From contig JBHGNT010000009.1 of the NCBI GenBank assembly GCA_043228905.1, forward strand, positions 11,036,001-11,100,000: 64,000 bases of DNA. The letters run 5' to 3'. The DNA comes from Azolla caroliniana. Lineage: Eukaryota > Plantae > Polypodiophyta. The position numbers and the translations under genes were made by a program. Positions 1 to 64,000 of the stretch are shown one piece after another (within the stretch, counting starts at the first letter, position 1; each line of letters begins with the position of its first letter). The notes below the pieces were generated by a model that saw only the letters and a program-made list of their open reading frames with translations, was not told the DNA's origin and ran no database searches.

Positions 1-179
1 TTTCCTAAACATTAATTAATACACTATATTCGTGGGATTCACGAGTTTCATATCTTTCTTTCTTATAATCTATTCATATTCATAACTAAACTCGTCTCAA
101 ATTCTTTCTCCTCCTAGTCCAAAACCCCTGTGGTTCCCACCCGACTCACGCAAACGATTCAGCGTCGAAAGGAACGACA
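1..179 (+). mobile_element. Right-hand end of an LTR of the tRNA-Trp-primed gypsy family, inserted into a LINE
   Basis: Sequence (tattcgtgggattcacgagtttcatatc...ctcctagtccaaaacccc...ggttcccacccgactca...gaaaggaacgaca) closely matches the ends of the LTRs at 47818-48508 and 61399-62109. It ends in CGACA and is followed by ACGT. Confidence 0.85.
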
Positions 180-3100
180 ACGTTTCCCCTTTAGATTTCC
201 CCAAAATTTAGCACATGCATGTGATTTCTCTTGCGTTTGGATACATTGTTGAGTAACTTCCCATATTCTTCTCTTTCATTAAATAAGACTTTTATACTCG
301 TGCAAATGCTTTTGGTAATTCTCTTTATCCTTAACTACATCCAAAACCATAAGGCACTTTCGAGCTTCACGACATTCTTTATCAAACCATTTTTTTCTAA
401 GTTTCTTGGTGCATTTCCAAGATATGCGGTTGGTCGAAAAACATTTGTTTGTACATGAGAGAATGACTTTCTTGAAAGCTTCCCATTTGCATTCTAGTGT
501 GGCACCATGTTGTATCTTTGTCATTTGTAACATATCCTCAACCATTTTGGAATACATGGGCGCTTGCTTAAGGTTCATGCTCAAGTGCGGTTGTTTATTA
601 TCTTCAATATCCTTCTCATAATCAAACCTATGCATACATTTGAGATCAATACATAAAGGCCTATGATCGAATTCCGGTGTCCATTCACCAAGTGAGAATT
701 TATGTATACGATCCAAAATACCTTCGGAAAGTAACACATAGTCAATCACACTATTTCCGTTGTGTGTTCTACATGTAAAACCATTAGTGTTGGGTCATAA
801 GGAAATACCATTTGCAATAAGCAATCCGGTTCTATTGCACATTTGTAGGAGTAACATCCCAAATTGATCGAGGTCTTTTTCATCGCTAAAAGAGCGGCTA
901 TATATTTGCATATCCTCTTGCATCCTTGAGATATGTGGCATGAAAGATTCTTGTGAATCAAGTTGGAAACTTCTTGTACGAGCATTCATGTCACCAAAGA
1001 CAATAACTTCCCATTTGGATTTGAAATAAGCAAATTAATATCATCTTCTAGATTGGCAAAAGGTTGATCTTTATCCAAACAAGCATAAAAGTTAGAATCT
1101 TGATGAGGAATGTAACATCCAACTACAAAAGTGGACAAATCATTAGGTGTTTCTATTTTGAGCCATATGTAGCATTTATGTTCATCATTTTTTATGATTG
1201 ACACATATTTCTCTATTTCCTTCTTAATCAAACATGCCACCCCTCCTGGTCCTCTTCTTTGTCTTGGATTTTTCTTCCATATCAAAGAGTGTACATTATA
1301 GTTTCCTAAACCTTGAATCCCATGTTTCAACAAGAAGTGTGATATCCGAGTCATCGGTGAACTCCTCTATGCCAAATCCCTCATTCCATGGGTATCCATT
1401 GCAATTCCAAAAGCATAGTCATAAAAGGCGTGGGTTAGTCTCATAGGTCACTTGTCCCTATTTGCCTACATTTCCATCTTTAGGCACGTCCTTAACCGTA
1501 TTTTACAATCTTTCTTCATATGCTTTACAACGAGCATTTTGTTGTGAGATAGTACGATCTTCACTCACAAAGCATTGCGTACCTTTGAGGTATACCCAAA
1601 TATTTTCGAGTATGATCCGCCGCTTTGTATCATTTGTCTTTATACATACAATAGGCCTTTCTCCCGGAGAGAGTAACACCATGTTTCCTAACTCAGTGTG
1701 CCCCATATACATTCACATCTGACATCCCATAATGCACGCTAAAAGATTCACCAATGGCCTTTCCGAGGGATGCGGTTGTTTCCATACTCTCTTCTTTGAT
1801 CCCACGGACGCCAATGTTCTTTGATCGTCGTTCACGTTCTTTCAATTCAAGGAAATCTATGCTTTCTATATCCTTCTCTTGATGCATCATATGCATATTA
1901 CATGAGTTTGATACCACATCCCCACCACATACATCGGCCCATGACTTCGTTATACATACATTTTTCATCTCACTTACATCTCGCCTCATCGTGTCCAATT
2001 TTTCTTCTTTTAATGCTTCCTTTAACTCAATCTTTTTAAGGCGCTCATTTGTTTCGAAAGAAGCTCTTTTACATTCCTGAATCTCTTCATGAAATTTTGC
2101 AACCACTTGCTTAAGACTTTCATACTCAATGACAACAATTTGGAGCTTAGCATTCTCTTTCATTAACGTCCTTATCTCTTCACCTGGCTTGTTTATGGTT
2201 TGTTGAAGAGAAATCAAGTGACTCATAAGCATTTTGTCCATTCCATTGGAATCGAGATTTGTTGGTGATCTCGGCTCATTATCAATCATACTGCTAAACT
2301 TTGCGGCATTGTCGTGAAGAATGTGCTTCACAATATAAAAATGAGCTTAAATGTTGTATTTAATAATATTTGAGAGACTTCAACCCACATCCTTATATAC
2401 GAAGTACAATGTACATACCACTAGGCTAGGCTATTTATCTGTAAAAGTTTGTGCTTCATGATATAAGAATGAAGCTATATATTGTATTAAGTAAAATTAA
2501 GAGACTTGAACTCTCAACCTTGTATGCCAAACACAAAGTATACATCACTAAGCTAGGTTAGTTATTTTAAAATGCATTTTCATCATTATACTTATCCCAT
2601 ATCTATTTTCATACATGGGAGCTCAAGTGAGCATGATGGCTACCATGCATCACGTGCAATACATGTGCGCCAAATGGCGATCATGCATTACATGTAACTC
2701 ATGCATTGCATGCATGCCATGCTCCCATACATTACCATATGCATGGCAACACTTATATAAAGAGGGGCAAGGAAAACAAGAAATGATCAAGAGTGAGTGA
2801 AAAAATTATACAATCAAGTAGAGAAGACTAGCTCATTGGGTGGAGAACTTCTCGTTTCGAAGTTGAGGTCGTGGGTTCAAATCAAGGGTCGGTAGAGAAT
2901 GGGTTTAGTTTGCGATCAAGGGTTGTAAAGTTGGTAAAATACTTTGTCTCTATCTTGCTTCTTGAATCATATATTGTCTGTATCTTCTATCTATTCTCGT
3001 CTCTCTCTCATACACACATTACTCGTAACTCTTCTTCTTGCTATTCTTAACCTTTCTAACATCACCATACAAGCCTTATTAAAATATAAGTTCCTTCAAT

Positions 3101-3300
3101 TCCCCTTAACCTTAGTCCCTGCGACTTCGCCGCACGAACCACAACTACCCCGACAGCGTCTTTACGAGTGTTTGCCATTGTAGGGACAAACCCTACGGGA
3201 AGAGAGAGACAAAGAGGGAGGGAGAGAGAATGTACCTTTCACTCGATTTAGGGCTTCAAAACCGTGGGGCAAAGATGGTTGTGAATGAAAATGCTCATAA
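180..3300 (-). mobile_element. Degenerate LINE: ORF1 (coiled coil) and APE endonuclease part of ORF2, interrupted by a solo LTR and cut by an LTR element
   Basis: ORF1 has a coiled-coil region and RERRSKNIGVRGIKE. Removing 2310-3155 plus one TSD copy restores the start MANTRKDAAKFSS (ATG at 3178). APE motifs GGVACLIK, VVGCYIP, GLLIANG, IDYVLLS and FDHRPL are spread over frameshifted ORFs 279-1354. Confidence 0.8.
2310..3155 (+). mobile_element. Solo LTR (TGTCG...CGACA) with three tRNA-like A/B-box modules
   Basis: Termini are TGTCG/CGACA, there is a TATA-like TTATATAAA near 2753, and the flanks are GCAT/GCGT. Excision restores the LINE ORF1 reading frame. Confidence 0.8.
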
Positions 3301-3432
3301 CTTCTTGCCACGGTAACGGAATTCAGTAAATGAACATTCTTTAGAAAGCTCTCTAAAAGAGCTTTCCAAGATCGTCATTGTATTCGCATTGAAGAGACGT
3401 GTTAAAGTATTTGAATAATCATATAACATCCT

Positions 3433-3780
3433 AATTAAATTCTTAGCAGCACGATTAAAGCCGATGATCGTAAGCCATGTCCTTCATCACGACCTTAAAT
3501 GAAATAATCTATGGAATCTCCAATTCACCATTTCAAATCTTATATAGAAGGGTTTTCTGTACCTACTTTTTCTATCTATATTGTAGCTGAAGTACTTAAA
3601 GGAGAATCTGGTTTGTTCTCAGTTAGTAATGGAACTAATCGTCTTTATTGTTGTTAAATAAGAACGCATGGCTTCGCCTAGTTACAAAGACCTGACTTTA
3701 CGTTCAAAAATCACAGGCCAGTAGATGTGGCCACCATCATTGGTACTTAAGATATTGTGTCTAGAGAAGTGGATAGATGA
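3433..3780 (+). pseudogene. nad7: Mitochondrial nad7 3' portion (unedited, degenerate NUMT copy)
   Basis: Translates to IKADDRK...MK*SMESPIHHFKSYIEGFSVP...KGESGLFSVSNGTNR...DVATIIGT*DIVSREVDR*, matching the NAD7 C-terminus. Confidence 0.9.
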
Positions 3781-3969
3781 AACTACTTAAAGCAGCACGC
3801 ACAAATAGGAAACCCAAAAAATAAGATGCAGGTGAGAAGAGGGATACCCTTGTAGATCTAGGAAATAAAGATGATTAAGAAAGAAAGAATAGGTGCATGT
3901 TGGCCCAAGTAGGCACGCACACACACACGCACTTCAGGATGGGGGCTTGATGAATCCCCCATCCCAACC

Positions 3970-4057
3970 GGAGGTATGGTTGAGCAGCTTAAGGTATTGG
4001 TTTGCTAAATCAACATACAATCTTCTTGTATCATGGGTTCGAATCCCATTTCCTCCG
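3970..4057 (+). tRNA. trnS-GCU: Mitochondrial-type tRNA-Ser(GCU), NUMT copy with substitutions
   Basis: GGAGGTATGG...TTTGCTAAATC...long variable arm...GGGTTCGAATCCCATTTCCTCCG, matching plant mt trnS(GCU). Confidence 0.85.
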
Positions 4058-4436
4058 AGCGAGTGCGAAGCACGAGCGATGCGACAGTGGCGTGATGGAA
4101 GAAACCCATACATTGTTTTTTGGGAATGTGGTTGTGGCCTGCTGAGAGAGACCTAGCCGGTAAGGGAGTGCTAGTTTTTTCTTCTTTTCTTTTCTTTTCT
4201 TTTCTTTGCTTGCGCACTTGCTGCTTTTAAGGTAACATCAATGCTGCTTTAATAACCAGTAGTGCAAGTTCATTTGGACAGACAACGAGAAATGCGATCA
4301 ATAACACGTGGAGTTGGGTCTGCGAGCAAGCAAACATTCCCCCGCACAAGTAGATTGAATAGGAGTTGGCCGGCTTCTTTTTTTCTAAAATAAATTCCGA
4401 TTTGCTAGAGAGAGATTAATTGCTTGCTTGCTTGCT

Positions 4437-4510
4437 TGCGGGGTGGAGTAAATGGCCAACTCGTCGGGCTCATGACCTGAAGACTGCGGGTTCAAACCCT
4501 ACCCTCGCAC
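4437..4510 (+). tRNA. trnfM: Mitochondrial-type tRNA-fMet(CAU), NUMT copy with substitutions
   Basis: GCGGGGTGGAGTAAATGGCCAACTCGTCGGGCTCATGACCTGAAGACTGCGGGTTCAAACCC...CGCA, with a CAT anticodon in a GGGCT-CAT-GACCT arm. Confidence 0.8.
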
Positions 4511-5635
4511 TACATGTTGTCAACAGTAAAAAAGCAAATGAAAATTATTGTATGATAATCCATGCTTGAGAATGGGAAACTAACATGACTATTCATATTG
4601 TCAATTCGTTATCATTCGTGTTGTCAATGAGACGATGGCATTCCAATGAAGCGGTTTTCATCATCATGAAGGTCTTCATGCATGCATGAAGAACCTGTTT
4701 GATGAACATGTCGGTTCATCATGCTTGTTGTTTAAAATAATCGTCAGGTGGTTCCACTTTTCTTTAAAGATTGCTGCTTTAAAGTGGAAAGAAAAGTGCA
4801 AAGCATCTTCTTGCCAGTAATTCATCAAGATTGTCGCTGGCTTGGTTTAAAGTGAAAAGAAAAGTGTTGCTTTGCTTTGCTTTGTTGGATTCACAGATTA
4901 TGGCCAGAAGATGATATTGCCTTCTTGCATGATCCTTCTGAATTTTACCAACGGAATTTCAAAATCCCAGCATTCAATTCTTTCGCAATCTGAGCTGCAT
5001 TAAAGATTATCGTATAATAATCCATAAATATTCAGGCCTTCTTGAAAGTTCAAAAGAAGAACTTTGGTAGCCATTTATATTACACTTTTTACCGCTTCTT
5101 CTTCTTCTGCAGTTTTCTTGCGCTTCATGAAGAAAAGGTGTTGTTTGAAATTGTAGCTTGAATCTTATTGGAAAACTAACTCTAGGCCTTCTTGATGAAC
5201 AGTTATGGATAATACGGTGGAAGTTGCTTGCTTGCTTGCTTGCGGGGAAGAACCAAGGTGGTGGATGAACCCGTTGCTTCATCAGCACGATGAAGACGAT
5301 TAACGCTACTTATTGGCTACGGTAAAGTTAGACAGCCTGATGGGGGAGTTGGTAGCAGAAGGTAGACAATTGTGGCACGGCCCAACAAGAAAAGAAAAGA
5401 AGCGGATTGACGTGGCCACAGTCATTCGACCTCCCCATGCTATCTGAGTGGATGCACCTCACCCTTCCACTGGCTATGCGGGGACTGGACCAATGTGATC
5501 TCGCCTTGACGTTGGCGGTCCGGCTTATGGAGAAGAGACCAACTGTGGTGTGGCCTTCTCCAACCAAGAGTCACACCAAAATTCAAATATTGCACATGAA
5601 TTCATCAACCTGCCTCGTATGGCAGAAATTGACCA

Positions 5636-6126
5636 AAAAACCGAGTTTGATCCTGGCTCAAAATGAACGCTAGCGATATGCTTAACTCATGCAAGTCGAA
5701 CATTGTTTTCGTCTATGGAACAGTTGAAGACAAAGTGGCAAACGGGTGCGTAACGCATGGGAATCTGCCAAACAGTTTGGGTCGAATCCCAAAGAAACGA
5801 AAGCAGCTTTGCTGCTTGCTTGCTACTTTTCGATAAAGCTAAAAAGCGTTGTTTGATGAGCCTGCGTAGTATTAGGTAGTTGGTTGGGTAAAGGCTGACC
5901 AAGCCGCAAATGCTTAGTTGATCTTTTCGGACGATCAACCACACTGGGACTGAGACACGACCCAGACTCCATAGGGAGGCAACAATGGGGAATATTGGAC
6001 AGTGTGCGAAAGCCCAATCCAGCAATATCGCATGAGTGAGTGAAAAACTTTGCATTAGCGAGGAAGGATTTTGCTGCTTGTAAAGCTCTTTCGTCGAGTA
6101 CGCGATTATGACAAGACTCGAAGAAG

Positions 6127-6157
<31 letters not shown>

Positions 6158-7130
6158 AGTAAGACGGGGAGGCAAGTGTTATTCGGAATGACTGGGCGTA
6201 AAGGGCACGTAGGCAGTGAATTAGGTTGAAAGTGAAAGGCACCAACTCAACTAGCGGAATGCTTTCAAAACCAATTTACTCGAGTGGGACAAAGGGGAGT
6301 GGAATTTTGTGTGTAGGGATAAAATCCAGAGATATACGAAGGAACGCCGAAGTAGCGAAGGTTGCTTTCTAGGTCTCTACTAACGTTGAGGTGCGAAAGC
6401 TTGGGGAGCAAACAGGATTAGATACCCTAGTAGTCCATGCCGTAAATGATGAGTGTCCGTCCTTGGTTTGCGGATCGGGGGCCCAGCTAACGCGTTAAAC
6501 ACTCCGCCTGGGGAGTACGGTCGCAAGACTGAAACTCAAAGTAATTGACGGGGGTCTGCACAAGCAGTGGAGCATGTGGTTTAATTCGATACAACGCGCA
6601 AAACCTTACCAGCCCTTGACATATGAACACTTGACGTATGAACACTTGACATATGAACCGGTGTGCTTGTCCTTAACGGGATGAAACGAAAATTCATACA
6701 GGTATTGCATGGCTATCGTCAGCTTGTGCCGTGAGACATTTTTTGTTAACTCCTATAACGAGCGAAACCCTCATTTTGTGTTGCTAAGATATGATGCTCC
6801 CAGAGGATCAATGTCATCATTCACCCTCGGCAAGCAAGAACATGGAACATGGGCTGGCTTCCGACGAACTTGAGGTTCCAACGAGCGAGCCGGCGGTAAG
6901 TGAGCCGCTTCATCGGTACGTGCCCATGAATCTGTGTTCAGTCATCGGTTAGCCAGGATTGATGACACTCCCATTGTGCCGATGTTGCACTCACAAGAGA
7001 CTGCCCGTAGTTCTACTATGGAGGAAGGTGAGGATGACGTCAAGTTCGCATGGCCCTTATGAGCTGGGCTACACACGTCCTACAATGGCAATTACAATAG
7101 GAAGCAGGGCCGTAAGGCGGAGCGAATACC
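5636..7130 (+). rRNA. rrn18: Mitochondrial small-subunit rRNA (rrn18), 3'-truncated NUMT pseudogene
   Basis: Conserved SSU blocks GAGTTTGATCCTGGCTCA, GTGCCAGCAGCCGC(A)GTAA, GGATTAGATACCCT(A)GTAGTCC and AAACTCAAAG.AATTGACGG are present. There is a plant-mt-like expansion at ~6790-6980. Homology stops near 7130. Confidence 0.9.
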
Positions 7131-7893
7131 TAAACAAGGCACAAACCTTATCGACATACAGGTTCCTACTTGCTTGAAGGCCTATTAGCACAACTTTGTT
7201 GAAGATCGCCCAAAGTAGTACCTTCCTATAAATGTCAACGTCCAGTGTTTCCTCAACAATGTTATACCTAGAATCCTTGAAAATTCATTGTCAGAAGCCT
7301 GGAAGACCCCTTGTAAGAACAGGAACTTGCCTTAGGCAAGCTACCACTTCACTTGGCTGGCAAGCTACCTGAATCTGCCAGTTCTTCGTAATGAGGAGAG
7401 GCTGGATCTCGATTCGTGCACTTTCTTATTGCCATGTGGCTTCTTGGCCCTACCACTTTTGTTTTCAAAGCTACTAGTTTTTTGTTTTTTTTGTTTTTTT
7501 GGCTGGCGCTTCAGTCATGAAATGAGTAACGAATAATAATAATATTCCGGCTGCACGCTGTCCTTTTCACTAATGCTTTTCGATGAAGCGGTTCATCGTG
7601 GCATGACTCGCCGCTTTCATTAACAGAATGGCTTTCTGCTACTGCATAGGAGCGCGAAAGCAGCACCCATGTTGGCTAGGCTGGGCTGGAGCTATAGAAC
7701 GTAGAAAATGATGGTCGGAGTGAACTTACAGAGAGAGAGAGAGAGAGAGAGGAAAAAAAGCAAGAGTGGAGGGAGGAAGAAGAAGCGAAATTGTTTTTAT
7801 TGTTGCGCTCTCTATCAGTAACGGAATTGAGCATAAAGACATGCATTAGAAAGCCCTCGATTAGAGCTTTGTAATGAGATATAACAAGTTAGA

Positions 7894-7896
<3 letters not shown>

Positions 7897-7937
<41 letters not shown>

Positions 7938-10900
7938 TTGTAACAAGTGGTATATTATATGAAGATAAGATACAAGAGTAGCTAGGAGGTTTAAGACTGG
8001 CGTTGAACCGAATTGGTTCAGAATAATGCCATGTGCCTCTATTTATAGTACTCTTAGGAGTACTCCTAAAGTTTCTAGAATGTTCCAGCGTAATCTGGAA
8101 TATACATGAATTTCCTATGGTGAAATAATAAATGAAAATAATATTTTTTGTATTATAATACATGATTTAATGGTAAGGGTTCAACCCACGTAACACAAGG
8201 TCATGGGTTCGAATCCTTTTGGAGCCATATCATGACACTATCCCCCCCATTAAACGACGAGTGTTGTGAGTCGTCTTTGATTGAGGACCTGGTTTGTTTG
8301 AATATTGATGATGGAAGTCTTCAACAAGAGCTCGAGCATTCGTCAAATTCGTCACTGGTTCCCAAATACGCTCGCTTGGACTATATCCTAGCCAATCAAC
8401 CAAATAATAGTGCTTGTTGCGAACAATCTTAGATCAAGGTGAAAAGTAACATCATTAATTTTTTTGTTAATACGGAAAGGGCCTAACCGTCAATAAACCA
8501 ATTTGTCACACAGTCCAGTAGTCTCGTCATAATAGCCATACTCAATCTTCAATATTAAAAGAGGATGGAAGTCGATGACGATCCGCATAGTCCTTCTGTG
8601 TTTGTTGGATGCAATGTAGGTGGGTAGATATTTCTGCCTGAATTTGTCGTAACCACTCCAAATGATCCACTGCACTAGGATTTGTAGGTAACTCCAGAGT
8701 TTCTAATACACACTAGCGAGGATGATAGCCGATATAAGCGTAGAATGGCGTAACCCTAGTAGAGGAGTGGATAGAATTATTATAATAAAATTAAGAAAAG
8801 TGTAGAATATCTACCCAATCATCTTGTTGATAGCTTAGAAAACACCGAAGATATAGTTCTAGCATTTGATTGGTGCGTTCTGCTTGTCCATCTGTTTGGG
8901 GATGATAGCTAGAGGAGAGATTGCAAGTGACCTTGAGCATTTTAAAGAGATGCTTCCAAAATTTAGAGACGAATTGTGATCCACGATCACTGATGATACT
9001 GTCGGGAAGACCATGATGCCAAAATACTTCACGCATAACAATTCTAGCGGTTTCTTCACTGGTGATTTCTTTAGTATAGGGCATGAAATGTGCCATCTTC
9101 GTATATCGATCTACCACTATTAAGATTCCATTGATGCCCCTTGAGTCCGGAAAACTATGATAAAATTGAGAGAAATAAATTGCCATGGTTTGCTTGGGAT
9201 TGGTAATGGCTCCAACAAACCATATGGATGATGTCACGGAATCTTCGCTCTACAACATGTATCACATGTCCGAACATAGTCTTCGACAAATCTTCACATA
9301 TGAGGCTACCAAAATGATCATTGTACTAAATCTAATGTTTTAGTACTACCAAAATGTTTGGTTGTGTATGTGTCATGACAATTTTGTACTATTCGAAGGC
9401 AACACGAACCATTGAGAACATACAAAAGTTTCTTAAAGAAGAGTAATCCATTATGACATTCGAATTGCTGATAATCTATACCTGGTTGTTGTGATCGTGA
9501 ACAAGATGCTCGAGAAGGATCAATTTGATCTAGAATAGCTTGAGCGAAAACATCCGTCTTCAAATCTTCATGTATGGTATCGATAATGCGGGAATCCAAT
9601 GGAGTGTCAAAGACCCACGTTGCTTGAAGTCGTGTCGGACCCAGGATTACTTGATTTCGATTGTCGAAGGCCAGATCACCAGGATGAGGATCTAGATACG
9701 AGCATCGTGATAATGCATCCGCCTTCCCCTGTTGCTTGCCCGGATGATATGTAATCTTGAAGTCAAAATGGGTGGGGAATTGGGCCCACCAGGCTTGTCG
9801 TCTATTTAATATGCGAGCATTCTAGAAGTAGGCAAGATTCTTGTGATCACTGAATACAGTGACTTGATGAGGAGATCCTTCTAAAAAAGGCCTCCATTGT
9901 GCAAAAGAGTCCACTATTGCTAAGAGCTCCTTGTCATGTATCTCATAGTTGATTTCGGCGGCGTCAAATTTCCGCTAGTGGAAAGCCAAGGGATGTAGCT
10001 TCTCATCGTCGCCTTGTTGTGAAAAAATACTACCGAGGGCAAAACCGGACACGTCTGCTTCAATGATAAATGGTTTTTGTGGATCAACATGAGCTAAAAC
10101 AAGAGCTGATGTAAATGTTTTCTTGAGACCCTCAAAAGCCGTCCACTTCCTTAGTCCAAACAAACGATTGCCCCTTCTTTGTAAGTTGTGTGAGCAGTAA
10201 AATAAGCTTTGAGTAGTTTTGTATAGACTTGCGATAGAAGTTTGCGAATCCTAAAAGGCATTGCACATCTCACAATGAACATGGAGTTTGCCACTCCAAC
10301 ACAGTTTGGACTTTAGTTGGATCCATAGAGATGCCTTCCGATGAGATGACATAGCCTAGAAATTCCACTTGATTACAGTCAAAACTACACTTTTCCAGCT
10401 TTGCATAAAGACCATGTTCTCATAGTTGTCTTAGTACTAATAGTACATGAGAATCATGCTCCTCTTGTGTCTTTGAATAAACTAGCAGATCATCCAAGTA
10501 GATGATCAAACAGAAGTCTAAAAGATATCGGGATATATCATTTGCCATGCGTTGGAAAACCATTGGCGCATTGGTGAGGCCGAATGGCATAACCATATAC
10601 TCGATGTGCCCATATCAGGTGCGGAAAGTTGTCTTCCATTCATCTCCCGGTCGAATCCGTGCGAGGTTATATGCTCCTCATAAGTCGATTTTTGTAAAAA
10701 CGTTTGCACCATTACTTCTTTCTAAAAGACTCAAGATCAGGGGAAGTGCATACCTATTCCTGATTGTGACCTTATTCAAGCCACGGTAATCCATGACTAG
10801 ACGAAGTGATCCATCTTTTTTCTTGACAAGAAAATAGGTGCACCGGCTCAAGATTTCAAATGTCAAATGAACCCGTTTGCCAAATTTTCCTCTATGTAGG

Positions 10901-12907
10901 CTCGAAGAACTTCAAGCTCAGTTGGTGACAAGTTATAGATCAGTCCCCATGGTGGCTCTTTTCCGGGTTGTAAGTCAATGGAACAATCATACGGTCGATG
11001 ATGAGGAAGAGTACTAGCTTTTGCCTTATCAAAAATGTCGGCGTAATGATGATACTTCTTTGGAAGTTGAATTGTTGACTCCTCCTTAGCGGTGTTGGAA
11101 GGTTTCAATGATATTGTGAATACAAACATTGCTTCCTTGCCTCCTTCGTCACACAATTGATGTAGCAAAATCGTTGAAATCTTATGAGTAGATCCTCGAG
11201 GTTGTCGATACCCGATTTCTCTTGTTCTCCGATCTAACCCCAAAACAATTGGATGTTTTGGATTACTAATTATATTAAATGATACTAAACATACCAAGTT
11301 ATTTAGGACAACATTAATCAGCTCTAACTCTTCTAAGATATTTCTGGAAGCAATGGGGCGACCATCAATGTCTTCTACAGAAGTTGGGCAAGGGAGTTTT
11401 TTTAGGGATATCTTATTAGCTTGGGCAAAATTCTTATCCATGAAGCAAGAATTCGATCCGGAATCTAGGAGTGTCAAGACATGTACTTGAGGATTACTTT
11501 TAGTACTAATTGCTACTTGACCTAGGAAGACATTGTTAACTTGCTTAGAGGGAATGGAACCACTAATGGGTTGCACAGATCTAGGATTGTTCAACCAAAC
11601 GGCGCCTATTTTGGCTGGACTTAGTCGTTTAACTCTTCTTCTATATGACTAAGAACTTCAAATTTGTTTGATAGGCTTGGGCTATTAGGACTATCTGACA
11701 CTCCTAATGAAATTGACTCAGGTTTAATACTATTAGTACTAGTGGCTATTTGATTTACCTATCTTCTTGGCCTATGAGGACAATTCGTTGCAATATGCCC
11801 CGGTCCACATCAATAAAGACATAGTCGATTTGCTCGGCATCGTTACTTTTCCTCTTCCGATAATGGTCTGCAATGATGTGTGGTGTTGATTTCCATCGGA
11901 GTTGGAGTATTTGCTAGAGATGCATTATATGAATCTCTTGGAAACGTTTTTGCTACAACTGAGGCGTAGGTGGGCTCTGATCTTGTCCTTGGCATCTGGA
12001 ACTAACATTCCGAACGTCATTCGAAAAGGCGGTTATTGCATTGTACCGCTCGACTGATTGCTTTTGTGAGCGACTTTGGTTCTTCATGGAACGTCAAGAG
12101 TAAATCCTTGACATCATTATGTAGGCCATAGCGAAATTGCTCCATCAATTCTCGGTCATCCCAAGGAATATTGGTGGCAAGAAGACGGAAATCTGTGGCA
12201 TAAGTTGAGGTCGGCCGATCACCTTGACGCAGTCTTCGGATTTTGTTGATTGCCATCCTAACACTATCAATATCTCCAAAACATGCTTTAAACTCTTCAA
12301 AATTATTTAACAATGGAGAGCCTTTTTCTAATAAAGGGGCAAACCATGCTAGAGTTGTGCCACTAAGTAGCATGCATACTAGTCCCACTCGTGATGCATC
12401 GGTGGGATATCGAGAAGGATGCATTTGAATCACCAAACGTACCTAATTAAGAAATCCTCTAAATTGTGATCACGTTCCATCAAACTTCATAGGAAGACCA
12501 ATCTTGGGTTCTTTGGGAGTCCCTTGAGTGCTTGATCCCTGTTGTTGTAGTGACACAATAGTTGTTTCAAGTTGTTGGACACATAACGCCAGCTCCCCAT
12601 GTTGTTGTTGTTTTTCTAGAGCTATTTGTTGAAGATCCCCCAACAGACATTGATTTTCTTGTTCGAGTGCTACAAAATTCTCTTTTAAGCATTGGAGCTC
12701 CGAGAAAACAGATTGGTATTCTTGAGTGCTAACAATTGTCATTTAGTAGGAAGGATAAGGGGATTCGTATGAAGGGAAAGAAGGATAAGAGGATGAGAAA
12801 TTCGGTTCAAACTGTCAGAGATAGTACTAGAGACTGGGAGAATTAGTACTAAAGATAGAGAGGAAGAATGAGGATTAGTACTAAGAAGGGGAAAAGTGTG
12901 TGGAGAC

Positions 12908-12967
<60 letters not shown>

Positions 12968-13267
12968 TGATAACAAGTGGTATATTATATGAAGATAAGA
13001 TACAAGAGTAGTTAGGAGACTTAAGACTGGGGTTGAACCGAATTGGTTTTGAATAATGCCATGTGCCTCTATTTATAGTACTCTCAGGAGTACTCCTGAA
13101 GTTTCTAGAATGTTCTAGAGTAATTTGGAATATACAAGAATTTCCTATGGTGAAATAATAAATGAAAATAATATCTTTTGTATTACAATGCATTGTTTAA
13201 TGGTAAGGGTTCAACCCATGTAACACAAGGTCATGGGTTAGAATCCTTTTGGAGCCATATCATGACA
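7897..13267 (-). mobile_element. Degenerate Tcn1-like chromovirus (Ty3/gypsy); 5' LTR 12813-13267, truncated 3' LTR ~7897-8237
   Basis: Fragments of gag (KIGLPMKFDG), protease (LLDSGS), RT ([12 protein letters not shown]), RNase H (EADVSGFALG) and integrase (IISDRG, HPQTDGQAER). A PPT lies next to 8237 and the LTRs are similar to each other. Many stops and frameshifts. Confidence 0.9.
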
Positions 13268-13429
13268 ACGAGCTGAAAAGGAAAAATCCAAAGAATCAGA
13301 ATACCAAGAGGTTGAAGACACAGCACTGAGCAAGGATATCGACAATCGAGGAGCGAACGAACCCAAAGACAAATCAAGGATCCAATGAAGAGTAAAATAG
13401 CAAATGTCGATCAGACATGAGCTGATTCG

Positions 13430-13685
13430 AACCAGTCGATGCGACCAACCCAATCAAGTTGATCCAGATAACATACAATCCGACGACCAACCGAAGTACG
13501 CTAGATCTGGACCATACCTCGGCTAACTCGACCGAATGCTGACAACCTTGTATGTGTAACCAGTCGATGTGACCAACCCAATCAAGCCAACCCAGATAAC
13601 ATACAATCTAACGACCAACCGAATTAGGCTAGATCCCGACCATACCTCGGCTAACTCGATTGAATGTTGACAACCTTGTATGTGT
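13430..13685. repeat. Two-copy 128-bp tandem repeat in an LTR-like region
   Basis: aaccagtcgatg...gacaaccttgtatgtgt starts at 13430 and again at 13558. Confidence 0.85.
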
Positions 13686-14139
13686 ACACTTGTAACTATA
13701 GATTAGAATCGTAATCTAGGTTCACAAGGAAGATAATCAAAATTGATTGTATACATTGAAAGAGTAGCCCCTTTTACGGGAAAGTTTGTTGGCATAAAAG
13801 GGTCAACTCCTTCCACTTTGTATCCTTAGTGTGAACACGTTCACAAGTTAGGGCTTGAGTATATAAGCCCAAATATTTCATTGTAAAGATAGAGTTTTTT
13901 CACAGAAGACAATAACAAGGCCTCCATTTGAGCTTAACCTTGTTTACCTAACTTCCTATCTTCTTGCACATTCATATTGTCTGTGTTGTTTGCTTGACAC
14001 TACATTGCAAGTCCTAATATCCTTCCGCACATCACATCATATCACTCCTCTTTCACACACACGTAACACACATTTCTAGTCTATTCTGTTGCATAGAATC
14101 ATGCTTGATTCTTTACACGTTATATTCTTCACATTCACG

Positions 14140-15045
14140 TAATCAATGTTTGAGGCTATCAATGTTCCCTTGACCTTGACGATGATCATTGTCAAGCTTT
14201 ACTACTTTAATTATTAAAACTCTCATACTTTGAACGAAATCATCAAGCAAAGATTCACTCCTAGTTTCATTTCTCATGGTAGATGTGTCATTTTGTCTTT
14301 TGATTCTCGGCCTAGTCTTTGAACTTCCATCTTTTGCTCGAGCCAATTCATGATTCCCCTATGTGGTGTTTGTAGCATTGCACCATTTCTTTGCATTCTT
14401 TTCATAAATTTATTACAAACATTTGTTACCTCATTCTAATATGTAGGTATCCCATCTTCGGTATTTGAAACCTCAAGCAAAAGTTCCAACTCCTTTCTAT
14501 ATCTCTTGTCAATTGCCTACAAAAAAACAGCCTTTTGCCAAGACAAAGACTTTCTTTCTTTTGGGTTTAAGTGTTCAAATAATCTATCAAACTCCTTTCT
14601 TGTGTCACCCACAAATAATCCTTTATATTCTTTTATAATTCATTCATGGAAAGAGCACATAGTAACTCAACAGAAATATTCAGGAGCATATTCTGACACA
14701 AGTGCTTCTTTGAATGCATCTGAATCCAAACTATGCAATATTTGTATTTCACAAATTCTAGCTCTCAATTCAACTAATTTACAAAATTTTACTATGATAT
14801 TTACATAATTCACATCAGACATTTCCATTTCATCATAATATATATTCAAATACATTGAAATGTGTGTGCCATCAAATACAACCATCTTCTCTCGAAATTC
14901 TCATAAGGTGTGAAATAATTTATCTTTATTCAACATTTGAATAAACAACCTTACTAGATCCATGGTACTTGTACTTGCCATTTTATTTGCTCGTCACTTT
15001 AGATGGTCTCTTCTACTTCCTGTTTCACGTTATGTTCACCAAGTG
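14140..15045 (-). mobile_element. Old relic of tRNA-Trp-primed gypsy: degenerate gag and PBS
   Basis: VFDGTHISMYL resembles FNGKDVSRYL of gag at 48526. A degenerate PBS tggtgaacataacgtgaa lies on the minus strand at ~15024-15041. Confidence 0.6.
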
Positions 15046-15323
15046 TGTTGTGGCGTTGCTCCCACAAAAGTGTCGCATTGCTTGAACAAATGATAGTGAG
15101 GAAGGAATCAATAGGATTTTGGACAGAAGAGACAGAAAGACTAGAGATATAGCAAAGAGAGATTAAAGAGAGATGAGAAATAAGCTCAAAACTATATTTG
15201 AGAGAATGTAAGAAATTTATAATATTTTTATGGAGTTTACAAAATGGTTGTGAGTATCGTTGAACCTTTGCCCTTTTTCTTGCAAGGCAATCATCATGTT
15301 TTGTTGATCCACTCTTCTTTTTC

Positions 15324-15938
15324 TTGAAAGTAGACTTTAATCATCCCTTTTATCTTTCAATCACCTGCCCAACGTCCCATCGAATATGGCGGGGGGTTGG
15401 CCTCTTGTTGCAATTATACCAGGTGCAAGGCTCAATCAAAGTGGGGAAATATATGTTGGCTATCATGGCAGACCCCAATTGGCAAATACGAGCATTAGGA
15501 GGGGATGACTTTGGCGATAAAAGCACAAGAGGTTTTTTCTCCACCAACGACAATGTCCACTCAACTCCTCTTAATGACAAATCTCAAGTTGTGTTGTCTA
15601 GAATTGGTCAGCCCAATAACTCTTTGGATTCTATGGAAACAATGGTGTAGATGGGTCTTCTCCAACCAAACCGTGAATCCAACAAGGTTACTGCAAGAGA
15701 TATGGAGTGAAATTGTAGCCACTCTAAAGAGCCAATATGATGGCCTCAAGGGCGGCTCCGATGGAGTTGAAAGACAACGAATAGCCTCCATCCAACAATG
15801 GTCGTTCTCTCCCTTTCTTGAGTCAGTGGGCATCCACATAAGATGGAACTATCGCGTCCCTACAAGGATTTGTACATAATCGTCTCATTTGTACAATTTT
15901 ATAACTAATGGAAGGAGTGTTTTTTTGGAAAAAAAAAA
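15324..15938 (+). mobile_element. Probable 5'-truncated LINE 3' end with poly(A)
   Basis: Frameshifted peptides (CPTSHRIW..., WCRWVFSNQ...LLQEIW) resemble the C-terminus of plant L1 ORF2, followed by an A-run at ~15929-15938. Confidence 0.45.
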
Positions 15939-16261
15939 GAATTGAACCTTCGCCCTTTCGTTACAAGGTGAGCACCATAACCGTCAAACTTGTTATTTTC
16001 TTTATATTTTTAATTCTTATGCTCTCTCTCTCTCTCTCTCCTTTTTATTGTAATTAGCCTACCTTAATGGTAAGTCGTTGCACTACTACCACTACATCTG
16101 ACCTTCAAAACCCAATTTTTTTAACTCTCTATTGCAACGCCCTAGTGGTTAAATTGTTTACACTACTAGCACTACATCTTGGGTCTTGCAAGACCCAATT
16201 TTCTTACATCTCTATTACTCCATAGATATCTCTTATTTCAGTAGATGCCACTGTGGAATGT

Positions 16262-16318
16262 AGAGGTTGAATCCATGACCACCTGGTCTCTATTGGGCAA
16301 CCTTACCAACTAAGCTAC
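16262..16318 (-). repeat. tRNA-derived SINE-like / Pol III module
   Basis: Minus strand reads TAGCTTAGTTGG (A-box) ... GGATTCAACC (B-box-like) at tRNA-like spacing. Confidence 0.45.
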
Positions 16319-19300
16319 CTCCATCTGAGCGCTCTCTTTATATATATATATATATTTCTTTCTTTCTTTTGGTATATCTCACACTATTTTTTTTCAGTAT
16401 ATCTCGCCATCTATCTTATGATATATTTTATGAGGACACTCCATTCTCTTTTTATTGTCAAGGGAGGCTCTAGCATGTGTGCCATGTGGTGCACATGTAG
16501 CAGAGTTCTTGGCTTAGATTATACAATGTATAAAGTTATGTATAGATTACAAAATATATCATGAATATTAGTAAAATAATAAGCTTCGAGTTTTATCACA
16601 TGAGGTGGATGTTATAGGTTCAAATCTTCTTTTGTCCATGTGGTGTTGTGGGCCCATTCCCATGATCAACTATCATTGCCCTTTTCATTGTCGTAGCTTT
16701 TCACATTCTCCTCTTTCAGATCCTCCTCCATCTTTCTACCCTTCCTCAAGCAAGAAGAGCTCAACAAATAACCCAAGTAAAGAATAAGAAAGAGAAGTTG
16801 CCAATAACCACTCTCATAACACACACAAGAACCCTAAATTCAAGAAAGATAAAGAAGAAAATGGTTGAAGCCTTAAAACTCTAAAAATAAATGTTCCAAA
16901 CCTTTAGACACCCAAAATCCTTTAAAACGCCTAATCCAAAATGAGCCCTCAACTCCCCTTTTTATAGTGGGAGAACCTTCCAACACAAAGTGTTGGGAAT
17001 TTGATCAAAGGTTTTGCCTTACCCTTTATACCGAACGCTCACTTTTGTTGCAATACCAAAACAAATGTTTCACTAATTTTGGACTAAATCCATATCTCTT
17101 GCATCTTAGTTATGCAATGTATCAACTAGTACTAAGCAAAGCTATAATAATACTCTCCTTTGCTGGCAAATTAGAGCAATAGATTCTTCTTGAACACTTT
17201 TTTCCACCAGAAGTACGAATTAATCATGGTCTATATTTTATCACTATGGTTTTTTATTTATGGAGTGGGATCAATAACTAATATACTTGAAGGATTCATA
17301 TAATATGTTGAATCAAATATGCATCATTATGTTGCTTTATCTATTGATTTTTAATAGAGATTTGAAGTCAATAACCAAGTTCCAATCTTGCAAACGATTT
17401 TGTCTCCCAATATGGAAAAGAAACACAATCATGGACCAAATCCTCTATCTATTTTATGCATGATTTCTCTCTGAGATAAAAATAGTGTATACCTATTTAG
17501 ATTTCACTATCAATGACGTTGAATAACCATCACTTATCATTATATCGTCGACTTGCTAAGCACTCTGTTTAGAAATATAGATCCTTGACTTTTGAGGTTC
17601 TCAATCCATTTGTGTTGAACTAACAAATCTTGATTCCATTTTTTTCCACTATATATGTTGTGTGACTTTCTTCTAATTTTGAATCAACTTTGTGGTGAAA
17701 GGAGAGCATCAAATAATGTTATTATACTTGGCATATACTACATCACAAAGAGTGGTTGTCCAAGATACAAAGAAATTTTGGTTTATATTGGTTTATACTT
17801 GTAAGTTGTCACATACTACATCCCAAAGAGTGGTTGTCCAAGATATAAAGAATATTTGGTTTCATGTTCTATCCTTAGGTGGTGTGTTATTTTTTCTTAG
17901 TGATACACTCCATATTTTTTCTTATTTAACTATTCATGTAATACTTTCATTCCTTGTTGATCAAGTGGAGTTTCCACTTTCTTTATTTTTTGGGTTTCAA
18001 TATCCATGTAATGATATTCATGCATTTTGTGTCTCTCTTTCGCTCCACTCCACACTCTCACACCTTTTCTTGTTTGGATCAGTCATTTTGTTTAATGTAT
18101 GTCTCTTTCTCTATGGGTCAAGTCGGTCTTGTGTGGACCTCAATATCTCTCACTAAGAGGGATATCTATTTCTTTGAATGTTCTTGTTTGAATATCATCC
18201 AATTGTCTAGGCACCTCTTTACCTTTCCTTTCTTCGTAATCCAAAGGAAGGCAAAAAAGCATAATTGAGACTCATGATGAACTTTGGAGGTAAGAAACAA
18301 ACTGCAATTTGCAAGCATTTCCTAAATAGTAAACTTGTTAGGTTGTAGACCATCATATTTACCACTTAACATAAAGGAGCTATTGGAAATTACAAATGTC
18401 TATTCCTCTATTGAAGATATGATTATAAATTTATATGTGTGTAAATGTGCAATTTGTATCTAGATGATCATGTGTGTGCGAATACTATGTATGGATGTAG
18501 GTATACGTGTATGACATGCATTAATGTGTGTGTGTGTGTGTGGGTGGGTTGGTGTGTGTTATATGCATGCATTAATGTTTGTATGCATGTCTTATAGAAA
18601 CAACCTACTAGGGTCGTATAATTTCTCCATCACCCATGTATATTAAAAATTAAATGAGAACATAGGTAAAGATTATTGGTGAGGAGCCAGGGCCATGGTT
18701 TTAACGAATCAAGCTTTACTACATAACTTATATATAATTATTCATCAAATATATTTTCTTATGTCGGCTCATTGTTTCCCACATTGCCCATATCACATGT
18801 TGAGTTCAACTCATCCTTGATTTTAAAATCTCTTAATTTCCCTAGGTTGTTGAATATTCTAAGGAACCGGGAACCACTCTATTTTTTCGTTTTAGTATGA
18901 GCTTGTACCTTGTGATCCTCATCAAGCATTCCCAAAATGCCATTATTCTTCATCTTGATGAAATTTTCTCACACACCATCCTTCTCTATGTCAATGTAAT
19001 GTTTGCACATCATCATGGCACAAATGATTGTAGTTCCAAAAGAAAATTGTGAACTATAATTACAACTTTTAACCAAATAGAATTTGATTATATTACACTC
19101 AATAGTTCTTCAAACAAGTGCAAGATCCACCATCAAAGAGTAGATTAAAGTGCTTGTTTATTAAATGTCATGGCTTCTTATTTGTAGTTGTTGAATCACC
19201 AACCATGTGTCTCAATTGTTAAAGCATCACCTTGTGCAATGTTAATATGAACCCGTTTTTGGGTGAGTTGGCCGTAAAATTCCATTTGCATGTAAGCTAT

Positions 19301-22300
19301 GGGATTCATATATTCATTACCACATGTGTTATGTTTGTCTTTGTCCTGTTATACATCAATGTTAGATTTGACAAAGGGATCTTCAAATGAGGTGTAATAT
19401 TTTTTGGGTATGAAAGAAGACTTTTTTCTACTTTCAAACAAATATATTATGTTAATTGAGCCCTAAAGAAGACATTTTCTTGCTTCCTCAAAAAAATCAT
19501 CATAATATAAAGTATGAAGATCATTTTTTGGCATAATCGTCATTTCTTTGTCATCATCTTCTTTATTGACCACCTTCATCAATGTCCTTGCTTCACCTTT
19601 TGAGAATCTAAAAAAACTGGTTTGAGATGTATTCAATTTCAGATTCTCGACTATTGTTTGGCACGTGGAGGTTTTAGTTAAAATAAAATAATAACAAGAA
19701 CATCTATGAACAACTATTATGATGTGAAGAGCAAAGACTATTTATCAGATTCTTAAGCAAAATATAGCCACCCTCCAATGCTTGATTAGAGATAGAATTG
19801 GGATTTGTTAACTTCATCCTACGTGCTACACCCTGACTTATTGTTTCAAACCTTATTGTGCTAGAAGTGCACCAAAAAGAATGATTTTCGTGACGAGACA
19901 TTGACTCCTATATGTTTGGTTCCAACATAGCTTGTCTAACCAATTTAACATGTTTGAAGATTGACAAAGCCACTCCTACAAGAATAAAAGAAGAAAAGTT
20001 GTGTTCAAAGATGAGCAACAAAATGAGCAAGCTAAGGCACAGAGGACAAAGTTATGGTGGGGTATGCTTCCAAGGAGAAGAACACACAATAGAAAGAGGA
20101 GGATTAGTTGAAACCATGCAATGTATCAAACTATTTGTGTGATGATTGTGCAATGAGTTGGAACTTTTGTGGGACATGTGGTGGTGAACATAAAGAATGT
20201 GGGGACCAACAAGGACTTTGATGATATGGTAACGGTGACCCACTCATCTAAATACAAGGTTTGTTCCTCAAAGAAGCCACGCAAAATTGAGCTGACTCCA
20301 CAGGAAAAATATTCCACCTCTTTGAGTTACATAGAGCATATTTTATATTCTCATAAGAAATAAACACATCAATTGCTTAACATAATTTCTTAGTCTAATG
20401 GTGGGATGTCAATGAATCAACACTTTGGAAGAATATGCGGTCATTTGGGGAAGGGCATTCTATATAATATGCTACCATTATGCCTTGAGTATCTTGGTTA
20501 GCTAGTTGAAATTGCAAGATTCGCCAACACAAGCCTAAAAGCAAATTTTATTCACATATAAAACAAATCATACCTATCCGTGTTAAGGGGAGGGATGTTG
20601 TTCAATCAATCTCTACTTGGTAAGAGGAAGAAGTTGCACTTCGTAAAAGATTTATTGTGTTTGTTTTTTAGGACAAAAACAACTTAGAAACGAAGAATAA
20701 CTTGTGTCTTGAATGCAAGAAAAACCAACACACTTAGAATAAACATTTACTCACCAAATATGGAGTGCAAGGCCATTCACTAATTGAGGATAAGGAATAA
20801 TGCTACCATATCTTCTCCCTTGGCATTCATTGTAGTCTTGGGGGGTATGTGTATATAAGGTCAACGTTGTATGAGAGAGGGTTGTTACAATGAGGCACAA
20901 TTTGGTTAGAATAATGGTAGAACAAATACATTATGAATACGTAATCTAATGAGAGGGAGACTAATGTGTAGTTAGAGGAAGTATGTATAATTCGGATACT
21001 AACCTTTCTACAATTTGTCATGTAAGAATTTTCTAATGGAATAAGGATGAGTGCTTTGCCACTCTTTGTCTTGCGCGTGTGGTGTGTGAGCAAGTGATAT
21101 AATTGAAAGAGAGAGAGAGAGAGAGAGAGAGAGATTCATGTGAACAACAGGACTTGTTGATTGTAGCCAAACATTGGCCAACCACCATCTTTGAATGATG
21201 GCTTATTCTTGCTAATTCTATCATACTAAAACAATATTGAGACTATGGTAATTCCTATATATGCCTATTTATCATAACTTTAGAAATGACCAAGAAAAGT
21301 ATCAATACCTTGATCTTCTTATAACTTTCTTTAGTATATTTATGGTTTCGCAAATCTAGTAGCACATAGTAGTAGTATGTACTTATTGAGCCTTTAAAAA
21401 GTTTAGCATGTTTCCCTACATGTTTGAAATTTGCATGTGCAAACATAGTTTGCTTAAGTAATTATATATAACATTCCTAAGAGTGGATAATGTGTAACCA
21501 TGTTGTGTAGCAACAACTTAAACATTTGCTTTCATGCACAAAAGTAAATGCAGAGCAAGGAATTCTCTTAAGTAATTATATTTGACTTTCTTCATATGCA
21601 TAACGTGTAACCATGTAACAAGCGGTGTGACCTTTGACAAACTTCGACTTAGAAGTTTATATTGATGCAAAAAAAGAGTAAATGTCGAGAAGGGGATTTG
21701 CTTAAGTAATTACATTTAACCTCTCAAGAATGCATACCATGTAATTGTGTAGTGGCAACTGGAACTTGTCGAGAGATTATAAGTAATGATCCCATTACCA
21801 ATATCATGCAAAGTGATCAATCTACCATTAGAGTTGCACCATTACGTATTAGACCTATCGCATATGAGTTACAACCCACATGTGAGAGAAAAATCACAAA
21901 GTAGACCACATCAATATTTCAAAATATAAGATTGCTAAAATAAATGTTAAGACTAGTACTTGAAGCATAAACATAATGAACATACTTATTCAACTCCACA
22001 CAAAGAGAGGTCTTGTACTTACATCAACATGTTAGAACACATTCTTTATTAGTATACTCTCTTCCTTTCCTCCTCTAATTAGTGCTCTGGAAGGCATGAC
22101 TCTCGTCACTTTTGTTGGGTTTTGTATTTTGTAATAATAGTGTTGTTTTCCTTCCTTTGAGAGTGTGATTATTTGGAAATTGCATTTTCATAAAACATTG
22201 TGTTCTCTCTCATTATAAAAGTTTGATATAGCAAGTCCCATATTGGGTGAGTTCCATAGGCTAACTACAACCATCTGTCAAGCTTATAAAGATCACCTAA

Positions 22301-23022
22301 TAGTAATTAACTATCGAACAGTGAAGCTAATTTTAAACTTGTAAATCATGTCTTTTTACTTTATTCTACATAGAAGACAAAACTCTAGAGCTTGATCACA
22401 TGTATGCATTACCACTACCTTCTCCATACTATTTGTACGGGTCATCCATGTGCTACCTTTGTTTTTTGCTTTGTCTTATCTTAAACGTGCTTGAGGCATG
22501 GTTATGTGTTTAATCTTAAATTTCTATTTGATTATGAGGCATCTCCGATCAAGCATCTCTTTTGAGTTCCTCATACACACATGCACGTTTTCATAAATTT
22601 CCCTTATAAATATACATGAAACACATTTATATGTACATAAAAAGAGTTTGTAACCATAAAGAAAAACAAATTTAATGTTACATCAAAAATGGGAGAAGCA
22701 CCCCCCCACCTTTAAATAAGTGCGCTTTTGCAACAAAATAGCAATATATCACGGGTTTTAGATTACCCTCAAAGTCTATAAAAAATGTCCAAAACATACC
22801 CTTCTTGATTAATGGATACGACCTGTAGTTTCTAGATGATTACTCTTAAAATTTATTGTAGAGACCACCAAATATACCCCTAACCAACCATGTAAAACGA
22901 TTACTAGAATACTGTCTAGTTTAATATTGAAAGTGGACAATGGCAAACGTTTGCTCTCAGCGGTTTATTAGTCCATGATAGACCAGTCAATAATCCATGC
23001 TCATGAGTTTGTAAACATCGCT

Positions 23023-23065
<43 letters not shown>

Positions 23066-23417
23066 GGATATGCACAATGCATTTGTATTCGATGGTAGGC
23101 ATGGAGTGAAAGCATATATATGCGAAAGTTGAAGGGAGTACTAACGTGACAAATTTCTTTATTGGAGCAAGCGGAAATTCTTTTCTCAATGGAGACTTTG
23201 TCTTGCCTGTTGGCAATTAAACATGTTGCACTACACATGTAATTAGTGGGGGTGACCATATTCTATTGTGACACCCATTATTGTAAGTAGTGTATTTCGT
23301 CATGCACATGTATTAATATACATAATTGTGTGTTTTCACCAAAGACATACATATATAATTAGTGGGTTTTTAAGATGAGATGATTGTGGTTTCTTCTTCT
23401 TCTTTCTTCTTCGTTCT

Positions 23418-23547
23418 GTGTGTGTGTGTGTGTGTGTGTTGTCTTGATCATCTTGTGTGCCGTGCGTAGCCTTGGAAAGACAGACAACGCAGCAGCAACT
23501 TTTACAAAAAATAAAGAAATGTTTATTATTATGTTATATGTACAGAA

Positions 23548-23585
<38 letters not shown>

Positions 23586-23746
23586 ACAAAAACAGAACGA
23601 AAGCTTTACACACACATATACATACATACATACATATATATATGTATATATACGCACACACGTAGCCAGCCAGATAGACACTCTGCGACAGAGACCGAGA
23701 CCGAGACCGAGATCGAGACAGAGACAGAGACAGAGACAGAGACAGA
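23418..23746. repeat. Microsatellite cluster upstream of the epimerase gene: (GT)n, (GA)n, (ACAT)n, (GAGACM)n
   Basis: Directly visible simple repeats. Confidence 0.9.
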
Positions 23747-24055
23747 GTATAATCCTTCTTCCTCTTTCGGTTTCTCAGATCTCTGCTAGACCTCCGAAAT
23801 TTTCCCTAGGCTTTCAGAGACAAAACAGGTAATGGCCATCGAAAGCGGTCTTTCACGATTTGATGAGGCCATTAATGACGGCCAAGGGATTCTAATTAGG
23901 TCTCTAATCAACAATGAAGGCCGTTAATTTTGATCGCAGAAATATTAAGAGTGAGAAAGAGAAGTCGAATCTATGTCTTTTCTTTTGGTTTCTTCTTATC
24001 TGAAACTATAGAAAACAGATCTGTTTCCTCTGTTTTTATATTTTGATTCATCAAC

Positions 24056-24086
<31 letters not shown>

Positions 24087-24487
24087 GTATTGATTAGTGT
24101 TTGAATTTATATCCTGTACACATGACTAGGGAAGCAAAGCAAAGCAGTGTGTAGCTAAATTCCGCGAATTGATGGGCTTTGTATATATAAAGGCCTCAAT
24201 TCACTATTCTTGCTCCTTTTATGATATGCATTTCTTAGAACTGTAGGGTTTTCCCATACAGAGAATCTCTTATGTGGTCTAATATGTAAGGGCCTCTTAA
24301 GGATGTCATACATTGCCTGAAGATTCTGTTATGTGTGTATTGGTGCATGTATATGCCTATGTAAATGTATGTATCTAGTCTGTGTCTATATTTATATACG
24401 CAATTGTATATGAAGTGGATGTTATCACATTGCCTGATCTTTTTCTTTTGCGTATATATAAGTGTTTGTGTGTGTATATATGCAGGA

Positions 24488-27400
24488 ATGGACCCCCAAG
24501 GTGTCGTGGCAAGAGCACGATCATATAATATGAATTTTAAAGTCATAGTGGCATGCTCTCTCACCATCCTTTTCATGTTCATGCTGAAGCAGTCTTCCAC
24601 CCCTTCGGAACAGGTAATAAACTGTTGTTCTTGTGTAATGGGCAATTTGTTTTCTTTTGTATATTTCTATCAATGCAAGTTTTTTTGCAATGTAACAGCT
24701 AAAATTGTATGAATGCATATCTATATCTCTATCTGATTTTTTTTAAAGGTAGGATTTATATGGAAGAGTTATTTTCTGGCATACTTCTATTCCTGCTGGA
24801 CGTTCATCTGTGATGGGAAAATTTCTATGCATGTATATCTGCTGATTTTTCCTTTTTCTTTTGTTTGTAAAGCTCGGCAATGGTGCTGATAATGACGCAA
24901 TCATGCGGGTGTTGGTGACAGGAGGAGCTGGTTTCATAGGATCACATGCCGCACTCAGGCTTCTTGAGGGAGATTATCACGTTACTATTGTGGTATGTTT
25001 TTTGTGTAGAAATTTTGGGGGTCCATATATGGATGTTCTAAATGCATATGAAGTTCAATTGCATGCTAGTGAGTTTGTTTTGGTTATGTGATAGAGTTTC
25101 CATAATTCACGTCATAATGTTCATACAGTGTTTAAATCGCAGCTGGCTATAAACTAAAAAACTAAAAACTCTTAATGTATTGTAACTTGTTTATATGGGA
25201 TGTATAAGATCACAAATTATTACATATGCATGTTTGTTTTCGTTTCTAAACTTCTTGGTCTTTTCAAACTCATCATTTTGTGCCAAAATCCCCCAATGTA
25301 TGTACCCAATGAAAGTTACTACAAATTGTGATCCATATTCTTGTATGAATGTTTGTAAGCTATAAAAGAAAACCTCGCTTCACGCATACGATTGGAGGGT
25401 ATGTTTCGTTCCTTCTTTCTCTTTTCTCATTTGTATTATTTACAGGACAATCTATCTCGGGGTAACATGGGTGCCGTAAGAGTACTTCAACGCCTTTTTC
25501 CTAAGCCAGGGAGGTTGCAGTTTATCAATGCAGATTTGGGAGACGCTACAATGGTATTCATACTTTGTGAATGCACTGCCTCCTGTTTGCAATGTAGTGA
25601 TGAATTATATCTTATTGGACTCATATAAGAGAGATGATGGCAATCATTTTATGAAATATTGAGGAAGAACCATAATTATTATATGAGATTAAGATGAATA
25701 GATAAACCATGTGACTAACTTTTCATCCTGAAATATATGTATTGTACAATAATATCTCGAACTCAGTTTCTTCTAAAACAGTTGATTACTGCTAATGATA
25801 TCCCTAAGTATGATTGGATTCATTTAGACGGTTAATTGATGTGCTCTACTGCATTTCAAAACATTTCTCATGGATGTACTATGAATGTGGTGCTGACTAT
25901 GAAAAGAAAACTATGGAAGGATGTATAATAAATTAATTTCTGGTTTTGAAGCTCTCAAATTTACTGTTATTATCAGATGGATCACATCTTTGCCACTAGC
26001 CATATAGATGCTGTCATGCATTTTGCTGCGGTTGCCTATGTGGGGGAGAGTATGGAAGAACCTCTTCGGTATGCCTCAAGGGGTCACATGTGGTCATTAA
26101 TTGTGTCACTTATAAATTTTGTTTTGAGAGAGGTAGTTTATCCTTTGTTTATATAGAAAGATAAAACACCTTGTGCCTACCAGATACTACAAAAATATCA
26201 CCTCAAATACCATGATCCTATTGGATACCATGAAGAAACATGGGGTGAAAAGGCTAATTTATTCAAGTACATGTGCCACTTATGGAGAGCCTGACAGAAT
26301 GCCCATCACAGAGGATACCCCTCAGGTTAATTTGAATGAATCTTCTTCTTTTGTTATGTTAAATTATGTACCCAGAAGCACTGCGTATGATTTTTCTTCT
26401 TCTCATGATTACAGGTACCCATAAATCCTTATGGAAAATCTAAGAAGATGTCCGAGGACATCATAAAAGATTATGCGCAAACGACAGACTTGGGAGCCAC
26501 CATTCTGAGGTACCACATGTCATTTCATGCCGACTTAACTAATTTCAGTGGTGTTTTATATAAAATATAGAAAGAGGAACATCTGGATAAATTGGTTGCT
26601 TTGTTCAGATATTTTAATGTCATTGGATCTGATCCTCATGGAAGGCTTGGTGAATCACCAAGACCAGAGCTCCGGCATCATGGACGAATCTCGGGAGCAT
26701 GCTTTGATGCTGCTTTAAATATAATTCCTGGACTACAGGTATATATATTTTTTCTCTAACTGAATCTGTGCGGTAAATTTATAACCTTCTACATGAGTAT
26801 ATCGTATGCATTCTATATAGGGAGATGGAGAGAAAGAAAGTTGTAACTTATATATTAAGGTCTACTAGAAGGCAACAAGGTGAAATCCTATGAGTCAATT
26901 CCAAAGGTACAGTCAGTGGTGTCGATGATGATACGATGATGAAAATGATGGCATGGGTTTGATTCTCGATATTATATGATGTACAAGCATGATATGTGTA
27001 ATATGGTTAGCTCCATCCATAACGTATGGTTGAGTGCTTGCGGACAATGAAAACTATCTAATCAAAGTTTAGACCTAATAGATAATGATATATGTAGTAC
27101 ATTCAGGGGGGAAATGAAATGAAATGTTATATAAATATCTTTGAAAGGCCAAAATACAATAAGATAGTAAAGAAATTGCACCCAAGTAAGATATGATACT
27201 TTCAGTGTCTTTGGTGATATGACAAAATATTTTACAGATAGGAGAAAGAAAACTAGATAGATAATTAACATCCCATGGGAATCTGAATACAATCAATCTA
27301 TGGAATGGGGCAAGCTTGAGCCCATGGAGAAAGAGAGGGAGAGATAGCCTTGGCCAATGTGGTGTTGGGCGTACATTTTGCTGATGTGCTTTAAGCTGGG

Positions 27401-28097
27401 CACCTGCATATGAAGTGTTACTTGCTCTCATCATTCTCTGTTATTTGTTGAATGGTGAAACCGAATCCAAATGCTTTACATGAATAATGTTTACTGCCTT
27501 GAGCTGAAAGGTCTCGGTGTAATGTGAAATTTCAGGTTAAAGGCACAGATTATGCGACAAAAGATGGGACATGCATTCGTGACTATATTCATGTTACGGA
27601 TCTTGTTGAGGCCCATGTGAAGGCTTTAGAAAAGTTGGAACTCTCCTTGGTAACCATTTATAATGTCGGCACAGGCCAAGGTAGTAAACCCTAAATCCAA
27701 CCCCTTGATTCCCAACCTAACCCTAACTCTAACCCCAACCCCGAACCCTAACCTTAACCTTAGCTAACCCTAGTCCTAATTTGAAACCTTTAACCGTAAC
27801 TGTACCTTGACCCTAATTATTGTTCAATCGAAAATTTTGACAAAAAGTTCTCTTTTTTATTTAGGGAAATCTGTAAAGGAGTTTGTCGATGCTTGCAAGG
27901 CAGCGACAGGGGTAAACATCTCGGTAACTTACTTGCCTCGAAGGCCAGGAGATTATGCTGAGGTGTGGAGCTATCCTGAGAAGATTAATAAAGAACTTGA
28001 TTGGAGTGCAAAGTATACAGACCTGAAAGAGTCCATCACCATGTCATGGAAGTGGCATCAATCCCATCCACAGGGTTATGACTCGAGGACTATCTAG
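24488..28097 (+). CDS. UXE: UDP-arabinose 4-epimerase (UDP-D-xylose 4-epimerase, MUR4/UXE family), ~396 aa. Coding exons: 24488-24613, 24873-24992, 25446-25553, 25977-26068, 26184-26325, 26415-26509, 26609-26738, 27536-27680, 27865-28097
   Basis: All introns are GT-AG and the exon phases sum to 1191 nt in one frame. The protein has an N-terminal TM anchor followed by MLKQS, then [64 protein letters not shown] and [11 protein letters not shown] 5' UTR intron is probable at 23829-24485. Confidence 0.95.
27686..27779 (+). repeat. Degenerate telomere-like (CCCTAA)n tract in the last epimerase intron
   Basis: aaaccctaa...cctaaccctaactctaaccccaaccccgaaccctaaccttaaccttag... Confidence 0.7.
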
Positions 28098-30633
28098 CTT
28101 GCCAATTGTGTTCATGATTTTTTTAAACTAGAGAGCATTGTTGATATTTTCCCCTTCCCGCATTCTCAGATAACAAGTCTTGAAGGTAATCCAATAACCA
28201 ATGTATTCTATGACAGTGGCTAACCTATCTGTTACAGGAAAGAACTTAAAAAAGTCATGCTCTCTTCACACATATAGATTGGGTGATGGAAGGAGAAAAG
28301 AACGAATCAGTTGAAGATATGTGCGGATTTGTAATCATTACATTGTAACGAGCCATGTATATATAGTAACACCGATTGTTTCTTAGAAAATAGAAATAAA
28401 GAAAGATTTTCCTCATTATATGGTCGTTTTTGTGCTCTCAATTTTTTTTTGTAATGGACTTCATTGCATCTTCATTTAGTGAACCTTCTTCATATCCACA
28501 ACAATCACAAGTAAACAATAAGCCTTGGTACGGTCTTATTGCTAGCCATTCTTTATAATGAAACACTAGGCCCATTTCAAACTATAGCCATCATGGGAAT
28601 TGTTATAGTGGTTGTTGGAATTAGATAATGAATGGTTGTAGGCCATTGTCGGGTTACTTGTAGGTGTGTAGAAGAGTTAGTGGGTTTCCATTGTCGCGAA
28701 AATCCGCCAGTAAGTGCGGATCGTGAGGCGGAACCGTCGGGGTTCTGGACCAGAAGGATTTAGGGCTTAACGCTTAATGCACTTTAAGCTTAAAGACGAG
28801 AGATTTCCCTCTAATAAGAGTAAATTGGCAGTATAAGAGATCGAATAATAGTTAATTACATTTATGCATAAGCAAATTTGAGTAGGAGATTATGCAAGAT
28901 TGAATAATACTTAATTATTCTTATGAGTAAGAAGGCTTAGAGTAAGCAAGCATGAATAACACTTAATTTTACTTATACATAAGAAAAGTTTAAAGAAAGA
29001 GATCATGAAGAGGACACATGAAAAGCTTTTTATTACTAAATCATCATTATAATGGATCTATTTTGTTACATGATTTTTTTTTCTATCCCCTTTTAGGGTA
29101 TAAGAGTAGGAGAGAGGAAACATAAATCTTTTCTTCTTCAAATCCCGTGGGTGCGAAAGGACATTATGACACTGTGGGTGAGATTGAGCTAGGACAGACA
29201 TGTGTAGAAAGTATAGTTGGAACGTGGTCAAATGTAGAGCATTGTATCAAATTTTGATTCTTAAGCTCGCAAACTTATTTTTGCAATAGGTGGTTAGTTG
29301 ACTAGTCTCACCACTTGTGCCCCAATGTGGCGTTTGAAATTGACACAAGTTTGAATTAAGTTGTTTGAAGCAATGGTTTAGATGATGGAAAAGTTGATGT
29401 GATCTACCATGTGTCAGTGCATGCAGTTTCCCTAGCAGAGGATATGGTTTTGTAGTCAATTGCAACATGTGCAATACAATGTGTGAAGTGCTAACCTCCA
29501 GATTTTCCCATGTCATGATACATTGGTGTTGCCTTTCTCTTCCAGTTGGGCAATTGGGTGGGGATTGATATCGACGATAGTAAAGAGGAGAACCTTTAGG
29601 TTTTAACTTGAAAATTCCCTAGAACAATTTGGTCTAAATGCTTATGGCGTCGTGAACACATTGCGACAATGGTTTAAAAGTTTTTGGTTCACTTTAAGTT
29701 TCATTTCTAATTGAGTTTGAGCTCTTGAACCATTACTGATTATTATTGACATCACGATGAGACTGGATGCGACAAGAAACACCAACTATGATAAGGAAGA
29801 TTGAAGAAGGCGGCTTGATGCTTGTAAACAATAGTATCCTTGACCATCATCATAATAGTCTCTAAAACTATTCTTATCCATAACTTGAGCCATACAACAT
29901 ACCTTACACGACATTAGAATCTAGTACTATTTTGTTAACTGCCAAAATCCGAACACACTTCTTTTCAAAATCATGAGGGATGGTTATGATACTTATTCTT
30001 TTCCCACATGACTTTGATGCAATAACATCCAATCATTCTTTATCATTTTGGTGGAATCATTATGAGCATGGCTCTTATGCAATAACATTTCAAAATATTT
30101 CTAGTTTGGGTTGGCCAAATGTAGCTCGAGTGATTTGATTTTTGGAGGCTTGCCATCACTACTCTTGTGATTTTACAAAGTTGTCTCACCTTAAGTTTAT
30201 CTCTCATTTTCATTTTTGCTTTGAATGCTTCTGAATAATGGGAGACATCACTCCCATTGAAATGACATGTGGTCTACCCAATCCCCATCGTGTTATCCCT
30301 TTACTGGAACACGTGATTGTGGAGAGGTTTGTTTGAGTTTCATCATATCATTCAAGTTAGCTTACCTAACTAACCTAGAACCTAAGTTAACTTGTCAATC
30401 ATGGGAGGCCTAGAATGTGAAAGTGAATGCCTAACCATTGCATTGTCATGACATTTTGACAAACCCTAAACCTTAAACCCTTAGTATGGTTTGCACGTGG
30501 TATACATCAAGTTATTACATAGATCAATGCACTGCCATAACTTCAAAGAAAGTCATGACATTATGTAAAGAAGGTGAGACATAACTGGTGCTATGCAACG
30601 GAAGATAACTCTCTCTGTGTGTGAGTACACGTA

Positions 30634-30672
<39 letters not shown>

Positions 30673-30763
30673 AACAAGGAGTTGTAGCAGTAAAAAATGG
30701 AATTACATCCAACAGTAACTAAGTTACAAAGATTTGGTTTAAATACCAACTAGTCTAGGGCAC

Positions 30764-31230
30764 TTTTGAGAATCAAGCTCAATTTAGTGCAACGTGTGAA
30801 CACACCTCTTGAGAATCTATGATTACTCAAAGGTCAAGAGTCACACCACTACTCTCTACACATTAACTATGTGTCATAGAATCATATTCTATGACACATA
30901 ACTAATGAGTTACATATTCCCCATGACTATGAGTCTTCACATTCCCCAAGAGAGAGAGTGGTTGTTGTAGTTAGTTAATGAAGAGAGCGGGTGACTCTAT
31001 ATAAAGCACCCTCCTCATACTTCATATTAAGTCGGTTGTGACTCCTTGTTATGCTACATTTTGTAAATCTTATTCTACTTGTGAAATATACACATTCTTC
31101 TTGAGTATTCTCTTTTCCTCTCATTTATCTATATTGAGTTCTCTTTTCTCTCCTCTCTTTTCCTCTCACACATATACGCACATAACGCACATCTATTCCG
31201 CTGTACAAGAATCACCATTGATTCTTTGCA
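30764..31230 (+). mobile_element. Diverged copia solo LTR, related to the 31716/42666 LTRs but in opposite orientation
   Basis: ttgagaatcaagctcaa...tatataaagcaccctcc...ttgattctttgca is similar to the reverse complement of the 42666-43080 LTR. No clean TSD. Confidence 0.7.
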
Positions 31231-32344
31231 TGCCCTTTCTACTAATTACAAATCTAGCCGAGTATGATGTCCACTGGCTAGTGTGAACACTCGTCTCTAT
31301 GGGAGGTTGAGTTCGATTCTCAACATGCCCCTTCGAACACAACTTCCGGATGTCGAAACGTTGGTTCGGTTCAATCTTCGAAAAAACTTCGATTTAACTT
31401 AATCGGCTTCAGCTTTTGACAACTCGATTACTTCGTGCTCCTTGTTCGGCTCTTGGCTCGATTGTTATCATACTTCGACTCCTTCGGTCGGTTTCAATCG
31501 ACTGATCAGTTGCTGTTCAACATCGACAATTACTGTTGTTTTTTGGTACTCCCCCTCAAGCGCGGCTGGTCGGTGATTGAGAGACCAAGGTTCGTCGCGA
31601 ACTGCTGCAACTTGTCGATCCCTGGGGCTTTCGTGAAGATGTCGGCTACCTGAAAATTCGTGCTGATGTGTTGTAAATCGACATCTCCAACCTAAATGTG
31701 CTCTCATATGAAGTGTGTAAAGAATCAAGAGATGGATTCTTGTGAAGCGGAATAGGTGTGAAATGTGTGTGTGTGAGAGAGATAGATAGAGAGAGAGAGA
31801 GACAGAGTATACGCAAGGTTAAAAGTGTATTAACAAAGGAGAAAGACTCAAAACACTATACAAGGTGGGAGGAGGGTGCTTTATGTAGTCACCCTCTCTC
31901 TTCATTAACTACAAGGCTCATGGAGCATGGGGAATGTGAAAGCTCATAAGTTATGTGTCATAGAATACGATTCTATGACTCATACTAAATGCTAGAATAC
32001 AAAGAGGTGACTTAATGGTGACTCTTGACCGTTGGAGTGTCTATTCACTCTCAAGGTGAGTTCACACACTAGACCAAGTTGAGCTTGATTCTCAACACGC
32101 CCCCTCAAGCTCAAGTCAGGTCAGTTTCAGATGGTATCCGAAATCTGCTTCGACTCGCGTTCCGGAGTCTGCGTCGACTCGTGTCGACTCGCTTTATGCG
32201 GAGTTGCGGAATCCATGCTCCAGGTTGCGTTGTGCGTAGTTGCGAAGTTTGTGCTTCGGCTTGCGTCTTTCTTTGCGGTTTCGTTGCGTGGTTGCGTAAT
32301 CCACGCATTATTGCGTAATGTGCGCGGTTTGCGGAATCCACGCG

Positions 32345-35300
32345 TTATTGCATAATGTCTTCAGTACTCCCCCTCAAGCTTGGTAGGTCAGGGATCGTCA
32401 ATCCGAGATCGGTCATGAATTGCCATATCTTGTCGGATCCTAAGGCTTTAGTGAAGATGTTGGCCGTTTGAAGATTTGTGTTAATGTGTTGTAGGTCGAC
32501 ATCGCCAGCTAGAACGCGCTCTCGGATGAAGTGATAGTGCACTTCGATGTGCTTTGTCCACGTGTGGAACACCGGGTTCCGAGCTAGATAGATACTGCTC
32601 ATGTTGTCGCAGTAAAGGGAAGTCGGATCCTTGATGGGTACGCCCAGATCCTCCAAAATCCTCTTGAGCCATACGGCTTCACACGCAGCTACGGTTGCGT
32701 CCCTATATGCCACCTCCGTACTCAAAAGAGCGACGGTAGGCTGCTTCTTGCTACTCCAGGATATTGCTCTGCTGCCGAGGGAGAAAACAAATCCGGAGGT
32801 TGATCTTCTATCGGTTTTGTAGCCGACCCAATCGGCATCGGTGTACCCCTCGAGTCGTATTGGCATCGCGGTCTTGTAGAGGATGCCGCAATCCATTGTG
32901 CCGCTCACGTATCATAGAACTCGCTTAGCGCAATCCAAGTGAGTATCACGTGGTGTTTGCATGAATTGGCTAAGGAGACCGACCGGATAGCTGAGATCGG
33001 GTCGAGTGATCGTGAGGTAGATGAGACTCCCGATGAGTTGCCGATACTGAGTCGGCTCACACGCTTTGGTGCCGGAGTTCGCATCTAGTTTGAGATTACA
33101 ATCTAGCGGGGTTGCCACGGATTTGCACTTAGCCATACCGAACTTGTATAACAAGTTGAGGATGTAGTGCCGTTGAGAAATCCTGATTCCGGCCGGAGTC
33201 CGAATTACCTCGATGCCGAGGAAGTAGTGGAGTTCCTTCATGTCCGTCATCTCGAACTTGTCGAAAAGGAGGGATTTGACCTTATTGATTTCGTCGAAAT
33301 GCTCACCTCCAATGACTAGGTCATCCACATATAAGTTGATGATGATTGGACTTGCGAAATTGCTTCGTATGTAGAGGGAGTTGTCCGATTTTGACATACG
33401 GAAGCCGATTTGATGAAGATATTGCGTTATCTTCGAATGCCAAGCACGCGGTGCTTGCTTGAGGCCATAGAGTGGCTTCTTGAGTCGGCATACAACTTTC
33501 GGATGGGTGCTCGAGTTGAAGCCGGGTGGTTGTATCATGTACACCTCCTCTTCTAATTCGCCTTGTAGAAAGGCGTTCTTGATGTCCATTTGATGGAGAT
33601 GCCACCCTTTCGCCGCGGCAAGCGCAATTACAGTATGCACCATCATCATCTTTGCCACCGGGGCAAAGGTCTCTTCGTAGTCGATGCCATGCGTCTGAGC
33701 ATATCCTTTCACTACGAGTCGAGCTTTGTAGCAGTTTACGGAGCCATCGACGTTATACTTCACCTTGTAGATCCATCTGCATCCGATCACCTTTTTGTGT
33801 GGTGAGGTGGAAACGAGATCCCACGTCTCGTTCTTCCGTAGTGCCTGCATCTCCTCGTTCATTGCTTCGATCCATCGCGGGTCCTTTGTGGCTTTCAAAA
33901 TGGTTTCTGGCTCCCTTACTGTTGCTACCTTCATCATAAAGGCGTAATGGTACGCCATATAATCGTTGTAGCCGAATCGGCTTACGAGGTTCTTTTCACG
34001 GGTGGATCGGCGGAGTTTTTCATTTGCAGAGGTGAGGGCTTTCTTAGCTCCGATTGGTACCTCGAAACCGCCGAACTCACTGTCGAGTGAGTGAGTCGAC
34101 TCATCGTCGTTGAAGCGATCGTCTTCGTATTCCGACATTTTCGCCTTGCCTTTGTCCATCTTCGGGCTAGGCCGTGATGTGCTTTGATCGCTCAAAGGCT
34201 CTTGTGGTCTGCTCAATCGGGTCGTGATCGGACTTTCTTCAAATATGCGTGTAAGGCAATCTTCATCCTCGATCTCTTGTTCGGTGAATTCCGGGTCGAG
34301 CGGAGTCGGAGTCGCAGTCGTCTCTGGTGCATACCAGGATGCGGACTCGTAAAAAATGACGTCTCGACTTACTCGAGATTTTCTAGTTGAAGGGTTGTAG
34401 CACTTGTACCCCTTTTGCTCCAACGAGTATCCTACGAGGATACATTTCTCCGACTTCGGGTCAAGCTTTTGACGCTTCTCGTCGGGGATGTGCACGTACG
34501 CTATCGCTCCGAATATGCGGATGTGCGATAAGTCCGGCTTCTTTCTGAAGTATTTTTTGTGCGGAGTAACCTCGTGCACGCCGGATGTTGTGCACTGGTT
34601 CATTAGGTAGACGGCCGTATTTGCAGCTTCGGCCCAATATGACTTGGGCATATGCTTCTCGTTCATCATGGCCCGCGCTACTTCGAGGATGTGCCGATTT
34701 TTGCGCTCGGCTACTCCGTTTTGTTGCGGAGTGTGTCGGCACATGAATTCTCGCCAAATTCCTTCCTTTCGGAGATATGTTGTGAAATTGTCGGAGAAGT
34801 ACTCCTTGCCGCCATCCAATCGAAGGCATCGTACATGTCGGCCCGTGGCTTTCTCGACTTCATCTTGAATTTTTGGAAGTGTCTGAACACTTCGCTCTTT
34901 TGCCGCATCGGGTAGATCCAAGTGTGCCTAGAGAAGTCGTCGATGAAGAGCATGTAATATTGGCATCCGCCGAATGTAGCCGTTTGCGCCGCATCGGGTA
35001 GATCCAAGTGTGCCTAGAGAAGTCGTCGATGAAGAGCACGTAATATCGGCATCCGCCGAATGTAGCCGTTTGTGCCGGTCCCCATACGTCGGAATGGACT
35101 ACGTTGAGTAGACCTTTGCTCACGTTCCGCTCTTTCGGGAATGGGTGTCGGTGTTGCTTGCCGAATTGGCACGCTTCGCATATACCTTCAATCTCCTTCT
35201 CTTTGAATGTCAGGAGTCCGATGACGACTCCTTTCGATTTCATTGCTTTGAGTTTGTTGAGATTGATGTGGCCGATTCGCTTGTGCCATAGCTCTATGTC

Positions 35301-35422
35301 AGAGTCGGCTTTCGTGCCTTTCGCGAACATGGCAGATTTCATCTCGCGTGAATCGAGAATGAACATCCGGCCCTCTCTTCGTCCGCGTTCGACGAGTCGG
35401 CCCTCTTTTTCGATGAAGCAAC
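32345..35422 (-). pseudogene. Copia pol (integrase-RT-RNase H), disrupted by an 86-bp duplication and a stop
   Basis: ORFs 34860-35366, 32912-34921 and 32345-32908. Confidence 0.9.
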
Positions 35423-35580
35423 TGTCATGAACACATGACCATTATGGCGTCACCCGGACTTGAACCTCGAACCTTGTAATTCATACTTGAAAACCTCAAC
35501 CATTAAGATAGCTTATTGTTATATGAAACAATAAAAGATACTTCTTGTATTACATTGATTATTGTAAAAACTCTAGATTA

Positions 35581-35678
35581 TTCTAGAATGTTCTAGAATG
35601 TCCTAGAGCATTCTAGGTCTAGAACATTCTAGAACATTCTAGAAATCTCTAAGCTATTCTATAGGAACCTATAAATAA
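35581..35678 (+). promoter_or_regulatory. Heat-shock-element array followed by TATA box in the chromovirus LTR
   Basis: TTCtaGAAtgTTCtaGAA and GAAcaTTCtaGAAcaTTCtaGAA (alternating nGAAn units), with TATAAATA at 35670. Confidence 0.75.
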
Positions 35679-35899
35679 GCGCATACATGTATTCTCAAAT
35701 CAATTCGAATCAACACCAGTCTTTAGCTCTCATTACATATCTTGTATCCATTCTCTTTCTTTCTCTATCTTATACATCCATTCTTCTCTATCCTTCTTCC
35801 ATCACTCTATCTTTTATCCTTGGTTCTGACAGTTTGATTCGAATTCTCTCTCTCTCTCTCTCACTCTCTCTTATCCTCCTTTGGAACCATCCTAAAACC

Positions 35900-37063
35900 A
35901 TGGCTGCCATTAACTCAGAAGAATATCTCACCCTTGTTGCAGAAATGGAGAACCTTAAATCCAAGTTCGCATCTCTTGAAGTAGAGAATCAACGTCTACT
36001 TGGGGATCTACAAAAGGTTACTATAGAGAAGCAACAACAACAAGAGGAGTTCACGCGACGAGTGCAACAGTTAGAGTCGACAATCGTTGTGTTACAACAA
36101 CAAAGGGTTGAAGGTCATGGACTTATCAAGGAGCCCAAAATTAGCCTCCCAGCTAAATTTGATGGGTCGAGGGCGCATTTCCGAGGTTTTTTGAATCAAG
36201 TACGGTTGGTGATTCAAATGCATCCCGCACGTTATCCAACAGATGCATCACGAGTCGGGCTAGTGGGCACTTTATTGACTGGCATAACGTTGTCGTGGTT
36301 TGCTCCATTGCTAGAGACCAATTCTCCTCTACTGAATAATTTCGAGGAATTTATCAAGGAATTTAAGGCTTGTTTCGGAGATACTGATGGGGCGAGAACA
36401 GCTATCAACAAGATTCGTACACTTCGTCAAGGTGATCAACCAGCTTCAACATATGCTGCCAATTTCCGTCTCATCGCAAGCGATATTCCTTGGGATGAAC
36501 AAGCCCTAATGGAGCAATTCCGTTCAGGCCTTCGTAGTGATGTCAAAGACTTACTTCTTACCTTCCCCGAGGATCCAAGGTCACTTACAGAAGCTATTAG
36601 TCGAGCAATACAGTGTGATAATCGCCTTTTTGAGTGTCGATGTGAGCGACAACAACAAATAACAAGATCTAGATTCACACCAACTTATGCATCAGTAACG
36701 GCGCAATCATCCCCAAGGCAAATGTATAGCCCTGCTCCAACTCCAAGGCAAACACATAGTCCAGTCCCAATGGATAGTCCTACACCCATGGAGATCGATA
36801 TGACTCAACGACGAGGACCGTTGTCAGACGAAGAGAAGCAACGTCGTTGAGCAAACCATCTGTGCTTATATTGTGGAGGTCCAGGACATATAGCCATTCA
36901 TTGCTCCCGTAGGCCGAGACGTCAGGTAAATCAAATTCATTATGACAATAAAAATGAGTCCAACATTTTAGAAGCAGTTAGTGAATCTAATATTATGAAT
37001 AATCCACCCTTGTACAATAAATTTGAAGTCTTAAGCCAATTAGAAGAGGAGTCAAACGAATAA
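35900..37063 (+). pseudogene. Chromovirus gag (premature TGA at 36848; CCHC knuckle follows)
   Basis: MAAINSEE...KISLPAKFDGSR...LRQG...PMEID, then LCLYCGGPGHIAIHC in the same frame after the stop. Confidence 0.9.
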
Positions 37064-37105
37064 GTCCGGCCAAAATAGGAGCCATTTGGTTGGACAACCC
37101 TAGAT

Positions 37106-40100
37106 ATGTACAACCGATATGTACAACCTAGTGTGGGTTCCATTTCTTCCAAGCATGTTAGTAGAGTCTTCTCAGCCCTAGTACAAGTTAGGACACCCAG
37201 TTGTCAACTTCAAGTCCAAGCCCTCTTAGATACTGGAGCCAATTCTTGTTTCATGGATAGAGATTTTGCCCAAAAACACCAAATATCCTTGCATACACTT
37301 CCTTGTCCAGTTTCCGTAGTAGTGATTGATGGACGCCCCATAGCTTCCGGGAAGATATTTGAAGAGTCTGAGCCAATACACATACTCTTGGGTGATTTAG
37401 GATGTGTAGTTTCCTTTAACATAATCCGTAGTCCTGAGCATCCAATTGTCCTCGGTTTGCCATGGTTCGAGCTACATAACCCTAGAATCGATTGGAGGAA
37501 GCGATAAATTAGGTGCCCTTTAGCAGAAAATATCATTCTCAAGGATCGAACTCGGGATTATCCTCCCAAAGTATATAGTTCTACCGATGCACCATATCCT
37601 TCTCATCAAATTTCAGCCATCACATTGCATCAATTGCACCAAGTGGGAGGCAAGGAGGACCTTTTCTTATTTGCAGTATCAGTGACACCTTCTAGTGTCA
37701 CTCAAGGGAATTCAGACATCCAAATTCCCAAAAAATATCAAGACTATGCTGATGTTTTCGACAAAGTCAAAGCTAGTGTTCTTCCAAAGCATCGGCCGTA
37801 CGACTGTCCTATTGATCTCCAACCAGGAAAAGAGCCTCCGTGGGGTCCGATTTACAATTTATCACCCACTGAGCTTGAGGTTCTTCAAGAATACATCGAG
37901 GAAAATCTTGCACATGGGTTTATTCGACATTCAAAGTCTCCAGCTGGTGCTCCTATCTTTTTTGTGAAGAAAAAGGACGACTCCCTTCATTTGGTCGTGG
38001 ACTATCGAGGCTTAAATAAAGTCACCATAAGGAATAGGTATGCTTTACCTTTAATCTCCAATCTCTTAGAACACATTGGTGGGGCAAAACATTTTACCAA
38101 AATTGATCTAAGGGGTGCGTATAATCTTGTTTGAATTCGGCCGGGAGATGAGTGGAAAACAGCGTTTCGTACTCGGTATGGTCATTTCGAGTATACAGTC
38201 ATGCCTTTCGGGCTCACAAATGCACCTGCCGTATTCCAACATATGGCAAATGACATCTTCCGGGATTTCTTGGATATTTTTCTAATCATCTACCTAGATG
38301 ATCTATTGATTTACTCTAAAACAAAGGGGGAGCATGATATACATGTGCGGCAAGTACTTGAACGCCTAAGGAAGTATGGTCTTTACGCCAAACTTGAGAA
38401 ATGCAGTTTTGATTGCAAACAAGTGGAATTTTTGGGATACACTATTTCATCCCAGGGTGTTTTCATGGACCCGGCAAAAGTCCAAACAATATTGGAATGG
38501 AAACCCCCATGCTCAGTTCGGGATGTCCAGTGTTTCCTCGGATTTGCGAACTTCTATCGCAAATTCATACATAATTATTCAAGCATTGTGTTGCCCCTTA
38601 CTCAACTCACCAAGAAAAATCAAGCATTTTTTTGGAGTATCGAAGCGGACAAGGCTTTTACGCAGCTGAAAGAGGCATTCACATCAGCACCCATCCTAGC
38701 ACATATTAATCCTGAAAAGCCATTTACTATTGAGGCGGATGCATCAGACTTTGCATTGGGGAGTATCCTATCGCAACCAGGCGAGGACGGGCAGATACAT
38801 CCAGTCGCGTTTCACTCGAGAAAGTTTACTGTTTCGGAGATAAACTATGAGGTGCATGACAAGGAGTTACTAGTTGTGGTCGACTCATTCGAGCAATGGC
38901 GTCATTTTCTAGAAGGATCACCTCATCAGATTATCATTTATAGTGATCACAAAAATCTCACATATTTTCAAACAGCTCGAGTATTAAATAGACGACAAGC
39001 TCGGTGGGCCCAATTTCTAACGCGTTTCGATTTCAAGATCATTTTTCGCCCCGGAAAACAACAAGGGAAAGTAGATGCTCTGTCTCGGCGTTCGTATCTA
39101 GCCCTTCGACCTGGAGATCCGGCCTTTGACAATCAAAAGCAAACTCTCCTCGGGCCATCAAAGCTACAGGTAACAACAATTTATGCCACACCACTTGATT
39201 CTACCCTTCTTGAAACTATTCGGCAACAACTTCATTCGGATGATTTTGCTAAGGATGTCTTAGCCCACTGTGGTTCAAGTCGTCCATCTTGCTCCACATT
39301 TCCAGGGTCATCTCAACATTATCAGGACTTCAAGTGGCAAGATGGTTTACTCTTCTACAAGAATCTCCTTTATGTCCCCGACGGATCACCCCGACTTCAA
39401 GTGTTGGAACATTGTCATGATGCCCCCATGGCTGGACATTTTGGTATTTCCAAGACCATTGAGCTGGTGAAACGTTCATTTTGGTGGCCTCACTTGCAAA
39501 AATTTGTCGAAGATTATGTTCGCACTTGTGACACCTGCTGTCGCGCCAAAATACCCCGGCATCACCCTTATGGCTTACTACAACCATTACCCCCTCCCAA
39601 CAAGCCATGGCAGTCTATTTCTATGGATTTCATTACGGATCTGCCACCTTCCAAAGGCTTTGATACTATTTTAACAGTAGTGGATCGGTTCACCAAGATG
39701 GCACATTTTGTACCATGTGTAAAGACCATCAATAGTGAAGAAACTGCAGATCTCATTATGCGTGAAGTGTTTCGCCATCATGGTCTCCCGAATGATATTA
39801 TTAGCGATCGAGGTCCTCAATTTATCTCACACTTTTGGAAGCACCTATGGGCAGGCCTCAAAATCTCTTGCAAACTCTCTTCGTCTTATCATCCACAAAC
39901 TGACGGACAAACAGAGCGCACAAATCAAACGCTCGAGCAATATCTTCGATGTTTCATTAGTTATCAACAAGATGATTGGAGTAAAATTTTACATCTTGCC
40001 GAGTTTGCATACAACAACACGGTCCACTCTTCTACCAAAGTTACACCTTTCTTTGCCTACACCGGCAACCACCCTCGATGGTGTATACTGGATCTTCCCG

Positions 40101-40732
40101 AGGTGTCACGAAACCCTAGTGCGGCGCATCACCTCCACCGACTACAACAAATCCAGTTCGAGTTATCGTCACATCTTCAGAAAGCGCAAGCACACCATAA
40201 GACCAATGCCGATCAACATCGTCTTAAGTCTCCGTTTAAGGTTGGTGACCGTGTATGGTTGCTTCGTCGTCACATCAAGACTACCCGACCGTGTGCTAAG
40301 CTTGACTATCAACGCTTAGGTCCTTTTGTCATCACGGCGCAGATTAATGATGCAACATTTCGTCTTAACCTTCCTGCACATATGCGGCTTCACCCTGTCT
40401 TTCATAGCTCTCTTTTGGAACCTTGCCACACCTCTTTAATTCCTAATCGTGTCGTGCCACCACCGCCTTCTATACAACTTGTGGACGGCCCCGAATACGA
40501 GGTAGCTGCTATTCTCGATTCTAAGATTGTGCGCAATAAGCTTTATTATCTAGTTGATTGGCTTGGTTATCCTCCGAGTGATCTCACTTGGGAACCCATC
40601 GATAACGTTTGTAATGCTGAAGCTCTGGTCAACGACTTCCATCGTCACTATCCAAACAAGCCCGGCCCAACAATGTTAACGCCGACTTCCACTCGGCGTT
40701 CTCGAAGGAGGGATAGTGTCATGAACACATGA
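37106..40732 (+). pseudogene. Chromovirus pol: protease, RT, RNase H, integrase, chromodomain (stops at 37505 and 38132; 13-bp duplication 37103-37128)
   Basis: Motifs LLDTGA, YLDD, DASDFALG, HHCC zinc finger, ISMDFI...SDRG...ERTN, GPF and EYEVAAILD...YLVDWLGY...TWEP. Confidence 0.95.
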
Positions 40733-41114
40733 CCATTATGGCGTCACTCAGACTTGAACCTCGAACCTTGTAATTCATACTTGAAAACCTCAACCATTAA
40801 GATAGCTTATTGTTATATGAAACAATAAAAGCTACTTCTTGTATTACATTGATTATTGTAAAAACTCTAGATTATTCTAGAATGTTCTAGAATGTCCTAG
40901 AGCATTCTAGAACATTCTAGAAATCTCTAAGCTATTCTATAGGAACCTATAAATAAGCGCATACATGTATTCTCAAATCAATTCGAATCAACACCAGTCT
41001 TTAGCTCTCATTACATATCTTGTATCCATTCTCTTTCTTTCTCTATCTTATACATCCATTCTTCTCTATCCTTCTTCCATCACTCTATCTTTTATCCTTG
41101 GTTCTGACAGCAAC

Positions 41115-42506
41115 CACCTTGATTAAATCGAACTTGCATCCCTTGCTCTACAATTTGGACGGAGACCAAATTCTTCGTAATGGTCGGTACATGCAAGACA
41201 TTTTTAATGTAATTTTACTTACCTTCTTTTCCGAACGGAACATTGCCGATGTGCCGAATCGGGTGCGTAGTGTCGTCTCCGGTTTCGACATAGCCGGGTC
41301 AGTCCGGCTCTCGAAGTTCTCGGAACCATTCTTGATGCGATGTCATATGGTTCGAGGCACCGGAATCGACGAACCATATGTCTTCCGGACCAAAGGAACT
41401 AGTTGAGGTAGAGGCCGACATAGAGTTTGCTCTATGTTTCATCGTGAACATTCCGCCACGGTCGGAGTTGTGCGCATACATTCCGCCACGATCTTCGTAG
41501 TCGGAGTTGTGCCCGTACATTTCGCCACGGTCGGAGTTGCGTGCATACATTCCGCCACGATCTTCGTAGTCGGAGTTGTTCTTGTACATTCCGCTATACT
41601 CTTTGTAGTCAGAATTGTGTGCGTAATTCGTGAGTTGTTGGCTTGTGGAAGCCGATTCACGCATCTTCTTTCGGCACTCTTCTTCGTGGTGGCCGAGCTT
41701 TCCACAATATCCGCATTCGGTTGCGTTTTGACGGCTCGGGCCGGAGTGGAAGCTCCCCCTTCTTGCGAAGGTTCCTCGTTGGCTTCCGTTTTGCGGCCGA
41801 AATTGGGAGTTGTTGTCGTAGGTCAGACCTCGTCCGCCTTGTCCTTGGCCGAATCGGCCTCTCGCTCGTTCGCATCCTCTTCCTCCGTTAGAGTGCGTGT
41901 AGAGCATGTGGCCTTCTGACTAATTGCTCCTTGTACGCACGTGGTTTTCTTCGACCAATAGCATTGATTGGAGCTCGAAGAAGGAGGGAGATTTCTCCCG
42001 TGCTAGAATAGCGGTTCGCATCGTGCCGAACCGTGATGCGAGGCCGCCGAGGCATATTTGCACCATCTCATCATCATCTATACTTACGCTTATTGAGTCG
42101 AGTGAGTCGCAAAGCTCCTTGATCTTCAAGGTGTATGTCGTGATGGACATGTCCCTTTGTTGAATGTTGTTCAACTCTTGGCGGAGTTGAAGCTTCCTCG
42201 CGGTCGTGTTGGCGGCGAAAATCTTTCGTAGATTTTCCCACGCTTCCTTCGGCGTCTTGGCTTCTCGAATGTAACCGAGCATGTGGTCATGAACACATGT
42301 CGCCAAGCAATACATCACGCGGCTTGCGGCTTGCTCCCATGTCGCGTATTGGGAGCCACTTCAGCGGGTTGGTCTTCATGCGCTCCTTTGATGTAGCTCC
42401 AATAGCCTTGTCCGACAAGGTATTGGTGCATCTTGTACTCCCAAGATGCGAAGTTGTTTCGATCCAACTTCTCGGTAGGGAGAGCGCTCCCCATTTGAGT
42501 ATTCAT
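41115..42506 (-). pseudogene. Copia gag-protease with frameshifts
   Basis: KLDRNNFASWEYKM, AKTPKEAWENL, CGYCGKLGHHEEEC and WFVDSGASNHMT. Confidence 0.88.
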
Positions 42507-45500
42507 TATGTTGATTCTTTTTCTTCTTCTTCTCTCTTCGAATGTGAGCTATGTAGCGAAGCTACGATAGCGATGAGCTGGTTCTTGGTCGTCGGTGTGG
42601 AGCAAAACACACAATCACGATGAGGCGAATGGGCTAGATCGAGCTACCAAATCGCTCTGATACCATGTAAAGAATCAAGAGATGGATTCTTGTGAAGTGG
42701 AATAGGTGTGAATTGTGTGTGTGAGAGAGAGATAGAGAGAGAGACAGAGGGAGAGAGACAAAGACAAAGAGAGACAGAGTATACGCAAGGTAAAAAGTGT
42801 ATTAACAAAGGAGAAAGACTCAAAACACTATACGAGGTGGGAGGAGGGTGCTTTATATAGTCACCCTCTCTCTTCATTAACTACAAGGCTCATGGAGCAT
42901 GGGGAATGTGAAATTTCATAAGTTATGTGTCATAGAATATGATTCTATGACTCATACTAAATGCTAGAATACAAAGAGGTGACTTAATGGTGACTTAATG
43001 GTGACTCTTGATCGTTGGAGTGTCTATTCACTCTCAAGGTGAGTTCACACACTAGACCAAGTTGAGCTTGATTCTCAACAAAGTGATAGTGTACTTCAAT
43101 ATACTTAGTCCGCGCGTGGAACACGGGGTTCCGAGCCAGGTAGATACTGCTCATGTTGTCGTAGTATAGGAGAATCAGATCCTTGATGAGAACACCCAGA
43201 TCCTTCAATATGCGCTTAAGCTAGACGGCCTCGCATGCGGTGACAACTGCGCCCTGTATTCTACCTCTGTGCCCAACAATGCGACTATTAGTTAGTTTTT
43301 GCTACTCCAGTAGATCGCTCCGCTGTCGAGGGAGAAGACGATTCCAGAAGTCGATCACCTATCGGCCTTATAGCCGGCCCAGTCTGCGTTTGTGTACCCT
43401 TCGAGCCGAATGATCGTATCTGACTTGTATAAGATGCCGAATCCATCATCCCATGGACGTACCTAAGTACCCTCTTAGCGTAATGGAGATGAACATTTCG
43501 AGGATTCTGCATGAATTGGCTAAGTAGAGCAACCGAATAGCTGAGGCCGGGTCGTGTGATGGTTAGATAGATTAGGCTACCGATCAGTTGTCGATAGTGA
43601 GTCGGCTCGCACTCCTCAGTTCTCGAATTGGCATCGAGTTTGAGATTTCGATCGAGAGGGGTAGAGACAAGTTTGCACTCTATCATTCTGAACTTGTAGA
43701 ATAAGTTGAGGATGTAGTGCCGTTGAGAGATCAATATCCCGACTGGTGTTCAAATTTCTTCGATACCGAGGAAGTAATGAAGCTCGTGCATATCTTTCAT
43801 TTCGAATCTACCAGATACGAATGATTTGACCTTAGTGATCTTGGCAATATCCTTTCCTCCGATGACCAGATCATCCACGTATAGATGATGATAATCGAGT
43901 TGTTCGACTCGTTTCAGATGTATAAGGAGTTGTTTGATTTCGACATTTGGAAGCCGATTTGGTGTAGATACTAGGTGATCTTCGAATGCCAAGCATGTAG
44001 TGCTTGCTTGAGGCCGTAGAGAGGTTTCCTGAGTCAACAAACGACTTTCAGGTGAATGTTGGATTCGAAGTCGGGTGGCTATACCATGTACACCTCCTCT
44101 TCTAATTTGCCTTGAAGAAAGGCGTTCTTGACGTCCATCTAATGGAGGTGCCACCCTTTCATTGCTGCTAGAGCAACGACTATTCGAATAGTCGTCATTT
44201 TTTACATTGGGGCAAAGGTCTCCTCGTAATCAACTCCATGTGTTTGTGCGTATCCTTTTGCTACGAGTTGTGCCTTGTAGCGATTTACCAAGCCGTCGAC
44301 ATTATGTTTGACTTTGAAAATCCATCTACAACCATGCATCTCCTCATTCATTGCTTCAATCCATCGCGGATCCTTGGTTGCCTTAGAAAAGGTTTCCAGT
44401 TCTCGGATAGATGCAAACTTCATCATAATGGCATAGTGGTATGCCATATACTCATCGTAGCCGAATCGGCTGACCGGGTTTTTCTCTCGGGTGGAGCGAC
44501 GAAGCTTCTCGTTTGCAGAGTCTAAGGCTTTCTTCGCTCCATTCCTCCGGAGGATTGGGATGTCCAAGCCTTCAAACTCAATTTCAAGGGAGTCAGTTGT
44601 CTTGTTGTCGATTGGATCTTCGTATTCCGACATATTGGCCTTCCCTTTGTTGAGTTTTAGACTCGACTGAGATGTGCTTTGGTTACTCGGGGGCTCATGT
44701 GATCCACTAAGCCTTGTCTTAATCGGACTTTCTTTGAACATGTGTCTGAGTCGAAATTCGTCTTCTATCTCTCGTTCAGCCGATTCCGGGTTGACTAGAG
44801 CAATATCAGAGTCATCTCTGGGTCGTATCAAGATGCTGACTCGTCGAAAACGACACCTCGACTTACTTGAACTTTTCGGGTAGAAGGATTGTAACACTTG
44901 TACCCCTTTTGTTCAAGTGAGTACCCTACAAGGATACATTTCTCCGATTTCGGGTCGAGCTTTTGTCGCTTCTCGTCGTGAATATGCACGTACGCGATCG
45001 AGCCGAATATCCGGATATGTGATAGATTTGACTTCTTTCCAAAGAACTTCTCATGAGGGGTTACGTCGTGTGACGCAGAGGTTGTACATCTATTCATGAG
45101 ATAGACGGTTGTGTTAGCTACTTCTGCCTAGTACAATTTCGGAAGGTTCTTCTTGTTCATCATTGTCCGGATCAGTACTAAGACAGAGAAGGAATTAATA
45201 CTAAAAGATGAGGATTAGTACTAAGAGAGGTGTAGAACTCTTGAGAGAAGGAAAGAGTGAGCGAGATAGTGAGATAGAGAGAGAGAAAGGGTGAGAGAAT
45301 GATGATAAAAGATATATATTATGTGAAGGAAGTATACAATAGTAGCTAGGAGGCTTAAGACTGCCGTTGAACCGATTTGGTTTGAAATAATGCCTTGTGC
45401 CTCCTTTTATAGTATTCTTAGGAATACTCTTGAAGTTTCTAGAATGTTCCAGAGAAATCTGGAATATACATCAATTTTCCATAATAAAACTTAAATGAAA

Positions 45501-48500
45501 ATAATATCCTACATATTACAATAGATGGTATAATGGTCAAGAGCTCGACCTATGTAACCTAAGGTCATGGGTTCGAGTCTTGTCATATCATGACACTATC
45601 CCCCCTTTAAAACGACAATTGTCATTAGTCGTTTTGGATTGAGGACCCAATTTGTCTGGATATTGACGATGGAAGTCTTTAAGAAGAGCACGAGTGTTGG
45701 TCACATTCTCTATCGGTTCCCAAGTATGCTCGCTGGGACTATATCCTAGCCAATCGACTAGATAGTAGATCTTGTTGCGAACAATCTTGGAGTCAAGGAT
45801 TGCAACAACCTCGTACTCAGGTCCATCTTCAAGTTCAATTGAGGGTGGAGGTTGTGTAATACGTCCTGGGATGGTGCTATCTTGATAGGGTTCGAGGAGA
45901 GAATTATGAAACATTGGATGTATCCAAAGTTGCGGAGGTAGATTGAGATGAAAAGCGACATCATTAATCTTTCCAATAATATGGAAAGGACCTAATCGCC
46001 GATAATCCAACTTCTCACATGGGCGAGTAGTCTTGATGTGTCGTCGTAGTAGCCATACCCGATCTTCGACGTTAAAACTGGATAGAAGCCGATGACGATC
46101 CGCGTAAACCTTGTGTGTTTGTTGAGCTTACTAGAGATGAGTAGATAAATCCGCTTGTATCTTGCGTAACTACTCCAAACGATCCTCTGCACAAGGATTT
46201 GTAGGTAACTCTAGCGTTTCAAATACACACCACCGGGGGTGACAACTCGTATAAGCATAAAATGGCGTAACTGGTGTAACTTTAGTCGATGCGTGGGCAG
46301 AGTTATTATAGGCAAATTTAGCGAAGTGGAGAATATCCGAACAATCATCATGATGATAGCTTATAGAGCACCGAAGTACTGCTCCAGTGTTTGATTTGTT
46401 CGTTTTGCTTGACCGTCTGTTTGTGGGTGGTAGCCGGAGGAGAGGTTACAAGTGACCTTGAGCATTTTAAAAAGGTGCTTCCAGAATTTCGAGACGAATT
46501 GGGGTCCACGGTCGTTGATGATACTATCGGGAAGGCCATGATGCCGACATACTTCACGCATGACAATTTCGACGGTTTCTTCACTAGAGATTATCTTAGT
46601 AGATGGCAAGAAATGAGTCATCTTCGTATATCGATCTACTACTGTTAGAATCACATTAAATCCCTTCGAGACTGGAAGATCTATGATGACATCTAGAGCA
46701 ATGTATATTCACGGCTTGCTTGGAATTGGTAATGGTTCTAATAAACCATATGGATGATGCCTTGGCATTTTCGCTCTGCAACATGTATCACAAGCTCGAA
46801 CAAAATCTTCGACAAATTGCCACATACAGGGCCACCAGAATGATCGTTGTACTAAGTCTAATGTCTTAGTACTACCAAAATGCCCAATTGTATATGTGTC
46901 ATGATAGTTTTGGACTACTCGAAGGTAGCAAGAACCATTAGGAACATACAAGAGTTTTTTAAAGAATAGTAATCCATCATGGTATTTGAATTGTCGATAG
47001 TTTGTACCTAGTTGTTGCGACTGTGAACAAGATGCTCGAGAGGGATCAATTTGTGCTAGAATGTCTTGGGCAAAAGCATCTGTCTTCAAGTCCTCACATA
47101 TGGTATCGATATCATGGGAATCCACGGGCATGCCAAAAACCTGTGTTGCTTGTAGTCGTGTCGGTCCCAAGATTACTTGTTTTTTATTATCGTAAGTTGG
47201 CTCATAGGGAGTCGGTGCTAGATACGAACGCCGTGATAATGCATCTGCCTTCCCTTGCTGCTTCCCCGGACGATATGTAATTTTGAAGTCAAAATGCGTG
47301 AGGAATTGGGCCCACCGAGCTTGATGTTGATTTAACACACGAGCGTCTTGAAAGTAGGCAAGGTTCTTATGATCATTGAATATGGTGACTTGATGAGATG
47401 ATCCCTCTAGAAAATGCCTCCATTGTGTAAAAGAGTCCACTATTGCTAATAGCTCCTTATCATGAATTTCATAGTTGATTTCGGCGGTGTCAAACTTGTG
47501 TGAGTGGAAAGCCATGGGATGAAGCTTTTCATCATTTCCTTGTTGTGACAGAATTCTACCCAATGCAAAATTTGATGCGTCAACTTCAATGATGAATGTT
47601 TTTTTTGGATCAACATGAACTAGAATAGGAGCTGATGTAAATGCCTTCTTAAGATTCTCAAAAGCCATGTCCGCTTCTTCAAACCAAACGAACGATTGTC
47701 CCTTCTTAGTAAGTTGTGTAAGAGGCAAAACAAGCTTTGAGTAATCCTTTATAAACTTGCGGTAGAAATTGGCAAAGCCTAAAAAGCATTGCGCATCTCG
47801 CAACGAATGCGGAACGTTATCGTAGTGTAATTCGCACACTACGTGAAAATTACATTTTTGTCCCTCCGGATGGAATCGGTAAGGAGAACCGGTAAGAACT
47901 GGATCAAGCAGAACCGGCAAGAGCCGGATAAAGAAGGCCGGAAAGATTGTTACATGCATAGGGCAGGATTCGAACCTTGTACCTCCATGTTAACGATTAT
48001 TAAGCCTTACCACTATACTAGCATATTATGAATTTTAAAGTTATACTAAACTTTATCCCATGTAAATATTCTAGATATGCATGGTACAAAAAGTTATTCA
48101 TGCATACACACTCGAGTTAAAAGAAAAGATGGGATAGAAAGCTAATCATGCACATGTAGTGTGCATGAAAACTAAAGTTAGGAAAAGCATGATGCTTGCA
48201 TGTGATAAACTTAGACTCTTCCAACACTATATAAGGAAGAGAGAAAGATGTATAATGGTTGTTGTTTTTTTTTTAGAAGGATTGATTAATACAAAATATT
48301 CGTGGAATTCCCGATTTTACCATCTAATTCTCTCTTACAATCTAATTACCCATTAATACATTATACTCGTGGGATTCACGAGTTTCATATCTTCTTCTTA
48401 CAATCTCTTCGTAACAAACATGATCTCATATTCTTCTTTCTCCTAGTCCAAAACCCCAACGGTTCCCACCCGACTCATGCAAATGATCTGACACCGAAAG

Positions 48501-50832
48501 GCACGACACAAGTGGTGAACTTGACATGAACACAGGTGGCAAGGAGATGGAAAATCAACCGGAGGCTAACAACATGATGATGATGTTCGAGCGGATGCTT
48601 CAGGAACAACGTGTGATGTCGGAGATAGCGACGGCAGTAGAGCGGCTCGTGCAATGGATCGGGCAATTCAACGGAAAGGACGTATCACGCTATCTTCGGG
48701 ACTACAAGGCGGAAATGATACGGTGCGGGATTTCGGAAGGACCGCAAGTGACATCCTTCAACCGGGTAGCTACCGACGGGCTTCAAGCATGTATCCACGG
48801 GCTACGACAACAAAATCTGACGTGGGAAGCGTTTGAAGAGGCGCTAAAGACCACGTTCGCTATCGAGGACTCCTCCAAGGCAACGCAGAGAGGATTCGAG
48901 GATTGGGTGGAAACGCCGGACAAGGGGATGAAGGTCCTCGATGTGTTTTCGGCATTCGAAAGTCGGTTCGAGAGGTTGTTTGTGAGAGATCAAGCTATCC
49001 TCACACCGGACAAAGTTATCATGTTCTTACGAGCCGTAGACATCCGGGACCAGAAGGATCTTGGAGTGCTTCTAGAGGACACGACTACCGAGAGTGACCT
49101 CACCAAAACATGGGAAAGCGTGCGGGATATCGTCGCGCGATACACAAAGAGGGGGCAATGACTTGCCAACAAAGAAAAGAGGGTTTTGGAACCGATTTCG
49201 AAACCGAGATTCGGATCGGAAGACCATTAACCGCGGGCTCGGGAGACTACGACCAAGAAGGGAATCGATGCAACCACGGTGGAGCAATTGCTGAAGGAAA
49301 TGGAGAATCTGAAAATCGCGATGGTGAAGAAGACGAAAGCCCGTCCCACAAGTTCCAAGTTCATGGACTGTCGATGCATATGGTGCGATAGCACCAAACA
49401 TGATCGGAGAGATTGCGACGAGCACAAGGAGGCGTTACGACAGGATCTTATCTACTACGAGGGAAATCGGATTCATTCGATGGATTCTCGGAAGCCACTT
49501 CGACCGAACTTCCGGAAAGGCGGCATGAAGAAGTTCCTAGAGGAGGAGATCATGGCGAAAGACAATCATGCGACAACCGCGGGAATACGTGTGGGGGAGT
49601 CATATGCAGCAAAGGCGTCTTTTTGGCCGGAAGTGCTAGAAATTTCGAAGAAAGCCGACCATGATGAAATCCGAAGCGCCGCGGAATGTATTCGGGAAGC
49701 TACGGGATGGGAGTGCCCCGTAGATAAGAATAGCGTACATGCGCTATGTCAATTGCATGAAGTGTTTGTGGATGAAAAACGACGGCACACGGATGATGTG
49801 GCCGGACCATCAAAGACACCGGAAAGCTAGAACTCCGAAGGGAAGGGGAAAGGAAAAACAATTCCGGCATTCAAACTCGCTTCGGACATCGAACAATAAA
49901 CGGACCTAAAGAAGGTGTTTGAAGAGAGAATCCTTGATAGTCGGGTGGAATTTTCGCTTCGGGAATTACTCGGAATAGCGAAGATGGAGTTCCATGACCT
50001 TCTTGTGGATCTCGTGAAGAGAAAAAGACAAAGTACGGAGGAGAACGCTCCAAGGGTAAATCCGAACATGGTTTTAATGAATGACACCGAAGTGGAGGAC
50101 GAAATTCCGAACTCCCACTATACAAGGCCTCATTGGGCACATGCAATTATGGAGACTCCGGTCCAAATCGGCAACATCAAAGAGCCCGTGCTAGCGTTGA
50201 TTGATCACGGGTTGGAGATCAATTTGATGTCCAAGGAGTTCTACCGGAAGGGGAAGTGGCCTATTAACACCAATCATGGATGGAAGATCCGGACGGCCAC
50301 TAAAGCAACGGAAGATCTATTTGTGGCTTGTCCGGATGTGATGGTGAAGATCGGGAATGTCGAGATTGACCAAAATTTCTTCGTACAAGATGAGGTCTCA
50401 CATTCCGTGATCCTCGGGCAACAATTTATCACGGCATCACAGATGGAGACGAAGGTGCTCGATAGCGGTGCGGCTTTCTCACGAATTCGGAACCAAAGCG
50501 GAGGGAAATCCGTCCAGTTCCTAATTGTTCCGGCAAATCATGAAAGGAACAAGAGAGAGCTCTTGTCCCAAACAAGGATGGATTTTTAGAGCGGACTGTT
50601 GCAGAGTGGGGAAGTGATAGTCCGAGAAGCCCTGATACCCCACACAGGAAGAAAACTCTCAGAGCAAAACAAGTATGAATCGGTCCGAATGGGGCATCCA
50701 CGTACACAGCCATAACAGGAGGAATGAAGAAAGAATACCGAAAAGTGCAGGATAAGTTACGGTCGGCATCAATAATAAAAGAAGACGACGAAATTGTGGG
50801 AATAGTCAAAGAAGTGTTCTATGGGAGCACAC

Positions 50833-51560
50833 TGTCGTGATGTTTTTCATCCATGGTGAGAAAATCGAGCAGGATAGGGAAAACGAAGATGTGCAACATT
50901 GCACATGAACTTATGGAAATTGTAACATAGGGACAAATAAGCAAATGTAAAGTGTAAGGAGTTAAGGTGCTCTACAAAGTCGTTAAGTGTAAATGTGATG
51001 TGCACTTTGTGGACTAGAGGGAGGTACATAGAGAATGAGTGTAAGAGTGATGGGCATTGAGTAGGACGGCTAGAAGAGAGAGAGTTAAGGCCCATCAATC
51101 TCGAGATCGGGGCAAATATTCTCCTTTGAATGAAAGGGGAATTGACTACTCCTATTGTATTGTGCCTCACCCCTTACCACTATAAAAGGGAGTGAGGGGT
51201 CCCTTTTGAGGTTGTTGCCTATTTTGCGTATGAGAGGTATACCACTTAGTCTAGAGTTCTTACCGTTTTAGGGTTAGGGTTTCGTTTAGGGTTTCCTTAT
51301 TCATCTTCGGTTAGGGTTTTCTCATAGTCGTTTGGTGCGGCCCATGCGGCCACCATTGTTGTAATCATTCGTTTGTTTTAATATCACTTGTTGAGTATCT
51401 TGCCTCCGTTGATCTCTCTTTCTATGTCATGGTCTTATTCTTTCCTCTTCTCCTCTTGAGCTAAGCTTCCATATCATATCTTATTCTTTCTCCTCTCCTC
51501 CCTAGTTTGAGACCCCCGTGGTTCCGCCCCTTCTACACGCACGTGTGTAACAACGCGACA
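50833..51560 (+). mobile_element. Solo LTR (TGTCG...CGACA) inside the gypsy pol
   Basis: Flanks are ACAC/ACGC, and removal restores the frame FYGSTLQWLEEL. TATAAAAG lies at ~51181 and TTAGGG telobox-like motifs at 51267-51320. Confidence 0.85.
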
Positions 51561-52143
51561 ACGCTACAATGGCTTGAAGAGCTCGCGGAAGATACAAGCC
51601 AGGGAAACCGGGTAATTCCGGTGGAATCGGTCGAGATGTACGAGATCATTGCGAAAATGGGGCTAGATGCTCTTCGCAAAGAAGAAGCAATGGTAAGTAC
51701 GAAATACAAGACCGTGGAGAAGAAGGTGAAACCGGCTGCGGGACCACTACTCGCTGGTAGCGAACAAAAGAGGAAAGAAGTCTCGGGAGATCCGACACTT
51801 CGGAAGTCTGTGAATATCGGACATGCCTTCACGGATGAGACCCGGAAGAAACTTCGGATCGGTGGAGGTGGTTTCCTTTTACAAAATGAAGAAGAACGAT
51901 TCCGTAGGATGTTGGAACAACATGGGAAAGCATTTGCATTCACATCCAAGGAGATAGGGTGCGTTGATCCGAAGATAGTGGAGCCGATGGTGATCTTCAC
52001 GATTGACCATGTGCCATGGAACCTGAAGCCGATTCTGGTGCGGTGGGTACATATTCCCAAAATCATCGACTTGCTCAAGGAGAATGTGGCGATGGGGATT
52101 CTAGAGCCATCAAACGCTCCGTACTCAAATCGATGGTTTACGG

Positions 52144-55100
52144 TGTCGCGTTGCTACGCGCGTGCGTGGATAACGAGGCGGGACCACTGGGGTCTTGGAC
52201 CGAGGAATAGGTGAGGAAGCGAAAGGAGAGAGAGAGAGAGACACACACTCACACACGGATAGACAAAGAAGCACGCGGGAACGCAGCCCAACCAACACAA
52301 GAGACACAAGTTGGGCAGGAGATAGAGTATAAGAACGCGTATATAAATATATGTATGCAGATGACTCGAACGGTTACAGTCGATCAGGTCGGCGAGACGG
52401 GTGTCGACGCCTGATCACCCACGCACACAGGGGAGCAAGATGGAGATTCTGCCGGAAGCACACGGGTGTTCCATGGAGCAGAATCAGCCTCTCGAGAACC
52501 TGCACAAAGAAAGCTTATGGAGAACGACAGAGGAGAAGAGCTCGGTTCCAGTCCGACAGCTCTTCGTCCCCTCTAGCGTGCAATACCTTCTCTCCCTGTC
52601 TCCCTCTCTTTTATAGCTCAAGGAGGGAGGCCGCCTTGCCCGTTTACATCACATTAATTCTCTGTCCTTTCGGACAGAGATACTCCTCGATTCTCCCTAT
52701 AGAATATTGCTACCTAGGATCTGACCTTTGTGCCTACCTATCTACTGTACCACAAGGGGCGTGCCCACGTGTAAGGGCCGGTTTACACACGCTATACACG
52801 GTTTATGCCTGGGGACGGTTTTCTTCACGACATCCGCCCCCACCTAACCGGCATCCACCGGTATGCGCCAAAATTGGGTTCCTGCTTGGAGAAAACCGGT
52901 CCTTGCTTTTATTCCTCGTTAACCGGTTCGTCCTCCGCCTCGGGCTGCTCGTCGTTGCTGTCCGTGCCTCCTAGCTCCGGCTCACCGTCGTGTCGTTTCT
53001 TGAACGCTTTGATCCCCTTCCCCGCTACCGGTATCGCCATTCTCGTACCGTCGAGCTCCGCGAGATGGTACGTCCCATTGCCGTTGGCGCCTGTTACTAT
53101 GTAAGGCCCGAACCACCTCCTCGCAAACTTCCGCGTGGCCCTGTGCTGATTGTCGAGGCTGCTGTCGTAGACTAGCACCCAGTCGCCTTCCTCGATCTTC
53201 CTTGGCCTGGACCGGTGTGTTCGGTCGAACCGGGCTTTGTTCCTTATCCTTGCTACTCGAAGTTTCTCCGCGGCTCGCTCTACGTCCTCCGGCCTCCACT
53301 TGAGCTATCGAATCCGCGCCGCCAACAGTTCCTCCCGGCTCATCTCATCCCTCCAGTCCACCGTGGCTCACGAGGAGATCGTTCGCTCTGTTGGCATGAT
53401 CGGCTTCTGTCCGAACATCAGCTCGGCCGGCATGAACCTGGTTACCGAACTGTGCGTAGTCCGGTTCGCCCACGAGGCATAAGGTAGCAGCTGTGGCCAG
53501 TCCCCGACTTGGCCTCCGCACGCCCGTACTAGCGCTTTGACAATTGGCCCGTGTCCGCGCTCCACCTTCCCGTTCGCCTCCGGATTGTACGTTGTGGTGA
53601 GCGAAAGTTTGACTCCTAGCCGGTCGAATAGCTCTTCGGCCTCTTCTGCGTCCAACTCACCACGGTCAGCCACGATCTTCCCTACGCACCCGTATCGGCA
53701 TACTACGTCCTCAATCAAAAAGCGGCACACGGTTGCCGTCGTCTTGTTCTGCAGGGCTCGGCCTTCAACCTGGTTCGTTAGATCTTCCCGAGCCAGCACC
53801 AGATACCGCATCTATCCTACCCCCATTGGCATCGTCACCAAATCCACCATCCACTTGAAGTGGATGGTCGGAGGGTAGGTCGAGTGAAGCTCGTCTCGAT
53901 GTCGGATCATGGAGTGCACTTGACAGCTTTCGCAAGTCGTCACGAACCGATGCACATCCCGGTATAGTCCCGGCCACCAGTACTTCCCCTTTAGCTTTTC
54001 GAACGTGGCCCACGTTCCACGGTGTCCAGCCCACGGGCTATCGTGGTACGCCACCAGCAAATCCTCCTGTTCCTCCTTCTTCGCCACCACTCAGAGCGGG
54101 ACGCCGTTCCTCTTCTTTGGGTGCTTCCATATGTATCCGTCTCGGAGAAAGAATCGGTAGGCTTTCTTCCGAATCCGGTTGGCCTTGTCCTTTGTCCATG
54201 CCGCATCCGGTGTCATTGTTTTCAGGAACCCGCCGATCTGTAGCCACTCCCCGTTGTACTTGCTCTCGTCGAAATCGTTAAGGGTTGGAGTGCATTCCCT
54301 ACCGGTTCTTACGTAGGCCGCCTCGAAGAAGTCCACGCCGACTTCCTCGTCCTCCGAAACCATGCCGCCCTCGTTTTCGAACCTCGCCCTTGAAAGCATA
54401 TCGGCCAAGGTATTGTCTTTCCCGGAAATGTGTCGTACTTCCGGATTCAGGGACTTGATGTACGCTATCCACCTGAGCATTGCCAAGTCCGGCGTCGCGC
54501 ATCCGGAAACCATGCCAAGAATTGGCAGGCAGTCCGTCTCGATAATTACCTCTGTCCCGATTAGGTAGTCTTTATCGGCCTTTACTGCCGAAACGATACC
54601 CTAGAGCTCGCGTTTAACCTGGGCGTATCCTCGCTGTCGCTTGCTGAGGACCTTCGCGCCGAACCGGATCGGGAAACGCATGTCGTCCTCGCCCTCTTGG
54701 TTGACGACCCATCCGATCCCAGTCGGACTCGTGTCCACCGTTACGTAAATTGGAGTGTCCTTTCCGTAGACAGCCTTCCGGAGCGCCGGAGCTGCGGCAA
54801 GTGCTTCCTTCATCTTTCGGACAGACTCCATATGCTCATCTCTCACTCGAATTTTCGCCCCTTTTTCAGCAACCCGTATAACGGCTCCGCGACGTGGGCA
54901 TAATGCGGGATCCATATGTGGTAGAACGCGCATGCTCCCAAGAACCTCCGAACCTCCGTGACCGAGCTGTAGCCGTCCTTCATCGCGGAGATGGCTTTTA
55001 CCTTAGCCGGAGACGGTTTCCGGCCGTACGACCCGCATAGGTGTCCGACGACCATGATCTCTGCTTGCCCGAAGGCCGATTTTCCCCTGGAGAAGGTGAG

Positions 55101-58005
55101 CCTCGCGCCCTCCAACCTCCGTAGCACCTTCTCGCAGTCATCGATGTGCATCGGCACGCATTTCCCGAAAACGCTCCTCTTCTGCCAGCAGTAGGAAGCC
55201 GCCCCCACCGATTTTGAGCTCGCGCAGCGTTATGTCGGTGAACGTGTGTCCTATGCGGGCCGGATTTCATAAACTCGGGTCCAACGCAACCCCCTTTATT
55301 CGCAACCCGCTGCCCTCCGGCAAGGGAGCCCCGATTGGCCTCACCTTCCGGTCCACAGTCTTGTACCTCGTGTCCACCCGGGCCGTCCGATTCGACTTGA
55401 GCCCTCTACTGAAGTCCGTGATGACTTCGTACATCTTTTCCGAACATACCGGAATCGTCCGGTCCTCTTGAAGGACTCCTCCGACTACCTCCCGCAACTC
55501 CCCCAAGGTATCGTCGAAAGAGACTGCCTCCACGGCTCCGTTGATTTCCTCTCTAAGGTCGAGGACACCACATGCCCGAAGTCGCTCCTCCGCCCTTCTC
55601 TTGTTCCGGCCAACAACGTCGACTATCGTACACCCTCCGTTGTCGGAGAACCAAAATTCCCTACTTATAGCACAGGTCTTCCTCGCTATCATAAACTTGT
55701 GGGGTTTTCCCGGAGTGTCCAGAATATCGCGGCCCCGCACCTTGATAGCCCTCTTCAAAAATCCTCCCGACTTTCGCCCCCGAGGGTCTCGCGGTTCCTC
55801 TCATGGTTCGGTCTCACCGTCAGGAATTGGACCGAGTGACGCCCATCTTGGCTCTTGACCCTTGCATAGGCCGAGCCTTTGTCCAACACCTTGGTCTCCA
55901 TCCGTGCTGCCGTGATGTACGGTTCTCCTAGTATAACCGGATGTGAGGACGTCTCCTGCACGAAGAAGTGCTGGTCAATCTCGACATCGCCGATCTTTAC
56001 TTGTACATTCGGGCAGGCTCCATGCAGTTCTTCGGTGGCACGCGTCGCTGCCTGTATCTTCCACCCGTGCTTGGTGTTGATCGGCCATTTCCCCTTCTTA
56101 TAGAAGTCCATGGACATCAAATTGATTTCTGAACCGTGGTCCACCAACGCCACCACCGGTTCCTGAACATCTCCGATCTTCACGAGGGTCTCTGTGGTCG
56201 CTCTGGCCCAGTGCGGCCTTGAATAGTGGCTCTCCGCCAACTCGTCTTCCAGCGCCATGTCCTCTATGTGCGTCGTCCGCACCTCCACTAGCTTCTCCCA
56301 TTCTGTCTCCGTCGACAGCCTCTTCCTCTTCACCAAGTCTACGATGGAGTCGTGGAACTCCTTCTTGGCGATCCCGAGCACTTCCCTCAACGACAGTTCC
56401 ACCTTGTTGTCGAGGATTCGTTCTTCCAGGACCTTTCGCAGGTCCGTGGATCTTTCGATTTCTGTGCCTAGCCGGTACCCGCCCCTCTTGGGATTATCCT
56501 GGGCACCGGTTACACCGGCCTCATTCCGTCTTTGCCCAAATCGAGTTTCATATCGCTGCGAGGGCCATATCAGAGCCGGTTTTCCCTACCCTCTTGTCCT
56601 CCACCAGAGCCTCGTAGTTTTGACAAGCGGCTTCGACGAAGCCCGTCTTTTCCTCCACTGGGTCACTCCACCCGGTTACCTCCCGGACCCGTTTTTCCAC
56701 GCGGTCCACCTCTTCTTCCCTTACTCGTGCGCCGATGAGGCCTTCTAGCATCGTCGGCCAGAACCCAGCTTTGTTCGTTTTCGGGGCCTCGCCACCTCCG
56801 ACCCGAATACCAGCTGACGCTGAGTAGTGGACGGTCTCCGCGTGACGAGCTGCCGCCTCCTCCATCAGCCTTTTCATACCCCCTCGCCCGACGTTCAGGT
56901 TCAGGGCCCTTCGGGTCTCGCTGGCGTGCACCCAACCATTCCACAAGTACACCACGTTGCTTCTCATCGCCTTGGCGAAGTCCCCGCAGTCCTTCTGGAT
57001 GTGCCCAACCGCGTCACACCACATGCACCTGTTTTCAGCCAGAGGTCGTCGATCACGGGCCTGTTCGCCACCATCCCTCCATGCCTGGGCGATTTGGAGA
57101 TCCTTTACCATCCGCGTCAGCTCCTCCAGAGCTGCTCCCCCGGACGAGCCCTTGACCATCCTGGTTGAAGCCGACCCGGTCTCGAGCCAATCTCGGGTCT
57201 CTTCCCTTCGCGTTGGTGATGTTCGCTCGAGCTTCTTTGCTGCGACAAAGCCCGCCCCTGTCGATCCTTTGTCAACCCATTCCCGTCGTTTGTCGAAACG
57301 ACCACAAACCCTTTTCACCACGGCCCAGTCGGCCGTTAGCCCGTCATCAGTCTCCAATAGGAGACCTACCTACTCCCGATCCCGCTCGTCAACTAACTTA
57401 ACAAACAATAGGACACGACTTGTGTCCAAAACGGTCTGATCAAGCACCGAGAGGCGCGCGAAGCGTTCCTCAAACTCCTGAAGGAGCACTGTTGCGTTCC
57501 TTCCTTTGTCGGGGGTCTCCACCCACTCCATGAAGTCCCGCTTCGAAAGTCGAAGCGCATCTTCAAGCCCGTATCTTTCGAGGAGCTGACCTTCGAACTC
57601 CTCCCAGGTCCGGCTCTCGGCCCGTACCTCGAGCACCTCCGTATGGATACCCGGCATTGCCACTCGAGGGAATCCGGCTAGATGCCTCTCTTCCGGAATG
57701 TCCCTCATTACCATCTCAGCCTGGTAGGACGCCAAGTAGCTCGTGGCATCCTTCCCACTAAACCGGCCGATCATACCGACAACCGCCTCAATAGCCCTAT
57801 CAAGGGCGCCGGTGCCTTCGCGTGCACTCACTATACGGTCTACAGTCGAAGCCATGGCTTCTACAAGGTCCGATCCCCTCATCTTCTACTCCTCTGCCGC
57901 CTGTTCACGTCGGGTTCACCAAATATGTCACGTTGCTACGCGCGTGCGTGGATAACGAGGCGGTACCACTGGGGTCTTGGACCGAGGAATAGGTGAGGAA
58001 GCGAA

Positions 58006-58040
<35 letters not shown>

Positions 58041-58626
58041 GCTCACACACGGATAGACAAAGAAGCGCGCGGGAACGCAGCCCAACCAACACAAGAGACA
58101 CAAGTTGGGCAAGAGATAGAGTATAAGAACGCGTATATAAATATATGTATGCAGATGACTCGAACGGTTATAGCCGATCAGGTCGGCGAGATGGGTGTCG
58201 ACGCCTGATCACCCACGCACACAGGGGAGTAAGATGGAGATTCTGTCGGAAGCACACGGGCGTTCCACGGAGCAGAATCAGCCTCTCGAGAACCTGCGCA
58301 AAGAAAGCTTATGGAGAACGACAAAGGAGAAGAGCTCGGTTCCAATCCGACAACACTTCGTCCCCTCTAGCGTGTGATACCTTCTCTCCTCGTCTCCCTC
58401 TCTTTTATAGCTCAAGGAGGGAGGCCGCCTTGCCCGTTTACATCACATTAATTCTCTATCCTTTCGGACAGAGATACTCCTCGATTCTCCCTATAGAATA
58501 TTGCTACCTAGGATTTGACCTTTGTGCCTACCTATCTACTGTACCACAAGGGGCGTGCCCACGTGTAAGGGCCGGTTTACACACGCTATACACGGTTTGC
58601 GCCTGGGGACGGTTTTCTTCACGACG
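52144..58626 (-). mobile_element. tRNA-Trp-primed gypsy with internal RT deletion (LTRs 52144-52832 and 57926-58626; TSD ACGG)
   Basis: Similar LTRs with ACGG on both sides; the host frame RWFT|VPKKNG is restored on removal. The PBS TGGTGAACCCGACGTGAA (57904-57921) is complementary to the 3' end of plant tRNA-Trp. Gag, protease, RNase H and integrase ORFs are present. Confidence 0.95.
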
Positions 58627-61600
58627 ACGGTTCCGAAGAAGAATGGGTCACTCCGATTTATCCAAGACCTGCAACTGGTGAATAAGGTCACGATCCGGAA
58701 CTCCGGACTCGGCCCGATAGTGGACAAATTTGCAGAAGCATTTGCCGGTCGTGCGATATACTCCATCGGAGACCTATACTCGGGGTATGACCAATTCCAA
58801 CTAGCCATGGAGAGCCGAGACATCACTACCATGCGGACACCGATAGGATTAGTCTGGATGTGTGCGTTACCACAAGGCGCGACGAACTCGGTCGCACATA
58901 TGATGAATGCAATGAACAAGGTGCTTCGAGACTGCATTCCAGAGATAACAATGCCGTTCCTAGATGACATTCTGATGAAAGGATGCGCGGTCGAAGAAAA
59001 AGATGAAACTATGGATGATTGGGGATGTCGAAAGTTTGTAGTCGACCATATTCGTGATTGCGAGAAAGTGCTACAAAAGTTAGAAAATGTGCACCTAACA
59101 CTTTCCGGTGAGAAATCAACATTTGGACAAGAAGAAATATTGGTAGTCGGACATCTATGTGGGCCCTACGGCCAAAGACCGTCACCAACCAAGATCGATG
59201 TGATTCAAGCTATGAAAGAAGTATGCGAGTCACAATCCGAAGTCCGAAGGTTTCTTGGAGCTTGTGCATTTTATCACATATGGATTCCGCACTATGCACA
59301 TATTGCGGACCCACTCTATCACTTATTGCGGAAGGGGAAGAAGTTCGAATGGAAACCAGAACACACCAAAGCCATGAAGAAGCTCAAGAAAACACTATGG
59401 AGGGCTGAAGCACTGAAGAAGCCAAGCTATGAGCGACCAATCATAGTAATGGTTGATACAAGTCCAACCGGGATAGGATGGGTCATCAATCAAGCCGACT
59501 CGGATGGTTCGCGATATCCAATTCGATTCGGAGCAAAGGTTCTCAACGAAAGGCAACGCGGATATGCACAAGTCAAAAGAGAATTATGGGGAGTCGTGTC
59601 GACAATCAAATCGGATTGAGATTATTTGATCGGAGCCGAAGTAGTGATTGAAATGGATTGTCTTCCGATACTCTGGATGATGCGGTGTTGCACGATACCG
59701 GATGTGGCTATGCTAAGGTGGATTGCATATGTTAAGTCACTTAATCCGGAGGTACAACACATCTCCGGAAAAGACAACATGGTAGCGGATATTCTATCAA
59801 GGGCGCGGTTCGGAGATGACATAACCGAATCCGATAATGAAGAAGTTTCCGAAGACTACTTTGCTTCGGAGTACATATGCCGGGTGAACGTAATTCGAGA
59901 ATTCTGGGAAGAAGAATACGAGGGAGAAAGCTTGCTAATCGAGAAAGTGCTACAAGAAATCGAGGAATCATCGGACAATAAAGAGAAGAGAGCCGAGATC
60001 TGAAGTAAGAAGCGGCAAGTCCAAAAGTTCTTCTTGAAAAATGGATTAATATGGAGGGAGCCGAAAAGACCGGATGGCATACCACTTCGGGTAGTCGGGA
60101 CAAAAGAGCAACGAAACCGGATAATGTCCGAATTTCATGAATTCGATTGGGTTGGACATCGAGGATCATGGGCAACTTCTGCGAAAATCAAACAAAAATA
60201 TTGGTGGAAGAACATGTACAAAGATATAGCAGAGTTCACGGAAAGCTGAGAGAAGTGTCAAATCTACTCTAGAGTTCGACACCGAGATGAGTTACATCTG
60301 ACATTCTCACTGACAATCAACTTCAAGTGGATGGTTGATATTGTAGCCATGCCAACCGGGATCAGACAAAAGAAGTACTTGGTGTTAGCTCAGGAAGATC
60401 TCACAAACCAAGTAGAAGGTCGGGCGCTACGAAGGAAAACGTGTTTTGCGGTATGCAAATTTCTTTTGGAGGAGGTGTTTTGCAGGTATAGGTGCGTAGG
60501 ACAAGTGATTGCGGATCGGGGAGAACTCGACTCTGATAAAGCTAAGGAATTCTTCACCAAACATGGAGTTCGGTTAACACTAACAACGACATACAATCCG
60601 GAGGCCAACGGGAAAATCGAACGAGGACATAGTCCAATCGTCAAAGCACTTGCCAAAGCATGCGACGGAAGGGTGAAGGATTGGCTGCAGATGCTCCCGT
60701 ATGCACTATGGGCGGATTGGATGATGCATAGCTCTGTAACCAGTTATATGCCGACAGAACTTATGACCGGACATGCATCGGTAATGCCGATGGAAACCGC
60801 GATCGCGACATGGACAATGCTACCATGGAAGGAAGAGATGAGCCGGGAAGAACTACTAGCAGTCCGGATACGACAACTGGAGGGAAGACCGGAAGACATA
60901 GCGGAAGCGACACACCGACAACAGGAAGCGCGATTTCGGAACAAAAGCCAATTCGACATAAAGCATCGACTACGACCGCGGAAGATTGAAGAAGGAGATT
61001 GGGTGATTGTCTATGACAGTTGTTTGGATCATCAACATACAACAATACGGAAGTTCGCGAAAAGGTGGTTCGGGCCATACGAGGTTTGGAAAGTTTTCGA
61101 CAACGGAACTTACCGACTATGCGAGTTGGATGGAACGATACTACAGGTGCCTATAGCGAGGAAACGGGTGAAGATTTTCCAAGAAGCGAACTGACAAAGA
61201 ACCTTGTGTAAGCTTAGACAAGTCCGACAACGAGGAGCAATCGGACAAAGATCGTGGTGATGCGGAAAGTGAAGAAAGTGGTCTTCAATTGATAATCGAC
61301 ATACGAGAAGAATCGGAGAGTGCTACGGATGAAGAGGAACAACGAGCATCCGGAACGTCGGCACATACCGGAGGATATGCGGGTTTGGAGGGGGCGAGTG
61401 TCGTAGTGTAATTCGCACACTACGTGAAAATTACATTTTTGTCCCTCCGGATGGAATCGGTAAGGAGAACCGGTAAGAACCGGATAAAGAAGGCCGGTGA
61501 GAATCTCTCACCGGATGAAGAGACCAATTTTTAAATAGAAGAAAAGATTGTTACATGCATAGGGCAGGATTCAAACCCTGTACCTCCATGTTAACGATTA

Positions 61601-62479
61601 TTAAGCCTTACCACTATACTAGCATATTATGAATTTTAAAGTTATACTAAACTTTATCCCATGTAAATATTCTAGATATGCATGGTACAAAAAGTTATTC
61701 ATGCATACACACTCGAGTTAAAAGAAAAGATGGGATAGAAAGCTAATCATGCACATGTAGTGTGCATGAAAACTAAAGTTAGGAAAAGCATGATGCTTGC
61801 ATGTGATAAACTTAGACTCTTCCAACACTATATACGGAAGAGAGAAAGATGTATAATGGTTGTTGTTGTTTTTTTAGAAGGATTGATTAATACAAAATAT
61901 TCGTGGAATTCCCGATTTTACCATCTAATTCTCTCTTACAATCTAATTACCCATTAATACATTATACTCGTGGGATTCACGAGTTTCATATCTTCTTCTT
62001 ACAATCTCTTCCTAATGAACATGATCTCATATTCTTCTTTCTCCTAGTCCAAAACCCCAGCGGTTCCCACCCGACTCATGCAAACGATCCGGCGCCGAAA
62101 GGCACGACAACGCGATCTTCCATTCATCTCCTGGTCGGATCCGTACGAGGTTATATGCTCCCCGTAAGTCGATCTTCGTGAAGAACCTTGCACCATTGAT
62201 CCGTTCTAAAAGACTTGAGATAAGGGGAAGTGCATACCTTTTCCTGATTGTGACCTTATTCAAGCCACGGTAATCCACAACGAGATGAAGTGATCCATCT
62301 TTTTTCTTGACGAAGAAAATGGGTGCGCCGGCTAGAGATTTCAAATGCCGAATGAAACCATTTGCCAAATTTTCCTCTATATAGGCTCGAAGGACTTCCA
62401 GTTCGGTTGGTGACAAATTGTAGATCAGTCCCCATGGAGGCTCTTTTCCCGGTTGCAAATCGATGGGGCAATCATACGG

Positions 62480-64000
62480 TGTCGAGTTATTACGCAAGTG
62501 CGTGTGGAAACGAGGCGGGACCGCGGGGGTCTCGAACCAAAGAGCAAGCGAGGGAGGAGAAAGAGAGAGAACCGGCTACGCAGGACCGGGGATACACAGG
62601 GACACGGCCCTTCAGCACGGAGAACGCGAACAGACACCGACACAGACAGATGCGAATGACTAAATATGTATATTAACAAAAACGGCTAACACGACTACAA
62701 CCCTCGATGGGGCACAGGTTGGTTACAACCGAACAGGCCGGCGAACAGATGCCGATGCTTGTTCGCTTCGACGCACAAAGGGGTAGCAGGTCGGAGGTGC
62801 TGCCGGAAGCACTCGGGCGTTCCTCGAAACAGCGCGAGCCTCCTCGGAAACCTGCACAGAAAAGCTATGGAGCTCAAGAAGGAAGGAAACAGAGAGAGAA
62901 GCGTCCAGAAACGGTCCGACAGCACTTCGTCCTCTCTGCGCGAGATGCCTGCAACAGCTCTTTCCTGCTCCTTATATTGGCCGACGAGCAGGCCGTCATG
63001 TCAGCTTTATTCCCTGTCCCTTTTGGACAGGGATCCGCTCCGTTCTTCACGCATCCGCATAGTTACGCCACCGGCTCGTACAGTTCCTTAACTCGCGCGC
63101 GCGACTGAAAAGACTGTTCGCGCGGTCTTTGTCTCCACTTGTGTTAGGGCCCGTTCCTGCCGATTATCCTCCTAATTCGCTTCTATGTACAACTTGGAGC
63201 GTGCGCGCGTGAAGAACCGGTTCCCACGCCTTGGTGCGCCGATTCCGCTTATGGACGGTTTTCTTCACGACATCCGCCCCCACCTAACCGCGCATCCTCC
63301 GGTATGCGCCAAGAGAGTTGGGACGGAGAAAACCGGCCCGTCTTCATTCCTCGCCCGTCGGTTCTTCCTCGTTTTCGGATCGTTCGTCACTGCTGACTAG
63401 GAGAGCTGGGTCTGGCTCGTCGTCGTGTCGCTTCTTGAACGCTTTGATCCGCTTCCCTGCAACCGGTATCGCCATTCTCGTGCCGTCTAGTTCCGCCAAG
63501 TGATATGTCCCGTTGTCATTGGCGCTCCGTACCACGTAAGGCCCGAACCACCTTCGTGCGAACTTCCGTGTAGCTCGGTGCTGGTTGTCGAGGCTGCTGT
63601 CATAGACGAGCACCCAGTCACCTTCTTCGATTTTCTTCGGTCGGAGCCGGTGCGTTCGGTCGAACCTGGCTTTGTTCTTTGTCCTCGCCACCCGGAGCTT
63701 CTCCGCAGCCAGTTCCACGTCCTCCGGTCTCCGCTCGAGCTGTCGTATACGCGCGGCCAACAACTCCTCCCGGCTCATCTCGTCCCTCCAGTCGACCGTT
63801 GCCCACGAGGAGATCGTCCGTTCCATCGGCATGATCGGCTTCTGGCCGAACATGAGCTCCGTCGGCATGTATCCGGTTACCGAACTGTGCGTGGTCCGGT
63901 CTGCCCACAAAGCATAAGGTAGCAGTCGCGGCCAGTTACCGACTTGGCCTCCGCATGCTCGAACCAGCGCCTTGACGATCGGTCCGTGTCCGCGCTCCAC
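62480..64000 (-). mobile_element. 3' part of another tRNA-Trp-type gypsy (3' LTR 62480-63272; integrase C-terminus 63344-64000)
   Basis: The integrase ORF is near-identical to 52909-53811 and shares the PPT/LTR junction ttcttcacgaca|tccgccccc. Confidence 0.9.

Follow-up and report, generated by a model that had tools for sequence, protein, structure and literature searches.

Backward-facing tRNA-type promoter boxes in the LTRs of Azolla retrotransposons: candidate TFIIIC sites

Near position 8163 of the stretch examined here (a 64-kb window of 64,000 nucleotides from the Azolla caroliniana assembly), a retrotransposon LTR carries what look like the A and B boxes of a tRNA gene, pointing away from the element that contains them. 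Why would an element with its own promoter keep such boxes? A sequence-only reading had proposed a tRNA-shaped Pol III module at the U3 edge of chromovirus LTRs in five copies, and all five were found, antisense to elements E1, E2, and E3, with their ends 10-22 nt away from the start of the LTR; scored over the first 170 nt of the respective LTR, 5/5 copies exceeded all 200 shuffles. The details it quoted stood only in part: the copies are present, but the copy at 13193 has a damaged B box (C56 to A) and an A box that differs from the one quoted, and the A boxes of the two minus-strand copies start at 35510 and 40804. A zero-mismatch A-box/B-box scan of the window returned three matches, namely two of the known copies and one at 48020. 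A profile scan gave 36.5-44.2 bits for the five copies against a best null of 17.7 bits in 20 shuffled windows; this profile was trained on the same LTR families, and leave-one-family-out scores were 16.0-41.9. At a threshold of at least 13 bits it returned 13 sites: the five E1/E2/E3 copies, both E4 LTRs, three in the repeat at 2201-3061, two free copies near 16 kb, and one weak B-only site. The module is thus more widespread than the five copies first noted (Table 1), and neither E5, a relative of E4, nor the copia LTRs of the window gave a match to the profile. Elsewhere, profile matches of 20-22 bits in the protease-RT linker of loci L014-L018, and one in L060, were set aside as chance or unrelated.

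Table 1. Modules and the elements that carry them, in window coordinates
Feature	Position	Strand	Details
Module, 3' LTR of E1	8163..8227	+	A box 8163-8173, AGGT 8198-8201, B box 8206-8216
Module, 5' LTR of E1	13193..13257	+	B box damaged, C56 to A
Module, 5' LTR of E2 (element on plus)	35445..35510	-	
Module, 3' LTR of E2	40739..40804	-	
Module, 3' LTR of E3 (LTR starts 45595, minus)	45526..45580	+	
Further module, antisense, 5' LTR of E4	47966..48020	-	strict-scan match at 48020
Further module, 3' LTR of E4	61567..61621	-	B box C56 to T
Two tandem antisense modules, LTR-like repeat 2201-3061	2376..2555	-	upstream of TATA box
Sense-oriented module, LTR-like repeat 2201-3061	2829..2883	+	downstream of TATA box
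Free-standing module copy	16245..16326 (site at 16317)	-	81-84% like the module of the L075/L043 LTR family
Chromovirus E1	7897..13267	-	broken ORFs; 5' LTR 12813-13267
Chromovirus E2	35423..41109	+	LTRs 35423-35831 and 40717-41109; 5-bp TSD GCAAC
Gypsy E4, non-chromovirus	47818..62109		5' LTR 47818-48508, 3' LTR 61399-62109
LTR-like repeat	2201-3061		TG..CA ends

The window contains three chromoviruses, E1, E2, and E3. The LTRs of E1 start at 13267 and 8237, the latter being the 3' LTR, which follows the PPT and is truncated near a CT repeat. E2 is 5.7 kb long and encodes Gag, RT, RNase H, integrase, and a chromodomain; a PF00385 chromodomain follows the integrase in both E2 and E3. No tRNA primer site was found in E1 or E2, and both show 12 nt of self-priming complementarity, in which bases that follow the 5' LTR are complementary to a part of the LTR immediately past the TATA box, the pattern described for Tcn1 (PMC6317226). 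The label Tcn1-like (Tf1/Sushi group) rests on this structure and was assigned without reference Tcn1 sequences; a chytrid protein at 53% was among the few named matches. Palindromic TTCTAGAA-type repeats lie between the module and the TATA box of E2 (35582-35643 and 40876-40921), and similar palindromes occur in the U3 of several other families. The reverse transcriptase of E4 is only 27% identical to that of E2, Pfam found no chromodomain in the E4 frames scanned, and this element has a TGG-type primer site and a 4-bp target site that fits NCGN, as reported for Phygy. It is one of several nested non-chromovirus gypsies (47818-62109, 52144-58625, and 62475 onward) whose target sites are 4 bp long and of the NCGN type and whose primer sites are of the TGG type, which matches tRNA-Trp; it is the only one of them with the module. 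Neither a TSD nor a matching locus was found for the LTR-like repeat at 2201-3061.

We compared 14 LTR families, each by one representative chosen by hand (12 chromovirus families, E4, and the LTR-like repeat), seeking an A box only 42-48 nt upstream of the B box. Besides the B box, the bases kept were T8 (14/14 families), A14 (13/14), G18 (12/14), and G19 (11/14), and A58 was kept in 14/14; the alignment was anchored on the B box, which makes its invariance partly circular, and the family counts are not independent because the families are related. The four bases A44-G45-G46-T47 (AGGT) were absent from the detection pattern, so their signal is not circular, and here we found 54/56 matches against 14.1 expected. 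Mean pairwise identity among the 14 families was 0.93 at positions 44-47 and 0.36 in both flanks; in the spacer it was 0.31, the background level. The distance from T8 to G53 was 44-45 nt in the 12 of 14 families that have an A box, the other two being B-box-only; this spacing is stricter than TFIIIC binding should require, a point against the TFIIIC reading. Comparison of boxes with flanks, a check that the sequence-only reading had asked for, shows much stronger conservation in the boxes than in the flanking LTR from one family to another. The set is also a natural mutational scan that places positions 44-47 within the promoter.

Within the E1 family, whose module region is present in sequencing runs labelled as four organisms (441-861 contigs per run), no variant at 5% or above was listed for 8197-8209, and 13 of 23 spacer positions were variable. 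Positions 8100-8144 were likewise without variants among those listed, so conservation within the family is not special to the boxes and this table alone is not decisive. At the CpG of the B box, the allowed change G57A accounted for 47-64% of contig depth in the four runs and C56T for 5-11%; C56 is critical, and C56G cuts TFIIIC binding 370-fold (PMC11811891, available sections). We infer that purifying selection acts in the replicating master copies. Module-bearing families are abundant, with summed contig depths of 10^4-10^5, whereas the longest individual contigs among those listed reach about 5-60; neither figure is a copy number.

The proposed tRNA shape did not hold up. ARAGORN called no tRNA at the modules, the Rfam tRNA model matched none of the window copies at E values of 10 or below, and together these tools found only two true tRNA genes in the window, both outside the modules. 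Stems paired at the level of column shuffles (D stem 27/56 against 28.9, anticodon stem 30/70 against 30.3, T stem 31/56 against 30.2), with weak residual pairing in the T stem (Watson-Crick pairs only, p=0.04) and the acceptor stem (p=0.09); three true tRNAs from the loci scored 20/20, 20/20, and 14/20 in the same test. The module at 8163..8227 ends in a remnant of the tRNA 3' strand, up to position 73, and the CCA that had been taken as terminal in E1 and E2 falls, counted from the T loop, on tRNA positions 71-73 rather than 74-76 and is absent from most families; a retrocopy of a mature tRNA with its CCA tail was rejected. A second primer-binding site was also considered and rejected. No terminator was common to the 14 families: T4 occurred within 35 nt in 7/14, at 81 nt in one, and nowhere in the stretch examined in 6/14, and T5 was found in none of the 14 over that stretch. 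Features of a SINE present in only some copies (TSD, tail, patchy presence) were not found either; no direct repeat of at least 7 nt flanks the module in any of the 14 families, the module is in both LTRs and in nearly all clade members, and the contigs that skip it, among those listed for the E1 family, are single contigs. Judged from its sequence, the module is a selected DNA promoter rather than a tRNA. The central claim of the earlier reading, a retained TFIIIC/Pol III-type module, is borne out at this level, as boxes and spacing have outlasted both spacer and stems, and selection for TFIIIC-type binding is very probably responsible.

To place these elements among relatives, metagenome contigs were scanned with the SH3-chromodomain region, and the best 80 of 415 confirmed stretches were taken, representing 75 loci, many of them near-copies of one another and 10 without a visible LTR; nine distant loci from a viral collection (31-68% in the best segment) served as outgroups. 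In an integrase-chromodomain tree of 28 chosen rows, from which near-duplicates and distant outgroups were left out, module-bearing elements formed two clades (I and II), each supported at 100/100, and clade II adjoined a module-free clade at 93/95. Using generic patterns within the first 140 nt of the LTR (B box with at most one mismatch, AGGT with at most one mismatch), we found an antisense B box with upstream AGGT near the LTR edge in 31/35 clade I LTRs, 9/10 clade II LTRs, and 0/20 others; the sense-strand version of this test gave 0, 1, and 0. Across the LTRs of both clades the module was antisense in 40/45 and sense in 1/45, and the A box was retained in 27/35 clade I LTRs. Both LTRs carry the module in E1, E2, and E4 and at loci L026, L030, L054, L062, L071, and L072. 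At L054 the modules lie at 595, 5598, and 10614, in three LTRs about 5 kb apart, which represent either an LTR-sharing tandem array or an assembly artefact. The module cannot be called a chromovirus feature as such, since the non-chromovirus gypsy E4 has it and other Tcn1-like relatives (0/20 LTRs) do not.

A single origin of the module-bearing chromovirus clades was not rejected by the AU test (p=0.103), so we make no claim of independent captures within chromoviruses. The module has been lost at L041 and has decayed at L033, L036, L040, L045, and L049, and the clade II families L054 and L062 retain the B box and AGGT only. The clade II family L075 has a look-alike of its module inside the window; the L063/L075 module pairs at 6/7 acceptor positions, scores 27.8 bits with the Rfam tRNA model (cut-off 29), and looks like a younger capture. 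Together with the free copy at 16245-16326, whose flanks are unrelated to the L075/L043 LTR, this better-preserved module suggests that capture or renewal recurs. A second copy outside recognisable LTRs, at 15938-15991, is followed by a long T run; the two free copies may be SINE-like donors or fragments of LTRs.

Present in many distantly related LTR families, the backward tRNA promoter boxes likely recruit the host factor TFIIIC and so would keep the element's own promoter open. The feature itself is real, and comparative support for selection on a TFIIIC-type promoter is strong. The preferred reading starts from what the alignments display directly (the position and antisense orientation of the module, conservation of its boxes and spacing, loss of its stems, and its distribution) and holds that the module is a host TFIIIC site, with TFIIIB added where the A box is intact, which shields the LTR Pol II promoter from heterochromatin or holds it open; we put its probability at about 0.6. 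On this view a tRNA gene or SINE head would have been captured in the U3 of autonomous LTR retrotransposons and retained there as a tRNA-derived type-2 Pol III promoter made up of A box, AGGT, and B box. It faces outward at the LTR border, upstream of the Pol II TATA box; the B box lies 5-59 nt from the LTR edge at the chromovirus loci and 168-262 nt from the promoter TATA, which is on the inward side (this range sets aside two earlier AT-rich matches and one truncated LTR), and the DNA on the TFIIIB side is 71-87% AT. TFIIIC would bind the B box and positions 44-47, and TFIIIB would be positioned by the A box over the AT-rich DNA that separates the module from the TATA box; any Pol III transcription would run outward, away from the TATA box. 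The conserved bases coincide with those that TFIIIC recognises in DNA. According to the available sections of PMC11724288, the B box gives TFIIIC binding and the A box places TFIIIB, yeast TFIIIC makes a base contact at position 47, and substitutions at +44 to +47 affect either binding or transcription. The 5' LTR copy, which adjoins host DNA, would be the functional one, and as reverse transcription copies U3 into both LTRs, each new insertion would bring its own boundary. The notion of a built-in boundary leans on barriers known from yeast and animals, not plants; in yeast, TFIIIC-bound tRNA genes and ETC (extra TFIIIC) sites are described as heterochromatin barriers (PMC12409998, in the part available). 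The module is dispensable in places, as seen at lost or decayed loci, in the B-only clade II families, and in the E5 and copia LTRs that have none.

In an unlikely alternative that nevertheless accounts for several observations, the module is an active Pol III gene and selection acts on its antisense RNA, which might, for instance, modulate silencing of the element or target the genomic RNA close to the PPT. The A box, needed for TFIIIB placement (PMC11724288, in part), is kept in most clade I LTRs, the upstream DNA is AT-rich, T4 occurs 11-19 nt past the B box, the place of a tRNA terminator, in 4/14 families, and foamy viruses produce Pol III RNAs from U3 (PMC3993851, in part). No product structure or sequence is common to the families, however; 6/14 have no T4 and 14/14 no T5 in the stretch examined, a transcript from the 5' LTR would enter different flanking DNA at every insertion, and B-box-only families persist. 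A DNA site is favoured over an RNA product because the stems are lost, the 3' truncation varies, and B-box-only families exist, so that the sequence leans toward a role at the DNA level.

Quite improbable, in our estimate, is a role in integration, in which the module would either receive insertions of elements that home in on Pol III genes, as a landing pad, or tether the cDNA end to TFIIIC-rich chromatin. The chromovirus module does lie close to the cDNA end (5-59 nt), and true tRNA genes were found near element fragments in 2/46 loci scanned. Against this, 0/4 nested insertions of the window lie inside a module-bearing LTR, the loose ends with the best support among those listed upstream of the A box consist of subfamily LTR sequence and not of foreign insertions, and the module of E4 lies about 150 nt inside its LTR.

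Neutral survival is another reading, in which the LTR would simply carry the remains of one or more ancient tRNA or SINE insertions. It is very unlikely overall and, as far as the comparisons go, largely refuted for clade I. The free copies (16245-16326 and the one ending at 15991), the apparently younger capture of L063/L075, and the occurrence of losses would all fit a relic, but AGGT, boxes, and spacing persist beside a spacer that is down to background identity, G57A is amplified and C56T is not, and flanking direct repeats of at least 7 nt are missing from 14/14 families. The Ty3 primer site is bipartite, and its 3' part is the model for a last reading, the least probable of all, in which the antisense tRNA sequence on genomic RNA pairs with a host tRNA for packaging or dimerisation: antisense orientation, U3 position, and conserved bases common to most tRNAs agree with it, but chromoviruses self-prime, positions 49-51 and 59 of the would-be duplex vary freely, identity to three true tRNAs is only 0.24-0.52, the fixed box spacing plays no part in pairing, and A58, which as m1A58 in tRNA cannot base-pair, is kept in 14/14.

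Among the nearest known relatives of the arrangement are non-autonomous TRIMs. Helenus/TRIMp3 (Kojima 2024, PMC10886601, available sections) has tRNA-like LTRs and is taken here together with Cassandra and Ajax; as in the elements described here, tRNA-derived sequence is in both LTRs and conserved around boxes A and B, with no working tRNA. Helenus itself, however, is 311-1263 bp long and primed by a tRNA, and transcription of the element is proposed to be driven by its boxes (PMC10886601). The hosts here, by contrast, are coding elements, namely chromoviruses of 5-6 kb and a non-chromovirus gypsy; their TATA promoter is separate from the boxes, which point away from the element. The same source holds that autonomous partners must use Pol II promoters, yet that "not a few" Repbase LTRs resemble parts of tRNAs. 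Foamy virus U3 miRNA cassettes are likewise A/B-box units in the U3 of an autonomous retroelement, but according to the accessible text they give defined hairpin RNAs with terminators (PMC3993851), and the fern modules share neither product structure nor terminator. A further comparison is with tDNA barriers and ETC sites, type-2 boxes that include B-box-only forms and are proposed to act as DNA elements (PMC12409998, in part); those are fixed host loci of yeast and animals, whereas the candidate fern site is mobile and in a plant. The Tcn1 clade shares the chromodomain integrase, lack of a tRNA primer site, and self-priming; the available portions of PMC6317226 and PMC2864245 report it from mosses and lycophytes, with negative PCR in ferns, and make no mention of a Pol III module. 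The literature searched, which did not extend to subscription papers and Repbase notes, did not describe A/B-box modules in antisense orientation for any autonomous LTR retrotransposon of plants.

If TFIIIC does bind, the module would give autonomous plant retrotransposons a cis-acting resistance to silencing, and natural variants within one genus (A+B, B-only, lost, and C56-mutated) would offer a direct test of TFIIIC sites as barriers in plants. Because the families are abundant, they could be a source of numerous TFIIIC sites and could swell the count of tRNA pseudogenes; we found no statement of excess tRNA pseudogenes in a fern genome in PMC6786969 and its 9 supplements. A broader extension, tentative and in our view possible rather than probable, is that unrelated autonomous LTR retrotransposons of the fern lineage have repeatedly captured and renewed divergent TFIIIC/TFIIIB promoters as anti-silencing boundaries, that thousands of mobile TFIIIC sites shape host chromatin, and that the surroundings of a tRNA gene, which Ty3-like elements have to reach by targeting, travel with these elements.

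Several further observations were made in passing. Locus L024 has a tRNA-Asp gene at 128-201, within a GC-rich stretch, and after it (about 430-490) degenerate repeats of the gene's 5' portion, and is possibly another tRNA-bearing repeat; at L034 (552-906), tRNA-Asn and tRNA-Thr genes lie about 100-450 nt from a truncated clade I element. Loci L048, L051, L052, L055, and L056 form a clade of chromovirus-like pol genes followed by an extra open frame in place of PPT and LTR. An organelle-type insert at 3969-7228 of the window, with tRNA-Ser(GCT), tRNA-Met(CAT), and a decayed bacterial-type SSU rRNA, is probably mitochondrial DNA in the nucleus; the tRNA genes at 3969 and 4437 were considered as module donors and rejected, as both adjoin this organelle-type rRNA insert. 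Finally, exons of a UDP-arabinose 4-epimerase-like host gene were found at 24846-28097 and make a fern the likely host, with fern proteins closest (82% and 81-85% for two exons; moss 77% on the second).
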